Below, in pieces: positions 1 through 64,000 of a stretch of 64,000 nucleotides of DNA. The stretch covers positions 15,996,001 to 16,060,000 of the forward strand of contig CM097885.1 of assembly GCA_044892525.1 (NCBI GenBank), in the 5' to 3' direction. The stretch's first letter is position 1. Each line of letters starts with the position of its first letter. The stretch comes from Schmidtea polychroa (lineage: Eukaryota). Under the pieces are notes generated by a model. That model made no database searches. It had not been told where the DNA came from and was given only the letters and a program-made list of their open reading frames with translations. The position numbers were made by a program, and so were the translations under genes.

Positions 1-1561
1 CTAGATCTTGCATCACTCATTGGTACTCCTCTCACAGTTCTGTATTGATTCGATATTCCAGTGTAACGTTTTGGCGTTATCTAAACGGAACAATAACAAC
101 TTCTCCATTGAAGGATCCATTGTTATTTTGAATATTTACGGTTAAAACTTTGTTTTTGCACAAAGTGCGAGTGATAATAATAGCAGTATAAACTGATTAG
201 GGGGCAATTGGTGGGTTATATTTTACTCTAAAACAATGTTTCTATAAAATTATCAATGATATAAACTTAATTTCTGTAATCGTGTGGAAATGGCCATCAT
301 CGATGCTGTCCCGATAATCATATTCACAATTTCCGTAGCCACAACAATGATGGTGGTCATCTCAAAGATACCTTTCATATGAAGCTCAAATGTTATGCGT
401 AATGATCAGGATAGTAAAAATGAATATTAGAGTAGCAACCAAGAGAATTATGATAATGATAAATATGATGATTTAATGCTCTGAAAGTAATGAGAACTTA
501 TTCACTCAAGGTGGCCACGATATTGATGATAACTAAATATTTTATACTGACAAAGTCAAAAATTTATTTGTTAATCAACTCTTTACTCGATCATTTTTAC
601 AGAAATGTTTATATTTTAAGCTAAATATTAAGCAAAATTGTCTTATTTTCATTTAACGTATAACTCCATATAATATGACTATTCCTAATAATATGATCAT
701 TTCTTTTTGATAAATGGTCATACAAATAAATAAATGATTTTTTAAAATTCTTTTATATCAATAATACAATTTCTATAATAAATTTTTCTTTATTTCATCC
801 CAAAGAAAAAAATAACATTTACAATTGCTTTCAAGAAAAAAGGTGATTTCATATAGGGAGCTTGGAAATTCATGTTATAAGGCAAAAAGCTTTTTCGGCG
901 ACAGAGATAGTCAATCTATTTCTTATTGTCAATCTGTTTCAGCAGTGGTATATAATTGTGAATTTATGCATCATGTTTGTTACAATTTCTAAATACATAA
1001 ATTTTTAAATTGAAACCACAATAAGAATCCTTATAAAGCGTTATTATTACAAAAAATCACTTTGCCCAATTTAAATTCTTAGGTTAAGTCTGTCCAATTC
1101 AGATCAGCACTAATGTGGGTGACCATTAAAAAAATCAGGTAATGTTGTATTTTATTTTTTGTTTAATCGTTCACCAAATACCTTTATTTCATTACATTAC
1201 CATTAAGCATCATGCCTTGCAATGTATAAAACTGTATATGTCTATCTGTTCACGATTATAATCTATAGATATAAAAAAATTAGTTCAGAATTAGACTTCA
1301 GAAGGCTCCAGTTTCCAGTTCGCCTAGCTTTTTAAATGTCCATCAATAAAGCCCAAGGACAGTCTCTGAAAGTTGTTCTTTATTATCATAGATACAAACC
1401 CTGAATCATTTTAAAATCATTATATCATAATAAATTTTAATTATTATTAATATTTTGAGTTTTTTTTAATTTTCACATCCCAATAACATGTAACATATGT
1501 TTACGGTGTATAATTACTTTTGAAAATCCAAATGCATTTAATAAAATATAGCAATTTACTT

Positions 1562-3815
1562 TATGACTTATGTGCCCGAGCAACGCCGGGTAGCCCAACT
1601 AGTCACACTATGAATAAGCAATTTATGATGACTGAATTAATGACATTGATTTGTTTTGACTTTATCTCATATAAGCATCAATTTATTATAGAGCATTTCA
1701 GTAAAATATAATGGAATATGAAATTTCTGTATACAAGGAATATAAATACGAGGAGAAACCGGGTAGTAAAAAATAAATAAAAATTATTAATTTGTTTTAC
1801 TTCACTCATTGTAACAGATTAACATTTAGCTTTTTAATAAATAATAAATTTTTTATTTTTATGTTAGTGAAAGCCGGTTCAGTAGAATATAGTAAACAAT
1901 AATGTAAAGATCGGAAAATTTTTAAGCGAAGTTTTGAGAATTAATATTTTTTCATTTGTTTTTAATTATTATTAAGAACTGAAAATTGACTTTTCCATTT
2001 GTTTAATATTTTCTTTATTTTTATTTTTTTAATATTTTTATTTTTATATTTCCTAAAATTTCCAATAATGATATCCAAGCATTTCTAAAGTTATTATTTC
2101 CTAATTAAATAATATTTAAATAAGTTACATAATGCACATTATTTGTTGATTTTCCAACAATTTTCCATTGTTAATAAAAACGTATGAGAAAAAATTTAAA
2201 TATTGCTTAATTCCTAATGAAACTCGAAAATTTATTTATTAAATTTATTTTTTTACTAATTATTTTAAATTAATTGTTGAAAAAGTTAAAAAATAAACGA
2301 AAACCAGAAAAATTAAACATATTTAAATTAAATTAAAATGAATTTAATTGCGCGATTTAACTAAACATACCACGCAACGCCTCTCAGCGTTTGGGCAACG
2401 GATACCGGGGAAATAGCAAGATGTCCATAGAGGTAAATACTCAGGGACAAGTAGAACAAAACCAAAACAATTAATTAAAATATTTGAATGGGGTCAGCGT
2501 CTGAGATAAATTAGGATTTAAAACGGTGGCTTTCTTTTTGCATTTGCAAGTTTGCATTTTAGAATTACAAATCTTTATGAAGCCTTATAACAATGAAAGA
2601 CAGATCAAAACAAAATTTACGATGCATTCCAGAAATAAAGGCAAGGCATGATTCGAGTTACTGCAAGAAAACCTTTTCCAGCCCCTTTAAAATCACTCAT
2701 TAAAATTTATTGGTTTTTACTTGATTAATATATAATATATATTCCTTCATGTCCTTTTATTAGAAACCTCAAAGAAAATATATTTGAAAATTTGAGATCA
2801 CAGATAAAAGAGCCTGGGAACCTGCTGATACAAAGGATTTAATGGCATTGAAGTAACATAAAAATCAAAATAATTCATCAAATATGTTTTCAAGAATAGA
2901 TGTTTCCTAAGGTTGAGGCCTTCATTAAATATGGAAAATATAAAAAACATGAAACGAAAACCGTTTTTGGTCGTTTCGAGAAGACCAAAAAGTCATAGCC
3001 ATACAATATGATCATATATATCTGCTGACAAGTATCAAGTACAAAGGTGAAACCCCATTAAAAGGCAATATTTTGACTTTCAAAGACATTGGTAATTTTG
3101 AAATACAATTCATCATTTCTACTATCCTTTTCTTCGGTAATGGAGATCTCTTCAAACTGACCATCTAGGTCCAGCGATTCCTGAGGGGGTGCAGCATAAT
3201 TCGGTACATCATCTATTATAATAGCAAACGATTCAATTAATAAAAATATATTTACCCATTTCTATGGCATAGTTGTAGTGGACTATTTCTGGGATTGTGA
3301 CAAATTCTATGTTGAAATGCAATTCTTTGAGTTCCAATTTTAATAGGTCCTGGGGATAAATAAAAAAACAANNNNNNNNNNNNNNNNNNNNNNNNNNNNN
3401 NNNNNNNNNNNNNNNNNNNNNNNNNNNNNNNNNNNNNNNNNNNNNNNNNNNNNNNNNNNNNNNNNNNNNNNNNNNNNNNNNNNNNNNNNNNNNNNNNNNN
3501 NNNNNNNNNNNNNNNNNNNNNNNNNNNNNNNNNNNNNNNNNNNNNNNNNNNNNNNNNNNNNNNNNNNNNNNNNNNNNNNNNNNNNNAGATTCTTAAAGAT
3601 TAATTAGAAATTTTGTTAAAATTTAAAATATATTTTTAGTGAAAAATATTTTAAAAAGAACGAAATTTATCATTTTTAAAAAATATTTTTATCAAAGAAT
3701 ATTTTAAGAAAAACTGAAATTTGTTTAAATAACAAAAATAAGATCAGACAAGTTTTTGAGTATATCATTTATTAAATAAAATTTATGGAATTATTTAGTG
3801 ATTTGAAAACGGATG
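1562..3815. repeat. Segmental duplication block A, copy 1 (matches 22812-24862)
   Basis: Near-identical sequence from TATGACTTATGTGCCCGAGC to GAAAACGGATG recurs at 22812-24862. The block contains an N-gap. Confidence 0.9.
1574..1602 (+). mobile_element. Helitron-like 3' terminus
   Basis: GC hairpin CCCGAGCAACGCCGGG followed 8 nt later by CTAG and then T, the canonical Helitron 3' end layout. The 5' end was not located. Confidence 0.55.
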
Positions 3816-3826
3816 AGAATCCTAAT

Positions 3827-4480
3827 ATGGTGGCAGCGGTAAACACCGACGCGATAACCGAAAGATTATTACCAAAGGTGTTATGTCAAGGTGATGACTT
3901 GGAAAAATTCATATGAATATCCGACATTTATTTCGATGCTAAAGGCATCAATAAAAAAGAACAGGAAAGATTGACTGCATGCATGATCGACGAGGATCTA
4001 TTGGAGAAATATGCGAAGACAGTTAAAAAAGCAGAAGGATTTCAAGCCAGGTTAGGAATGGCATTTAATTACGAAAGAGACGTAATGAAGGGTATGGAAA
4101 GTTTATTGGATTATAAAAGAGGCGAAGAGATTGAAACATATTTTTAAAAAGTGGAGGACCTTGTTGACAGGTTGTTTGAGAATAAAGAATTCACCAAAGA
4201 GAAAATAACAGCAAAGATGTTGATAGTATGTGCTGAGAATAAAAAAGTTTAGAAAGAAGTAATATTGGGGAAGGTAAAAAGCACAGAGGAGATAAAGAAA
4301 ACATTAATTCTGATGGATAAAGTGGACAGACAGAGAGATCAGATCAACGCTATGTAAAGTTATGCAAGGGTGGTCTATCAGAATCCACAGAGAAGAGGAC
4401 AGTACAAGCAGAAAGATGAAAGAGAAGTCAGGCGACGAGATGAACCAGAGTGCTGGCTATGCATAAAATAGGCCACATGA
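3827..4480 (+). pseudogene. Degenerate LTR-retrotransposon Gag-like remnant
   Basis: Frame reads MVAAVNTDAITERLLPK...LLDYKRGEEIETYF...EPECWLC with several stops and a terminal partial Cys knuckle. It starts where block A homology ends. Confidence 0.45.
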
Positions 4481-5849
4481 AAATAGAATGTTTGATGATA
4501 TTATTGAATTAAGAATAATGAAAATAAAAGTTGCTCGAACTTTCATATCCGATCGAGATATTACATTAGGATAACAAAATAATATTGACATCAAAGCTTC
4601 CGGCCGGTGAATTGACGGTTTCACGAAAAGAATGGGACTGCCGCTTAGAAGAACAACCAACTGTACGAATTTATCAGATGATACGTTAATTTCCCGTGCC
4701 ATTAATTATATGGATTTTTAGGAGCTACGATCCCTAATGTTGACTTGTCGAAAACATTGTTAATGGATGAAACAGCTGTTTATTTCGAAGATAATAGGAT
4801 TATAGAAGATAATAGAGCTCCAAGTAATGCTTGGAGGTCTATGTCTATCCAAAACATAAAAACTCTATTCAATCAGCTGAGTTTTCGGAGAATTTCGAGG
4901 ATTGGCATATATTGAAAAATGATATTTATGGTGAGAGATTCCGAAACGAATTTATTAATTCGATATTTGAAGATTCAACAACAACTCAGAACGAGTACGA
5001 TTTTGAACCAGATTTATTTGATCTAGCTGATGAATGATTAAAAATGCAATTTGTTTTTTATATTTCTTTAAATTCAAATAGTTTCACTAATTTACTGAAC
5101 CATGTAAGGAATTTTTATTTTTTGGTCATATTATTGAATATTGAACTCACACAAACTAATATGTTATTATGAACCTTTAGGCAATTTATCTTTCCGTATT
5201 TTCACATAAGCGCAATAGGAATAGATAAATAAATGAAAAAGAAATACCTGAAAATAATTTATATATTTGTGCGTCAACAATAAAAATGACAGAATTAGCA
5301 AATTGAGATCCACAAAAGGTTACAATGAAATACAAAATGGCACGATTCCCTAAGTCGTAAGGCATTGAAACCTTCACTTAATTGTTAATTTACCCACTAG
5401 TATACTATGAGCTTACCTTGCCAATACCCCTTTGTATGAATTACACAATTCTCAGTGACGTAATCACACACATTATTATGTAATCACTGAGTTTTACATA
5501 AAACATATTATCATCTCAACTAGTTTGGTTTGACAGTTTTAATGAACTCTTGTCAGGTTTATGCTAAAACTTTGCTATTTCTGTGATGGACAGCCAAAGA
5601 ATATTTTATAGTCTCCTTCAGTTCGAGGTGGCGATGAAAAAAGAAACCAAGATCCATATAGAATACGCCAGATGTAATGACCTTCCTGAATCAGCCTATT
5701 TCATCTGCCATAATCTCATCCTTTATAAATAACTTAGCTACACAACTAAACACAAACAAAATTGATACTCAATTTGCCTTAAATGAAATGGAAAGGATTA
5801 ATGGTAACATAAATCCATAAAGATATCATTTGCCTAAAAAGGCTGATGT

Positions 5850-7190
5850 AATTCATAAAAAATTAAAATCTGACTGCAAACTTTTATCTGTTAAAAGATT
5901 TAAATTTAAAATTAAACCTAAAGAGGAGATAATGAAACTATTGAGTGATCACGAACTGAGTCATGGAGCAAACTCTTGGAGGCATATTGCAATAATGAAC
6001 ACGGCTTACCGTATCTTTGCATCCATAATAAATAAGCGTATATTAGAATGGATAAAAGGTAATTTGGTCACCCCTAATCAAAACGCAATTGGAGAACCTG
6101 ACGGATGTGCTGAGCATAATATGATAAAGATTATTCCATAAGAAACCACAAAGACATTCACATAATATAGCTGGATATTCAAGACGCCTTCGGATCCATC
6201 AAACATGACCTCATATGGCACACTTTAACAGAAATGAATCTTATCGACAAAACCATAAATCTAATAAAAATATGTATAATGGCGTAAACTTTCTTTGAAT
6301 GTGAAGGAGAAAAATCATCTTCAGTGCCTTTTATAAAGGGGGTTAAACAAGGTTGCCTCATATCTATGACTTTGTTCTGCTTAGCAATTGATTTTATACT
6401 AAAATAATCCTTTTCATTTCCATTGACATAAAATCAGCATCTTAGATTACGCAGGCGATATCGTACCAGTATCTGACTCATATATATCAATTGAAAAAGC
6501 ACTGACAGAAACAGTTAGCCTTGCACAAAAAGTAAAAAAAGTAAAAAGATCTTCCAATCACCCCTACACCCAGCACAGAAAATTTCAGCCTATCAAATCT
6601 TTTTACACTCAAGTCTAATGTTCACCTTCCGCAATTGTGAAATAAATCACATGATACTCGATTCAATAAGAAAGAAAGCAGTAATGGGTTTCGACCAAAA
6701 ATTTAAAGCAGTGATTAGAGAAGTATTGCTAGATAAAATATCACAACTGAACTATAGATGAATACCTTATTCAGAGCATTATACATCCAACACGCTCCTT
6801 AAACTCGAATGACAGGTTTCAGGAAACTAGTAATATCAGAACTAACACAAGCGAGGGGAAAAAACAATTGCGAAGCAGCACTCTCCTGGCTAAATGGTGA
6901 TTTATATGCCAACATCAAAAAAGCCTCACATTTTTCAAAATTTAGAAAATCATCGATATTAATAAAATATGGCAAATCTATTAAAATCAAAGAAATAGAA
7001 AGTATTATACAGCTAGAAATAAAACATCGCGAGAACTGTAAATACTGCTTCATAGACAATCTCCACCATATCTGAAGAACTTCATAATAAAATAGCTCTA
7101 ATAAATTCAGAGAAATGGCACAGAAATATATGCCAAAGCTATTAGTGAAAGCAGATAATTTGACAGACTCGCAGTTTCTATTCCTAATTT
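5850..7190 (+). pseudogene. Non-LTR retrotransposon reverse transcriptase remnant (R2/NeSL-like)
   Basis: Frameshifted RT motifs: SWRHIAIMNTAYRIFASIINKR, GEPDGCAEHN, WLDIQDAFGSIKH, GVKQGCLISMTLFCLAID, degenerate YAGD. Confidence 0.8.
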
Positions 7191-7595
7191 ATACTAGAAA
7201 CAATTTATTGAAACTTAATAATTCCCCGCATACACCCGTTTGCACTGAATAAGCTCATCTGTAATATGGGTTGGTGTGTACAATCCATTATATTACAGAT
7301 GCGTCATAATCTGTGATGTATTTCAGATGGAATTTTTGGGTTTTAGGTAATTTAAGTCGGTAACATCTGACTCCTCGTGTGCTTTTAATCAAAACAATAA
7401 ACTACCTAACGTATATTTGAATCACAAAAATAAAAAAAAAATCACAAAAAAAGGCAAAATGCTGATTAGTATCACGAATTTTGATGAGGGAGACAAAGTG
7501 ATTCACGGTAACGGAAGGCTCACACAACTGACACAACAGCGCATAATTAATGGAATACAAAGACATATTTGCTGTCTCAGATTTAGGTTTGGGTT

Positions 7596-10500
7596 AATAA
7601 TTTAACATTATACCATTGGTGCATCTAATGCTTTACCGATGTAGAGGAACCACATGCCAATAGTCATACTGATTGCGAAAAATCCAGTCAAATCACCTTC
7701 ATTGCCCTCTTAAACATTACACAAATGCACTCAGTCTTGGACACGTTTCTCGCTATCCCTTCTGAGTAAGCATCCGTTTTGTAGAGCTCCTTTCATTCAT
7801 GTCATCTGATATGTCAGTGTAGGATCTTGTCTGTGTACAAGTTTCCACACCTTCAAATTGAGGATCTAGAAAGGATAAAATCAAATTCCCTCAACTCGTC
7901 ATTAATTCATATTCATACACAAGGTAACACCATAGGTAATACTTAGCTAAATATTTTATGCGAATGATTCTTCCTTTCATAATATTGACGTTTGTAGGCT
8001 ACGGAATAAGTGATATGCAATTATATTTGTATCATTGTTGATAAAACTTGTGGCCCCCATTCCCTCCATTTACCATGTCAGTTACTGTCAAATACTTTAT
8101 TCTGCAATGGCATAAAATCCTTCATTCATTAAACAAATATGGAAGACTAAATAAAATAAGCGTTTCCAAAGCATTTATCACACTGGGCATGGATATAGAT
8201 GAATGCTACTGACACCCTGTGATCTATTCCATCAACTTTTACACATTCGCGATTGTAGGAAGAACTCTTGATAGAAACCCCTAATATGTCACGTCACAAT
8301 GTATCAATGCGTTCGATGACACAACAAAGAACAATGAAAGATGACCACGGCTAATACATACACCCTCCTATTGGATAGAATCAATTAAAATTTCGTGTCA
8401 ATTAGGCATTGCATTGATCACAGATTTCATAAAATTATAGAAAAATTCGTTACAATTTAATTTTTATTGTGTTAATCTAATCCAATTTATCAGTATTGCT
8501 TGGTGCATTTGATATTTTATCATTGCACCTTTGTCACAATAAAATGTGAAAATGTCAATATGGGGCTCACAGGAACCTTGTACACATTAGAAAATGCCTG
8601 ACAAATATTTGTAACCATGACGAGATCATTAGATCAATATATTAGCATTTTTTGAAAATTATTTATTTTTATATTTTGATATAATTTTAATTTGTATTTG
8701 CCGTTAAAAATGTTAAAATTTTAGATTTTGTTATAAAATTGTAATTTAAATAATTTTCTAATATTTAACATAAATGATATTAATAATATTTTGATTTGCG
8801 CTAAAAGCTAAAACACAATATTTATAAAATGTTTGTTTATCTACATCAAAATACACATTATAAATATTGAAATTGTCAACGTCAGAGGAAATAATAAATA
8901 TAATAAGTATGATTTCTGAATGTTGTAAAATGTTGAAATAAATTTATAATTTTGTTATTTTTAGATAAAATGTTTGCAAGCGTATGGGAAATGATGAAGA
9001 GAAAAGAATTTGAATTTGATAATGAAATCAGCAATGAATTGATATGCAGAATTTGCAAATGTTTAATGATAAAAGCTTGCCATGCTCCTTGCGGTTGTCG
9101 CTTTTGTTCTGATTGCATTGAGCAATATTTGGATGGAAAAGATAAATTCTGTCCAGGAGCAGCAAAACATTGTGGAAAGAAAATGATAAATTTCAATAAA
9201 GATGTTTCTGAAGATCATGCAGCCAATTTAAGGATTTCAGAAGTGATAGTGAGATGTCCAATGCAAAATTGTCAATTCAAAGATGAATTAGAAGTGATGG
9301 AGAGCCACATGAGAACATGCAACAAGCAACCAATAAAATGTTTATTCAATAGAATCGGATGCGAAATGAATGAGGTGGTAAAGGATGAAACGAAAGTCCA
9401 TCTCAATGAGAACACTGAAGGCCATAGCAAATTATTGATTGATCAGATCAGTAATTTATGCAATGAAATGCAAGCAATGAGACACGAGAATGTGATATTG
9501 CGCAATGAAATTATCAATATCAATGTAAAATTGTATTTGTAATTAATTTTATTGATATTTGTGATTGTAGGTGAAACTGGGCAATATGGAAAGGAAAGAA
9601 GCGGAGAACAGAGGAGAAATAGAAGAATTGAATGAGGAAATGGTGGCATTGAAGAATGAGAATCACTCATTGAGAATGGAGATGGAGACAAATATTGGAT
9701 CAATCAAAAAAGTTTGATTATTTATTTGATTTGATATTGATATGTTATTGAGGCAAAGCAACTCAGACAGCAAATTGAGGCGATTGAATCAAAATATCAA
9801 TAGCAAATTGATGATATGAAAGATAAATGCGAGCAGCGACTGCAACAGGGGAATGAAAAGGTGATTTATTGATTTATTGAAATATTTGAATTTGAGATTC
9901 AGTTGCAGCTTGAAATGGCGAAATGCGCCAATGAAAAACGTCAGATTGAATCAAAATGTCAACAGCAAATTGATGAGATGAAAGAGAAATGCGAGCAGCG
10001 ACTACAACAGGAGAATAAAAAGGTAATTTATTGATTTATTGAAATATTTGAATTTGAGATTCAGTTGCAGCTTGAAATGGCGAAATGCGCCAATGAAATT
10101 CGGCAGAATGAAACAAAATTAGCAAATGAAAAATATATAAATTATGGATTTTTTGAATGGCAAATCGATAAATTTTCACAACAAAAGAGAAATGAATATA
10201 TTTACAGCGAGGAATTTTATTCCGGGCCAGTCGGTTACAAAATGTGCTTGAGGGTGAGCATTGAGGGTGATTTGGTTTGGCCTGGTTTCTGTTTGATGCG
10301 TGGGGCAAATGATGAGCAATTGGATTGGCCGTTCAATCAATCCGTGACAATCGATGTGATGGATCCAACAAATGGCAACATTTATATGAGCAAGTCAAGG
10401 AAATATTCAGATTTGTCCCGTGATGCCGGATGGGGGGAACCTTCAGATGACAGAAATGATCTAATTGGCATTTATTATTCTATTGGTGATGGCAGCTCAA

Positions 10501-11110
10501 TCTATCAATTAGCAGCCAAAAGTGATAAATTGCTGCTCAGGTGCAGAATTAAAAAATTCTTACAAATTTAAAAAAACATTTCAATAAAGAATTTATTTTG
10601 GGTTTTGATTTGTTTTATTGTTTGTCTTTTTTTATTATATTTATTATATGAGATTATTATTGTGGTAATTATTGCCATTCTCGCCTTCCATCCGATATCA
10701 TCATCACGTGGCGGAGCGCGCACAGCAAATGCCAATTGCAATATCAACATCAATTATATAATTAAATAAAAGCAATTTAATTAAATCAAAAACATTTAAT
10801 ATAAATTAATTTGAATGATTATTATAATTAAATTAATAATTAATTTGAAAGAAATTAAATTAAAATTCACCCGAATATAAGCGCTGACAAATCGCCTCAA
10901 CAAATCAAACGCTCCTATGACGAGTGGAACTGACGAAAAAACCGCCGCTGATGTTATATGAGTTTTGGATAAATTATTGCTGTACTGAATGGCAGTAAAA
11001 TGCACCTAAATGCAATACTAACACTGCGTTATATCAAATTGATAAATGCCTTGAAGTTTCGCCAGCTATTTTTGAGGCATTTAAACGAAAATCCGCAACA
11101 ACAATACTGA
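7596..11110. repeat. Segmental duplication block B, copy 1 (TRAF unit; matches 28587-32125 and in part 48851-51260)
   Basis: Colinear similarity across upstream pseudo-exons, the TRAF gene and downstream sequence. Confidence 0.9.
8970..10571 (+). CDS. TRAF-like protein copy 1 (RING, TRAF zinc fingers, coiled coil, MATH); spliced; one internal exon dead
   Basis: CRIC-x11-CGCRFCSDC RING; CPMQNC...H...C zinc finger; MATH motifs FEWQIDKF, FYSGPVGYKMCLRV, LDWPFNQSVTI, LLLRCRI. Phase-0 GT-AG introns. In-frame TAG at 9801-9803 in an exon whose acceptor AG is also lost. Confidence 0.85.
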
Positions 11111-11602
11111 TAAATAAAATTTGTAAATTAATATTTTGATTCTCAAATACAAAATGAATAAATATATAGATAATCTATATTAGTGAAATTCTTAATAAGT
11201 AGATGACTCCTAGCAATATACGAAGCACTCAAACACTTCCAATATTTTCTTAGTTATTTCGAGATTATATTTGTCTAATTGTCTGACTTTTGCATGGACT
11301 GGGTTTTCGTTGCTAATTATTATATGTTCGGTTATGCATTTTATGTTATTGTTTGCCTTTAGTTTATTAGTTATATTTGGTACATTTTGTATCAGTTTTG
11401 CGATTTCATTAGGTATATGCCAGTTTGTTTCTGTTTTAATTGTTTTTGTTTCACCGTGTTGGGTTGTTATTACTCCGATGTCACAATTGATTTGTTTCTT
11501 GGATTGTTTATTTTTGTTGTATATGTTGTTTGAATTGTTTGGTAAGAACTTTCCATTCTTGCAGTCGACTAGTAGATCGAAGTTTGAGAGGAAATATGCT
11601 CC

Positions 11603-12161
11603 TTAAATGGCTTGTTTGACTTCAGTGATAGTGAATTGCCAATTGTATTGTGTGTTGTTCATGGTGATTTTAATGTTTTGTTTCCCGAACGTTTTGATTG
11701 GGCTGCCGTTTGCTGCACACAAATTCGCGGTTTCTGTTTTTGTATTTTTATGTAAGTAATTCGGTATTAATGAAATTATTGAACCTGAATCAACAAGAAA
11801 ATTAAGGCCATTGCTATGCACCGTGAATGTTTGGCTGTCACCAATTGTTGGTGCTATCATTGGTGACTTTATATGTTTCCCGACTCTTCTTTGTCGAAGG
11901 AGCAAGGTTTGTTGCATTTATATGCTTTATTTTAAATTTATTGTGGTAGTAACAATAGTTTTGGTTTGTGCGTTTATTAGGGTTGTTCCATGTTTTATTT
12001 CTGTCAAAGCTGTTGTGGCTGCCTGATCTTGTATTTTGTCTTGGATAGTTTTGTCTGTTTTCATAATATTGCGTTCTCCTGGATTCTCTTCTTTGTATTT
12101 CGGTAATGTCTTTTCTTAGACGTTTGTTTTCGATAATTATTTCGTCGAATTTTGTTACCAA
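11603..12161 (-). pseudogene. Ty3/gypsy gag-protease remnant
   Basis: Retropepsin motifs FLVDSGSIISLIP and LCAANGSPIKTFG, preceded by a Gag tail with CYYHNKF; frameshifted. Confidence 0.7.
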
Positions 12162-13783
12162 AGTAGAGAGGAGTTTGTTTGTTTCTGTAGTTTCTGAGCT
12201 ATTGTGTACCGAGATGTTTTGGTCGTTGTATTTGAAATAATTTTTGTTTTGGTATGTTCTACATATTGTCTGTTACATTTCGTCATTTAATATATAATAA
12301 AATATATAATATATAATAGAATAATATAAGAAATATCAAATATCTTAATATCATTTAAAATGTAATTAAAAAATTAAAATTATAAAATTATTTTTAGATA
12401 TTTCTTACAATATCATTTCTTATATTATTATTTAAATTTTTAGAATTTTTTTTAATTTAAATTATAAAATAAATTAAAAAATAATGTAAGAAATATTTTA
12501 GAAATATTTCAAAGACATTTATTTAAAAAAAACTTTTTAAAATTTAAATTAAAAAATAAAATAAAAAATAATATAAGAAATATCTAAAATTTTAATATCA
12601 TTTAAAATGTAATTAACAAATTAAAATTATAAAAAAATTAAAAAAAAAAAAAAAATTTTAAATATTTCTCATATTATTTTTTATTTTATAATTGAAATTT
12701 TAATAATTTTTTTTTAAATTTAAATTACAAATAATATAAATATGTAATTTAAAAATTAAAATTATAATTAATCAGTAAATATAAAATACAAAATAAATTA
12801 AGTTTTTCCCTATAGTTCCAAAATTTATAGATAATGATCAAATTCACATGAACAGGCGGTGAGAAAATTCGTGAATATCAAAAAAACATTGATATATATA
12901 CTGATTCATAGTCAAGCCTTTCTAATAAATACAATATTACTTTTAAAATCTTGTTTTATATAGAATTTATTTTAATTTATTTTTAAAATATTATTTGATA
13001 TAAAATAATAGTTTTTTGAATTTGCGGTGAAATATCGATTTGTCTGTAATCTATGAAATTGCAATCGGTTGGCACTAATTTTGATCAAACAGAAAAACAT
13101 ATTATATGCCTATACATCACATATACACAATATATAGTCAAGAAATTGAAATTGACAAGGCATATCGTATGGTAGAAAATGTTTTCATTTGTATTAAATA
13201 TATTATTCGCAGCAAAAGGCTTTAATTATCATTTATCATTAAATTATCACTTTTTACTATATTGTCAAGATACGCAAGTATCGATATACCAATGTGTTGG
13301 ATTCAAATATTACGTTTCTTGATCCATCATGGAGAAAAAGACAATTTACGTGAAAATATCCCACTTAAACTAGCCATAAATTGATATTAAGAATAATAAA
13401 TTTAAAAAATAAATATTTATGACAGTTACGAATAAGACCAAATATATAAATTGTTTATATAAATTTAATTAAAAACCAAATCTGCTTTCTCTCATTTAAT
13501 AAAACAACAGCACTGATCAATAAAATTGTATCAATTCTTTTTAACAACAAGTTAGACACTAATTTTCGTTTAATAATGCTTGAATTTCTTGAGCATTTGC
13601 AAATGTTTATTAAATTCTGCTCTTCACCAATTATCACCATATATGTCAAGCTCGGAGATTTTGTTTACTAATTAAATTGATTAGTCTATTTCAGTTAATT
13701 AATTAGTCTGTATTTCTTTATTAACATTGCCTAGATTTACCTCATTGATTAAAAACCATTGTATTTGTGTTCATCTTTTCACT

Positions 13784-13850
13784 CAGTGGCGTAGCTAGGG
13801 TATGTGCCGCCCGGGGCGATGCTTAAAATTGCCGCCCCCTCCCCCTGTAC
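13784..13850 (+). mobile_element. hAT/MITE-type terminal sequence (left end)
   Basis: CAGTGGCGTAGCTAGG...GCCGCCCGGGGC. A related end in the opposite orientation lies at 25676-25730, but the flanks share no TSD. Confidence 0.45.
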
Positions 13851-16454
13851 ATTTTTTAAAATAAAAACTTTCCAAAACAGTCGCCAAATTTTGCCTCCCT
13901 TTCCAAAAACGTTACATACCCTTCACATATACATACTATTTATTCTTGTATGAAATATTTTTTTCTTATTTAAACAAAGTGTTTTATAATACATTAAAAC
14001 ATATAATAAATTAAGCATTGTCAAATTATCATTATATTTAATTTTTAAATAATACAATAGAATGCAATATATCAAATAGTATAAAACAAGACAAAATTAA
14101 CATATCATTACAGAGTAAAAAACATAATAAATATCTTATTATGTAATATTTTTATTTTTTTGCTAAACCATATATTTACATTATACTCTATGAGCTATAT
14201 ATTTAACTTTTATATTAAAAATAATATTTCAATTTCTCAAAAAATATAACATTTACTAATATTGTATTCATTATTAATATTTTCTAATATTTAAGAAACT
14301 ACAAAATTAAAAGAATAATTGTTATCAGACAGGTTTTAGTGCTTTCCTGTTAGTTGTTATTTTTTATTAATTTATTTTTAGTTTGATCTCTAATTATTAT
14401 TTATTTAACAACTTTAGCTTATTAGCTAATTACATGAATATTCTATATATAATACTTTATGCTAAATTACACTTAATTTTTTAAATGAACACTAGTCGAG
14501 TTTTTCTTTACCAATGGCGGGTTTTTACTTCTCTTGTAAATTTATCTATGTTTTCAATTTGTACTATTTTATCCGGTAATTTATTATATATTTCTACTCC
14601 TTTGTAAATTATCCCTCCTCAAGTACAATATTTACTTTTACAGCCTTTTTGGCTTTTTCAAGTTTTTTATTATTTCTTTTATTATCTATTATCTTTTTTA
14701 TAATCTTTTTTTTAAGTTTTTTATTATTTCTAGTATTATAATTATGTAAATCTATACCTCTATTTAAGTATTTATTAAAATAATACAGAAGTAATTCTTT
14801 ATCTAATTTATATATAAATACAATAACATTCACTTTTATATCATCGTTTACCATTATAATTTATTAATACAAAATATCTGAAGAAGTACAAGGTGATTAA
14901 TTCAATTTTTAATTTTTGTATAAGGCAGGTTGGAGTTTACAAATAAACAAATGGATTTTTATGATTTTTTCAATTATGGTGTTTATTTGTAATTGTGTTA
15001 TTTTTATAATTTCATAACCCAATTTTAACAACCTTGAATTGTAAAATTTATTTGTAATTTCAAACCTCCGAAAAAACACATGTATTGTGGTTGTATATAA
15101 ATAAATACAATGATGCATTAAAAACGTACTTCATATTAACCAAAGATTATGCAGAATTCCTACACAATAATCATATATGATGCATATAATTATGTAATAT
15201 GAAGAGCAATCAAATACCCAATTATAATTATATCATGATTAACACGCAAACATTTGCACTAGCCTAAATGAACTATTGGAATGTAATGGCTAACTCTTAA
15301 TGATACATACTAAAACTTTATGCTTTTGAACATGATCCAGAGAATTTCAATAGAAATGATGTGCCTATACTAAATGTCTAAAGATTTATTGTTATCATCA
15401 TGATTTTTTGGACAAATTGATTATAGAATTACATTTATTTTCATTTAGAAATTAGGTGCACTTTATCGTTAATCAAGTTTGAATTTTGGACCTTTTCTAA
15501 TGATTCGCCATTCACTACAGATCGTCTCGATGATGAGGCCACTAAGACCCTTTACACTTACAATTCCAATTATGGATTGATAGAAAGTAAGCAGTATTCA
15601 TATAGAATTCACCTTTGAAATGCTTACAAATTGTTCATTTTATCCACCACTTAACTATTTATAACAGTATTATCGTCATTTTATTATCAATTAGCTCTCT
15701 TCATTCTGATCATTTGCGTAATAATCAGATGACATAATTCAATAGATATATTTTGTACTTCTCCACTTATAAATACAATTTAGGTTTATTGATTGTCTGA
15801 GAACCATGATTTATAGATATTTATTTCATTACGTCACAATTTTACTAATGTTCCAATAATTATAATATTGTCAATATTACTGCTAATATAGTTAATATTA
15901 TATTTATCATTATTGTTGGTGTATGAAGGGGAGAAGAAAGTTTTCGTAGTCAGACATGTAACCCCATACATCGGTCTCAGATTTACCCAACATACATCAC
16001 ATGACCTTGTTAATATTCCCTCATGTGAGCCCGTGGCGGTGTTCCCACGTTGGTGCTGCTCACACGGGTTGGAGTAGGTTAACAGGTGAGCCCCTGCCTT
16101 AGGACTACTCTTAACCCACTCGCTGTACAGGTTCTAAGGTGCCCTAGAAGGACTTACCCACAATCTCATTCATTCTCGGGTCGACCCTGGTCCAAAAGGA
16201 CGACCTTCACGCAAATGTCATACATTCAGTTCATCAATCGAATCGGGTATTTCGCTCATCGTTCTCGTAAAATAACTCATTAATTATCAAATACTTATAT
16301 TAATCATACGACATACATTAATTTATACAATAACAAAGGTTTCACAAGAATCAAATACACGATCACTAAAGAAAATGAGAATTTGTCATACACTAGAGAA
16401 GAGGTCGCGAAAACATTCTTCCCGGTAGACCAACACCGTAGTCACCTCTAGTTG

Positions 16455-17213
16455 TTAAAAAACCTCTCCGTCGGCGAATACTTCGTCGATATCCACCGGC
16501 AAGCTACGGTCTGCGAGATATTTAATGCCATCGGCCGGTACGACCCGAAATATTTCTTTGGCCGGAATCACGTGGGAGCTTGAAACCTCTTTAAGGGTGG
16601 ACTGGGCCACTGATAATGAAGCCTCCAATGTGGCTATCGCGTCTCTGCGTTTCTGATTCTTGGCGGCCCTAGTTGGCCGTTTTCTTTTACGAGAAGGCGC
16701 CGGATGATTCGCATCGGATGCGGCGGAGGGCGCCACCAACACTGGAGCTAAGATCGGGTCGGAAGAACCACCTACTAAGGGCTGATAACCGGATAATACT
16801 GGAGCGGGAATGGGCGGCAGATAGGAGCCGTGCCCTTGACAATTCGATGTAGATGCTTGCGACGACTGGTGGTGTAGTGGAAACACATTAGTACTGTCTG
16901 AGACGGGAAATTCTCGGACCCTTTTGGCCAATTCTGCCTCCGTATAGACCTTGTGGAGGGCTTCGGATTGCGCTTTAATGGTCAACCGTTGACAACGGCT
17001 CTCCTCCAGCAGGCTATCCCTGCAATGTTCCAACCGGAGTATTTTCTTTCGCTCCTCCTTCATTTGTGGCGGGGAGAACCACGTGCCCTCATAGAGGTCA
17101 ATGCGCTTTTTTAGAGCCCCAATATATAGGTGCAGTTGCGCAATATCCGAGTTCTTGTCTGCGCACGAAAAGCACGGACGAAGTTCTTTAATCGGATTGG
17201 ATTTTGAAGACAT
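16455..17213 (-). CDS. Orphan 252-aa ORF in a retroelement-like island (CxxC, coiled coil, Pro-rich, basic NLS-like segment)
   Basis: Intact ORF, GC-richer than its flanks. LRPCFSCADKN, FSPxQMKE and SEALHKVY are conserved in a diverged copy at about 27050-27340. Confidence 0.55.
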   Translation of the reverse strand: MSSKSNPIKELRPCFSCADKNSDIAQLHLYIGALKKRIDLYEGTWFSPPQMKEERKKILRLEHCRDSLLEESRCQRLTIKAQSEALHKVYTEAELAKRVREFPVSDSTNVFPLHHQSSQASTSNCQGHGSYLPPIPAPVLSGYQPLVGGSSDPILAPVLVAPSAASDANHPAPSRKRKRPTRAAKNQKRRDAIATLEASLSVAQSTLKEVSSSHVIPAKEIFRVVPADGIKYLADRSLPVDIDEVFADGEVF

Positions 17214-20200
17214 CTAGAAATTCAGAAAAACATGTAATAATCAATAAGTTTGCTTGCGCGAGGTATTCGAATTCAATTATACATGCAGTATCATAGTCAA
17301 TTATTCCACTCAGCAACACTCACAGCAATGGTCAACATTCAACATCCTTTTATTTTTAACGGTTTTATCTCAATAGTTTTTCAACTTCGGAATATGCGCA
17401 ATTTATTTCATATCTAATATTAATATTATTCGTCTTATTTTCATGATTGGAAAAACCACAGAGTATTCGATCGATAAGGCAGAAGCTTAGAATATCATAG
17501 TCCTAGGGAAACGACGCGTATTAGTAACACGATTTTTACTTATAAAGAACAAAAAAAATTAAGAAACTTTCATAATTTGTCAATATTATTATATAATTAT
17601 TTAAAAGTTTAATTCAATTTTGGAGCGTGAGCGTAGTCATGGGAATCCCTCACTCTATCTCCATGTCGACGGTTACTATACTAGTGTGTATGCTTGCGGG
17701 AATTAAATCTAGCTACGCGAGGGACGATTATAGTGTGTGCATTGCCGTAATTATTTATGAGTTTCTCCTTCTGTTTCTCCACTAAGGTATTACTCAATCA
17801 AGCACAAGTTATCTATGTGGGTGCATGCATGCTATCGTGATTTGTTATTTGCTCTGTTACTAACCGACTAGTGGATGTGTATCGTGGAATTTGTCATTTT
17901 CTCAATGTTATCGGTGGAATTTACTCAACGAGAAAAATCGGCAATGAATTACGAGGTCGACGTTCTACGTTTAGGAATTATCGCTATAATGTTCAAATCT
18001 GGCTCTCTCTTTATCGTTTGACAGGTCATATCTACTATAGTCAGTCGTCGATGAATGGACCTATAAAGTGGTCATTGCCAGCTAATCTATTTGCTGATAT
18101 TTTCCGACGGCTCTCTTACCGATCTGTCGTCGTCTCTTTGAAAGAAAAATCAAATCGCAAGAGCAAATCTTACCACTGGCTGTTACAGAGTTTCGCCCAA
18201 GCTGAAGTGAGTGTTTACATTTGTTATCGCGAAAATTTTCCTGTTCCGTCTAGATTCGACGGTTATCGATGACAAGGGCCTGTCAAGATGAATTTTCACG
18301 TCTACTGCGTTGAGACGAAGTCAAGGAGAGGGATCTAGCCGCTAACGTCTTAGCGATGTTCATCTCAAACTAAATCTAAGTTCAGACAAAATCTCCGATG
18401 AATCCCGTGGATTTCTACAAGGAAACACTGCTCGTTATCGTGCCTGCATCCGATCTAACGATCCTAGCCGCATGGAAATAAGAAGTTTACGAAGGAAAAT
18501 TAATCGTTTCGTCTAAAATCGAAATCCTTGGAGGTTTTCTGTGATTCTCAACCGATGGATTTCCTGTATCCCGTCAGGTTCCCATCTTCTCAAAAAAATA
18601 TCGGGTGAAATTGATCGATCGTCACTCGGTGGGCAGTTTTCTGGTGTAAAATAACTGTCATTCTTCAGATGTCCTCACTCCTCCTGACTCACCTAAGAGC
18701 GGCAATCATCGCTGCCACCGCCCTTAGACCGCCAGGAGGGACGATTCCATCTCCTCAATCATTGTTCTTTAATGTTCATAAAATCATTGTAAAGTTGAAT
18801 GATGTAATTAAATAAATGGATACATTCGATGTGAGATTATCTATTATATGATAAATTACTTATCTGGCGACCACGCCGTCTGAGTCTCGAATATGATGCC
18901 GCTCCATTCTAATCGAATTATTTCATCATTTCATTTTATTGGCCTACTGGCTTCGCATAGATCCTCAATATCGCTTCTAATAGTCATTCTCGTAGCTTCT
19001 TCTACCGATTTATCTGAATTTTCCGCATCATATTGGATTCCCAGACGACATCGACGCCAGTAGCATGGAGAGAGAAAAACATCTATATGATAATAAATTT
19101 TTATTAAGAATAAAATATTTTATTAATTCATTTATATAAATTAATCGCAAATCAACATATACGTTCTACTTACAATAAGTTCCCTTCGAGAGTGTTGCAA
19201 ATAGTAAAAGTTCGAATTGTCAACTTGAATTGATTTCCCTTTGGTTCAGTTAGACTCCTGTAGTGGATTTTCGTCGAGTTGTCGTTAGAATAATGCTTGC
19301 TATACTGCTAACTAGTCCTGTAGGGGTGCTTGAATGTAGTTCTGTAGAGTTTGGTTAAAAAGTGGTTGTTAAAAAGAATAAAATTTTACCTGTAGAGTTT
19401 GGTTAAAAAGTGGTACTCTACAGATATTTTCCATTTCTTTTATATTATTTTTCGTCCAATCAGGACGTGACTTGCGTGTAATATTATTATTTATTATGAT
19501 TTTTATGTTTTTTAATGTAATAAGGTATATTTTAATGACTTTTTCCTATTTTTATTATTGTTTTATTTATTTTTCTATTTTTTATTATTTCTCTCCTGTT
19601 TTTCCTGTGACTTTATGGTTTTTTGGTTATATTATAAATTTTTTGTTTTAATTAGTTTATGTATTTATTTGATGGTGATTTATTTTTATTTTACTTCCTA
19701 ATTTCTGGTTTATTTTCCTTACATTTATTATTTTATTTCCTTATGCTATTATGTGTGGTGTGTTATTTTCTTATTCATCTTATTTTTCGTCTTTTATTGT
19801 TTTCATTAGTTATTTTCCTCCCTTTATTTCCGTTATGTTTATCTAATCTCATTTGTTCTTCTATTTTTCGTGCTTTTCGTGCAATTTATTTTATTCCCCT
19901 TATTTATCCTGAACCTGTTTTGCAACACNNNNNNNNNNNNNNNNNNNNNNNNNNNNNNNNNNNNNNNNNNNNNNNNNNNNNNNNNNNNNNNNNNNNNNNN
20001 NNNNNNNNNNNNNNNNNNNNNNNNNNNNNNNNNNNNNNNNNNNNNNNNNNNNNNNNNNNNNNNNNNNNNNNNNNNNNNNNNNNNNNNNNNNNNNNNNNNN
20101 NNNNNNNNNNNNNNNNNNNNNNNNNNNNNNNNNNNNNNNNNNNNNNNNNNNNNNNNNNNNNNNNNNNNNNNNNNNNNNNNNNNNNNNNNNNNNNNNNNNN

Positions 20201-20546
20201 NNNNNNNNNNNNNNNNNNNNNGTTCAGGATAATGTAAGTGTTACCATCGAACTGCGGTTCAAACCACTACAAAAAAAGAGGTAAATATAAAAAATGTTTT
20301 TTGAATGATCAGCACAAAGATTTAATAATATCCTGGTTAAGTGAAGATTGTTTTGAATGCTATTAGAACAAAGCTTCAAAATGAAAATAATATATCAGTA
20401 AGTGTTTCGACGATTGATCAAGCAATTACCGAACGTAATAACAATTTGAAACTTATTACCAAATTACCAGAAAAGTGAATTGCTTATGAAACCTTAAGGA
20501 AACGCGAAAATAATGCGAAAGGGTTTTTAGATCTTAAACTGTTCAA

Positions 20547-21240
20547 TACGAATTCTTTTAATAATTAAACGAATTACTTTATTTAATCTTTCATAAAATT
20601 TAGATTTACNNNNNNNNNNNNNNNNNNNNNNNNNNNNNNNNNNNNNNNNNNNNNNNNNNNNNNNNNNNNNNNNNNNNNNNNNNNNNNNNNNNNNNNNNNN
20701 NNNNNNNNNNNNNNNNNNNNNNNNNNNNNNNNNNNNNNNNNNNNNNNNNNNNNNNNNNNNNNNNNNNNNNNNNNNNNNNNNNNNNNNNNNNNNNNNNNNN
20801 NNNNNNNNNNCTTTTCAAGAGCTAGTGACCTGATTTAATATTAAATAATGTAACATTTCGTAAATTTATTCACTTTTTTATTCGCTGAATTTTCATATAT
20901 AATAATAATAAAACAAAAAAGATTTCATGTAAATTATAATTTAAATTCACAAATTTGATAAATTTTATGAATGAATTTTACTTATCAACAAACAACGAAA
21001 TTTATCTTGAAATCTTGAAATTTTAGGAAATTTATAAATTAGGTTTCAAAGTGAAGTTGAGTCCAATACGCAATCTACATCAATACCTTGGGGTGATAAG
21101 TGACGGTTATGGGGTTTAAGGGGGGGGGTCATTAAAAAATTTATAAATTATAATCTAAAATGAAACGTAAGTTGAGCATACATAATAAAGTAATTTACAT
21201 TATTGAAGTTGGTACTTGATTGATGGTCAAATTACTTGAG
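20547..21240. repeat. Segmental duplication block C, copy 1 (matches 32234-32778; part at 51278-51475)
   Basis: Colinear similarity from TACGAATTC to CAAATTACTTGAG. Confidence 0.85.
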
Positions 21241-21479
21241 GGGGTTATAAATAAATTATAATTTTAAAATCCAAAATTTAAGTTAGAAATTTATAAGTAA
21301 ACAATTTACATTAATACATTTAGGATGAAATTAGTAGTGGTAGCACTTTAGGGGGTCATAAATAAATTTTGTAAATTATAGTGTAAGAATCAAAATTTAA
21401 GTCAGACATATATAAGTAAGCAACTTACATTAATACATTTTAGATGAGATTAGTAGTGGTGGCACTTCTGGGTCAGGTA

Positions 21480-22790
21480 GTTTAAGAGTGAATTGTATAT
21501 TAGTGCTAGTGGAGTTTGCATGTGCCAAGAATATATTGAGAGGTACCGCGGAGACAATGAAAATGTCATTAATGTATCTTTTCCACATCAGGATTTTATC
21601 TCCGAAAATAATCTAATCTTAGATTCTATATAATGCATGTAGAAAATGGCTAAAATCGGCGAAACGTTGTTACCCTTGGCTAGACCATGAATTTGTTTGA
21701 ACGGTTTTCCTTTAATTAATACAATTTGACAATTTCTATGAAATCTTGTTCAGATAAGTCGGCAAAAACAGTTTCTGGTTTGAAGGTTTCGAAGAAAGAA
21801 GATGCAACTGTGAAGACGTTGTTCTCTCCAGTGAGAGGGATGGATCCATAAAGATTTGAAACATCAAGAGATCCCCAAAAGTATTGTTGCTCTAATGATG
21901 TTGAAAGAGATAGGTTTGTAATTTCTGAAACAAATTGGTTTGTGTTTTTAAGATGACAGGGGATAAAATTTATTAGATTTTTAAGGATTTCAGCAAGAAT
22001 CCTTGAAAGAGTTGTGAATGGCGTGTCAACAACACATACAAAAGGTCTATCATTTATAGGATCTTTGTGATCTTTGAGCAATATTGTCATGGTACTATGT
22101 AAAGGTTCACTGCAATTGCATTTTGTAAGTAAATTTCTGATTTCGAGGTTAGTCTGTTTGTTAGCAATGACAGCAAGTTTCTTATTAAATGCGATCTGCG
22201 AGGAGGATGGTAAGATCATTTGGTTTATTGCGGTATAATTGGCGAGATGTTCGTTGAAGAGTGATTCAATAATGATCTAAGTTAAGCGCCATAAGTCATT
22301 TTGTCTTATCTGAAGGCAGAATTGTTAAATCTTTAAGGTTTATAAGTGTTTGTATATTACGAGTGAGAGATTTTTGTGTCGAGAGTTGCTCTTTTATGAG
22401 ATAAGCCTGTTTCTTGACAATTTTCTTAATGTCATTTTCCATACTGATAATGTTCTCATCAATGTCATTTGGAAGGTCCGGAATGTTGCCGTATGTTCTA
22501 CGATTTGGATTGAGAAGATGATTATATATTTCAGCGATGTTCGAAAATTCTGAATGAGATTCGGTTATTGATTTTTTTTGTTTTTAGATGTAATCCAACT
22601 TGTCTTCTTAGACTTTCAAAAGTAGCATTAGTTATAATTTCAGTTTTGTTAATATCTTTCAGGTTTAGTGTTGGCACGAAAGCTGGTCCCTTACTAAGAA
22701 GATTTTCTTGTGCTTTGGTGAAAATGTAGTCGGATTTGTTTATAAAAGGTTGCGTTGTTTCTAAGACCTTGGTGTTGTTAGATGTTTTTT
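21480..22790 (-). pseudogene. Penelope-like element reverse transcriptase remnant
   Basis: LLSKGPAFVPT, LKDHKDPINDRP, HLKNTNQFV, SLDVSNLYGSIP, GLAKGNNVSPILA and RYINDIF are degenerate PLE RT motifs with stops and frameshifts. Confidence 0.8.
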
Positions 22791-22821
22791 GAATAAGCTT
22801 ATTTAATCATATGACTTATGT

Positions 22822-22850
22822 GCCCGAGCAACGCCGGGTAGCCCAACTAG
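22822..22850 (+). mobile_element. Helitron-like 3' terminus (copy in block A2)
   Basis: Same hairpin plus CTAG-T as 1574-1602. Confidence 0.55.
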
Positions 22851-24559
22851 TCACACTATGAATAAGCAATTTATGATGACTGAATTAATGACATTGATTT
22901 GTTTTGACTTTATCTCATATAAGCATCAATTTATTATAGAGCATTTCAGTAAAATATAATGGAATATGAAATTTCTGTATACAAGGAATATAAATACGAG
23001 GAGAAACCGGGTAGTAAAAAATAAATAAAAATTATTAATTTGTTTTACTTCACTCATTGTAACAGATTAACATTTAGCTTTTTAATAAATAATAATTTTT
23101 TTATTTTTATGTTAGTGAAAACCGGTTCAGTAGAATATAGTAAACAATAATGTAAAGATCGGAAATGTTTAAGCGAAGTTTTGAGAATTAATATTTTGTC
23201 ATTTGTTTTTAATTATTATTAATAACTGAAAATAGACTTTTCCATTTGTTTAATATTTTCTAATTATTTTCTTTATTTTTATTTTTCCAAAAATTTCCAA
23301 TAATGATATCCAAGCATTTCTAAAAGTTATTATTTCCTAATTAAATAACATTTAAATAAGTTACATAATGCACATTATTTGTTGATTTTCCATTGTTAAT
23401 GAAAACGTATGAGAAAATATTAAATTTATTTTTTAACTAATTATTTTAAATTAATTGTTGAAAAAGTTAAAAAATAAACGAAAACCAGAAAAATTAAACA
23501 AATTTAAATTAAATTAAAATGAATTTAATTGCGCGATTTAACTAAACATACCATGCAACGCCTCTCAGCGTTTGGGCAACGGATACCGGGGAAATAGCAA
23601 GATGTCCATAGAGGTAAATACTCAGGGACAAGTAGAACAAAACCAAAACAATTAATTAAAATATTTGAATGGGGTCAGCGTCTGAGATAAATTAGGATTT
23701 AAAACGGTGGCTTTCTTTTTGCATTTGCAAGTTTGCATTTTAGAATTACAAATCTTTATGAAGCCTTATAACAATGAAAGACAGATCAAAACAAAATTTA
23801 CGATGCATTCCAGAAATAAAGGCAAGGCATGATTTGAGTTACTGCAAGAAAACCTTTTCCAGCCCCTTTAAAATCACTCATTAAAATTTATTGGTTTTTA
23901 CTTGATTAATATATAATATATATTCCTTCATGTCCTTTTATTAGAAACCTCAAAGAAAATATATTTGAAAATTTGAGATCACAGATAAAAGAGCCTGGGA
24001 ACCTGCTGATACAAAGGATTTAATGGCATTGAAGAAACATAAAAATAAAAATAATTCATCAAATATGTTTTCAAGAATAGATGTTTCCTAAGGTTGAGGC
24101 CTTCATTAAATATGGAAAATATAAAAAACATGAAACGAAAACCGTTTTTGGTCGTTTCGAGAAGACCAAAAAGTCATAGCCATACAATATGATCATATAT
24201 ATCTGCTGACAAGTATCAAGTACAAAGGTGAAACCCCATTAAAAGGCAATATTTTGACTTTCAAAGACATTGGTAATTTTGAAATACAATTCATCATTTC
24301 TACAATCCTTTTCTTCGGTAATGGAGATCTCTTCAAACTGACCATCTAGGCCCAGCGATTCCTGAGGGGGTGCAGCATAATTCGGTACATCATCTGTCAT
24401 ATTAGCAAACGATTCAATTAATAAAAATATATTTACCTATTTATATAGCATAGTTGTAGTGGACTATTTCTGGCATTGTGACAAATTCTATGTTGAAATG
24501 CAATTCTTTGAGTTCCAATTTTAATAGATCCTGGGGATAAATAAAAAAACAAAATATTA

Positions 24560-24560
<1 letters not shown>

Positions 24561-24621
<61 letters not shown>
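24561..24621. repeat. (ATT)n microsatellite
   Basis: About 20 consecutive TTA units. The equivalent position in block A1 is an N-gap. Confidence 0.95.
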
Positions 24622-24944
24622 GAGGAAGTTGAAAGATTCGTAAAGATTAATTAGAAATTTTGTTAAAATTTAAAATATATTTTTATTGAAAAATATTTTA
24701 AAAAGAACGAAATTTATAATTTTTAAAAAATATTTTTATCAAAGAATGTTTTAAGAAAAACTGAAATTTGTTTAAATAACAAAAATAAGATCAGGCAAGT
24801 TTTTGAGTATGTCATTTATTAAATAAAATTTATGGAATTATTTAGGGATTTGAAAACGGATGTTCACTAGCGCATTCACCATCATATCCACTAGTACACT
24901 CATTAGCACATTCTCTAGCACATCCACAATCACATCCACTAGCT

Positions 24945-25674
24945 TATCCAGTCATGGAGAAAACCCTTGGAGGCATATTGCAATAATGAACACGGCTAGA
25001 ACAAGCACTCATAGACACTAGGAAAATCTTCCAATCACCCCTACACCCAGCACAGAAATATCACATGATACTCGATTCAAAGAGAAAGAAAGCAGTAATG
25101 GGTTTCGACCAAAAATTTAGAGCAGTGATTAGAGAAGTATTGCTAGATAAAATATCACAACTGAACTATAGATGAATACCTTATTCAGAGCATTATACAT
25201 TCAACACGCTCCTTAAACTCGAATGACAGGTTTTGTGAGATCATTATTCAAGCTCTTAAATTATACTTTTTATCAACAATTTTATTATAAATTATAATTA
25301 AATTTCAAGGTTTTTTGAATAATATCAGAACTAACACAAGCGAGAGGAAAAAACAATTGCGAAGCAGCACTTTCCTGGCTAAATGGTGATTTATATGCCA
25401 ACATCAAAAAAGCCTCACATTTTTCGAAATTTAGAAAATCATCGATCAGGCTCTTAATAAAATATGGCAAATCTATTAAAATAAAAGAAATCGAAAGTAT
25501 TATACAGCTAGGAATAAAACTTCGCGAGAACTGTAAATACTGCTTCATAGACAATCTCCACCATATCTGAAGAACTTCATAATAAAATAGCTCTAATAAA
25601 TGCAGAGAAATGGCACAGAAATATATGCCAAAGCTATTAGTGAAAGCAGATAATTTGACAGACTCGCAGTTTCT
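24945..25674 (+). pseudogene. Internally deleted second copy of the non-LTR RT remnant
   Basis: Segments match about 5960-6006 and 6549-7190 with deletions. Confidence 0.8.
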
Positions 25675-25675
25675 A

Positions 25676-25730
25676 AAATTGTGGCGCCCGGGGCAACTGT
25701 CACCCCCCACCTCCCCTCGCTACGCCACTG
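25676..25730 (-). mobile_element. hAT/MITE-type terminal sequence (right end, GCTACGCCACTG)
   Basis: Ends in the reverse complement of CAGTGGCGTAGC and has a GC-rich subterminal GCGCCCGGGGC. Confidence 0.45.
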
Positions 25731-27049
25731 GATCTAGACGAGAATGCGTTTGTAGAGAAATGACAGCCAAACAAACCCTTTCATGAGTAGCGCCGTATCA
25801 ACTATAGAATTGATTTTCTGCATGATAGAACCTGGGTAGTTGGCATGACATCTGGGATATGATGATGAATAGATTCCAATCACCATTCTTGCCCAGTCAC
25901 ATCGAAAATTGAACTGCAGATAATCATTTCTCACGACACTAGGCAACACCTATGATGAGACGAAACACACAGCATCTAATCCACTTTCGTCACAACTCAC
26001 GCTGTAAATTTCAGAAAACGCCAGGCTTCGCATTTCATGATAGGGGAGATCGTGGGTAAACGGCATGCGGTGTCTAAATGACATAATCACTATATATGAT
26101 TAGTAGATAACAGCAGTAGCACGATACGAGTCTAATCCGAGAGGTAATAAAGCGTGCGACATTTGCGAATTGTTTTCTCACACGTAGATAGATAGACGGG
26201 CATTTAATCAAAGCGCTGGTGACCAGTTCTCAACTTGTAATTGTAGATGTAAAATAATTGATAATCATATACTGAATACAAATTAAGCGAATATACCACT
26301 CACGAGGCAATGATGATAGTAATAACAACTACTACGATACTCATAATGCTAGTAACCATCAGAATTATAAGGATAGGCTCATTTGTAATAACCGATAATA
26401 ATAACAGATAATAAAAGCTCTGATTATACATACAATGATGACCCCAGGGATCAGGGTAACGGAATTAATATCAATAATTAGAATAATAATAACCATAATG
26501 AAGAGGGTGCCCGTAATGATAAATAATGAACAGAAAGCTGCAGTTAGCGAATCCAGTTAGCCATTTGGATAATTACAAAGGGTGGGTTGTATACAATTGT
26601 TCTCTCTAGTAGGTTTTTGATTTATTCTAAAAATCGAGTAATATAATTTCATTGGGAATGCCTTTTCCTACGAATAGATTATTCCGATGCGTCACCCGAG
26701 TAGTTTCGGTTAACTTAATTAGATAGTTGGAGTTTGATGAGTTAATTAAATTGTTAGATATTTTATGCAGGGACCCACAATATAACCTGGTTAAGCGACT
26801 TACTAACTAGGGAACTAAATCATTTACTTAAATAAAATAATTCCGTTTTGGGTTAACGAGCCTACTGGTTGGCATCATCAAAAATGGGAGACCTCTCTAG
26901 CGCAAAGGTATGGGACGAAGTTGATATATTTTTATTTGTTCTTCTAATTGGCGTCGACAACCATGAGATATGATTGCGTATTATGATTTATTGCTACGCT
27001 TGTCCTTATATTGCATGAATTTACTGTCTTTACCTGGTTGTTTTAGGAA

Positions 27050-27340
27050 TGATTCAACTATTCTGCGGCCATGCTTCTCATGCGCCGATAAGAATGCCAT
27101 CATTAACACCATGCAGGCTCAGATAGGATTGCTAAAAATGAAATCGGATCATCTAGAGGGAATCTACTTTTCTCCTGCGCAAATGAAGGAGGTACGATTA
27201 AACACTGCCGCGATGGTATGATCGAAGAGAGTCCCTCATTACGGCTATTAATCAAAGAACAATCAGAGGCCCTGCACAAGGTCTACGTGCAAGCGACTAT
27301 TACTAAGAAGATCGCTAATATACCGATAGCGGAGGAAGAT
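27050..27340 (+). pseudogene. Frameshifted homolog of the orphan ORF at 16455-17213
   Basis: LRPCFSCADKN...EGIYFSPAQMKE in one frame and IEES...SEALHKVY in the next. Confidence 0.7.
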
Positions 27341-27677
27341 TCGTGTAAGCAAATGCAACACGATATCATTTTTCATTGTAGATATCAATCCAATCAAACC
27401 AATTCAGAACCCACACAGAAGGAATTCGAAGAAACTCGACAGCAAATCAGAACAAACCAATCCAGAACCCGCACAAAGTGGAAAGGAACCAGGAACGCAA
27501 GGGATAAACAACGGATAATCGAATGGCGCTCAAATCCTCAAGTAATCAATACGATTTATTATTTTCAGTAGATCAATTGGAAAAACTCAAAAGATCAAGA
27601 TCAGTACGACATAAGAGAGAATAGCAACAGCAACAGCAAAAAGGGAAAATGGAGATAACCATAATCAAGAACCAAAA

Positions 27678-28068
27678 ATGAATCAATTCATACCAGGAGC
27701 GCACCAAATTTTCAAACAACCACAAGGACGACCAAATGAAAATAGTAGTGATCGTAACGGCCCGAATAAAGGGAACAGCTTCAACAGTAGGAGAAATATG
27801 AACGATAATAAACAATGCCGAACATGTGGGAAATCAGGACATTGGGATAGAGATTGTAATCGAAACGCGAACTGCAACAGGTGCGGGCAGAGAGGACACA
27901 CGGAAAGCATATGCCGAGCAAGAGGATGATATAAATTGCGGTCAATTGGGACACATCACGAGAGAATGTCGAGAAAGAAACCAACAACAACGACAACCTC
28001 AACCAACCAATAATTACGTACCAAATCCGCAACGACAACAAACAACCCAAGCGAGGGAAAACAAATGA
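27678..28068 (+). pseudogene. Retroelement Gag remnant with three CCHC zinc knuckles
   Basis: CRTCGKSGHWDRDC, CNRCGQRGHTESIC and (C)xNCGQLGHITREC with a frameshift; Gln/Asn-rich context. Confidence 0.7.
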
Positions 28069-28586
28069 ACGTCATGCAGGAAATCTCACAAATGAAGCAG
28101 ATGATGCAACAGTTAATGCGACCAAGCCAGAATCAAGCACCACAGCAGACACAGAATATATGCATGATGAGAAGCACAGAGAATATCAACAATTACCGGA
28201 TACAACAACATGCACAGGAATGGCAGAGATTACAAGCCGAGGAAGAGAGAATAAAACCAGAAGGCAACCAACAACGACAAGAACATTTAATATATTGAAA
28301 AATAAATAATAAAATTCCACTACTGGTCAATGTAGGCAAGGTGATTGCTCGCCATATATTCTCAGGAAATGGCCATACTTTGCATTCCGATGGACATGAA
28401 GGACATTTTGTATCAGGCTATTGCTGGAGGTAATATTTTATATGGATGACACGTGTCAGCTGCCTGAGAGCCGCTGGAATATCCTAGATGGTGACGAAAT
28501 TACTTTGATGGCCACTATTGATTATTCTGATGTCCTTAGCATAGAAAGGAACTTATTTACTCCTTCACTCACCAATGAGAATGAAT

Positions 28587-31500
28587 AATAATTTAACATT
28601 ATGCCATTGCCGCATCTAATGCTTTACTGATCCATCTCAGCCATGTAGAGGAGCCATTGAAAGCTTGGTCACACCGCGTGCCAATACTCATGCTCATTGC
28701 GGAAAATCCAGTCAAATCGCCTTCATTGCCCTCATAAACATTACACAAATGCACTCAGTCTGGGACACATTTCTCGCTATCCGTTCTGATTAAGCTTCCG
28801 TTTTGTACAGCTCCTTTCATGCATGCCATCCGATATGTCAGTGTAGGATCTTGTCTGTGTACAAGTTTCCACACCTTCAAATTGAGGATCTAGAAAGGAT
28901 AAAATCAAATTCCCTCAACTCATCATTAATTCATTTTCATACACAAGGTAACACCATAAGTAATATTTAGCTAAATATTCTATGCGAATGATTCTACCTT
29001 TCCTAATATTGACGTTTGTAGGCTACGGAATAAGTGATATGCAATTATATTTGTGTCATTGTTGATATAACCTGTAGCCCCCCATTCCCTCCATTTACCA
29101 TGTCAGTTAGTGTCAAATACTTTATTCTTTCATGGCATAAAATCCTTCATTCTATAAACAAATATTGAAGACTAAAATAAATAAGCGTTTCCAATGCTAC
29201 TGACGCCCTGTGATCTATTCCATCAACTTTTACACATTCCCTATTGTAGGAAGAACACTTGATAGAAACCCCTAATAAGTCACGTCACAATGTATCAATG
29301 CGTTCGATGACACAACAAAGAACAATGAAAGACCACGACTACTGTGGATTGGCATCAGAATGGTCCTGGCAATTGCTTTGGTGTCCATTAATTGGATTAT
29401 TTTAAAAAAATAAAAAACAAATATCTGATTTGTTGCTGAATCTGCTGTGACCGAATTCTGTGCCATTATTATGTACATCTATCAATACATACACCCTCCC
29501 GCACATCCACTAGCACATGCACCATCACATTCACTAGCACATGCACCATCACATCCACAATCACATGCACTAGGACAGTGAACTACAATACGATTCGATA
29601 GAATCAATTAAAATTGTCAATTAGGCCCTGCATTGATCACAGAATTCATAAATTACACAAAAATTCGTAACAATTTAATTTTTATTGTGTTAAATCTAAT
29701 CAATATCAGATCAATATGTGGCTCACAGGAACCTTGTACACATGAGAAAATGTTAGACAAATATTTGTAACCATAACGAGATCATTAGATCAATATTAAC
29801 ATTTTATGAAAAATATTTATTTTTATATTTTGATATATTTTTAATTTGTATTTGCCGTTAAAAATGTTAAATTTTTACATTTCGTTATAAAATTATAATT
29901 TAAATAATTTTGTAATATTTAAAATAAATGAGAAAAAAATTAGCATTAATAATATTTCGAATTGCTCTGAAGGCTAAAAAACAATATTTATAAAATGTTT
30001 GTTTATCTACATCAAAATACAAATTATAAATATTGAAATTGTCAACGTCAGAGGAAATAATTAATATAATAAGTATGATTTATGAATGTTGTAAAATGTT
30101 GAAATATTTTGATAATTTTGTTAATTTTAGATAAAATGTTTGCAAGCGTATGGGAAATGATGAAGAGGAATAAATTTGAATTTGATAATGAAGTCAGCAG
30201 TGAATTGATATGCAGAATTTGCAAATGTTTAATGATAAAAGCTTGCCATGCTCCTTGCGGTTGTCGCTTTTGTTCTGATTGCATTGAGCAATATTTGGAT
30301 GGAAAAGATAAATTCTGTCCAGGAGCATCAAAACATTGTGGAAAGAAAATGATCAATTTCAAAAAAGATGTTTCTGAAGATCACGCAGCCAATTTAAGGA
30401 TTTCAGAAGTGATAGTGAGATGTCCAATGCAAAATTGTCAATTCAAAGATGAATTAGAGGTGATGGAGAGCCACATGAGAACATGCAACAAGCAACCAAT
30501 GAAATGTCCATTCAATAGAATCGGATGCGAAATGAATGAGGTGGTAAAGGATGAAATGAAAGTCCATCTCAATGAGAACACTGAAGGCCATAGCAAATTA
30601 TTGATCGATCAGATCAGTAATCTATGCAATGAGATGCAAGCAATGAGACACGAGAATGTGACATTGCGTAATGAAATTATCAATATTAATGTAACATTTT
30701 ATTTGTAATTAATTTTATTGATATTTGTGATTGTAGGTGAAACTGGGCAATCTTGAAAGGAAAGAGGCGGAGAACAGAGGAGAAATAGAAGAATTAAATG
30801 AGGAAATGGTGGCATTGAAGAATGAGAATCGCTCATTGAGAATGGAGATGGAGACAAATATTGGATCAATCAATCAAGTTTGATTATTGATTTGATTTAC
30901 TATTGATTTTGTTATTGATGCAAAGCAGGTCAGACAGCAAATTGAAATGAATGAATCAAAATGTCAGCAGCAAATTGATGAGATGAAAGAGAAATGCGAG
31001 CAGCGGCTGCAACAGGGGAATGAAAAGGTGATTTATTGATTTATTAACGTGTTTGAATTTGAGATTCAGCTGCAGCTTGAAATGGCAAAATGCGCCAATG
31101 AAATTCGCCAGATTGAAACAAAATTAGCAAATGAAAAATATATAAATTATGGATTTTTTGAATGGCAAATCTATAAATTTTCACAACAAAAGAGATATGA
31201 AAAAATTTACAGCGAGGCATTTTATTCCGGGCCAATCGGTTACAAAATGTGCTTGAGGGTGAGCATTAGGGGTGATTATGTTTATGCTGGTTTCTGTTTG
31301 ATGCGTGGGGCAAATGATGAGCAATTGGATTGGCCGTTCAATCAATCCGTGACAATCGATGTGATCGATCCAGCAAATGGCAGCATTTATATGAGCAAGT
31401 CAATGAAATATTCAGATCGCCCTGATGCAGCCGGATGGGGGAAACCGTCACAAGACAGAAATAATTCAATTGGCTTTTATTATAATTATCCTGATACCAG

Positions 31501-32125
31501 CTCAATCTATCAATTAGCAGCCAAAAGTGATAAATTGCTGCTCAGGTGCAGAATTGAAAAATTATGACAAATTTAAAAAAACATTTCAATAAAGAATTTA
31601 TTTTGGGTTTTGATTTGTTTTATTGTTTGCATTTTTTATTATATTTTTATTATATTTATTATATGAGATAATTATTGTGGTAATTATTGTCATTCTCGCC
31701 TTCCATCCGATATCATCATCACGTGGCGGAGCGCTCACAGCAAATGCCAATTGCAATATCAACATCAATTATATAATTAAATAAAAGCAATTTAATTAAA
31801 TCAAAAACATTTAATATAAATTAATTTGAATAATTATTATAATTAAATTAATAATTAATTTGAAAGAAATGAAATTAAAATTCACCCGAATATAAGCGCT
31901 GACAAATCGCCTCAACAAATCAAACGCTCCTATGACGAGTGGAACTGACGAGAAAACCGCCGCTGATGTTATATGAGTTGTGGATAAATTATTGCTGTAC
32001 TGAATGGCAGTAAAATGCAGCTAATTGCAATACTAACACCGCGTTATATCAAATTGATAAATGCCTTAACATTTCGCCAGCTATTTGTGAGGCATTTAAA
32101 CGGAAATCAGCAACAACAATACTGA
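28587..32125. repeat. Segmental duplication block B, copy 2
   Basis: Colinear with 7596-11110. Confidence 0.9.
30136..31567 (+). CDS. TRAF-like protein copy 2, apparently intact (4 exons)
   Basis: RING, zinc finger, coiled coil and MATH. Three phase-0 GT-AG introns (GTAACA...TGTAG, GTTTGA...AGCAG, GTGATT...TTCAG). All exons are open when joined. Confidence 0.9.
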
Positions 32126-32233
32126 TCAAATGTTCTAAATTTGCTTTCACATCTGTTTTGATAAGTTTACCAAAATTAGAGCTGTCGATTCGATGAGGGC
32201 AATCAATGCTTTCTAAACTCTATAACATTCTGT

Positions 32234-32778
32234 TACGAATTCTTTTAATAATTAAACGAATTACCTTATTTAATCTTTCATAAAATTTAGATTTACTAAT
32301 AATATTATTGTTAATATAATAATAATAATAATTGCATTTGTAATGAAATCCTTTTCAATAGCTAGTGACCTGATTTAATATTAAATAATGTAACATTTCG
32401 TAAATTTATTCAGTTTTTCTTTCGTTAAATTTTCAAATACAATATTATTAAAACAAAAAAAGATTTCACGTAAATTAATATTTAAATTCACAAATTTGAT
32501 AAATTTTATGAATGAATTTTACTTATTAACAAACAACGAAATTTATTTTGAAATCTTGAAATTTTAGGAAATTTATAAATTAGGTTTTAAAGTGAAGTTG
32601 AGTCCAATACGTAATCTACATCAATACCTTGGGGTGATAAGTGACGGTTATGGGGTTTAAGGGGGGTCATTTAAATAATTTATAAATTATAATCTGAAAT
32701 TAAACGTAGTTGAGCATACATAATAAAGTAATTTACATTATTGAAGTTGGTACTTGAATGATGGTCAAATTACTTGAG
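32234..32778. repeat. Segmental duplication block C, copy 2
   Basis: Matches 20547-21240 and ends where a gypsy integrase remnant begins. Confidence 0.85.
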
Positions 32779-33700
32779 GAGGAACAAAGTAACATTCGAA
32801 CTAATACACAACAATTATATATGGCCTAACATGCGAAATGACATCAAAAACTACGTCAAGAGAGTTCTCAGCTGCCAGTTAAACAAAACAACAAAAAAAC
32901 TCAAACCTCAAAAAGTAAACTTCCCAAGCAGCAAAGTCTTCGAAACAATGCACACAGATATGGTAGGACCACTACCACCAAACGACAACTACAAATACCT
33001 GCTGACAATTATAGACAGGAAATCCAACTGGTTCGAAGTAATCTCAATAAAAGAAATCACCGCAAAAAATAAATGTGAAATGGTCGAATTAAATTGAATA
33101 GCTCGTTATGGTCAACCGAAAACAATTATAACCGATCAAGGCAGACAGTTCGAATCAGAAATGTTCAAAATACTCTGCAACAAATACAACATCAAAAGGA
33201 ACCGAACAACAGCTAACAACCCACAATCAAACGGAAAAAAGAGCGGTTCCACAGACATTAAAAGAAAGCATATGAACAAAAGCCAATGATCAAAATTGGT
33301 TAAATAATCTACTAATCGGACTGAAAAATAGTCCAAACTCAATAGATAATGAAAGTCCAGCAGTCAAGGTGTTCGGAAAAGCAACAAATTTACCATTACT
33401 CAAAAACAAAACAGCAGATAACACAGAAACAAACAAACAAACAACTAACAATAACAAAGGAAAAACAGATAAAAAACACAAAAGGAATTTTAAAAAGGAG
33501 ACCGGACTCCGAATTGGATGGGAAAACAGTACTAACAACATATTTTTATTTCATCATAATAAAGAAACCATTCACAAAAGGTTTCGAATCTAAATACGAA
33601 GGTCCATTCAAACTCTTAGAAATTAACAAAAACATCGCTACAATAATCAAAAAAACAACAAAATGAAAATAAACATATGACGAATAAAACCCTATCCCCT
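32779..33700 (+). pseudogene. Ty3/gypsy integrase remnant
   Basis: YIWPNMRNDIKNYVK..SCQLNK, HTDMVGPLP, LLTIIDRKSNW, IITDQGRQFES, TTANNPQSNG and KYEGPF (GPY/F) motifs; frameshifted. Confidence 0.85.
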
Positions 33701-34989
33701 GAACGAAAACCCACAAAACAATCCACCAGAAAACAAAACACAAACACAAACGAAAACACAACCAATTCATAAAAACATCACATTTAACCACAAAACCTCA
33801 ATCAAACTATTTGACAAAGATACAATAATTACACCCTTATACAAAAAACGATACAGCGATTGCCTTAAATAAAACACCCACAAAAAAAGTAAAAATAACA
33901 AAACACACGCACAAACAATACTAATTGTACAGTTTTTTTTATCAATTTCGTTGTATATATAGAGTAAATTGTAAATTTTTTGTTTTATCCAGTTTATAGA
34001 TACAAAGGAACAGAAACAAAATACATAAAAACATATAATACATACTAAAAAAAGGTTATTGAATATAATTTTTTCGTTACCTTTAATTGATTCATGTTAA
34101 GCTCCGGTTTTAAAGGGGGAAGTTGTGTAATGTACAGTTATATATTTTATTTATTTTTAAACAAGGTTTTGCCACGCCTTGTTATTTTATTGAGTGTAGA
34201 TCGCAATGGAAAAAGAATAAAAAATACTATATACCGATAATTTACTATGGTAAATACAAATATCGACAAATCCCAACGTTTCAATCAAAAAGAAATTCAT
34301 TCTATAATATTTATTCTACCATCCGTTATTTCTTTCAAACGTCAAAAGAAGATGCTCGAATTAATCCAAGAAAGTAAATTCGCCGAAATTAACGAAGGAT
34401 TACCATTCGTTCCCTCTCTAACGTTTTACAATTTTTATTTAAATAAAGTTGGATTTTTAAATTGTTCATTGGTTCATAAAACTAATTTATTTTAACAAAA
34501 CTTTGGTGATTTCTTTGCAATACTATCTAAATTGTTCTTCTATTCGTTTTTATTCGCTTGTTCATATAACTAATTTTATTTTAATAATACTTTTGTGATT
34601 TCGTTTTATTACTGCCTAGATTTTATTTTGTCTACTCATAGTCATAAAATCCCTACACAACACGCACCCCGATTGTCCCGCCACATTTTTAACGGTGATT
34701 CTATCGGGCTCTCCAGATTTCCTCACACATACACACTCACTATGACGAATATAATATAGGTAGAGTTTCCAAAATATCCGGTTTTTTAGTATCCGCGAAT
34801 ACCGCTTTTCATTATTCGAAAACCGCGGTTAACCGGTCGGATACGGATATTTTGGAAAAAGCTAATTTAAAAAAGAAAAGATAAAAAAAAACTCGAAAAA
34901 TTGTCAATTTAAGATGAAAATTTATTCACTTTTTTTCATTTATATACAAATATTTTAGAAAAACTAAGCAATTTAGAGATTAATCAGAT

Positions 34990-36154
34990 AAATGGGTTCA
35001 AAGTTTACCACAAAAGTGGGAGGAAACGGAGAAAGTCCTTTCGGCTTCGTTTGATGATGGCTTTATTGTTGTTAAGGCTTCAAATAATTTTTCAAGTTTT
35101 CAGGCCTTTGAACTGTTTTCTTAAATATCATAAAGTCATCGTTGATGTTTAAGTTGGATTTTTGAAAATTTCCGCAAGTAACATAATTAATTGCAGTATC
35201 AAGCTCTGCTTCCAACGAAACTGGTGCATCCGTGTTCAAATCTACATGTTTTGGTGAAGATGAAGGTGACATGATGAAGAAGATTCAAAAAGTCTAGCAA
35301 ACAGATTAGATGCAAATTCCAAAACAATTTTTGATGGTTTTATAGAGTTATTGGTGAGGCATGCCAGAGTATCAATAATGGTAGAGTTTTCTCGTTCTTT
35401 CATCCGTCGTTCGATATTTAATTTTAATGTACTACAGATCACGTCATTACATTCATTCAATTTGTTGTACAGAAAATTCATCGCTCCTTTTGCTGTTAAT
35501 AAATTGGCGTCTTGTCTCCCCAATGTTTCAACAGCTAATGTTAATGGTTTTATTGCATTCATTAAGCTGCACAATTTTTCGAAATCTATTCCAGATACTA
35601 GGTGAAGTGCATTTAATTCGATCAGCGTGTTTTGAATTGGAATTCGAACTCTGAGTAGTTTTTCTAACATAGGATGAATAGAGTTCCACCTGTGTTTCAG
35701 ATTTTTTTGTATGTCGACATCTTCATTATCTGCGAATTCTTCTTCATTAACATCATCATCGAAAAATTCATTGTCTTGGAAGTCGTCATCATCTTCTTCT
35801 TCTATAATGTCAACATCATTTGATTCAAAAACTTTCTTTTAATAAAATGTTTCAATTACCGCCAAATGCAGCCCTTGACATAAACATAACTGTGATTCAG
35901 ATGGACAATCTGAACCATACTTCACCATTACCCTGGCACCATCATTTGTAGTATAAACAATGTCGTTTTGGAACGAAAAATTAAACAACTCTAAATGCTT
36001 GGTTACAATTTCAAACACTACAGCTGCAGTACACGAACCAGTAGCTCTCACCAAACCTAGATTGTTGCAATTTCCATTATTTCCATGTTCATTAATATTA
36101 ATAATGCGACGATTTCGTGCACTTACCCACTCATCAAGGGTTATACTAAACTTA
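34990..36154 (-). pseudogene. hAT transposase, catalytic and dimerization part
   Basis: FSITLDEWVSARNRR, TNDGARVMVKYG, CLCQGLHLAV and IKPSSNEAERTFS motifs with frameshifts. Confidence 0.88.
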
Positions 36155-36214
36155 AGTAGTAGGATGTGTCCCCTCCAGACCAGGTCCCCTCATTTATTTT
36201 TCAAAATATTATTT

Positions 36215-36245
<31 letters not shown>

Positions 36246-37851
36246 CATTTATTTTTTTTCAAGGTCATTTATTTTTTCAAGGTCATTTATTTTTTCAAGG
36301 TCATTAATTTTTTTCAAGGTCATTTATTTTTTCAAGGTCATTTATTTTTTCAAGGTCATTTATTTTTTCAAGGTCATATTTTAAAATTTAAATGTACAGA
36401 GTTCCCGACAACGATAATTATTCAACGATAGCTCATTTTAAAGCCCAATGCAAGACCTTTCGATTGATTCATAGAAGGTATCATCATCATTATTATTGAC
36501 AAAGTTATTAACAATTGATGACCACCATCTTTTCAACGTTAAATTATTATTATTATTCAAAATATTATTAATTGGCCGGGCGGTGACATACTTTTTCTCA
36601 TCCCAAAAATTAATGTTCCCACCAACGGATTTTATTAGACGATACCTCATGTTAAAGCCCAATGCAAGACCTTTCGAATGAGCTAATGAAGGTATCATCA
36701 TCATTATTATTGACAAAGTTATTAACATTTTACCAAAAATCATTTTCAAGGTCATATAATTATTAAGTGGTCTGGCGGGCCCCTACTCTTTTTCATCCCA
36801 AAAATTAATGTTCCCATTATCCGAATTTATTGGACGATACCTCATCTTAAAGCTCAGTCCAAGACCTTTCGAATGAGTCATAGAAGGTATCATCATCATT
36901 AATATTAACAAAGAGAATGACTCACCCAATGACTCACCCAACGATGTCTAATATTTTTAGAACGATGACTCATCAAGGTCATTCCCAAGGTCATATGACT
37001 CATCAAGGTCAAGGTCATTTTTTTTTAATTTAATTTTTTTGTTTTAATTAAGTAATCTTTTTATTTTCAAGGTCATTTAATTTTCAAGGTCATTTAATTT
37101 TCAAGGTCATTTAATTTTTCAAGGTCATTTAATTTTCAAGGTCATTTACTTTTCAAGGTCATTTACTTTTCAAGGTCATTTATTAAAATAATTATTATTT
37201 TCTNNNNNNNNNNNNNNNNNNNNNNNNNNNNNNNNNNNNNNNNNNNNNNNNNNNNNNNNNNNNNNNNNNNNNNNNNNNNNNNNNNNNNNNNNNNNNNNNN
37301 NNNNNNNNNNNNNNNNNNNNNNNNNNNNNNNNNNNNNNNNNNNATCTATCCGACAAGATATTCTGTCTCCCTAAGGGTATTGCTCACAAGGGCACTACTC
37401 ACATGGGTAATTGTCACAAGGGTACTACTCACATTCAACATGTCGTAAATTATTTTCAAATACAAGTTCAAAGTATTATTATTTATTTTAACACGCACGG
37501 GAGTTATTATTATTATTATCATATATAGTCAGAGTTTATCCGACAAGATATTCTGCCCCCCTATGTGTACTGCTTACATAGGTAATGGTTACAAGGGTAC
37601 TTCTCACATTCAACATGTCTCAAAGGGTATAATATAATTATTATTAAATTCCGACCAACTTAAATCAATGAAGGGGTAGAACAAAATATATTACGTTGCG
37701 GTATTTTAAAATTTAAATATATTTTAAAAACGTATTTTGATACTAAAGTTTACTTAATTAACAAAGACATAATTATTGCACATGCTTTGCATAAATATTA
37801 TTATTTTTTAAATTTTCAATATTTTCTTTTAAAGTATTAACACGCGCGGGA

Positions 37852-37901
<50 letters not shown>

Positions 37902-38161
37902 CATTATTAGTGAAAACCTAAAATATTTTTTTACACACACACACACACAACCCCTCAACCATTATTATTATTATCAATATTAAAAACCTAAAATATTTTC
38001 TACACACATGCACAACTCATTAACCATTATTATTATCATTATTAGTGAAAACCTAAAATATGGTTTACACACACACACACACACGACCCATTAACAATTA
38101 TTTGTATCAATATTAGTGAAAACCTAAAATATCTTCTACACACATATACAACCCATTAAAC

Positions 38162-38203
<42 letters not shown>

Positions 38204-38582
38204 GCAAATATTAGTCAAAAACATAAAAACACACACTCAACCAATTAACAATTATTATTATCAATATTATTATTATTGCAAATACTAGTCAAAAACTTAA
38301 AATTTTATTTTTTTTTTTACACACACACACAACCCATTAACCATTATTATTATTGCAAATATTAGTCAAAAACATAAAAACACTCATAAACCATTATTAT
38401 TATCAATATTCGTGAAAACCTCAAATATTTTCTACACACACACACACACACACAACCCATTAACCATTATTATTATTGCAAATATTAGTCAAAAACATAA
38501 AAACACTCATAAACCATTATTATTATCAATATTAGTGAAAACCTAAAATATTTTCTACACACACACACACAACCCATTAAAC

Positions 38583-38639
<57 letters not shown>

Positions 38640-40243
38640 ATTATTATTATTATTAGTGAAAAAACCTTAAATAATTTTTACATACTAAGTTATGGGGTAG
38701 AGTATTATTATGTTTGCAGTATTCTGTGTTTGCCTTTACAGGAAGTTGTCAATAAGGAGCGATAATTTTACACACACATTCTATATACACATACCTTGTT
38801 TAACATGGGTGTATATACTCCTAGTCTATCCGACAAAATATTCTGTCCCCCTATGGGTATTGCTCACAAAGGTACTACTCACATTCAACATGTCGCAAGG
38901 GTATATTAATTAGGGTTAGTAAATAAAACCTATCACATACACTATTTAAACGAAAAAAAAATCAAGACAAGAGAGGACAAGGCAAAGTATATGCATTTAG
39001 TATTGCCAGGCCTAATGAGCAGTTACCAAATATCTGTGCCTGAAAGACACGGTGGATATTTGTTCGCGTCCACAAGGGTCGTCTGTGCCTCCCGCAAGTG
39101 GGGTCAAAAGAACCTGGGCATTATAGTTTTCCGTACGGAACATTACGCCTAGCATGGGTAGTCAACTACCAGTACATTCGAAACGTATAATTTCAAAATA
39201 CATGCGTCATTGGCACTATAACCAAATTAATTAATGTTTTCACTAACACAAATATATATTTACAGAGGCCTCCCACTAGTTGGATTACAACCGCCCACCA
39301 CGACGATCAGCTTGTAAATATATATTAATTAAGGGATAAAGAGGACCCACCCAACCCTATTATATTTAATTTACAAATTTTTCTCGCTCTTCTGCTGGTA
39401 TTCTATCTCAAAATTATCATCTCCATCGGGCCATTTGGAATACATCTTGCGAATTGTACATATTTCTTAGTTTCTGATGTGGTGTCAACTATCATTGCTA
39501 AAATTTATATTGATTTAAAAGCAATTAACTTACATTATCTAGCATTTTATCGTCACAGGCTTGATAAATTAGGCAACTGTTATTTGTGGTATACTTTTTC
39601 AATGTCATTTCCCACCATAAAACACAGTTACCTAAATATAATATATATATATTTTAAAGAATTAATTCATGTCTTACATTAATAATAATATTCTTCAGGT
39701 AGTACTTTACAATATCTAATTGCTAAAACATTGGTTTTTCCCATTTTTCTTGACATTCGTTGAAAGTTTACATAATTTAAGTCTGATAATTCATGTTGAA
39801 GGACACCCACAATCAGCTAATTCATTTAAGAAATCCGGAACTATAACTCCTTTAGTGTTTCACCATTTTGTCTGGTTCATTTTTTTTTCTATAATTCATG
39901 TTTTAATAAGAAATTTCTAAATCCAGAACATAAGTCATTTAGTGTTTCACCATTTTGTTCATCTTCTTCATAATCATATAATTCATTTTCTTCATTACTA
40001 AGTAAAATAATTAAAATATTGTAGTAAATTCTTTATTTACTTACTTTATGGATACTAAAACGAAAGAAATAAAGTTATATCAAAAGTATATTTAAATAAA
40101 TTAAATTTAAATAATTTAATTTAGTTATTTAAAAATATTTAAACAATTTAGTTATTTAAGCATATTTAAACATTAATATTATTATATAGTATAATTTTAT
40201 ATAATTTTATATAATATTATAATTTTATGTACACTTATATATC
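36155..40243 (+). repeat. Left inverted arm (TIR), about 4.1 kb
   Basis: Reverse complement of 42737-47140. Mirrored ORFs in the ORF track (e.g. 39479/43288, 39720/43050, 38710/44058). Inner boundary at GTACACTTATATATC. Confidence 0.9.
36214..37190 (+). promoter_or_regulatory. Arrays of TCAAGGTCA and TGACTCA motifs in the left arm (mirrored at about 45650-46640)
   Basis: About a dozen AGGTCA half-sites at 36214-36380, further copies at 36975-37185, and TGACTCA at about 36918-37005. Function is inferred only. Confidence 0.4.
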
Positions 40244-42736
40244 CTTCATTTAATTTTTTAAATTCAAATTTATAATGAAGATTCTTTGAATTAAAAAATA
40301 TTATGTTAGTATTTCCAGGCAGTAAACAACGAATTCAATAATTAAAATCTTAATTTTCATGTTGTTAGGGTTATGGCCAGAATTTAATCGCCATCTAATC
40401 GTTTGTTCTCAATTTCGCTCATTTTTGTTCAAAACATTCAGGTGAGTTGTTATCTGGAAAGTTTCTTTGAGCTCAGTTTTGTTAAAACACTCACAGTATT
40501 TTTGAGGGACGTGATACTGGGAATAAATTAACAATGGGTGGTCTTGCATACATGTTGTTGGTTTGAACTGTTGATTTATTTTAGAAATATGTATATTAAA
40601 AACATTTAAGGTATCATTCAGTAAAATAATATAGTATTTTTGAGTATTTTTAGTTGATTTATAAATAACAGTATTTTGATATATCGATAAAGACCATATA
40701 CTCCTAGTTTATCCGACAAAATATTCTGTCACCCTATGGGTATTGCTAGCAAGGGTACTGGTCACATTCAACATGTCGCAAGGCTATATTAATCATTTAG
40801 AAATTCTTAGGTAATTTAGTGAGATGATCAGAAATTCGTGAATATTTTAAATGTAACTTTACACTTATGTCGAGCGACTAATTTATTGGTTAACTTTGTA
40901 GTCATTTAAAGCAAAAATTAATTTATTCATCTAATGTTCGTTACAATAGTTAATAATATGAGAAAAACATGGTCATTATTCATTGATAATTTTAAATTCT
41001 TAATCATTTGGAGTAAATTTGTTTGAGGCAAAAATAATTAAAGGAGTCATAATAGAAATATGGTTATCATTTATCCAATTAAGGGGCCTATTATTTAGAA
41101 ATATATATTATAAAGTAACAATTATTTTCTAATTTAATTAGATGATCATTAGACGTAATATATCTTTGCGAGAAATTTAAGATGTTTGAGTAACCAAAAC
41201 ATGGACATTTTGTGCGATAAATTTATGAATATTGCGTAATTTTGTTATTTTTAGTCATTTAAAATAATATTTAGCAAAGGTAATTTAGCAAAATATCATT
41301 TATCCACCCGATAACAATATTCCTTCAATAGATTAACTGATATTCAACCTATTTAATTTCTGGAAATATAATTAAAATCATAAATTTCCTTCATGAAAGT
41401 TAAATTTTCTTTAGTTGTCGATGTCTAACTCTTTTAAGTCAATATTTTTGTTACCGTTATCTTCATAATGAATGTCCGTCTTTAAAATGTTAAATAAAAT
41501 AATTTAAAGCAATAACCTTTGATATCAATTATCTCTAAATATTTCAAATATTGCATTGTCAAAACCAAGTAAATTAGTCATTACCCATTAATAAAACCGT
41601 GGATAATTAATAAAAACTGGTTCTGAAACATAAATTACTGTGCAATAACATTCATCACAACCTCTAAAACGATATAATTTCACAGGAACTATTCATAGCT
41701 GACTATTTCCCTTGAAAATTTGATATTTTACCAATAAGAATATATAAATATTCAAAACATTAACCGATCCCTCACCAAATATCTTTACCCCTTAAAACAC
41801 CTTAAATCGTATATATTACCATCTTAACCTTCACTAAATCCAACCGAATATAATTTCATCCACTTGTGCCCTTTAATAAATCTTAAAATCTATAGAAAAT
41901 TCTTCAAAATATGAATTTTATTTAATTGTCACAGACATTCTTCCATTGAAATAATTTAGTAGCTAAATTCAAAGAGTCCACTAAAAGATCAAAATTCATT
42001 AAAATAAATATTTAACCACATGTGTCATCAAATACCTAACTAGAGATGATAATATCTCATTGATTGATCATAATTATAACCATTATAACATGATATATCT
42101 TTCAAACTAAATTTAGGTATATTTTACAATAATTTTCAAGTAGATTTTAAATATATCATCATCGTGAAAAAATTAGATTGTTTCAACTTTAGATTTTCAA
42201 TATTTTAAAGTTCATCAATGTGTAAATATTCTTAGAAAAATATATGAAAAAATTATTTAGTCAAATTATCATTACAAAGTCATCATCATCATCAAAATTA
42301 ATAAAATATAGCAAATTATCAAGAAATTAATTAAATTTATCTTAGAATTAACACTAAACCTTAAATATTCTTTCAATTAACATGAAATTCACAAAAAAAA
42401 AAATGTTAGTAAAATCCCGCTAACTCTAAAAAATTACCAATGAATTTAATGCCAAATAATAACCAAATATTTGCCTAAATAAAATCATTAAAACACACCA
42501 GTACCTTTACGACCAGTACCCTTACGACCAGTACCCTTACGACCAATACCCTTACAAGCAGTACCCATAGAGGGAGAAAATATTTTGTCGGATAAACTCC
42601 GAGTATATATATAATAAAACGAATTAACAATAACTCCATCAAATTGAATCAGTCAAATTATCACAAATTTTAATAAAAAATCTTATTCTAAAGTGGTAAG
42701 CAGCGTAAAATCGAAAGATAATTTTAATAACACAGA

Positions 42737-44331
42737 GATATATAAGTGTACATAAAATTATAATATTATATAAAATTATACTATATAATAATATTAATGT
42801 TTAAATATGCTTAAATAACTAAATTGTTTAAATATTTTTAAATAACTAAATTAAATTATTTAAATTTAATTTATTTAAATATACTTTTGATATAACTTTA
42901 TTTCTTTCGTTTTAGTATCCATAAAGTAAGTAAATAAAGAATTTACTACAATATTTTAATTATTTTACTTAGTAATGAAGAAAATGAATTATATGATTAT
43001 GAAGAAGATGAACAAAATGGTGAAACACTAAATGACTTATGTTCTGGATTTAGAAATTTCTTATTAAAACATGAATTATAGAAAAAAAAATGAACCAGAC
43101 AAAATGGTGAAACACTAAAGGAGTTATAGTTCCGGATTTCTTAAATGAATTAGCTGATTGTGGGTGTCCTTCAACATGAATTATCAGACTTAAATTATGT
43201 AAACTTTCAACGAATGTCAAGAAAAATGGGAAAAACCAATGTTTTAGCAATTAGATATTGTAAAGTACTACCTGAAGAATATTATTATTAATGTAAGACA
43301 TGAATTAATTCTTTAAAATATATATATATTATATTTAGGTATCTGTGTTTTATGGTGGGAAATGACATTGAAAAAGTATACCACAAATAACAGTTGCCTA
43401 ATTTATCAAGCCTGTGACGATAAAATGCTAGATAATGTAAGTTAATTGCTTTTAAATCAATATAAATTTTAGCAATGATAGTTGACACCACATCAGAAAC
43501 TAAGAAATATGTACAATTCGCAAGATGTATTCCAAATGGCCCGATGGAGATGATAATTTTGAGATAGAATACCAGCAGAAGAGCGAGAAAAATTTGTAAA
43601 TTAAATATAATAGGGTTGGGTGGGTCCTCTTTATCCCTTAATTAATATATATTTACAAGCTGATCGTCGTGGTGGGCGGTTGTAATCCAACTAGTGGGAG
43701 GCCTCTGTAAATATATATTTGTGTTAGTGAAAACATTAATTAATTTGGTTATAGTGCCAATGACGCATGTATTTTGAAATTATACGTTTCGAATGTACTG
43801 GTAGTTGACTACCCATGCTAGGCGTAATGTTCCGTACGGAAAACTATAATGCCCAGGTTCTTTTGACCCCACTTGGGGGAGGCACAGACGACCCTTGTGG
43901 ACGCGAACAAATATCCACCGTGTCTTTCAGGCACAGATATTTGGTCACTGCTCATTAGGCCTGGCAATACTAAATACATATACTTTGCCTTGTCCTCTCT
44001 TGTCTTGATTTTTTTTTTCGTTTAAATAGTGTATGTGATAGGTTTTATTTACTAACCCTAATTAATATACCCTTGCGACATGTTGAATGTGAGTAGTACC
44101 TTTGTGAGCAATACCCATAGGGGGACAGAATATTTTGTCGGATAGACTAGGAGTATATACACCCATGTTAAACAAGGTATGTGTATATAGAATGTGTGTG
44201 TAAAATTATCGCTCCTTATTGACAACTTCCTGTAAAGGCAAACACAGAATACTGCAAACATAATAATACTCTACCCCATAACTTAGTATGTAAAAATTAT
44301 TTAAGGTTTTATCACTAATAATAATAATAAT

Positions 44332-44394
<63 letters not shown>

Positions 44395-44650
44395 GTTTAA
44401 TGGGTTGTGTGTGTGTGTGTAGAAAATATTTTAGGTTTTCACTAATATTGATAATAATAATGGTTTATGAGTGTTTTTATGTTTTTGACTAATATTTGCA
44501 ATAATAATAATGGTTAATGGGTTGTGTGTGTGTGTAAAAAAAAAAATAAAATTTTAAGTTTTTGACTAGTATTTGCAATAATAATAATATTGATAATAAT
44601 AATTGTTAATTGGTTGAGTGTGTGTTTTTATGTTTTTGACTAATATTTGC

Positions 44651-44698
<48 letters not shown>

Positions 44699-44954
44699 GT
44701 TTAATGGGTTGTATATGTGTGTAGAAGATATTTTAGGTTTTCACTAATATTGATACAAATAATTGTTAATGGGTCGTGTGTGTGTGTGTGTAAACCATAT
44801 TTAAGGTTTTCACTAATAATGATAATAATAATGGTTAATGAGTTGTGCATGTGTGTAGAAAATATTTTAGGTTTTTAATATTGATAATAATAATAATGGT
44901 TGAGGGGTTGTGTGTGTGTGTGTAAAAAAATATTTTAGGTTTTCACTAATAATG

Positions 44955-45010
<56 letters not shown>

Positions 45011-45535
45011 TCCCGCGCGTGTTAATACTTTAAAAGAAAATATTGAAAATTTAAAAAATAATAATATTTATGCAAAGCATGTGCAATAATTATGTCTTTG
45101 TTAATTAAGTAAACTTTAGTATCAAAATACGTTTTTAAAATATATTTAAATTTTAAAATACCGCAACGTAATATATTTTGTTCTACCCCTTCATTGATTT
45201 AAGTTGGTCGGAATTTAATAATAATTATATTATACCCTTTGAGACATGTTGAATGTGAGAAGTACCCTTGTAACCATTACCTATGTAAGCAGTACACATA
45301 GGGGGGCAGAATATCTTGTCGGATAAACTCTGACTATATATGATAATAATAATAATAACTCCCGTGCGTGTTAAAATAAATAATAATACTTTGAACTTGT
45401 ATTTGAAAATAATTTACGACATGTTGAATGTGAGTAGTACCCTTGTGACAATTACCCATGTGAGTAGTGCCCTTGTGAGCAATACCCTTAGGGAGACAGA
45501 ATATCTTGTCGGATAGATTAAGAGTATATATATTG

Positions 45536-45604
<69 letters not shown>

Positions 45605-46580
45605 CTTAGAAACTAAAAACTTAGAAAATAATAATTATTTTAATAAATGACCTTGAAAAGTAAATGACCTTGAAAAGTAAATGACCTTGAAAATTAAATG
45701 ACCTTGAAAAATTAAATGACCTTGAAAATTAAATGACCTTGAAAATTAAATGACCTTGAAAATAAAAAGATTACTTAATTAAAACAAAAAAATTAAATTA
45801 AAAAAAAATGACCTTGACCTTGATGAGTCATATGACCTTGGGAATGACCTTGATGAGTCATCGTTCTAAAAATATTAGACATCGTTGGGTGAGTCATTGG
45901 GTGAGTCATTCTCTTTGTTAATATTAATGATGATGATACCTTCTATGACTCATTCGAAAGGTCTTGGACTGAGCTTTAAGATGAGGTATCGTCCAATAAA
46001 TTCGGATAATGGGAACATTAATTTTTGGGATGAAAAAGAGTAGGGGCCCGCCAGACCACTTAATAATTATATGACCTTGAAAATGATTTTTGGTAAAATG
46101 TTAATAACTTTGTCAATAATAATGATGATGATACCTTCATTAGCTCATTCGAAAGGTCTTGCATTGGGCTTTAAAATGAGGTATCGTCTAATAAAATCCG
46201 TTGGTGGGAACATTAATTTTTGGGATGAGAAAAAGTATGTCACCGCCCGGCCAATTAATAATATTTTGAATAATAATAATAATTTAACGTTGAAAAGATG
46301 GTGGTCATCAATTGTTAATAACTTTGTCAATAATAATGATGATGATACCTTCTATGAATCAATCGAAAGGTCTTGCATTGGGCTTTAAAATGAGCTATCG
46401 TTGAATAATTATCGTTGTCGGGAACTCTGTACATTTAAATTTTAAAATATGACCTTGAAAAAATAAATGACCTTGAAAAAATAAATGACCTTGAAAAAAT
46501 AAATGACCTTGAAAAAAATTAATGACCTTGAAAAAATAAATGACCTTGAAAAAATAAATGACCTTGAAAAAAAATAAATG

Positions 46581-46611
<31 letters not shown>

Positions 46612-47140
46612 AAATAATATTTTGAAAAATAAATGACCTTGAAAAATGGTCTCGGTAAAACTTTAATAACTTTGCCGATGTTAATGATGATGATACATTC
46701 TATGGCTCAATTGAAAGGTCTTAGACTACGCTTCAAAATAAGCTATCGATTAATAAATTCGGATAATGGGAACATTAATTTTTGGGATGAGAAAAAGTAT
46801 GTCCCCGCCCGGCCAATTAATAATATTTTGAATAATAATAATAATTTAACGTTGAAAAGATGGTGGTCATCAATTGTTAATAACTTTGTCAATATTAATG
46901 ATGATGATACCTTCTATGGATCAATCGAAAGGTCTTGGACTGAGCTTTAAGATGAGGTATCGTCCAATAAAATCCGTTGGTGGGAACATTAATTTTTGGG
47001 ATGAAAAAAAGTGTGTCCCCTCCAGGCCAATTAATTAAAACAAAAAATTAAAAAAAAAAATTTTTTTTTTTCCCCGGGGGGGGGAGGGGGTATATGTGGT
47101 CTGGAGGGGACCTGGTCTGGAGGGGACACATCCTACTACT
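42737..47140 (-). repeat. Right inverted arm (TIR), about 4.4 kb
   Basis: Reverse complement of the left arm plus an extra block of about 470 bp at about 46636-47105. Confidence 0.9.
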
Positions 47141-47600
47141 AACTTACCATATCATTCTAAATTGTTGTTAATTTTTTTATTCCCTCTTGTTTTCTATTTC
47201 GAATTCAGTATCAGTTATATCCTCTGTCTACAATAGATTGTCTGATAAACTTGAAATTTGTAATTGCACGAATTGTTATTCCGTTTTCAGCCGCTAATCT
47301 TGAAACAATCTCACTTAAACTTTGCCGTTTAACAAAATCCATCATCGTATTTCCTTTGATTTTCTTGAAGTTTTGCTCTTGCTCACCCAAAACGGATTCA
47401 TCATTATCCCGTTTACAATAGATTTGTGTACCATTTTCAGATGGTTTAGCATACCACCCGTGTTTCCATTACTATTTGAAATAAAAACTATTTACTTTAA
47501 AAACTGAACTTTGGCAAATTTTTTATTGGTAGAAGGAATTTTTAAAAATATTCCCAAACAGGAGCTGATGGTGCCATGGGCTAAATAGTAGTACAATATA
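47141..47600 (-). pseudogene. hAT transposase N-terminal part (BED-finger end and following helices)
   Basis: GNTGGMLNHLKMVH and SEIVSRLAAENGITIRAITNFKFIRQSI; joins in frame to FSITLDEW when the insertion is removed. Confidence 0.85.
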
Positions 47601-48850
47601 AATTTAATACAAGTTTTACGGTAAAAAATAAATTAATCATAATTACCTGTGATTATTTTCAATTCTTTGATTTGAGAGCTTTTAACAATTTCGCAATAAC
47701 TAATTATATCGATTTTTCATTCTATTTAAAATTTTATTCTATACATAATTTAAAATAATTTTCACTATCCGGTAATCGCGAGTGTATTTGAGCGGATACC
47801 GAATACGGATTTTTGTCTGCAAATTCGCGGATATCGGATACGGATTATCCGAACTGTCAAACTCTAAATATAGGCTATATATTACACGTATAGAATACAA
47901 TATCACCGAAATAACACACATAGAATATAATACACCGAAACCTCCAGCTATAATATAATAACTGGTATAATAATAGCTATAATAGGGATGATCATTGCCG
48001 TGGTCGTTGCCAACGGTAGACAACCCAAATCCACTAGGTATTCATCATCATCTACTTGCCTACCATGGACCATTATCAGGTATATACCTGTAGTTTTATC
48101 GGTAGCAATCACATCTCTCCTCAATATTCTGACTTTGATATAACAGTTAAAAATCATTGTTAATGGTTCTTTTCCAACCATTCGCACGTCCAGATTAATG
48201 TTGCCTTGATTGTTAGGCTGACTTCGGATTGTTTTCCCATTTCTCCTCATCAACGCTTCGATTTGCGTCTGAAATGGGCTTGTTTCTTTTACCACTGGTA
48301 GTATAATTGGAATTATTGCTACCAACAAATCTACTGGTATTCGTAATACTAACATCCAGTCTAGTATTTCTTTTATGGTTTCTCCGTCTCATGGAGAATT
48401 TTGTAATTCTAACCCTTGTCGTTGGGATAATTGTTGAGTTTCCTCCAATCTCTCAATTTCCATCTAAGTAATTAAGAATATACTGTCTTGATACATTACC
48501 GCCACTGGCTTCGGTGCTGTCTTTGTTGTGAGCTTCGTCACTCTACCGAGGAGTATCCCGTTCTGTAGAAGTGTTTGGTTTGCTTCTAGTTTTATTCCAC
48601 ATAAGTACAAGTCATATCATTGATGCTTAATACTTGTCAATGTCTCTGTTAATTTATCTGCTCGACATCTTGCATTTATATCGAGAATATACTCTTTATC
48701 CTGAGGGAGTTTTATATTGAGCTAAGCATCTTGGAGATCTCACTCATTCTCCATGATTTCTTCTAATATCCTTAGGATTTTATATGTGTCGTTATGATGC
48801 ATTGGGTCATCTTCAATCTGCGATATCAGCTTCACTAATGTATCAATGAA

Positions 48851-51260
48851 AAATATTTATTTTGATATATTTTTAATTTGTATTTGTCGTTAAAAATGTT
48901 AAAATTTTACATTTCTGTATCAAATTGTAATTTAAATAATTTTGTAATATTTAAAATAAATAAGAAAAAAATTAGCATTAATAATATTTTGAATTGCTCT
49001 AAAAGCTAAAGAACAATATTTATAAAATGTTTGTTTCTCTACTTCAAAATACAAATTATAAATATTGAAATTGTAAACGTCAGAGGAAATAATTAATATA
49101 ATAAGTATGATTATTGAAATGTTGTAAAATGTTGAAATATTTTGATAATTTTGTTAATTTTAGAGTTAATTTTATAGTTTGTTAATTTTATAGTTAAATG
49201 TTGGCAAGCGTATGGGAAATGATGAAGAGGAAAGAATTTGAATTTGATAATGAAATCAGCAGTGAATTGATATGCAGAATTTGCAAATGTTTAATGATAA
49301 AAGCTTGCCATGCTCCTTGCGTTTGTGGCTTTTGTTCTGATTGCATTGAAAATTATTTGGATGGAAAAGATAAATTCTGTCCAGGAGCAGCAAAACATTG
49401 TAGAAAGAAAATGATCAATTTCAATAAAGATGTTTCTGAAGATCATGCAGCTAATTTAAGGATTTCAGAAGTGGTAGTGAGATTCCCAATGCAAAATTGT
49501 CAATTTAAAGATGAATTAGAGGTGATGGAGAGCCACATGAGAACATGCAACAAGCAACCAATAAAATGTTTATTCAATAGAATCGGATGCGAAATGAATG
49601 AGGTGGTAAAGGATGAAATGAAAGTCCATCTCATTGAGAACACTGAAGGCCATAGCAAATTATTGATTGATCAGATCAGTAATTTGTGCAATGAGATGCA
49701 AGCAATGAGAGACGAGAATGTGACATTGTGTAATGAAATTATCAATATCAATGTAAAATTGTATTTGCAATTAATTTTATTGATATTTAGGATTGGAGGT
49801 GAAATTGTGCAATATTGAAAAGAAAGAGACTGAAAACAGAGAAGATATAGAAGAATTGAATGAGGAAATGGTGGCATTGAAGAATGAGAACCGCTCATTG
49901 AGAATGGATATGGAGACAAATATTGGATCAATCAATCAGGTTTGATTATTGATTTGATTTGATATTGATATGTTATTGATGGAAAGCAGGTCAGACAGCA
50001 AATTGAAGTGATTGAATCAAAATGTCAGCAGCAAATTGATGAGATGAAAGAGAAATGCGAGCAGCGGCTGCAACAGGTGAATGAAAAGGTGATTTATTGA
50101 TTTATTGAAATGTTTGAATTTGAGATTCAGTTGCAGCTTGAAATGGCGAAATGTGCCAATGAAATTCGGCGGAATGAAACAAAATGTCAACAGCAAATTG
50201 ATGAGATGAAAGAGAAATACGAGCAGCGGTTGCAACAGGCGAATGAAAAGGTGATTTATTGACATATTTGAATTTGAGATTCAGTTGCAGCTTGAAATGG
50301 CGAAATGTACCTATGAAATTCGGCAGATTGAAACAAAATTAGCAAATGAAAAATATGTAAATTACGGATTTTTTGAATGGGAAATCGATAAATTTTCACA
50401 ACAAAAGAGAAGTAAAAATATTTACAACAAAAGCGTTTTTTTCGGGACTAATCGGTTACAAAATTTGCTTGTGGGTGCTGATTGATGGTAATTGGGGTAT
50501 TGAGGCTGGTTTCTGTTTGGTGCGTGGGGCAAATGATGAGCAATTGGATTGGCCGTTCAATCAATCCGTGACAATCGATGTGATCGATCCAGCAAATGGC
50601 AACATTTATATGAGGAAGTCAATGAAATATTCAGATAGCCCTCTTGATGCAGCTGGATGGAGGAAACCTTCACACGACAGAAATAATTCAATTGGTATTT
50701 ATTATTATCCTGATGCCAGCTCAATCTATAAATTAGCAGCCAAAAGTAATAAATTGCTGCTCAGGAGCAGAATTGAAAAATTATGACAAATTTAAAAAAA
50801 CATTTATATAAAAAATTGATTTATTTTGGGTTTTGATTTGTTTTATTATTTGCCTTTTTATTATAGCAAATTGCCGATTGCAATATCAATAATATTGCAA
50901 AATCAAAAATATTTAATATAAATAATTATTTTAATTAAATTAATAATTAATTTGAAATTAAATTTAAATTCACCCGATTATAAGCGCTGACAAATCGCCT
51001 CAACAAATCAAACGCTCCTATGACGAGTGAAACCGACGAGAAAACCGCCGCTGATGTTATATGAGTTTTGGAGAAATTATTGTTGCATTGAATGGCAATA
51101 AAATGCACTTAAATGCAATACTAAAACTGTTATATCAAATTGATAAATGCCTTAACATTTCACTAGCTATTTCTGAGGCATTTAAACGGAAATCCGCAAC
51201 AGCAATGCTGACAAAATGTTCGAAAATTGCTTTCACATCTGTTTGGGTAGTAATTGTATT
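48851..51260. repeat. Segmental duplication block B, copy 3 (partial)
   Basis: Colinear with about 8660-11110 and 29813-32160. Confidence 0.88.
49198..50786 (+). pseudogene. TRAF-like protein copy 3, frameshifted in the MATH domain
   Basis: Same exon layout. An extra A at about 50428-50432 splits MATH into ORFs 50285-50485 and 50373-50786. Zinc-finger Cys is changed to Phe (RFPMQNC). The frameshift could be a homopolymer sequencing error. Confidence 0.8.
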
Positions 51261-51277
51261 TGTACTGAGATCCTTTT

Positions 51278-51475
51278 TAAGTGCTAGTGACCTGATTTAA
51301 TATTAAATAATGTAACATTTCATAAATTTATTCACTTTTTCATTCGCTAAATTTTCAAATTAAAACAAAAAAAGATTTCATGTAAATTAATATTTAAATT
51401 CACAAATTTTGATACATTTTATGAATGAATTTTACTTATTAACAAACAACGAAATTTATCTTGAAATCTTGAAAA
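51278..51475. repeat. Segmental duplication block C, copy 3 (partial)
   Basis: Matches GCTAGTGACCTGATTTAAT...CTTGAAATCTTGAAA in blocks C1 and C2. Confidence 0.8.
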
Positions 51476-53699
51476 TATTTTGGAATTATTTGAAAATATT
51501 ATTCACTTATTTGAAATTATTTTGGAACCTGGATTAATTAGGTACATCAGAAGTTGAAGGTTGTTAAAGTCAAACTTACAAGTTTTGGGATCAGTGGCTT
51601 AACCAATGAGGTGGGTTAAGGGGGTTAAACCTCCCATTGGTTTTTAATTGTACAAATATTTGTCGATGTCAAGTGCCTAAAAGATCATCCATCTACATAA
51701 GAAAAAAACAAGACACTTACTATATTTTATTGTAAATATAATACTGTGACATATGTCTGTACTTTGTAGTCTATACTCTCAGTTAAATTTTATTTTGGCT
51801 ATTTTTTTCTGATGTTCAATACGTATCTCCGTACTTTATGGAGTAAGCGAATGACGTCATTATTACAGACACCCCTATCATGAAGGTCTTAGTGCCTTCG
51901 ACACCCTCAAAAGTCAACGCTTGAAATGATTGACCATATTATTAATAAATATTTCTCAACTCCAATCCCCTCACATTCATAAATTCCTGGTTACGTTGGA
52001 ATATTAAGAGTTTTGGTTGGCAAATAACTCAGAATTTGGCAAGTATGTTTTTTTAATGTCTTAGTAACTGATAGATTTATCATTAGCTCTTACTTAAACG
52101 CCTCAATGGATATTTTACATTTTACCATAAATATACCCATGCCAACCACCTTATTTCGAATGTACACAGTAGTTGAAAATCATTTAGCAGGTGAGCTCAA
52201 TTTAGAAAGATGGGTTACGAGTTGGGAGAACAATTTATGCTTATCCTTGCAAATGTAGGCCTTTTCCTGCCGTTGCTTACACTTTACCGTATTTCATTCG
52301 TAACTCCGCATAACTATTGATTTTACCGCTAAATGCCCATCGCAAGCGACACTGGTGTTTTAATTTAGTTGGTCACCATCAACTAAAGGTGGAACTTTCA
52401 CAAAAACTGAAAAAGCACACACTTTAATGAAACAACCACAACTCCTTTGCTCTACGCATTGCAATATCAGTCTGAACCCTTTGAAGGAATTAATCTCCCT
52501 ACGGAAGATGTCCGTGTCTGGTACTCTCGATTCGAAAATATATCGTTATCACTAAGTTTAATTCTTCTTTGCTTGTTCTTTCTAGATTATCTCTTTTCGT
52601 TTCTTCGACCTACTGGCGTTTCTGTTTACTTGCAGGTCGCCTTTAAACCCTTCGGGTAATTTGATTGTCCTTGGCAAATTATTTTGGATCCATTTTTAAC
52701 GGTGATTGGAAGTCGAATTTTATGAATCAGAGTGAAGGGAAATTTGCAATAGTTGGGGAAAATCGAACATAATATTCCAAATACAAATTTATCCTGCATA
52801 GTGAAGTGAAATGAGGTATGACATAGAATGGAACCAGATGAGTCAGTAGATAATAGGTTTCAAATAAAATCCAGTACTTCGTTATGTCGGCTAATGCAAT
52901 TAATATCAGTGAAATCGTACTAATTCCAAACGAAGATCGAATATTGCTCCTGCCGGGCTGGAAACCGAGGTAATCAAAAAACTTTTGTAAATTTAAATTT
53001 TCCATAAATTAATTAAAGATAACCCTGTATTAACATAAATTGAGGTAATCAACCAAATGTAAGGAAAATAAAGAATAAAATAGAGGAAAAATAATAGAAT
53101 AAATCAAAAATTAAAACAAGTCACTAAAATAAAATAAATAATAAACAAGTCGCAAACAGACAAAAGTACATAACCATATCCGACAAGCAAAGAAAAAATA
53201 ATTAGAAAGAATAAAAATAAATACCAGAAAAACAAAATATTACTAAACGAATAAATTATAATCAAAAAACAAAGAATAAAATACTAAATCAGGATCCAAT
53301 AAAAAGCAGGAGAAAATGTGAAAATTAAATTATTTAATAAATTATCAAAAGAAAAAGATAAATAACCTGGAAAAAGAACTTAAAAATAAGAAAAAACACA
53401 ACTTCACACAACAGCTGGATCCTGATTAGACAAAAATTACTATATAACGAAAACACTTTATTGATTCCCTCAGTTCTAACAAACTTCATACAGGAACCAA
53501 TTCAGCATCACTCTCATTGATCTATTACTTGATTCTTATATTATATCGCAGCAAATTTTCAGAATTTTTATCAATCAGACAGGAAAAGAGAAATGTAAAT
53601 TTTCGTTTATTATTTATGTACAAGTAGCATTATAATTTATTTGGATAAATATTATGATAGTTTTTAAATGTCTCACTTTTATCTTCACAATACGAATTT

Positions 53700-54430
53700 T
53701 TATGTTGAGATCCAGCGATGACACCGTTCTACGATTATGAGGGTTAGAATGCGAAAAGCCGAACCGGAATGACTGAGGAAAATTAAGAGCATACATTGAT
53801 TCCACCAGTGAGGAGAAGAGGAGAATGCATAAGTAGGAGAGAGAAATTCGGAAGGATTATATTGAGTCACAGGATTCACGTCAAATAGAAATCAAGGACA
53901 GATAATATCGAGGCTGGTAGGAGATTGCAGATTGCAGATCGGCAAGCTAAGGAATTACTCCACAAATGCGATGAGATAGGAATTGATTGTACGAATTACG
54001 ACAACTTGGGAATGGAATCATTAGAGGAAACGGAGTATGAGATGTATGGGTAGGTTGAGTAGCAATGGTCGACAAATGAGGAATGAATTGTTATTGAGGT
54101 AGGAAGGAGTGTGAGGTATAATTTCCATTCTGAGAAGGGTGTAATCGCTGAATTCTAGAGTCGATTCGATTTATTTTAATTATTCCTGAATTTGAGAGTT
54201 GATTGAATTTATTATGATTATTCATCTATAAAGATATAGTATGACCCGTTTCTGAGGGTCGTTTGGCAATTGCTGACACTTGTGTCGGTAGTTACCAGAT
54301 GATTTTCACAGATGGCGAAAATGACCAAATCGTGTAAATAGAGTTGATTTTTCGTTGAGTGGTAACTCTCCACGGTAGTAATGGGCTCAATTCGCGGATT
54401 CGAATAAGAATAAATACTTCTACCTTTCAA
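53700..54430 (-). pseudogene. Possible AP-endonuclease remnant of a non-LTR retrotransposon
   Basis: Weak motifs LVIFAICENHL and LLLTGGIN resemble APE E-T-H and GDFN motifs; heavily decayed. Confidence 0.3.
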
Positions 54431-55520
54431 CCGGCTACTACGAAAATTAGTCCCGTAATTGAAATCACAATACCGTTATCACATTCGATTTTCTGTTATA
54501 GGCACTTATATGAACCTAACATCAGTTGAGAAAGCTTTGACATTTCCATCAGTGAATGCCACTTTTAAGCGTTTGATTTCTTTCACTTCGATAGGTCAAG
54601 TTTCTTCGACAGTCCGTTAGCATCAACAATTGCGAGAATTTCACGGTGATAGAATAGGCATTGGAATCCTTATCTGTAGGACAACATCCGGTGTACACAA
54701 CACTCCACAAAATTTCACCTTGGCAGACTTGTAGGATCTAAGTTTCTTGCTATCATAAACATTCATAAACAGGAAGTCGACAATTCGTCTCGATAAATCT
54801 GACACACATAAACAATCAAAGTGAAGTTACGAGACATGACAGACAAATAGTCGAACCCAAGAATTCCTACTGAAACGGCTGCTTTGAATTAATCATAAAC
54901 CCATCAGGTTAGTTTACTTTAATTGTCTAAGGCAAGGGTGGCCAACAATTGCATTACATACCCATTATTCCCCCTTAGACTACCCCTATGACAATAAGTC
55001 GATATCGACACACTCTTAAGAAAAAAATTAGATCTTTTATACAGAAAAGCTGGACACCGCTGGTTTAAGTGATTTACTACGACCGCAGTACATGTCAAGT
55101 ATATAAATATAACATAAACATGCAATTTCACAAGATCGACAAATAAATTGACTAAATTAATTAAAGTAAATGCGTGAGAAAAATGTTTTTCGTTATTAAA
55201 ACATATCGAGATGAGAAAGAATAGTCACAAACATCATAAAGGTGTGTCGACGTTTTATCCAAGGGAAGAAACTGCCCAAAATTTTCTTACACCGTTTTTG
55301 TTTTCGAAGTAATTAAAATTTCTGTCCACGGACCCCTTGTCCAAATTCCACCTTGGCAGACTTGTAGGACATTGTAGTCGGCTTCCCATCGTAAAATTTG
55401 GTCCCCAAAAGCAACTTCCGAGATTTTTTAAATTAAATTTTAATGGATTTTTAAATTTTTTTAAAATAAATGAATTGAAATAAATTTCTTTAATTTGAAT
55501 CTGTTTACTATTTCATAAAT

Positions 55521-55546
55521 GGTGCAGCACCGGGTACCCCAGCTAG
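55521..55546 (+). mobile_element. Helitron-like 3' terminus (different family)
   Basis: GGTGCAGCACCGGGTACCCCAGCTAG-T: inverted repeat followed by CTAG-T. Confidence 0.4.
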
Positions 55547-56003
55547 TAATTAATATAATATGTTTGATGGGCCTGCATTGAATGTATAAAGTTGCCAGCA
55601 ATGCTTATATTTTGAACGACGATAATTTAAACAAAAAGAAAATCCCATAAATTTAAAGATATATTTATGACATGTTAAAAGCTTTAGTTAATTTAAATAT
55701 AAAATTATTTCAATCAATTGTTACAGTCGGAATTCGGTTCAACAATATCAAAAAGAATAAAGTGCAGACGGTACAAACGCGTGTCACTATCTTATCATTT
55801 TACGCCTTTATTGACACTCCTGGCTAAGGAATTTATATTTGGGAAAAAGATGAAAGTATGAAACTATTTCTATTTTGGGACAGAATTTAGGAACCAAGTT
55901 GGTTTTAATATAATAATTATCCAGCAAAGGTGAAATAAAAGAACCTAGACAATTATAGGCAATGCGTGACGTTAAACAAACAACAAATTAAAAATATTTA
56001 CCA

Positions 56004-56287
56004 TTTCAAAGACATTGGTTATTTCGAAATACAATTCATCATTTCTACTATCCTTTTCTTCGGTAATGGAGATCTCTTCAAACTGACCATCAAGGTCCAG
56101 CAATTCCTGAGGGGGTGCAGCATAATTCGGTACATCATCTGTCATAATAGAAAACGATTCAATTAATAAAAATATATTTACCTATTTATATAGCATAGTT
56201 GTAGTGGACTATTTCTGGCATTGTGACAAATTCAATGTTGAAATTCAATTCTTTGAGTTCCAATTTTAATAGATCCTGGGGGATAAA
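56004..56287. repeat. Third partial copy of block A (matches about 3079-3362 and 24258-24540)
   Basis: TTTCAAAGACATTGGT...CCTGGGGATAA is shared; it runs into an N-gap. Confidence 0.85.
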
Positions 56288-56771
56288 NNNNNNNNNNNNN
56301 NNNNNNNNNNNNNNNNNNNNNNNNNNNNNNNNNNNNNNNNNNNNNNNNNNNNNNNNNNNNNNNNNNNNNNNNNNNNNNNNNNNNNNNNNNNNNNNNNNNN
56401 NNNNNNNNNNNNNNNNNNNNNNNNNNNNNNNNNNNNNNNNNNNNNNNNNNNNNNNNNNNNNNNNNNNNNNNNNNNNNNNNNNNNNNNNNNNNNNNNNNNN
56501 NNNNNNNNNNNNNNNNNNNNNNNNNNNNNNNNNNNNNNNNNNNNNNNNNNNNNNNNNNNNNNNNNNNNNNNNNNNNNNNNNNNNNNNNNNNNNNNNNNNN
56601 NNNNNNNNNNNNNNNNNNNNNNNNNNNNNNNNNNNNNNNNNNNNNNNNNNNNNNNNNNNNNNNNNNNNNNNNNNNNNNNNNNNNNNNNNNNNNNNNNNNN
56701 NNNNNNNNNNNNNNNNNNNNNNNNNNNNNNNNNNNNNNNNNNNNNNNNNNNNNNNNNNNNNNNNNNNNNNN

Positions 56772-57630
56772 GGGATTTATTCGGTTTCTTTTTCTATCGC
56801 GTCTGTGTGCGCGGTCTGGTTAGACCGAATATTGTTGGTGTGCGCACACAGACGCGAGCAATGGATTGTTGTTTGGAAGTAGGTTTTGATGTAATTTTTT
56901 ATTGAATTGATTTTTGATGTATTTTAATTAGAAATTCGAGATTTGAATGGATTGTTTTGTGGTTTAAAAAAGGTAAAATTCTGGAAGGGAGGAAACCAGT
57001 TTTGTTTATTGAAATAAGTTTTGGAATCGAAATGTTTGAAGAAGAAGATGTTGATTACAAATTTATTAAAGCTTATGATGTTCCAAACCAAGATCTTATT
57101 TCTTATTTCGATGAAACCCGTGAATTCATTGAAAATGGCAGAAAATTTGGTGGAGTATTGGTTCACTGTCTTGCTGGAAGATCAAGAAGTGGAATTATTT
57201 TGACGGCTTATTTAATGAAACATTTTAAAGTTGGTCCAAACGATGCGATTGAGACAATTAAGGAAAAGTCATTTATATGTCCAAATGATGGATTCATGAA
57301 ACAATTAAAGATATATTTCAACATGAATTGCAGTGATGAAATCAACAAATGCGCAAATACAGTTTCTCAAGCTCAATTTAAGTTATCAGCATCTTCAAAA
57401 GATTTAGTTCAATTCAAATGTAGAAAGTGTCGATTTTTATTATTCGACAATTCAAGTGTTGTTGAGCACAGTAAAATGAAAGCTTCGAAAGCAATAAATG
57501 AAAGCACAATTTGCAATGAGGAAATACTTATCGAAGCTCTTCCTTGGATTGATAGCAGCAATGCAGACGGGGAAATGAAAATGACAGTGTTAAAGAATAA
57601 AATTTTAATGATTTATTTGGATCTTATTCA
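56772..57630 (+). repeat. 5' LTR (visible part; about 894 bp predicted, start in gap near 56737)
   Basis: Ends in ...TTATTCA directly before the PBS; AATAAA at 57596-57601; repeated at 61186-61242 plus 62385-63131. Confidence 0.85.
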
Positions 57631-60600
57631 TGGTAGCAGAGCGTGGTTCCGGCTAGCCAGCCGGAACAAGGTAATAGATGATTATATAATGTATTTTTTG
57701 TATTTACGTGATTATTTTGTGAATTATTTTATGAATTATAATATGTGTTATATTTTTATTGTTGAAACATTTCCCCTAGGGCCTGCCCTCCCTAACCCCA
57801 TTAGAGGTGGATTGGCGCGGGTATTTGTCAAAATAATAACAGGGAAGACAATTACTCTCGAAGTTGAATCTAGTGACACGATAGAAAATGTTAATGCGAA
57901 AATACAAGATAAAGAGGGTAGTCCACCTGACCAGCAACGATTAATTTGCGCGGGAAAACCATTAGAAGATGAGCGAACATTATCTGATTATAATATTCAA
58001 AAGGAGTCTACTTTGCGTTTAGTTTTGCGATTGAGGGGTGGAATGCAAATATTCGTGAAGACACTGACAGGAAAAACAATAACTTTGGAAGTAGAATCAA
58101 GTGATACTATTGAGAATGTAAAGGCTAAAATTCAAGAAAAAGAAGGGATACCCCCAGGGCGACAAAGACTTAATTTTGCCGGGAAAGTATTAAAAGATGG
58201 CCTAACGTTGTTAGATTATAACGTTAGGAAAGAAGCCACGGTACATCTGGTTTTGGGGCTGGCAGGGGGAAGTCCAGTATCAGATGCGGAGTTCGAGGCG
58301 GGGTACAAGAGACGAACCGGGTGGAAGATTTCGTTAGGGCGTCTACGTAACCGGGCCTTAGGAGATGGATCGGACCCTGGGGAAGATCAAAGGAGAATGG
58401 AAGCTTACGAAGATATGTATGAGGAAGTCATAAACGAATTGGAGGACCTGAGGAATAATGCTCGGGAGTTAGGGCGGGAGAAAGAAGAAAAGGAAATTGA
58501 GGCAGATCTGAAACGGTTAGAAGCGGATTTCAGCAGAATCGGCGATCTGGTCCTCACGCAGAAGGAAGAGAGTTTTAGAGTAGAGTCGCGGAAGGGCACA
58601 GAAAAATCATTTAGGAGCGAAGAGCCCAATGAGAAACAGAAGTGCATAATGGGTTTGAAACCCTTGCAGCTGCCGATCTTTAATGGAAAGGTAATAGAAT
58701 ATCCTGGATGGAGGGCAATTGTGAGAGCCTGCATCGAGGACACGGATGAGCCGAGTGAAAGAAAGTACTTGTACCTGAGACAGTACTTGGAAGGGAAGCC
58801 GCTGCAATTAATTGCCTATATTGGATATGGCTCGCAGGCTTTCGAGGCGGCGATAAAATTACTTGATGAAAGGTATGGGGGACCAGAAAGATCCTATTCC
58901 ATGATGCTGGATGCGGTGCAGAGGTTCTTCCCAGTGAGGCTCAACGTCTTGGAGGACCTAGAGCGGTTTGAAGAGCTGCTAGGAAACCTCATCCTGAATT
59001 TCAAGGATCAGAAGAGGGAAGGCGAGTTAAACAACGGGATGTTGTATCACCAACTGCTGAAGAAGCTGCCAGAGACCATGCTGATTCAGTGGTCACGCCA
59101 TTGTGATTCGGGGAGAGAGGGAAATGTGCAAACGCTAGCCGAGTGGATCAAAACGGAAGCTAATAGGCATCGGCAAGCAATGAGCATTCTGTTTGGAGAA
59201 GGGCGGGCAAAAGGTAGAACTGTCGCCCCAACAACTAACTTCGGAAATGCGAATAGGGGCACGAAGTTAACGGATAGTAGGCGCAAGATAGAGGTTAGCA
59301 GTGCTCGAAAAAAGGAACCAATTTGTGTGAAATGTGGTTCAGAACATTATTTAAATCAATGCTCAGAGTTCCTAAAGCTGACTGTTAAGGAACGAAATGA
59401 GTTTGTGACCAAGAAGCGGCTTTGTTACAATTGTCTTACAACAGCTCACATGGTTAGAGAATGCGAAAAACCGAGCTTTTGTAAGGACAGAGATTGTACT
59501 CGAAAGCATCACAATTTGCTCCATGGCTCAGAGAACAAAGTTGATGGAGATCAAGAGCCGAGCAATGAGAACACATCAATGATGACGGTTCAAGATACAC
59601 AGAGGAAGAAGATGTATGTTCCTTTACGAACGATTACAGCAAAGTTGATTAATAAAGGAAAGGCGGTCAAGATCAACGCATTGCTAGACGACGCTAGCAA
59701 TGTTAGCTATATTAGCGATTGGGCGGCGCAAGAACTGGGGTTGGGAGGACAGTGGCAAAGCACTCCAGTTGGCGTGATTGGTGGACAATCACAAATGTTG
59801 GAAACGAAGCCCGTGACGCTATTATTGGCAAGCAACAATAACAATTTAAAGGTAAATTTGAACGTCCTGGTGGTAAAAAAGGTCACTGGAGACCTGGGAA
59901 TGTGTAACTGGAGGAAGTTATCGGCGAAATGGAAGCATCTGCGATATATAAACTTCCCGGTTATGAATACAAGGACGCAGATTGATGTATTGATTGGTTC
60001 TGATTACCCATATCTACATCGATCTATTTGCGAAGTAACAGGAGCAAAGCATGAACCAATTGCAAGGTTGACGCCCCTCGGATGGACATGTCTTGGTAGG
60101 ATTGCAAGAAATCAAGCTCCAAGATGTTCGCATTTGGCTCAGAGTTATTTTGCGGTAACGGAAATGTTAAACGACGGAGAAATGATTATTCATGATGTAG
60201 ATAATTCTGAAGAAATGGATTATATTAAAGAATGGGATGAAAACGATGAAACACATGAAAACAAAAAGGCTAGCGAAGATGGAGATAGGGAAAGCAATGA
60301 ATGTGAGAATTTACAATCTAGCGATATTATAAATCAAGATGGAATAGAGCAAAATCGAGTCAATGAGAACGAGAATAATTATTCTGAATTTGTAAAAAGT
60401 AATACTGAACTATTAGGCAAAGCTTTTGATAAAGGAGACCAAGTTACAGCAGATGAGTTAGAAAATATTGTCAAAAGTCACAATCAAGAAGAAAATTTTG
60501 AAAGTAAATATGATGAAACTGAAGTAGATGTGTCAGACAAGAATGAAAATTATAATAGTCATGTAGGCACAGAGGTTGTCGACATTAATGTTATCGAAAG

Positions 60601-61105
60601 ACCGAATTCTTTGGTAGAAGATAATTTTCAAAACATGGAAGACGTAGTTAATGTTCAAACGGATTCTGCTTCTTCAGAAAATCATTTAGAAACTGATCGA
60701 ATTATGCCAGATTCTGAGAGCAATGACAGTGATCTTAGAGTCGATATTGGTAAAGATCATACATCCGACACAGCTAAAGATTCTGAACAAAATACATTCA
60801 CTCAACCAACGTCTGCTTTAGATGATATCATTGAAGACTATTCACCTGGTTCCCCTTTATTAAATGAGATGCAACAGGGAAAAGTGGGGACTATTGAATT
60901 GGTGAAACATGCAGGAAGGATAATGGAGATATTGCAGCGAAACAGAATGAAAAGTGGCAGGGGCTTGGTCGAGTATGGCGATGGTGGGAGGAGAATCCAC
61001 CATGATGTATCCAGAAAAGTGCGTGGTGCGGTGGCCTTTACCATAGCAAGATGGGTGTGTGAGGGGTATTGGAGAGAGGCAAAAGGAAAGGTTCCCCTGA
61101 AGTAA
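56957..61105 (+). CDS. 1382-aa ORF: DUSP12-like phosphatase - ubiquitin - ubiquitin - Bel/Pao Gag - aspartic protease - acidic tail
   Basis: Uninterrupted frame in the ORF track; domains recognised by motif (see sub-features). The start codon is non-ATG (GTG), so the true initiation site is uncertain. Confidence 0.8.
57020..57577 (+). other. DUSP12: DUSP12/YVH1-like dual-specificity phosphatase domain plus partial C-terminal zinc-binding domain, inside the 5' LTR
   Basis: AYD general acid; [10 protein letters not shown] (57161-57190); [10 protein letters not shown]; [11 protein letters not shown]...H...C...IEALPW. Truncated before the final CPKC/CSCG ligands. Confidence 0.8.
57631..57649 (+). 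promoter_or_regulatory. Primer-binding site complementary to initiator tRNA-Met
   Basis: TGGTAGCAGAGCGTGGTTC immediately after the LTR-terminal CA; matches the known TGGTAGCAGAG iMet-type PBS. Confidence 0.85.
57815..58270 (+). other. Head-to-tail di-ubiquitin (Ub1 57815-58042, Ub2 58043-58270)
   Basis: Two 76-aa units: [25 protein letters not shown]...LRLRGG and [18 protein letters not shown]...LGLAGG; preceded by IRGG. Confidence 0.95.
58271..60120 (+). other. Bel/Pao Gag and aspartic protease domains
   Basis: [14 protein letters not shown]...[11 protein letters not shown]; knuckles CVKC..H....C, CYNC....H....C and C....C...H....H (59324-59523); [12 protein letters not shown] (Asp at 59687); IDVLIGSDY; [11 protein letters not shown]. 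Confidence 0.9.
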
Positions 61106-61133
61106 TTGGGTGGTTGATCCGCTAGAAGGGATC

Positions 61134-61147
61134 AAGGAGGGGGGAAA
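61134..61147 (+). promoter_or_regulatory. Polypurine tract
   Basis: AAGGAGGGGGGAAA immediately before the LTR-initial TG at 61148. Confidence 0.85.
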
Positions 61148-61242
61148 TGTTTCGACCAGTCAGAGGGGGATTGCCTCTGACTGGCATTTATTCGGTTTCT
61201 TTTTCTATCGCGTCTGTGTGCGCGGTCTGGTTAGACCGAATA

Positions 61243-62382
61243 CACCCGTTTCCACATGTTAAAAGTCTTTATAATACATGTTGGTGTGTTCATCTATCGA
61301 TGACTCACCATTTATGAGAATGTTTATTTCATTTTTTCATTCTCAATTCAATTTTATTTATGGTTTTAGAAGTAAGTTTTTTAAATTTAAGTATATTTTA
61401 AGGCTTGAATTTTGATTTCATATAATTATGAGATCATTATTCAAGCTCTTAAATATTACTTGTAATCAGCATTTATAATATATTTATAATATATTGATAA
61501 TTAAATTTCAGGTGCTTTTTTAGGTATTTTATGATATGTTATGAATTTGGAATTATTTCAATAAAATGTAAGTTATATATATTTTTAACTAAAAAGAAAT
61601 AAAATAATCACCAAAAACATTTATTTTTTTAAGAAATAATGGTTCCAATCGATTTTTTGGAGATTCCCAGTAATCTTCCAAAATCTTTATAATTTTCTCC
61701 ATTTTCATATGGATGGATGAGACGGATTTTGTCATTTTCTGAAATTCTTTGAAAATATTATTTTTTTTTTAGTTATTAAAATTTACGATTTTCGAATTTT
61801 TTTCTTCAATTCCAAAAATGTCGATGGAACTTGTTGAATATCTTCACACAAAGGCGTTTGACTAGAAATATCTGATATGCTGTAAAATATTTTAATTATT
61901 TGTAATTAAATAAAAAAATTCTTACATTGTCAGATCTTCACCTTCGCAAAATGGAAATGTCTCCAAAGAAATATCTGAAAATCTAAAGAAATATTAACTT
62001 CAAAAATATTTTATAAATAGATCTTACGATGTTTTGTCGTCCATTTCTCAAAAACTCAAAGTTGAGTTGTCAGATTCAAAATCCAAATTTTTTTCAGCCA
62101 TGAATTTTAATAATTTTAAATTAATGATATGTTAACAGTATGTTAATGACTCTCTACTTTCGGAACAAAAAAAGCTATATTAAATTTGCGTGTATTTTAT
62201 ATTATGTGTCCTGTGTTTGTATGTAAAATTATTTTTCTGTCACTTTCTCAATTCCTATAATAAAACTTTCTACATTCGGAACATTAAATTTTTGCACACA
62301 GGTAAGTTTGTGTGTTGCTATAATATAATTTTATCGATTTTTTTTTTAGATTATAGAAACTCTTATATTGTGGAAACGGGTG
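61243..62382 (-). mobile_element. Non-autonomous Tc1/mariner-type element
   Basis: 14-bp TIR CACCCGTTTCCACA / TGTGGAAACGGGTG; TA duplication (61241-61242 and 62383-62384); HTH-like remnant ISENDKIRLIHPYENGENYKDFGRLLGISKKSIGTII on the minus strand at about 61635-61750. Confidence 0.85.
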
Positions 62383-62509
62383 TATTGTTGGTGTGCGCAC
62401 ACAGACGCGAGCAATGGATTGTTGTTTGGAAGTAGGTTTTGATGTAATTTTTTATTGAATTGATTTTTGATGTATTTTAATTAGAAATTCGAGATTTGAA
62501 TGGATTGTT

Positions 62510-63131
62510 TTGTGGTTTAAAAAAGGTAAAATTCTGGAAGGGAGGAAACCAGTTTTGTTTATTGAAATAAGTTTTGGAATCGAAATGTTTGAAGAAGAAG
62601 ATGTTGATTACAAATTTATTAAAGCTTATGATGTTCCAAACCAAGATCTTATTTCTTATTTCGATGAAACCCGTGAATTCATTGAAAATGGCAGAAAATT
62701 TGGTGGAGTATTGGTTCACTGTCTTGCTGGAAGATCAAGAAGTGGAACTATTTTGACGGCTTATTTAATGAAACATTTTAAAGTTGGTCCAAACGATGCG
62801 ATTGAGACAATTAAGGAAAAGTCATTTATATGTCCAAATGATGGATTCATGAAACAATTAAAGATATATTTCAACATGAATTGCAGTGATGAAATCAACA
62901 AATGCGCAAATACAGTTTCTCAAGCTCAATTTAAGTTATCAGCATCTTCAAAAGATTTAGTTCAATTCAAATGTAGAAAGTGTCGATTTTTATTATTCGA
63001 CAATTCAAGTGTTGTTGAGCACAGTAAAATGAAAGCTTCGAAAGCAATAAATGAAAGCACAATTTGCAATGAGGAAATACTTATCGAAGCTCTTCCTTGG
63101 ATTGATAGCAGCAATGCAGACGGGGAAATGA
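62510..63131 (+). CDS. DUSP12: Second DUSP12-like copy, inside the 3' LTR (runs into gap)
   Basis: Translation identical to the 5' copy except SGIIL versus SGTIL. Confidence 0.75.
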
Positions 63132-64000
63132 NNNNNNNNNNNNNNNNNNNNNNNNNNNNNNNNNNNNNNNNNNNNNNNNNNNNNNNNNNNNNNNNNNNNN
63201 NNNNNNNNNNNNNNNNNNNNNNNNNNNNNNNNNNNNNNNNNNNNNNNNNNNNNNNNNNNNNNNNNNNNNNNNNNNNNNNNNNNNNNNNNNNNNNNNNNNN
63301 NNNNNNNNNNNNNNNNNNNNNNNNNNNNNNNNNNNNNNNNNNNNNNNNTTATATTTTAAACAATTTAAATATTATTTGGAATATTTTATAAGATACAATA
63401 ATATGAGTTATTTCATTTTATTCATATTTGTTTGTGTGCTAAATTTCATCTTTTTACAAAAACATTTTCTCAATAATAAACTATTGTTTAGATTATATTA
63501 TATGAAAGCGAAACAATTTTTTATTTCTCTTTCATCTGTAACAATAAAGTTAATTTCGACCAAATTATATTAATTATTAATTAAAATTATTTTTTTCAAT
63601 TTATTTAATTTGTTCTTTCCATTTGCTATACTCATGGCCTCGATAATGTAAGTTGATGTGATAAAGCTGTATTTATCTTATTAAATTTGCATTCATTTAA
63701 ACAAACTACCTGATGAGACATAAAATGGACAAAATCATTGTACTAAGTACTAGTCCAGCTTGCTGGAATGCTTTAGGCAATGCCAAAGCTCTAGAGCCAA
63801 CGATGAGATTGAATACAAAGATGCATCCGGTCTGTAACAGAAAGAAAACTCTTCATAAAACCAAAAATAAATGATGCGTAACAAACCCATCTGGAATAAG
63901 TGGCTGTCGGCATTTCAATTTATTTTTATTTCGAATATTAATCTAGTCTAAAAAATAAATTTTTGTAAAGTCTTCATTAATAAAATCCTGCTGATTTATA

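Follow-up and report, generated by a model that had tools for sequence, protein, structure and literature searches.

How did an 11-kb stretch of the Schmidtea polychroa genome, with the ends of a Polinton and no intact gene, come to consist largely of its own reverse complement? The DNA analyzed, here called the window, is 64,000 nucleotides long; positions refer to it and the features are collected in Table 1. We consider the locus to be a non-autonomous planarian Polinton/Maverick derivative that gained its long arms through inverted duplication and was integrated by a helper, an overall explanation to which we assign a probability of roughly 60%. A planarian host is also indicated by an Rfam match to mir-753.

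Architecture and insertion site

The whole element (36155-47140, 10,986 bp; GC 27% vs 32% in the remainder of the window) begins with AGTAGT at its first position and finishes with ACTACT at its last. A direct repeat at its flanks is found only at length 6 when flank lengths of 2-11 are tried, and among all pairings of the 11 AGTAGT and eight ACTACT sites in the window only this one has a 6-bp direct repeat; by base composition, AACTTA would occur at a given place with a chance of 7e-4. The inverted match between the arms stops at the element ends and does not extend into the flanks. Re-measurement thus reproduces the ends, the 6-bp target site duplication (TSD), the ~4.1- and 4.4-kb arms and the 2.5-kb spacer of the first-pass annotation, but its statement that more than three quarters of the element is self-complementary was slightly generous, i.e., the arms cover 77% of the element and only 69% of its bases are truly paired in the alignment. 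One copy only was found within the window, and the terminal 24-mer has no match in prokaryotic genomes, as expected.

The element interrupts a hAT-like transposase pseudogene, and its two flanks can be read as successive parts of one gene. The right-flank pieces, which resemble BED-finger motifs, have no Pfam match. One flank aligned with the reverse complement of the other scores 27 (50 shuffles: mean 24.8, maximum 34), and this lack of mirroring argues against an amplification chimera.

Table 1. Positions of the element, its parts and its flanks in the window
Feature	Position	Strand	Remark
Left flank: hAT/ZBED1-like transposase pseudogene, middle and C-terminal part	35236..36154	-	Atlas 0.95
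TSD, left copy AACTTA	36149..36154	+	exact match to right copy
Left arm, 4089 bp	36155..40243	+	includes 140-N assembly gap 37204-37343
Terminal 35 bp, starts AGTAGT	36155..36189	+	perfect inverted copy 47106-47140
TCAAGGTCA-based arrays with units of 6, 17 and 18 bp	36215..37182	+	mirrored 45644-46647
Modules M1 and M2, ~90 bp, TATA-led	37344..37620	+	mirrored ~45243-45530
ATT microsatellites and 65-136-bp minisatellites	37853..38655	+	mirrored 44316-45009
Module M3	38813..38910	+	mirrored 44061-44158
SRP Alu-domain-like 44-mer, mirror copy	39268..39311	-	identical
Unique spacer, 2493 bp	40244..42736	.	
Stop-free frame, 99 codons	40409..40708	-	relatives searched for, none found
Module M4, in spacer	40696..40793	+	92% identity to M3
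AT-rich spacer core, possibly heavily decayed coding sequence	40800..42480	-	
Module M5, in spacer	42515..42608	-	inverted vs M4, 85% over 68 bp
Right arm, 4404 bp	42737..47140	-	more complete copy
Possible decayed intron-bearing gene, kind unassigned, weak	42973..43630	+	mirrored ~39340-39997
44-nt match to metazoan SRP RNA 5' (Alu) domain	43659..43702	+	RF00017
Candidate RNA, ~350 nt	43659..44018	+	Alu-like 5' end, GC-richer body
Right-arm-only stretch, 469 bp	46637..47105	-	directly inside shared terminal 35 bp
Sub-terminal stem-loop	47012..47130	-	built from three copies of short terminal motif
TSD, right copy AACTTA	47141..47146	+	exact match to left copy
Right flank: N-terminal part, hAT-like pseudogene of left flank	47141..47700	-	BED-finger-like pieces

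Coding capacity, repeats and age of the arms

The longest stop-free frames in unique sequence have 117 and 99 codons; with short GT-AG introns allowed, frames reach at most 116 aa, and in each of eight tests 1-13 of 25 shuffles matched the observed length, in line with the first-pass statement that no intact genes are present. Genetic code 6 gives no protein-like frame in the element. Neither an intact frame nor a match was found in it for a protein-primed PolB, and integrase, ATPase, protease and capsid likewise have no intact frame and no Pfam, PHROGs or NCBIfam match. Searches with Pfam, PHROGs, NCBIfam, PDB, phage tblastn, word-based protein comparison and phmmer revealed no Polinton gene remnant in the element, nor did single frames with X at stops, scanned with profiles that are neither Polinton-specific nor frameshift-aware. 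The peptide CYNGYNYD near 42085, which we take to resemble a B-family exonuclease motif, is backed by none of these searches. The possible arm gene has three GTAAG donors and stops in every frame, and the spacer core is without coding signal (coding model z -0.5). Because public data contain a diverged copy of part of this core (P0003; 57/70 residues identical, with a 5-residue gap), the core sequence is not unique; the source of P0003 could be a nested element or the orthologous locus rather than a second insertion.

The TCAAGGTCA-based arrays surround a ~200-bp repeat that is present three times (36401-36913), and the right-arm-only stretch holds two further copies. Arrays of a single 9-mer, which is absent elsewhere in the window and had been overlooked in the first annotation, are present in each arm. 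The sub-terminal stem-loop is far more stable than expected (z -5.1, with 0/200 shuffles equally stable) and has no partner copy at the left end.

The two arms differ by seven substitutions in 3812 aligned bases (0.18%), by six small indels (1-10 bp) of microsatellite or slippage type plus one of 10 bp near the inner end, and by an extra 123-bp minisatellite unit in the left arm only (38319-38441); the 140-N gap of the left arm faces 104 bp of ATT microsatellite in the right arm. The 469-bp difference probably reflects a deletion in the left arm at a 2-nt microhomology (TC), and the present copy, lacking these sub-terminal repeats and the stem-loop at its left end, may no longer be a substrate. 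The internal repeats are old (74-92% identity, vs 0.18% substitutions between arms), and the decayed frame of the arm is broken identically on both sides. Since the arms are near-identical, the repeats old and the frame broken alike, decay predates the last copying of the arms, which are either young or homogenized.

Probable Polinton identity and proposed growth of the arms

Maverick ends are defined as (AGT)2//(ACT)2 or (AG)3//(CT)3, the commonest motif being 5'-(AGT)2//(ACT)2-3', and a 6-bp target duplication is typical of the group (PMC8097293); the element carries both this motif and the duplication, as the first annotation had recognized in calling them Polinton features. It also has terminal inverted repeats (TIRs), though arms of 4.1-4.4 kb exceed the 100-1500 bp usual for Polintons (PMC10748475). 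The 134 intact vertebrate Mavericks measure 12.7-24.6 kb, have TIRs between 46 and 1447 bp in length and carry seven or eight intronless genes, and 96% of genomic copies are decayed (Barreat and Katzourakis 2021, PMC8097293). End motif, perfect 6-bp duplication, TIRs and prevalent decay are shared with our element, which differs in being 11.0 kb long and gene-less, with arms about three times their longest TIR. In Schmidtea mediterranea, Polintons are annotated and piRNA-silenced (PMC8532177). Endogenous Polinton-like viruses of cryptophytes share the 6-bp duplication and multi-kilobase inverted repeats, 4435 bp in C. borealis and 7179 bp in R. lacustris (median ~350 bp; inserts of at least 6.4 kb among the rows listed in Table S3); some have non-coding RNA genes, and all were selected for capsid genes, which set them apart from our element (PMC12220804). 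Since these protist viruses bear genes, arm length is by itself no sign of a defective genome. The novelty of the arms, which had been tied to shorter TIRs in gene-bearing relatives, is limited: TIRs end at 1447 bp in vertebrate Mavericks but reach 4.4-7.2 kb in the protist viruses. The "Polinton" label is based on the ends, the target duplication and the size of the element, and the first-pass reading of a defective, satellite-like Polinton is in keeping with ends, TSD and missing coding capacity, but profile and protein searches returned no Polinton gene remnant in its favor.

The N in the Repbase name Polinton-1N1_DR stands for non-autonomous. Zebrafish Polinton-2N1_DR of Kapitonov and Jurka (2006) is said to be ~11 kb long with TIRs of ~5 kb, i.e., similar to our element in size and near-palindromic layout, in another host lineage. 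No SRP-like RNA is known from the non-autonomous Repbase Polinton families, which by their descriptions are also gene-less, have Polinton ends and are mobilized in trans. Polinton-1N1_DR itself is listed as a Repbase Polinton family name (PMC9341505). Dependent copies with such long arms look like the extreme of a kind already described.

In the explanation that we prefer, the cis signals (AGT-repeat termini, sub-terminal repeat arrays) would have been retained at both ends as all genes were lost or decayed; ~4 kb beside one end, containing repeats, the decayed gene and the SRP-like RNA segment, would have been copied inverted onto the other end, with most of the interior replaced; and the protein-primed polymerase and integrase of a helper Polinton would have copied the element and inserted it into the hAT pseudogene, giving the 6-bp duplication. 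We infer Polinton ancestry, a helper and mobility in palindromic form, the integration machinery having presumably been supplied in trans because coding capacity is missing. As the cause of arm growth, template switching in strand-displacement replication is slightly preferred over chromosomal repair, given that panhandle intermediates in single-stranded form would at the same time maintain equal arms; it is plausible and indistinguishable from recombinational arm extension of the Galileo type. The spacer junctions are sharp and AT-rich (10-11% GC in the 200 bp of arm beside each), and a nascent strand could slip there, which fits a copy-back origin and does not prove it. Against the preferred explanation count the missing Polinton gene remnant, the lack of a coding signal in the spacer core, the single copy, the shortened left end, the ambiguous source of P0003, the gap behind the left end, and the intron-like signals in the arm gene, as Maverick core genes have no introns (PMC8097293).

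The rival that survives best, though unlikely, is extension in place: an ordinary-armed Polinton relic was integrated and break repair later copied one arm to the other, the palindrome itself never having been mobile. Its model is Galileo (P-element superfamily, 7-bp duplication, TIRs to ~1.26 kb, total 1.7-2.2 kb), whose non-autonomous copies lengthen their TIRs by recruiting internal sequence via recombinational repair; the same paper cites inverted-repeat expansion in Polintons, which lowers the novelty of the arms described here (PMC3573991). Galileo TIRs differ by ~210-bp tandem units that resemble the ~200-bp units of the element, and its two-TIR copies and Foldback-like elements also consist nearly wholly of long, internally repetitive TIRs and are non-autonomous, but our element has a 6-bp duplication, longer arms and 11.0 kb in total (PMC3573991). 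A single recent event would account for the 0.18% divergence. However, Galileo extensions span hundreds of bp, vs 3 kb here (PMC3573991), the perfect terminal 35 bp and the TSD suggest an insertion as young as the arms, and the strongly decayed interior is easier to explain by insertion of a gene-less form.

An assembly mosaic is improbable: the ends and TSD would be genuine, but the interior (or the left arm's inner 2.9 kb) would have been stitched together from further copies of the family or produced when a contig end folded back on itself. The left end connects to the remaining element solely through the 140-N gap, exactly where the inner left arm begins (37343/37344), and the link across it could stem from read pairs belonging to the near-identical right arm. 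The window has six gaps, and beside a gap lies one 749-bp duplicate (99.9% identity; 56830-57578, 62383-63131). Yet both inner junctions and the entire spacer lie in gap-free sequence, the gap size of 140 agrees with the 104 bp of microsatellite found opposite, mirroring ends precisely at the element termini, and the arm substitutions, microsatellite lengths, 123-bp unit and 469-bp stretch would result neither from an amplification chimera nor from a consensus that had been pasted in.

Least probable is a foldback-type cut-and-paste transposon of another superfamily with coincidentally Polinton-like ends: gene-less, long, internally repetitive arms are the foldback pattern, TIR length classifies poorly (PMC3573991) and Polinton protein evidence is lacking, but Galileo duplications are 7 bp (PMC3573991), IS3EU/GingerRoot has 6 bp with TA..TA or TG..CA ends, Ginger has 4-5 bp (PMC10045372), and the doubled AGT triplet with 6 bp is the Maverick signature (PMC8097293). 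Membership in Foldback/Galileo (P superfamily) was rejected on the 6-bp duplication and the missing transposase match, and in IS3EU/GingerRoot on the AG..CT ends.

An SRP-like RNA segment and its possible significance

Each arm contains a 44-mer, overlooked in the first-pass annotation, that matches RF00017 (E 1.4e-4, 29.6 bits) and equals the Rfam consensus at 33/44 positions. Thirteen of the 14 model pairs are standard, and the fourteenth is G-G, as it is in the consensus. Judged from its sequence, the 44-mer would form the two hairpins, UGU(NR) turn and closing helix of a 5' Alu domain. At 29.6 bits it is no full-length SRP RNA (S domain, at least 70 bits), and the 3' part of the candidate RNA, scanned alone, gave no SRP match, the S domain being unrecognized. 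The ~350-nt candidate has a predicted closing stem (43707-43721 / 43970-43988) and a ten-T run (44009-44018), and folds no better than shuffles. SA46, a minimal SRP/Alu 5' domain, binds SRP9/14 by itself; the 44 nt span the same domain (10.1101/2024.12.16.628748). Unlike SA46, they depart from the consensus at 11/44 positions, in a candidate whose S domain is unrecognized. Our literature search turned up no Polinton described as carrying an SRP-like RNA, and SRP RNA is absent from the RNA classes of cryptophyte Polinton-like viruses in section 16 of PMC12220804.

A more speculative and rather unlikely view is that of a long-lived, multi-copy satellite of a planarian Polinton, protein-less, helper-replicated and perhaps packaged. 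The ~350-nt candidate would then be an RNA polymerase III gene in duplicate with an SRP Alu-mimicking 5' end, possibly a decoy binding SRP9/14 or the ribosome, by analogy a counterpart of adenovirus VA RNA, and the 9-mer arrays would be enhancer-like, of nuclear-receptor type. If true, the element would represent a naturally occurring defective-interfering genome, derived from an animal polintovirus and carrying a non-coding payload. As it stands, it is a well-preserved transposon remnant with unusually long arms. In animals, direct support is scant for the model in which Polintons replicate by protein priming through a panhandle, and a gene-less family with equal arms and decaying interior would offer a testable footprint of it, i.e., inner junctions common across insertions together with arm-to-arm correction. 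In planarians, which target Polintons with piRNAs, dsRNA against the helper might also come from a 4-kb inverted repeat, and the Alu-domain-like RNA, if expressed, would be a new cargo type for a Polinton.

Borders and anatomy of the element

The Polinton/Maverick-like insertion is a real feature and was aptly described in the first-pass annotation, which had it running from AGTAGT to ACTACT with a 6-bp target duplication and with two arms, i.e., long terminal inverted repeats (TIRs), around a 2.5-kb spacer; each of these points was reproduced here, the duplication being AACTTA and the spacer 2493 bp long. When flank lengths of 2 to 11 were tried, a direct repeat of the flanks was found at length 6 only, and no other pairing of the 11 AGTAGT with the 8 ACTACT sites of the window came with a direct repeat. 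The arms take up 77% of the element, and 69% of it lies in base-to-base aligned sequence, where 7 substitutions were counted in 3812 aligned bases (0.18%), plus several small indels that alter repeat length. The left arm alone has a further 123-bp unit and the right arm alone 469 bp, behind the terminal 35 bp; a 140-N gap in the left arm has a 104-bp ATT microsatellite as its right-arm counterpart. The direction of the 469-bp event is seemingly a loss, i.e., the left end would have shed this piece subsequently, at a 2-nt microhomology.

The two flanks are not mirror images of each other. The left one, read on the minus strand, resembles a transposase of the hAT/ZBED1 type (0.95 in Atlas, with 193 features in common); the right one, in which Pfam gave no match, holds what we take to be a BED finger and the N-terminal part of a hAT-like protein, in the same orientation and in the right order. 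Since the flanks are thus ordered parts of a hAT-like gene, a single hAT pseudogene was split with the 6-bp duplication.

Within the arms, a repeated short motif in the terminal 35 bases closes a stable stem-loop in the complete right arm (z -5.1), and inward of it follows a ~200-bp repeat of three to five copies (77-89% identity). The element holds 47 overlapping copies of the 9-mer TCAAGGTCA, which is absent from the remaining window; we take it to be a candidate monomer site of NR5A/ERR nuclear receptors, and its arrays may act as an enhancer or bind a replication protein. Each arm has three copies of a ~90-bp TATA-led module, and the spacer has two (74-92% identity). Further inward, the arms contain micro- and minisatellites, a GC-richer stretch and a decayed gene, and the 200 bp adjoining each inner junction (arm/spacer border) have 10-11% GC. 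Tandem repeats make up ~27% of the right arm, so the arm length is more than mere repeat expansion.

The two spacer modules (M4 and M5) form an inverted pair with TATA before each copy and 1.7 kb between them, and could mark the TIRs of a decayed TA-flanked transposon nested in the spacer instead of promoter-like modules. This reading is possible but disfavoured: M4 is closer to the arm copy M3 (92%) than to M5 (85%), and three further copies per arm have no partner, for which reasons we prefer a module intrinsic to the element. The spacer core as an older palindrome was rejected, its halves aligning at 108 vs a mean of 105 and a maximum of 137 in shuffles.

Coordinates of the element, its parts and neighbouring features in the window
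Feature	Position	Strand	Basis or remark
Element	36155-47140		AGTAGT start, ACTACT end
Left arm	36155-40243		
Spacer	40244-42736		
Right arm	42737-47140		
TCAAGGTCA arrays	36215-37182 and 45644-46647		copy count in window
Module M3	38813-38910 (mirrored 44061-44158)		
Module M4	40696-40793	+	
Module M5	42515-42608	-	
SRP RNA 5' Alu domain match, 44 nt	43659-43702; 39268-39311	+; -	metazoan SRP RNA model; copies identical
Candidate arm gene	42973-43630 and mirror		
117-codon stop-free frame	over candidate arm gene, both arms		longest in unique sequence
99-codon stop-free frame	40409-40708		second longest in unique sequence
mir-753 precursor	61394-61455	+	Rfam, 81 bits vs cut-off 62
Weak match near mir-753	61426-61520; 25233-25316		77%
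TRAF-like gene copies	8555-11114; 29711-32158; 48846-51244		88-93% identical
Parts of larger segmental repeat	20811-21244; 32351-32782; 51273-51474		
Dispersed repeat, ~2 kb	1562-3815; 22810-24862; partial 55993-56287		95% identity
Self-similar AT-rich segment	12286-12801		direct and inverted, 66-76%
Retroelement fragments	11210-12272; 21716-22276; 26471-28309; 32762-33666	-; -; +; +	by eye
1395-codon open frame	56918-61105	+	
749-bp direct duplicate	56830-57578; 62383-63131		99.9% identity

Class of the element and origin of its arms

The element had been interpreted as a defective Polinton, which is partly supported in that it agrees with the ends, the target duplication and the lack of core genes; a remnant of a Polinton gene did not come out of our searches. 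In the vertebrate Maverick study (PMC8097293), this type of ends together with a 6-bp duplication is the Maverick signature, and a part in starting protein-primed replication by jumping back is proposed for the end repeats; other groups with a 6-bp duplication differ in their ends (PMC10045372). The element is not an autonomous Polinton, the core genes of that class having been looked for and being absent, and seemingly behaves like a non-autonomous one, a class assigned here from the ends and target duplication of one copy. Because the element has no genes, its integration would need a helper.

The internal repeats are old and the gene decay is shared by both arms, in contrast to the 0.18% divergence between them; therefore, formation of the arms, or their last equalisation, came long after the decay and at about the time when the element inserted. 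The arms may have been made by template switching in a strand-displacement intermediate, which would account for both the late arm equality and the AT-rich junctions. Repair in which one arm serves as template for the other, a model put forward for Galileo (PMC3573991), explains the late equality and the AT-rich junctions as well, and a single copy fits both mechanisms. A mosaic assembled from family copies is kept as a quite unlikely artefact, because the inner left arm starts at the gap and one gap-adjacent duplicate is present elsewhere in the window; gap-free sequence across both inner junctions and the spacer argues against it. An amplification chimera is disfavoured because the mirroring ends at the element borders and the arm repeat counts differ.

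In our literature search, which covered few subscription papers, a palindromic Polinton was nowhere described directly. The founding paper of Kapitonov and Jurka in 2006 reportedly includes a near-palindromic zebrafish family similar in size to our element. We consider the element an extreme case among non-autonomous Polintons. The TIRs of intact vertebrate Mavericks measure 46-1447 bp (PMC8097293) and the range stated for Polintons is 100-1500 bp (PMC10748475), so that, by these figures, 4-kb arms are an outlier for animals; protist Polinton-like viruses, in contrast, include cases with inverted repeats of 4435 and 7179 bp (PMC12220804 Table S3). Expansion of Polinton inverted repeats is credited to Jurka et al. 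2007 by PMC3573991, and N-type families have been named, e.g., Polinton-1N1_DR (PMC9341505). Polintons are annotated in Schmidtea mediterranea, where SMEDWI-2 piRNAs repress them (PMC8532177).

Coding capacity and an SRP-like RNA segment

The element was said to have no intact genes, and this holds: in unique sequence, stop-free frames reach at most 117 and 99 codons, both on the minus strand, the latter has no match in Atlas, and with short introns allowed no reading frame exceeded shuffles. The candidate arm gene is possibly a decayed spliced gene. It has three GTAAG donors (as many in 31/1000 shuffles), and a strict pattern, picked post hoc, finds two donor-acceptor pairs in it (2/1000 shuffles); every frame has stops, and none of 66 candidates was a relative. 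Pfam gave no match at E <0.03 for 12 element frames (the best, at E 0.034, is low-complexity), and no Polinton gene was found in PHROGs (one of eight queries matched, at E 0.041 only), NCBIfam (one of seven, at E 0.052 only), PDB (two of the three spacer minus frames) or phage genomes by tblastn (one spacer frame). With one spacer frame, a word search of long proteins gave 0/352 candidates, and phmmer against 1.84 billion proteins gave one match, the public protein P0003; the sensitivity of these two large searches is limited because each used a single minus frame. P0003 has 70 residues, 57/70 of them identical to the spacer frame with a 5-residue gap, and is the sole significant match. Most likely a diverged copy of the spacer DNA was wrongly annotated as a gene; the match shows that the spacer sequence is not unique and carries no information on function. 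By eye the spacer core has the look of eroded coding sequence, but by a frameshift-tolerant coding score it is non-coding (z -0.5 vs 8.0 for the hAT control), and the by-eye idea of a decayed pPolB in the spacer found support neither in this score nor in any search. A ciliate-type code, in which arm frames open with TAA/TAG as Gln, was rejected since the standard code gives open frames for the TRAF-like, BEL/Pao and DUSP12-like host genes of the window.

Each arm also carries a 44-nt match to the SRP RNA, starting at model position 1 and scoring 29.6 bits (E 1.4e-4 in the element, 7.7e-4 in the window), far lower than the 70 bits at which the family is cut off; besides it and mir-753, no RNA family in the window came under E 0.4. 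By alignment count, 33/44 positions are identical to the consensus. In the helices, all eight differences preserve pairing, with three pairs altered on both sides and two on one side; of the three loop differences, we take two to be a matched change in a loop-loop pair and one to break another. Standard pairs number 13/14, a count reached in 32/1500 local shuffles, so pairing by itself lends the Alu fold little support. A full SRP gene was rejected: folding of the whole region gave z -0.7 and -0.8, no better than shuffles. A scan of the 3' part gave no SRP match, the S domain and 3' end not being recognised, and the SRP-like 49-mer folded alone gave z 0.3. When the Alu domain is constrained, the prediction pairs the 15 nt behind it, at probabilities of 0.3-0.9, with 43970-43988, ~20 nt ahead of a ten-T run, a modelled layout that resembles a polymerase III RNA of ~350 nt. 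We put the probability of an SRP origin of the 44-nt segment at roughly 0.8; a role of the segment for the element is unlikely, and the boldest reading, in which the element is a multi-copy satellite whose cargo is an RNA that mimics SRP, is quite unlikely. A 46-nt version of the SRP Alu domain suffices to bind SRP9/14 (10.1101/2024.12.16.628748).

Surroundings of the element

The animal-like genes of the window encode TRAF RING and MATH domains, a BEL/Pao gag (DUF1759) and a dual-specificity phosphatase. The mir-753 precursor belongs to what is presumably a planarian family, a range for which our literature search gave no confirmation; the hairpin, which a weak match overlaps, may lie within a repeat. 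The TRAF-like gene (RING, zinc finger, MATH) is present three times, each copy with an internal ~170-bp duplication, and the copies lie within a larger segmental repeat. A dispersed repeat has a third, partial copy, and one AT-rich segment overlaps itself in direct and inverted similarity. Probable retroelement fragments resemble, by eye, Gypsy-type gag/protease/integrase and non-LTR reverse transcriptase. The 749-bp duplicate, with an N gap adjoining each copy, probably stems from overlap in the assembly or represents both ends of a retroelement. A single open frame joins a DUSP12-like phosphatase, two ubiquitin units and a BEL/Pao gag-protease, and may be a retroelement with captured host cDNAs or a mis-join.

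Follow-up and report, generated by a model that had tools for sequence, protein, structure and literature searches.

A DUSP12/YVH1-type gene fragment within the LTRs of a young Bel/Pao-type element of Schmidtea polychroa, in frame in the 5' copy with ubiquitin, Gag and protease

The repeat pair and its borders

We analysed a window of 64,000 nucleotides from Schmidtea polychroa (contig CM097885.1, assembly GCA_044892525.1) in which two copies of a long direct repeat, set between two assembly gaps, enclose coding sequence for ubiquitin, Gag and a protease (Table 1). The two copies match in two blocks, 56772-56831 against 61183-61242 and 56830-57578 against 62383-63131, with one mismatch in each, which makes two differences over 809 shared bases (0.25% divergence). 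The repeat had been predicted to measure about 894 bp between its retroelement borders, and this length holds, as 95 + 799 bp when the pieces of the 3' copy are counted without a nested insert. CA at 57629-57630 closes the 5' copy and is followed by TGGTAGCAGAGC, the start of a primer-binding site (PBS), while a polypurine tract (PPT) leads directly into the TG that opens the 3' copy at 61148. The PBS was typed as initiator-Met through published sequences, not the host's own tRNA: the 12-mer at 57631 is the start of a Drosophila tRNAiMet antisense probe (PMC4506996) and the PBS of the GalEa/CoRex1 copia elements (PMC3587641). Together with the Gag and protease described below, these inner borders bear out the assignment of the repeat as the LTR of a Bel/Pao-type element.

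Table 1. Features of the element and its flanks (positions in the window)
Feature	Position	Strand	Basis or remark
Assembly gap (N run)	56288-56771	.	Covers ~35 bp outer start of 5' LTR and left junction
5' LTR, visible part (LTR positions ~36-894), ends CA	56772-57630	+	Repeat comparison
Strong hairpin, GC-rich first part of LTR	56796-56858	+	Fold of 56772-56880
Single uninterrupted frame from first ATG, 1357 codons + stop	57032-61105	+	Frame listing, translation
DUSP12/YVH1-type gene fragment, 5' LTR copy, 528 bp	57044-57571	+	Pfam DSPc, protein alignment to P0001
DSP catalytic part of 5' fragment	~57041-57319	+	
First half of zinc domain, 5' fragment	~57335-57571	+	
PBS, initiator-Met tRNA type; in-frame translation GSRAWF	57631-57648	+	Published tRNA/PBS sequences
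Ubiquitin unit, first of two before Gag (ends LRGG)	57821-58042	+	Pfam
Ubiquitin unit directly before Gag, second (ends LAGG)	58043-58270	+	Pfam
Gag and Bel/Pao-type protease	58271-60100	+	Pfam, relatives
DUF1759 in Gag	58679-59101	+	Pfam
Acidic, low-complexity segment, ~253 codons, host-like composition	60101-60860	+	Fills place of relatives' RT-RNase H-integrase
Short C-terminal tail, element-like composition (GC3 0.51), stop codon	60861-61105	+	
PPT adjoining 3' LTR	61124-61147	+	Sequence
3' LTR, visible part, begins TG, holds nested element, outer end in gap	61148-63131	+	Repeat comparison
Nested non-autonomous DNA transposon	61243-62382	.	1140 bp, ~33-nt imperfect TIRs, TA both sides
DUSP12/YVH1-type gene fragment, 3' LTR copy, 1 aa difference from 5' copy	62597-63124	+	
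Assembly gap (N run)	63132-63348	.	Covers last ~51 bp of 3' LTR and right junction

The LTR is a mosaic, with a GC-rich start of ~130 bp that carries the hairpin (-40.9 kcal/mol, z = -4.5; none of 200 shuffles folded as stably) followed by ~760 bp of AT-rich, host-like sequence. The element copy is young; a DNA transposon with a TA duplication at its ends is nested in the 3' LTR and absent from the 5' LTR. Both contig ends lie inside the LTR beside runs of N, as is typical of repeat-induced breaks, and the locus might on that ground be a chimera of family reads, or a tandem or circular form that has been collapsed, in place of one insertion with two LTRs. We regard such an artefact as very unlikely: copies that differ by two substitutions and a 1140-bp insertion with its own target duplication are not one sequence read twice, and even in a chimera the PPT-TG and CA-PBS junctions would mark the DSP-bearing repeat as the LTR of the element family.

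A truncated DUSP12/YVH1-type gene piece

The original prediction described in both repeats a dual-specificity phosphatase (DSP) domain with the loop HCLAGRSRS, the general-acid Asp and part of a YVH1-type zinc domain, with one amino-acid difference between them; all of this was found (Pfam DSPc, E=7e-21), the lone difference (I/T) arising from T/C at 57195/62748. LTRs are regenerated as a pair during reverse transcription, and presence of the fragment in both therefore implies, in agreement with the prediction, that it has passed through at least one round of reverse transcription.

The closest protein, P0001, is of DUSP12/YVH1 type, with yeast YVH1 as its best solved-structure match, including the C-terminal half of the DSP and the zinc domain. 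It aligns to the fragment at 78% protein identity over residues 43-235 of its 282. Among 1.84 billion representatives no other close relative was found, the second-best match having E=1.6e-27 and 35% identity. This homology, along with the mosaic composition given below, points to a host gene of the DUSP12/YVH1 type as the origin of the fragment. The window holds neither a trace of the missing N- and C-terminal parts nor any DUSP12 exon outside the two repeat copies, and gives no support to a reading of the fragment as the resident host gene.

The earlier claim of a captured phosphatase with an intact active site holds for the catalytic loop (HCx5R followed by S/T) and the Asp; as to the enzyme, only a fragment is present. 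Residues 1-42 of P0001, an inner piece of 17 residues and the last 47 residues, with half of the zinc domain and its later Cys ligands, are missing. The DSPc match spans profile positions 37-131 of 133, and ~60% of solved DSP domains is covered. In a structure model, only 87-100 columns aligned to DSP domains of 140-160 residues, at TM scores of 0.55-0.63 depending on the target, and a beta-sheet was not called; two strands and one helix of the fold are absent. As judged from these alignments, the fragment is a truncated host gene piece and not a complete captured enzyme, and without these fold elements and half of the zinc domain it is probably inactive.

A functional accessory phosphatase, with which the element might for example alter stress signalling in the host or the maturation of 60S ribosomes, would account for the conserved HCx5R loop and acid Asp, for the retention of all columns that are invariant in a 46-sequence DSP family alignment, for 176 codons without a stop despite 22% divergence from the nearest relative, and for a pLDDT >90 in the retained catalytic part. 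The truncated, sheetless domain argues against it. The ribosome role of Yvh1 needs the zinc domain, not catalysis, and that domain is incomplete here; moreover, the 1.84 billion representatives yielded no second element with a close DSP. We consider an accessory phosphatase decidedly unlikely.

One frame through ubiquitin into Gag

The fragment in the 5' LTR is not a separate gene but the start of one frame of 1382 codons without a stop (open from 56918; listed by the program as 56957-61105, 1382 aa), which runs through the DSP fragment, a linker formed by LTR end, PBS and leader, two ubiquitins, Gag, protease, the acidic segment and the short tail. From the end of the DSP homology to the first ubiquitin, the linker has 83 codons and no stop, against 12 and 8 stops in the other two frames (shuffle probability 0.0012). 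GC3 is 0.25 in the DSP piece, 0.26-0.33 in the ubiquitins and 0.22 in the acidic segment, 0.51 in Gag-protease as in the tail, and 0.34-0.38 in host exons of the window. The leader contains an AT-rich, intron-like GT...AG stretch of 109 nt (57671-57779), a length that is not a multiple of three, and its splicing, if real, would uncouple the DSP piece from ubiquitin-Gag.

The two ubiquitin units (Pfam, E=2e-53) both end in Gly-Gly, the second directly before Gag. Gag has two CCHC knuckles, and the protease has a conserved ALLDDAS motif that recurs in each of the 31 relatives aligned. The best-matching relatives are complete polyproteins (35-37% identity), and likeness to relatives fades between ~60100 and 60260; no homologue of the acidic segment that follows was found. 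Neither Pfam (RVT_1, the Peptidase_A17 region, Integrase_H2C2/rve, DUF5641) nor tblastn with 50 relatives detected reverse transcriptase (RT), RNase H or integrase in the element. Because these are lacking, the element is best classed as a non-autonomous Bel/Pao-type derivative and not as a complete member, and any copying must rely on the proteins of an autonomous relative. The original prediction had not remarked on this lack, and the recent mobility that it described could only be mobility in trans.

The four closest relatives (P0003, P0004, P0005 and P0006/L002) likewise have ubiquitin before Gag, with the Gly-Gly kept; across the relatives and the present element the residues before it vary (LRGG, LAGG, LLGG, LQGG, LKGG). 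Ubiquitin before Gag is a trait of the lineage. P0004 carries an HSP90 fragment (E=5e-8) in the slot before Gag, and its first in-frame ATG stands just before its ubiquitin. P0003 contains GSRAWF, the hexapeptide encoded by the PBS here, so its frame probably crosses the PBS too. The original prediction had missed both the lineage trait and the HSP90 fragment.

On balance, we favour a reading in which the DUSP12 piece of this young, non-autonomous Bel/Pao-type copy with its mosaic LTR rides along as a tolerated passenger at the N-terminus and is removed at the Gly-Gly of ubiquitin. The host-derived part of the LTR would then lie in R/U5 and the start of the genomic RNA upstream of the ATG at 57032; translation would yield one polyprotein headed by the fragment, in the order DSP fragment-linker-ubiquitin-ubiquitin-Gag-protease. 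Host deubiquitinases would cut after the Gly-Gly and free Gag from the upstream part; that they also cut after the LAGG, LLGG, LQGG and LKGG variants is an assumption of this proposal. Release of Gag in this manner would explain why the lineage tolerates assorted host peptides, DUSP12 here and HSP90 in a relative. If the fragment lay in U3, its 5' copy would be outside the RNA leader and the open frame would have no meaning.

The preservation of the fragment deserves a separate remark. The kept invariant residues and the lack of stops despite the protein divergence speak against a mere passenger and could signal selection on the fragment. The analysis covers a single copy, and with its LTRs so little diverged, youth could account for part of the openness of the frame.

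Neutral filler, lying in U3 or in an untranslated leader, would never be translated; synthesis would start at the second ubiquitin, which begins with its own Met (ATG 58043), and the continuity of the frame would be owed to chance and to the youth of the copy. Several out-of-frame ATGs in the LTR upstream of 57032 fit this account, as does L001, where an AT-rich leader closes the frame ahead of the host fragment. However, chance sits poorly with 83 AT-rich linker codons free of stops (p ~0.001), and P0003 and P0005 similarly have long open N-terminal extensions before ubiquitin. We judge untranslated filler unlikely, though it deserves some weight.

At the other extreme, ubiquitin before Gag could be a host-cleaved adaptor and the LTR/leader an open slot from which host peptides (DUSP12, HSP90) are expressed and released, with the DUSP12 piece as a selected accessory product, such as a substrate trap or a competitor of the host protein, released fused to ubiquitin. 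This seems to us improbable. A product of that kind would have a complete catalytic loop and lack the end of the zinc domain.

A role at the RNA level, through small RNAs against the host DUSP12 transcript or host sequence that shields the element from silencing, would suit a fragment present at both ends of the element. It would resemble what has been proposed for pieces of piRNA-pathway genes in the telomeric retrotransposons of Drosophila, where captured host fragments (76-95% identity) and small RNAs that target the host gene are described (PMC13534243). Yet DUSP12 is not a silencing-pathway gene, the mechanism does not require a preserved reading frame, and nucleotide matching may be too low where protein identity to the nearest known relative is 78%, almost no targeting being seen at ~79-82% identity (PMC13534243). 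Such a role is, in our estimate, very improbable.

If the frame is used as in our preferred reading, it would offer a retroelement a simple route to try new N-terminal proteins with Gag unharmed, since ubiquitin supplies a host-made cut site. If it is not used, the locus is still a clean, datable case of host DNA reverse-transcribed within an LTR.

Comparison with known systems

LTR retroelements that have taken up pieces of cellular genes are well known from plants, where elements such as maize Bs1 transduce them, and from replication-defective transforming retroviruses, which make Gag-host fusion proteins, have lost pol and need a helper. Documented cases among invertebrate elements are rare, and in the literature searched we found no animal Bel/Pao example and no report of a captured fragment that lies within an LTR and shares the frame of Gag. 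The present element shares with transforming retroviruses the Gag-fused host coding sequence, the loss of pol and the dependence on a helper; in those viruses, however, the host part takes the place of internal genes downstream of Gag, whereas here a truncated domain precedes Gag, lies in the LTR and is separated from Gag by ubiquitin.

Coding sequence within LTR DNA recalls MMTV sag and HIV nef, which are separate 3' ORFs in U3 with their own mRNAs. The comparison with nef drawn in the original prediction is nonetheless unapt: the piece does not form a 3' ORF of its own in U3, and the frame that starts in the 5' LTR and is continuous with ubiquitin-Gag is nearer to the arrangement in Ty1, where the start codon of Gag is found within the 5' LTR.

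Natural ubiquitin fusions cut by deubiquitinases include ubiquitin-ribosomal proteins, polyubiquitin and insertions in the polyproteins of cytopathic pestiviruses. In these, a unit ending in Gly-Gly directly before another protein is a host-made cleavage site; the layout here is the same and would provide a candidate cleavage site. We did not find ubiquitin before a retroelement Gag in the literature searched, and the ubiquitin-Gag arrangement may itself be undescribed.

With Bel/Pao elements (Belpaoviridae), among them the 'Flow' group known from cnidarians and planarians (PMC3118150), the present element shares LTRs, PBS, PPT, a DUF1759 Gag with CCHC and the protease motif; unlike them, it lacks RT, RNase H and integrase, and it has ubiquitin before Gag and a host fragment in the LTR. 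The Bel/Pao survey makes no mention of ubiquitin or of captured genes except env (PMC3118150). An orchid Ty3/Gypsy element has acquired an ALKB domain (PMC9289625). As here, in that case and in maize Bs1-like elements a non-autonomous element carries a cellular gene piece by way of reverse transcription, but their host sequence is internal, whereas ours is part of the LTR and shares the reading frame of Gag.

The telomeric retrotransposons of Drosophila also carry host gene fragments (~76-95% identity), although these elements are non-LTR, their fragments are 140-235 bp of silencing genes, and an RNA-level mechanism has been proposed for them (PMC13534243). In TART, the fragment occurs at both ends, one end being copied from the other (PMC13534243), which resembles the LTR pair described here.

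Repeat borders and coding content of the element

The contig that holds the element begins and ends with the same sequence. Its two ends pair in two blocks, 56772-56831 with 61183-61242 and 56830-57578 with 62383-63131, and each block contains one mismatch; in all, 2 of the 809 shared bases differ between the two repeat copies, which are separated by 3517 bp (57631-61147). A purine tract precedes the right-hand copy, which opens with TG at 61148, and the left-hand copy closes with CA at 57629-57630, followed by TGGTAGCAGAGC. Comparing this 12-mer of the window with sequences printed in the literature, we found that an antisense probe against Drosophila tRNAiMet begins with it (PMC4506996) and that it serves as the primer binding site (PBS) of the GalEa/CoRex1 copia elements, where it is described as complementary to the tRNAMet 3' end (PMC3587641). 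The repeat is an LTR. Its length, summed from two pieces, is 95 + 799 = 894 bp, which agrees with the approximately 894 bp of the original prediction. The outer ends of both LTRs fall within N gaps, which hide the outer termini and any target-site duplication. An AATAAA lies at 57596-57601, 29 nt upstream of the LTR end. A rival account of the whole arrangement is that the contig is chimeric. One copy has been seen, between N gaps; exact-protein look-ups with the open reading frame and with P0001, the 282-aa DUSP12/YVH1-type protein nearest to the phosphatase fragment, returned no match, and neither did exact DNA scans of metagenome contigs for other copies.

The right-hand copy is split in two by an insert of 1140 bp, a 95-bp stretch of which is 77% identical to 25233-25316 and which contains no recognisable transposase. 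The insert represents a non-autonomous DNA transposon that nested in the LTR once the repeat had already formed. The GC-rich LTR start holds a strong hairpin (56796-56858; fold of 56772-56880, -40.9 kcal/mol, z = -4.5), whose loop region is occupied by the transposon in the 3' LTR.

The region between the LTRs (57631-61147) codes for a pair of ubiquitin units followed by a DUF1759 Gag, which has two CCHC knuckles, and by a protease region. The best relatives in the databases, 35-37% identical, are complete Bel/Pao polyproteins in which RVT_1, the Pao 'Peptidase_A17' region, integrase domains and DUF5641 are present, and the window shares the protease motif ALLDDAS/ALLDDGS with every one of the 31 relatives aligned. 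The RT-RNase H-integrase part is wholly absent from the element, no trace of it being found there with Pfam or with tblastn using 50 relatives, and this absence can be counted as a single large loss or replacement. The acidic segment standing in its place has no stops in frame (15 and 41 in the other two frames) and no Pfam or PDB match. No further Bel/Pao pieces occur elsewhere in the window. The element is thus a pol-less, non-autonomous element of Bel/Pao type.

Coordinates and third-position GC content (GC3) of features in the window and in related elements
Feature	Position	GC3	Remarks
TRAF-like paralogues	8952-10571; 30109-31567; 49198-50786	0.34-0.38 (exons)	three, in tandem; host genes
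Contig holding the element	56772-63131		flanked by N gaps 56288-56771 and 63132-63348
Phosphatase (DSP) piece		0.25	
Ubiquitin units before Gag	57821-58270	0.26 and 0.33	
Gag-protease		0.51	
Acidic low-complexity segment	60101-60860	0.22	about 253 codons; in place of RT-RNase H-integrase
C-terminal tail		0.51	
Purine tract	61124-61147		precedes right-hand repeat copy
Nested AT-rich insert	61243-62382		3' LTR only; imperfect ~33-nt terminal inverted repeats; TA duplication on both sides
HSP90 fragment of relative P0004	L001:221-343		residues 22-62 of the protein
Ubiquitin before Gag, P0004	L001:371-583		
Ubiquitin before Gag, P0006	L002:1-540		
Ubiquitin before Gag, P0003 and P0005			seen in the proteins

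A single frame from the LTR into Gag

A single open reading frame of 1382 codons (56957-61105) runs through the element without a stop, its first ATG lying at 57032, four codons upstream of the start of homology to dual-specificity phosphatases (DSP). The frame passes from the DSP fragment through the final 59 bp of the LTR, then across the PBS (translated as GSRAWF) and an AT-rich leader, into the two ubiquitins, Gag, the protease, the acidic segment and a short tail, and as it stands it contains neither stops nor frameshifts. The LTR contains a truncated DUSP12/YVH1 fragment in frame with ubiquitin-Gag-protease. Since LTRs are regenerated during reverse transcription, the presence of the DSP piece in both of them means that it has passed through that process. 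Within the leader, an AT-rich stretch of 109 nt (57671-57779) is bounded by GT and AG and looks intron-like; as 109 is indivisible by three, its splicing would end the DSP frame soon after and uncouple the DSP piece from ubiquitin-Gag. L001, the DNA of the relative P0004, has a comparable AT-rich block and after it a run rich in C, both upstream of its coding part.

What the DSP piece does in this position can be read in several ways. It may be untranslated neutral filler; bearing on this rival, the 83-codon linker from the end of DSP homology to the first ubiquitin has no stops (12 and 8 in the other frames; shuffle test, p = 0.0012). It may also act at the RNA level, as proposed for fragments captured by Drosophila telomeric elements (PMC13534243). 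On the reading that we find most likely, that of translation, the host-like part of the LTR would be R/U5, which would place the start of the genomic RNA upstream of 57032, and the AATAAA would suit a long R with a very short U5. The polyprotein would begin with the DSP piece, and host deubiquitinases would cleave after the ubiquitin Gly-Gly and release Gag; because that cleavage frees Gag, the slot upstream may tolerate arbitrary host peptides. We give these steps, taken jointly, slightly better than an even chance.

Base composition is mosaic along the frame. Set against a GC of 0.31 for the window as a whole, the GC3 values make the DSP piece, both ubiquitins and the acidic segment look host-derived, and the Gag-protease core foreign to this metazoan genome. 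The TRAF-like genes of the window (RING, TRAF zinc finger and MATH exons) have a single database relative, at 57% identity, which indicates that the host proteome is absent from the searched collections. Two other open reading frames, 16455-17213 (-) and 27218-27571 (+), have a similar stretch in common, including ...SEALHKVY..., and probably represent another repeat family; the former lies within a GC-rich island (0.43) and, as the one scanned against Pfam, gave no match.

Origin and completeness of the phosphatase fragment

P0001 (UniParc UPI00060C9713) is the sole close database relative of the DSP piece, with 78% identity over P0001 residues 43-235. When 1.84 billion representatives were searched exhaustively with HMMER, it scored 3.8e-92, the runner-up reaching 1.6e-27 at 35% identity. 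Among solved structures, P0001 is matched best by yeast YVH1, over the zinc domain and the C-terminal half of the DSP domain, so the source gene was of DUSP12/YVH1 type, as originally proposed. For remnants of the missing DSP N-terminus upstream of the ATG at 57032, HMMER gave a weak extension to DUSP19, without a significant match to P0001. A resident host DUSP12 gene, the alternative named alongside the original prediction, is rejected: a tblastn search of the whole window with P0001 as query returned the two LTR copies only. Compared with P0001, the piece lacks residues 1-42, an inner stretch of 17 residues and the final 47, which include the later Cys-rich part of the zinc domain; none of the three had a tblastn match anywhere in the window.

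The fragment had been described as a captured phosphatase with an intact active site, and this holds for the site but not for the domain. In a 46-sequence family alignment the DSP piece retains every invariant column, namely the H-C-x-x-G-x-S-R-S loop and the acid Asp. The Pfam DSPc match (E = 7e-21) covers profile positions 37-131 of 133 only. An AlphaFold model built on the same alignment has pLDDT >90 for residues 11-100, the retained catalytic part, without a beta-sheet there, and its zinc part is poor; superposition covers only 87-100 columns of DSP domains of 140-160 residues (TM 0.55-0.63 by target length). Judged by alignment and model, the active-site motif is whole and the DSP domain is not. 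We consider phosphatase activity of the piece very unlikely, because fold elements and half of the zinc domain are missing.

Ubiquitin and host fragments in related elements

Ubiquitin stands directly upstream of Gag in all four closest relatives (P0003, P0004, P0005 and P0006) as in the window element, an arrangement for which we found no description in the literature searched. The C-terminal Gly-Gly is retained in all five and the residues preceding it are variable; in L002, the DNA of P0006, a single frameshift breaks the ubiquitin frame. None of the Bel/Pao relatives has a DSP domain. P0004 has 41 residues of HSP90 (Pfam E = 5e-8) just upstream of its ubiquitin. These residues provide the first in-frame ATG and make up another host fragment, independent of the DSP piece, in that slot. 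In the protein sequence of P0003, GSRAWF, the hexapeptide of the window's PBS translation, occurs at residues ~58-66, 100 residues before ubiquitin, within an N-terminal extension otherwise unrelated to the window's, which suggests that the P0003 frame also crosses the same PBS in the same reading frame. Two further candidates were dropped: a DnaJ fragment at the P0003 N-terminus (no Pfam match even at E up to 5), and 'GSR' in P0006 as a PBS marker, its DNA being ubiquitin read in another frame.

The capture of gene fragments by retroelements is of an already known kind, and extra domains fixed in LTR retrotransposons have been called rare (PMC9289625). A survey of Bel/Pao elements mentions neither ubiquitin nor host captures (PMC3118150), and our full-text searches, which covered open-access literature and are weak negative evidence, returned no report joining Bel/Pao to ubiquitin or a retrotransposon to DUSP. 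Compared with known gene-fragment capture, the fragment described here differs in its position within the LTR, on the 5' side of the PBS, and in being in frame with Gag, to which, as read from the sequence, it would be linked in translation through ubiquitin.

Follow-up and report, generated by a model that had tools for sequence, protein, structure and literature searches.

Why should an LTR retrotransposon carry ubiquitin at the head of its Gag protein? The processing of LTR retrotransposon polyproteins is generally credited to the aspartic protease of the element itself, and the fixation of accessory domains is rare in this group. The question is raised by a locus of Schmidtea polychroa in which positions 57815-58270 of the analysed stretch of 64,000 nucleotides (hereafter the window) encode two head-to-tail ubiquitin units, in frame with a Bel/Pao Gag-protease protein. 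Our literature search brought up no description of ubiquitin in an LTR retrotransposon, Bel/Pao or otherwise, although such absence is not proof. Below, we describe the element and its relatives, ask which parts of the ubiquitin have been held constant, and weigh the roles that it might play.

Anatomy of the element

The window element belongs to the Bel/Pao LTR retrotransposons and is a young and non-autonomous copy (Table 1). Its LTR pair is ~99.8% identical, the 5′ LTR being a direct repeat of 61183-61242 (98.3%) plus 62383-63131 (99.87%). The outer ends of both LTRs, together with the target-site duplication, fall within N gaps. The layout is that of Bel/Pao elements, with paired LTRs, a primer-binding site after the 5′ LTR and a polypurine tract before the 3′ LTR; Gag is likewise of the Bel/Pao kind, namely DUF1759-type (Pfam, E 3.1e-8), with CCHC knuckles and followed by a retropepsin region. 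The 12-mer of the primer-binding site, TGGTAGCAGAGC, also precedes Gag on the coding strand of L003 (twice) and of 11 other Bel/Pao loci; a search of the window and 30 loci for a partner found no tRNA gene. At the place that corresponds to the polypurine tract, L003 reads AAAGGGGGGAG, then TGTTGAG.

The protease region of the window copy scores under the Pfam threshold; its relatives match DUF1758/Asp_protease. The acidic region that follows is open in the coding frame, whereas stops number 21 and 45 in the alternative frames; it yielded no Pfam match and no similarity among 232 Bel/Pao proteins. The series RT, RNase H (Peptidase_A17 model) and integrase is missing from the window copy, and no remnant of the three was detected anywhere in the whole window; the copy is a non-autonomous derivative. 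The nested element in the 3′ LTR is missing from the 5′ LTR, where the sequences matching its two flanks lie at 56772-56831 and 56830-57578; it carries a mir-753-like hairpin at 61394-61455 (Rfam RF04089, 81.2 bits).

Table 1. Features of the ubiquitin-bearing element, in window coordinates
Feature	Position	Strand	Remarks
5′ LTR, visible part	56772..57633	+	ends ...TTATTCA; first ~35 bases inside N gap 56288-56771
Dual-specificity phosphatase fragment in 5′ LTR	56990..57571	+	in the ubiquitin frame; HCxxGxxRS loop intact, both protein ends missing
Leader, primer-binding site to Ub1	57634..57814	+	GT..AG intron-like stretch 57670-57779; RGG remnant 57803-57811
Primer-binding site TGGTAGCAGAGC	57634..57645	+	abuts 5′ LTR end; reads G-S-R-A in the ubiquitin frame
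Ub1	57815..58042	+	full ubiquitin unit without Met of its own; tail LRLRGG
Ub2	58043..58270	+	Gag-proximal ubiquitin unit; starts with ATG; I44N; tail LGLAGG
Gag	58271..59617	+	N-terminal helical region; DUF1759 core ~58679-59101; two CCHC knuckles 59324-59464
Retropepsin-like protease region	59618..60112	+	motif LLDDAS; colinear with P0001, L002 and L003
Acidic C-terminal region	60113..61105	+	330 codons plus stop; occupies the place of RT/RNase H/integrase in relatives
Polypurine tract AAGGAGGGGGGAAA	61134..61147	+	read directly in the sequence
3′ LTR	61148..63131	+	starts TGTTTCGACC; end hidden in N gap 63132-63348; interrupted by nested insertion
Nested terminal-inverted-repeat element in 3′ LTR	61243..62382	+	1140 bp; TA target duplication; 14-bp inverted ends

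The ubiquitin units and their junction with Gag

A single open frame of 1382 codons (56957-61105), uninterrupted by stops, spans both the ubiquitin units and Gag, and reads ...IRGG-L-Ub1 (LRLRGG)-Ub2 (LGLAGG)-SPVS...Gag, with Gag beginning at 58271. The sequence-only reading that drew attention to the locus had described a tandem ubiquitin fused in frame to Gag, and the order that it gave is exact. The similarity to ubiquitin far exceeds chance: the Pfam ubiquitin model PF00240 matches the window ORF in two stretches (E 3.8e-53), and a linear di-ubiquitin of solved structure (PDB) aligns with the 152 residues of the window from 2-152 to 2-152 (255.9 bits, E 8e-76). When a single unit was used as the query, the top 60 matches were all ubiquitin or ubiquitin fusions, NEDD8 not being among these 60.

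The same reading had noted that Ub1 keeps LRGG together with K48 and K63 and that Ub2 bears I44N and an LGLAGG tail, and residue comparison with the ubiquitin reference (the PDB match) agrees. Twelve of the 76 positions are changed in Ub1, with I44, K48, K63 and LRLRGG kept; in Ub2, 15 of 76 are changed, including I44N, R72G and R74A, with K48 and K63 kept. The canonical recognition surface (L8, I44, H68, V70) plus Arg72/Arg74 is intact in neither unit, Ub1 having undergone L8I and H68R but retaining I44, R72 and R74; among the relatives, the Gag-proximal units show variation at every one of these positions. Leu73-x-Gly75-Gly76 is present in both. Judged by their residues, the units of the element are ubiquitin-derived without being canonical ubiquitin. 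Comparison of Ub1 with Ub2 and with L001 gave pN of 0.18-0.23 and pS of 0.80-1.08; because synonymous sites are saturated, we give no dN/dS ratio.

An AlphaFold2 model of Ub2 has the beta-grasp order of secondary-structure elements (pLDDT 76-90), and residues 73-78 at the junction are predicted to be flexible (pLDDT <50), with the Gag helices coming after. The arrangement is that of a ubiquitin-fusion signal, in which a ubiquitin predicted to be folded stands directly before Gag, with GG intact and a residue other than Pro following. The first Met in the window Gag occurs only ~45 residues after GG.

Relatives of the element

The sequence-only reading had proposed a search of Bel/Pao collections for ubiquitin-Gag fusions, and such a search yielded six relatives, all from other samples, with ubiquitin (P0001/L001, P0015/L002, P0165, P0166 and P0172/L003) or its last residues alone (P0043/L004) at the same N-terminal junction of Gag. 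The Pfam ubiquitin scores are 43-57 bits in P0015, P0165 and P0172 and ~90 bits in P0001. When the window Gag-PR was compared by BLASTP with 232 Bel/Pao proteins, the five relatives with ubiquitin took the first five ranks. All seven elements fall into one neighbour-joining clade, the support for which is moderate (64-66%; bootstrap 133/200 and 128/200 with 70 or 80 Gag-PR sequences). Gag-PR identity inside this clade is 36-52%. Outside it, ubiquitin was found in none of 26 further metagenome Bel/Pao loci. RT, RNase H and integrase are present in P0001, P0165, P0166 and P0172, and the same leader-ubiquitin-Gag layout recurs on independent contigs from five other samples. The relatives were collected as long predicted proteins, a procedure that broken copies would escape, and most of them are short metagenome contigs, L004 at least looking chimeric. 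The two LTR copies of L003 differ from each other.

By these comparisons, the ubiquitin module is inherited across a deep clade, at the exact native N-terminus of Gag. The earlier claim that the capture is old and that its frame has been maintained is supported by the same seven elements, which share one junction and one clade at this level of Gag-PR identity.

Pattern of constraint on the ubiquitin

Thirteen positions are invariant among the six Gag-proximal units (10, 13, 17, 27, 43, 47, 50, 52, 59, 66, 73, 75 and 76), and this set consists of fold residues plus L73, G75 and G76; the latter three are unchanged in all eight units compared. Elsewhere, the Gag-proximal units diverge, down to 24-30% identity. 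Positions 8, 44, 48, 63, 68, 72 and 74 vary, core changes being conservative only. R74 is replaced in five of the six units (A, Q, L, L, F), R72 is Gly in two (window and P0166), and the replacements in the I44 patch are N, M, V and F. The residue that follows GG in the seven elements is S, M, G, S, S, M and S, and never Pro. This pattern, in which the fold and LxGG are kept and the recognition patch and lysines drift, fits what would be expected of a cleavage signal. The changes at Arg74, Arg72 and I44 could lower recognition by canonical deubiquitinases.

Leader, reading frame and start

Between the primer-binding site and ubiquitin, the ubiquitin frame is free of stops in the window, versus 7 and 7 in the other frames, and also in L003, versus 8 and 3. 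The open frame upstream of ubiquitin extends over 299 codons in the window, into the 5′ LTR, and over 227 in L003; in P0166, it begins just 19 codons ahead of the primer-binding site. In L002, the open stretch before ubiquitin is short and devoid of ATG. The sequence-only reading had mentioned neither this upstream extension nor the phosphatase fragment in the LTR nor the loss of RT, RNase H and integrase. Met1 is absent from the first ubiquitin unit in all elements. Eleven ubiquitin-less relatives have the same primer-binding site: nine of them have a Gag frame closed downstream of the site, and in the ten whose open stretch contains an ATG, the first such codon always follows the site. In the window element and L003, the first in-frame ATG of the open stretch is upstream of the primer-binding site. 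This layout points to a probable translation start in the LTR, before the primer-binding site.

ATGs before ubiquitin are not enriched in frame in the window (12 of the 32 in the LTR and leader are in frame and 20 out of frame) or in L003, where they are mixed, and the predicted stability of the leader RNA fold is not above that of shuffles (z -0.4). A splice model was considered and rejected. GT..AG stretches after the primer-binding site are present in the window (57670-57779) and in L003 (520-644), and the exons joined across them are of 16 and 49 open codons, with no ATG; therefore, we take the unspliced reading as the coding one.

Host-gene fragments beside the module

The phosphatase fragment of the 5′ LTR, which also occurs in the 3′ LTR copy, matches DSPc (Pfam, E 8.4e-22) over profile positions 37-131 of 133 and DUSP19/10/3/12 in PDB, and is 78% identical to residues 43-235 of P0233 (282 aa). 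Together with an HSP90 fragment in L001 and a DEAD/Helicase_C fragment in the 3′ LTR of L003, it makes up a set of three Pfam-verified fragments, all sense and in the ubiquitin frame. The helicase fragment of L003 opens with ATG, after an AT-rich stretch containing TATAAA. Two further candidates, the DnaJ-like and ULP-like N-terminal pieces of P0165 and P0172, respectively, had no Pfam match at E 0.1 and were set aside. The captured fragments vary by element and the ubiquitin is constant. At the level of sequence similarity, the three fragments show repeated in-frame capture of host gene pieces adjoining the ubiquitin module.

A putative host-processed head of Gag

We propose, with moderate confidence, that host deubiquitinases cut after LxGG and thereby free Gag from a variable leader peptide. 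Translation would start upstream of ubiquitin, most economically at an in-frame ATG in the last part of the LTR, 29-59 nt ahead of the primer-binding site, and the nascent protein would bear a poorly conserved leader peptide encoded by sequence that functions as RNA. Host deubiquitinases would then cleave after GG, as they do in polyubiquitin and ubiquitin-ribosomal-protein precursors, freeing Gag (in autonomous relatives, Gag-Pol) with a clean, stabilising N-terminal residue and leaving leader-ubiquitin as a by-product. Since the frame starts before ubiquitin, the likely purpose would be the removal of the leader peptide rather than just the definition of the Gag end. Constraint would be limited to the Gag-proximal unit, and extra upstream units, such as Ub1, would represent decaying leftovers of polyubiquitin capture. 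The sequence-only reading had also entertained the production of ubiquitin decoys, an idea left unsupported because the upstream units erode: P0166 retains no more than part of one, and nothing beyond RGG-like remnants is found upstream in the window and in P0001.

The same residues that suggest cleavage have to be set against the possibility, which we consider conceivable but unlikely, that the Gag-proximal ubiquitin is a permanent, uncleaved domain of Gag with a role in assembly, trafficking or turnover, its tail changes protecting it from deubiquitinases. The frequent replacement of R74, the glycine at R72 in the window and P0166, and the altered I44 patch on a conserved fold would all suit such a domain, and ubiquitin fused to a retroviral Gag can stand in for the late domain. 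However, L73, G75 and G76 are invariant in units that have otherwise diverged down to 24-30% identity, and ubiquitin-like domains that are integral to a protein, as in Rad23 or parkin, are not known to retain the diglycine; furthermore, an uncleaved domain would remain joined to an unconserved leader peptide, and the GG-Gag junction is predicted to be flexible. The earlier suggestion that Ub2 stays attached as a tag is thus weakened by the invariant GG, and retains in its favour the substitutions at R74 (five of six units) and R72 (Gly in two).

The host-gene fragments bear on two further explanations. Ubiquitin might allow the element to carry and express these fragments as N-terminal passengers (fragment-leader-ubiquitin) that are cut from Gag, the fragments themselves being what matters, for example, as dominant-negative versions of proteins involved in stress or RNA handling. 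The sense orientation and shared frame of the DSPc, HSP90 and DEAD/Helicase_C pieces, a combination expected by chance in ~1 in 6 cases per fragment, and the long open frames before ubiquitin in the window and L003 (299 and 227 codons) speak for this scenario, which we nevertheless regard as improbable: the short upstream frame of P0166 (19 codons before the primer-binding site) implies that fragments are dispensable, the fragments are truncated at both ends, of the 32 ATGs that the LTR and leader of the window element contain, 20 are out of frame, pieces captured in an LTR usually belong to U3 and are not part of the 5′ end of the mRNA, and the DnaJ-like and ULP-like guesses for P0165 and P0172 lack Pfam support. 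Alternatively, ubiquitin could itself be a passenger, like the phosphatase, HSP90 and helicase pieces, acquired through template switching onto abundant host mRNAs and devoid of a role, perhaps not even translated if Gag starts internally. Such an origin would account for the company of host-gene fragments, the decay of upstream units and the 12 and 15 changes in Ub1 and Ub2, and an intact frame over 456 nt is by itself weak evidence to the contrary. Yet the module is held at one exact junction across a clade of 36-52% Gag-PR identity, the core and tail are spared by substitutions (pN 0.18-0.23, synonymous sites being saturated), no Met occurs in the first ~45 residues of the window Gag after GG, and the other captured fragments differ among elements, whereas ubiquitin does not; a passenger without function is, accordingly, very unlikely. 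Finally, because the locus sits in a repetitive region between N gaps, the ubiquitin might owe its place beside the retrotransposon to chance, as part of a polyubiquitin gene or pseudogene of the host, or to a join made in assembly. This is scarcely credible, given that 56772-63131 is gap-free throughout, that ubiquitin is enclosed by the LTR pair, after the primer-binding site and ahead of Gag, and that independent contigs from five other samples have the same layout.

Comparison with known systems

The element has in common with ordinary Bel/Pao elements the Gag-PR core, the TGGTAGCAGAGC primer-binding site, the polypurine tract and the TG..CA LTR ends, and the full domain set of such elements (DUF1759, DUF1758, RVT_1, Peptidase_A17, rve, DUF5641) is also found in the autonomous members of the clade. 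By contrast, ordinary Bel/Pao elements have no ubiquitin, their Gag frame mostly opens downstream of the primer-binding site, and, unlike the window copy, they possess RT, RNase H and integrase. A Gag frame that begins inside the 5′ LTR is known from Ty1 of yeast, to which the present layout can be likened in this respect; Ty1 belongs to a different superfamily and is not known to involve ubiquitin or the removal of a leader by a host protease.

Head-to-tail units and an N-terminal fusion are features of cellular polyubiquitin, ubiquitin-eL40 and ubiquitin-eS31, precursors of which are the top structural matches of the element's units. Polyubiquitin and ubiquitin-ribosomal-protein precursors are processed by deubiquitinases. 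Host precursor genes encode near-invariant ubiquitin with a Met start, whereas the units of the element are changed at 12 and 15 of 76 positions, the first of them lacks Met, and a leader stands in front.

In pestivirus polyproteins, cellular ubiquitin C-terminal hydrolases cut captured ubiquitin and so generate an authentic N-terminus; in BVDV Osloss, CP1 and CP Rit, RNA recombination inserted ubiquitin immediately ahead of the N-terminal end of a mature protein. Further host fragments, a piece of S27a for instance, frequently come along with the pestivirus ubiquitin, which can lack part of its own N-terminus (PMC8310069). The likeness, namely, captured host ubiquitin directly before a mature protein, is one of analogy, cleavage in the present case being predicted. 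The BVDV insertions are sporadic variants of an RNA virus, with ubiquitin inside the polyprotein and close in sequence to that of the host, whereas here ubiquitin, placed at the head of Gag, appears to be inherited throughout a clade of retrotransposons, with its surface and Arg72/Arg74 diverged and LxGG kept. 2A-like ribosome-skipping peptides occur in the N-terminal region of non-LTR retrotransposon ORFs, recurrently across clades (PMC3708506). They too are N-terminal separators between an upstream peptide and a functional protein, a likeness that is functional only, given that they act co-translationally at NPG|P, with no host protease, and in non-LTR retrotransposons; neither NPG nor NPGP (2A motif D(V/I)ExNPGP) occurs in the 1382-residue window ORF.

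A whole sub-lineage thus appears to have recruited host ubiquitin as the permanent first module of Gag. If cleavage takes place as proposed, retroelements would have in this module an inherited equivalent of the ubiquitin that pestiviruses capture sporadically. It would also be comparable to the 2A peptides at the N-terminus of non-LTR elements, albeit as a separator that works through a protease. Were the captured fragments to prove the cargo, the element could pick up and express host coding sequence free of cost, possibly against the stress or RNA-surveillance pathways of the host. Loci of this kind also present a hazard for genome annotation, in that they will be mis-called as polyubiquitin genes or as phosphatase, HSP90 or helicase fusion genes.

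Tandem ubiquitin fused to Gag

Re-translation from position 57635 within the stretch 57300-58900 yielded a string identical to that of the sequence-only reading, ...IRGG-L-Ub1-Ub2-SPVS..., confirming the tandem ubiquitin-Gag fusion in the window. The ubiquitin match in Pfam (E 3.8e-53) falls into two stretches, and the 152 residues align end to end with solved linear di-ubiquitin (E 8e-76). The best single-unit matches are ubiquitin and ubiquitin-ribosomal fusions, NEDD8 not being among the top ones. Compared with the ubiquitin reference, Ub1 carries 12 changes over its 76 positions and Ub2 carries 15, R72G and R74A among the latter; both the I44N change and the diverged tail previously read in Ub2 were seen, and K48 and K63, claimed for Ub1, are present in both units.

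Ubiquitin units, Gag and in-frame ATG codons upstream of ubiquitin
Feature	Position	Sequence	Basis
Ub1	57815-58042	Ala replaces Met1; tail LRLRGG	Translation with frame fixed
Ub2	58043-58270	ATG start; tail LGLAGG	Translation with frame fixed
Gag	begins 58271		
In-frame ATG, window	59 nt before primer-binding site		
In-frame ATG, P0166	56 nt before primer-binding site		
In-frame ATG, L003	50 nt before primer-binding site		
In-frame ATG, P0165	29 nt before primer-binding site		

Architecture of the element

The fusion lies in a single open frame of 1382 codons with no stops (56957-61105), bracketed by a direct repeat; the 3' flanks on either side of a nested insertion were compared separately and gave identities of 98.3% (56772-56831/61183-61242) and 99.87% (56830-57578/62383-63131). 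The left copy finishes in ...TTATTCA, directly followed by TGGTAGCAGAGC, and the right copy starts with TGTTTCG, preceded by the purine run AAGGAGGGGGGAAA; the repeats are therefore LTRs, the left one adjoining a primer-binding site and the right one a polypurine tract. The 12-mer TGGTAGCAGAGC also occurs upstream of Gag at 11 other Bel/Pao loci and, in two copies, in L003, the locus of the ubiquitin-bearing relative P0172. The outer LTR ends and the target duplication of the window copy fall inside N gaps.

The Gag region matches DUF1759, the Bel/Pao Gag model (Pfam E 3.1e-8). Two CCHC knuckles come next, and then a protease region that is colinear with its counterpart in the relatives. Gag, protease and primer-binding site, together with full pol in relatives, mark the element as Bel/Pao; in the window copy itself, pol is missing beyond the protease through one internal deletion or replacement; no remnants of RT, RNase H or integrase were found across the whole window. 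Their place is occupied by an acidic region of 330 codons (60113-61102; 22% D+E), open in one frame only and with no detectable relatives, which may be another captured or novel sequence; the rest of the young copy is intact. With no stops or frameshifts in the remaining frame and one LTR carrying one nested insertion, the window copy is young and non-autonomous. The protease motif lies at 59687-59698; among the collected Bel/Pao proteins the form is D-D-A-S in 50 and D-D-G-S in 68, the classic D-S/T-G occurring in just 15, and the Gly-to-Ala form is also found outside the ubiquitin clade.

A clade of ubiquitin-bearing relatives

The fusion is not confined to the window. A search with the window Gag-PR recovered P0001, a protein comprising ubiquitin, Gag, PR, RT, RNase H and integrase, and another four proteins with ubiquitin (P0015, P0165, P0166 and P0172) came from a profile search (1.84 billion representatives) and from using P0001 as a query. 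The same searches returned P0043, in which the last ubiquitin residues, ...KLKGG, alone precede Gag on a chimeric-looking contig. In its locus, L004, a GC-rich segment of very different composition (1-285) adjoins the last five ubiquitin codons; probably, the contig is chimeric or the copy truncated.

These elements are the nearest relatives of the window copy: among 232 Bel/Pao proteins, the five ubiquitin-bearing ones are its best five BLASTP matches and the only ones to align with the N-terminal 130 residues of its Gag. Neighbour-joining Gag-PR trees recovered a single ubiquitin clade (70 sequences without P0165; bootstrap 133/200), as well as a single clade of all seven elements (80 sequences; 128/200). 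Gag-PR identity within the clade is merely 36-52%, and therefore the clade is deep; no ubiquitin was found in 26 further metagenome Bel/Pao loci. The simplest reading of these sequences would be a single old capture of a polyubiquitin transcript. In the window and P0001, RGG-like remnants precede the first unit, and P0166 has a partial extra ubiquitin unit; both details support this reading. R72G is common to the window Ub2 and the Gag-proximal unit of P0166, and the two units show 72% identity, against 38% for Gag-PR, which could stem from stronger constraint or from later exchange with host ubiquitin. Our literature search found no published description of ubiquitin in LTR retrotransposons.

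Constraint on the ubiquitin unit

In every member, ubiquitin ends 12-27 residues ahead of the conserved basic motif that opens the Bel/Pao Gag, that is, at the native Gag N-terminus. Of the 76 positions, 13 never change among the units immediately before Gag (n=6; Ub2 in the window): 10, 13, 17, 27, 43, 47, 50, 52, 59, 66, 73, 75 and 76. They fall in turns, in the core, at the 27/52 pair and in the tail; the remaining core positions exchange among I, L, V, M and F only, and positions 8, 44, 48, 63, 68, 72 and 74 vary freely. When Ub1, Ub2 and the unit of L001, the P0001 locus, are compared, synonymous sites are saturated (pS 0.80-1.08) and pN is 0.18-0.23. There are no stops or frameshifts in the eight units, a sample biased by its origin in predicted long proteins.

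GG is followed by S in four cases, by M in two and by G in one, and never by Pro. Pro at this position blocks deubiquitinases, and the Arg/N-degron rule classes S, M and G as stabilising. An AlphaFold2 model of Ub2 with 257 Gag residues displays a ubiquitin beta-grasp (pLDDT 76-90), followed by residues 73-78 below 50 and then long helices; given this drop, the junction is predicted to be flexible and exposed.

An open leader upstream of ubiquitin

No element retains Met1 in its first ubiquitin unit (A, V, I, I and F); this residue survives solely in the second unit of each di-ubiquitin element, of which there are two. Between the primer-binding site and ubiquitin, the ubiquitin frame contains no stops in the window and L003, and the other frames contain 7 + 7 and 8 + 3, respectively; upstream of ubiquitin the open frame spans 299 and 227 codons. 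In the window as well as in P0165, P0166 and P0172, translation of the primer-binding site gives G-S-R. Out-of-frame ATGs are scattered among the in-frame ATGs upstream, the latter being candidate starts. In ubiquitin-less relatives with an identical primer-binding site, used as a control (n=11), the Gag frame is closed downstream of the site in nine; the open stretch contains at least one ATG in ten, and there the first ATG lies 21-520 nt downstream of the site.

Two distant clade members, the window copy (57670-57779; 110 nt) and L003 (520-644; 125 nt), have intron-like GT..AG stretches directly after the primer-binding site, both 2 mod 3 in length and open in the ubiquitin frame. Splicing them out rescued no start codon.

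Host gene fragments

Most of the window LTR (about 56990-57571) is filled by a dual-specificity-phosphatase fragment whose HCxxGxxRS loop is intact and which lies in sense orientation in the frame of ubiquitin (Pfam DSPc E 8.4e-22; PDB DUSP matches). Its match to the 282-aa protein P0233 covers residues 43-235 at 78% identity, and these limits imply that both gene ends are missing. The copies in the two LTRs (56990-57571 and 62543-63124) differ by one residue, and the fragment lacks a 17-residue stretch of P0233, perhaps because a small exon was skipped or because the two derive from different paralogues.

L001 carries an HSP90 piece between leader and ubiquitin, and the L003 3' LTR a DEAD/Helicase_C piece opening with ATG and preceded by an AT-rich stretch with TATAAA; both pieces are sense and in frame. 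The two LTR copies of L003 (1-497 and 6284-7421) agree (97%) only over the leader and the final ~105 nt that precede the primer-binding site; farther upstream, the DEAD-box helicase fragment is found in one copy and an unrelated open frame in the other. This difference could reflect an assembler mix of family variants or real rapid turnover at a fixed LTR point.

Proposed processing of the fusion and alternative explanations

The established layout, conserved ubiquitin with an LxGG tail at the Gag N-terminus behind an open but unconserved leader, is compatible with processing by host deubiquitinases. Translation would start upstream of ubiquitin, probably towards the end of the LTR, with the leader peptide as the cost of reading through sequence functional as RNA; deubiquitinases would then cut after GG, removing leader-ubiquitin and freeing Gag or Gag-Pol. 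On the sequence evidence, we lean towards this mechanism. In cytopathogenic pestiviruses, cellular hydrolases generate the authentic N-terminus at ubiquitin insertions, which are often accompanied by other host pieces (PMC8310069). By analogy, the element module may act like these insertions and like cellular ubiquitin precursors, with cleavage in the element being presumed. In place and purpose, the module is akin to the 2A peptides that non-LTR retrotransposons carry N-terminally (PMC3708506); the window ORF contains no 2A motif.

The main internal objection to cleavage comes from the changes at R72, R74 and I44, which would suit a Gag-proximal unit retained as a permanent ubiquitin-like domain, a reading that we consider rather unlikely. 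It is quite doubtful that the host fragments are carried as translated passengers of the ubiquitin module; P0166 shows that they are dispensable. That ubiquitin itself is a pure passenger fits the observations poorly and seems very improbable, and an assembly or host-gene artefact, likewise a poor fit, can be given hardly any credence. The ubiquitin-Gag feature is real and inherited and most likely functional, with deubiquitinase processing as the favoured mechanism.

Nested insertion and genomic surroundings

The nested element (61243-62382), confined to the 3' LTR, is 1140 bp long; its terminal inverted repeats measure 14 bp, and it shows a TA duplication. It contains a full-length Rfam match to mir-753 (hairpin 61394-61455; 81.2 bits, gathering score 62), a family that we take to belong to planarian flatworms. 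Outside the element, positions 1-52000 hold three diverged tandem units, spaced about 19-21 kb apart and 85-100% identical in pieces (for example, 8952-10571, 30109-31567 and 49198-49818), each with TRAF-like ORFs (RING, zf-TRAF and MATH), which represent a local expansion of the TRAF gene family in an AT-rich host (~30% GC). Short arrays of ~195/214-bp tandem units are located at 45865-47135 and 36343-36913.
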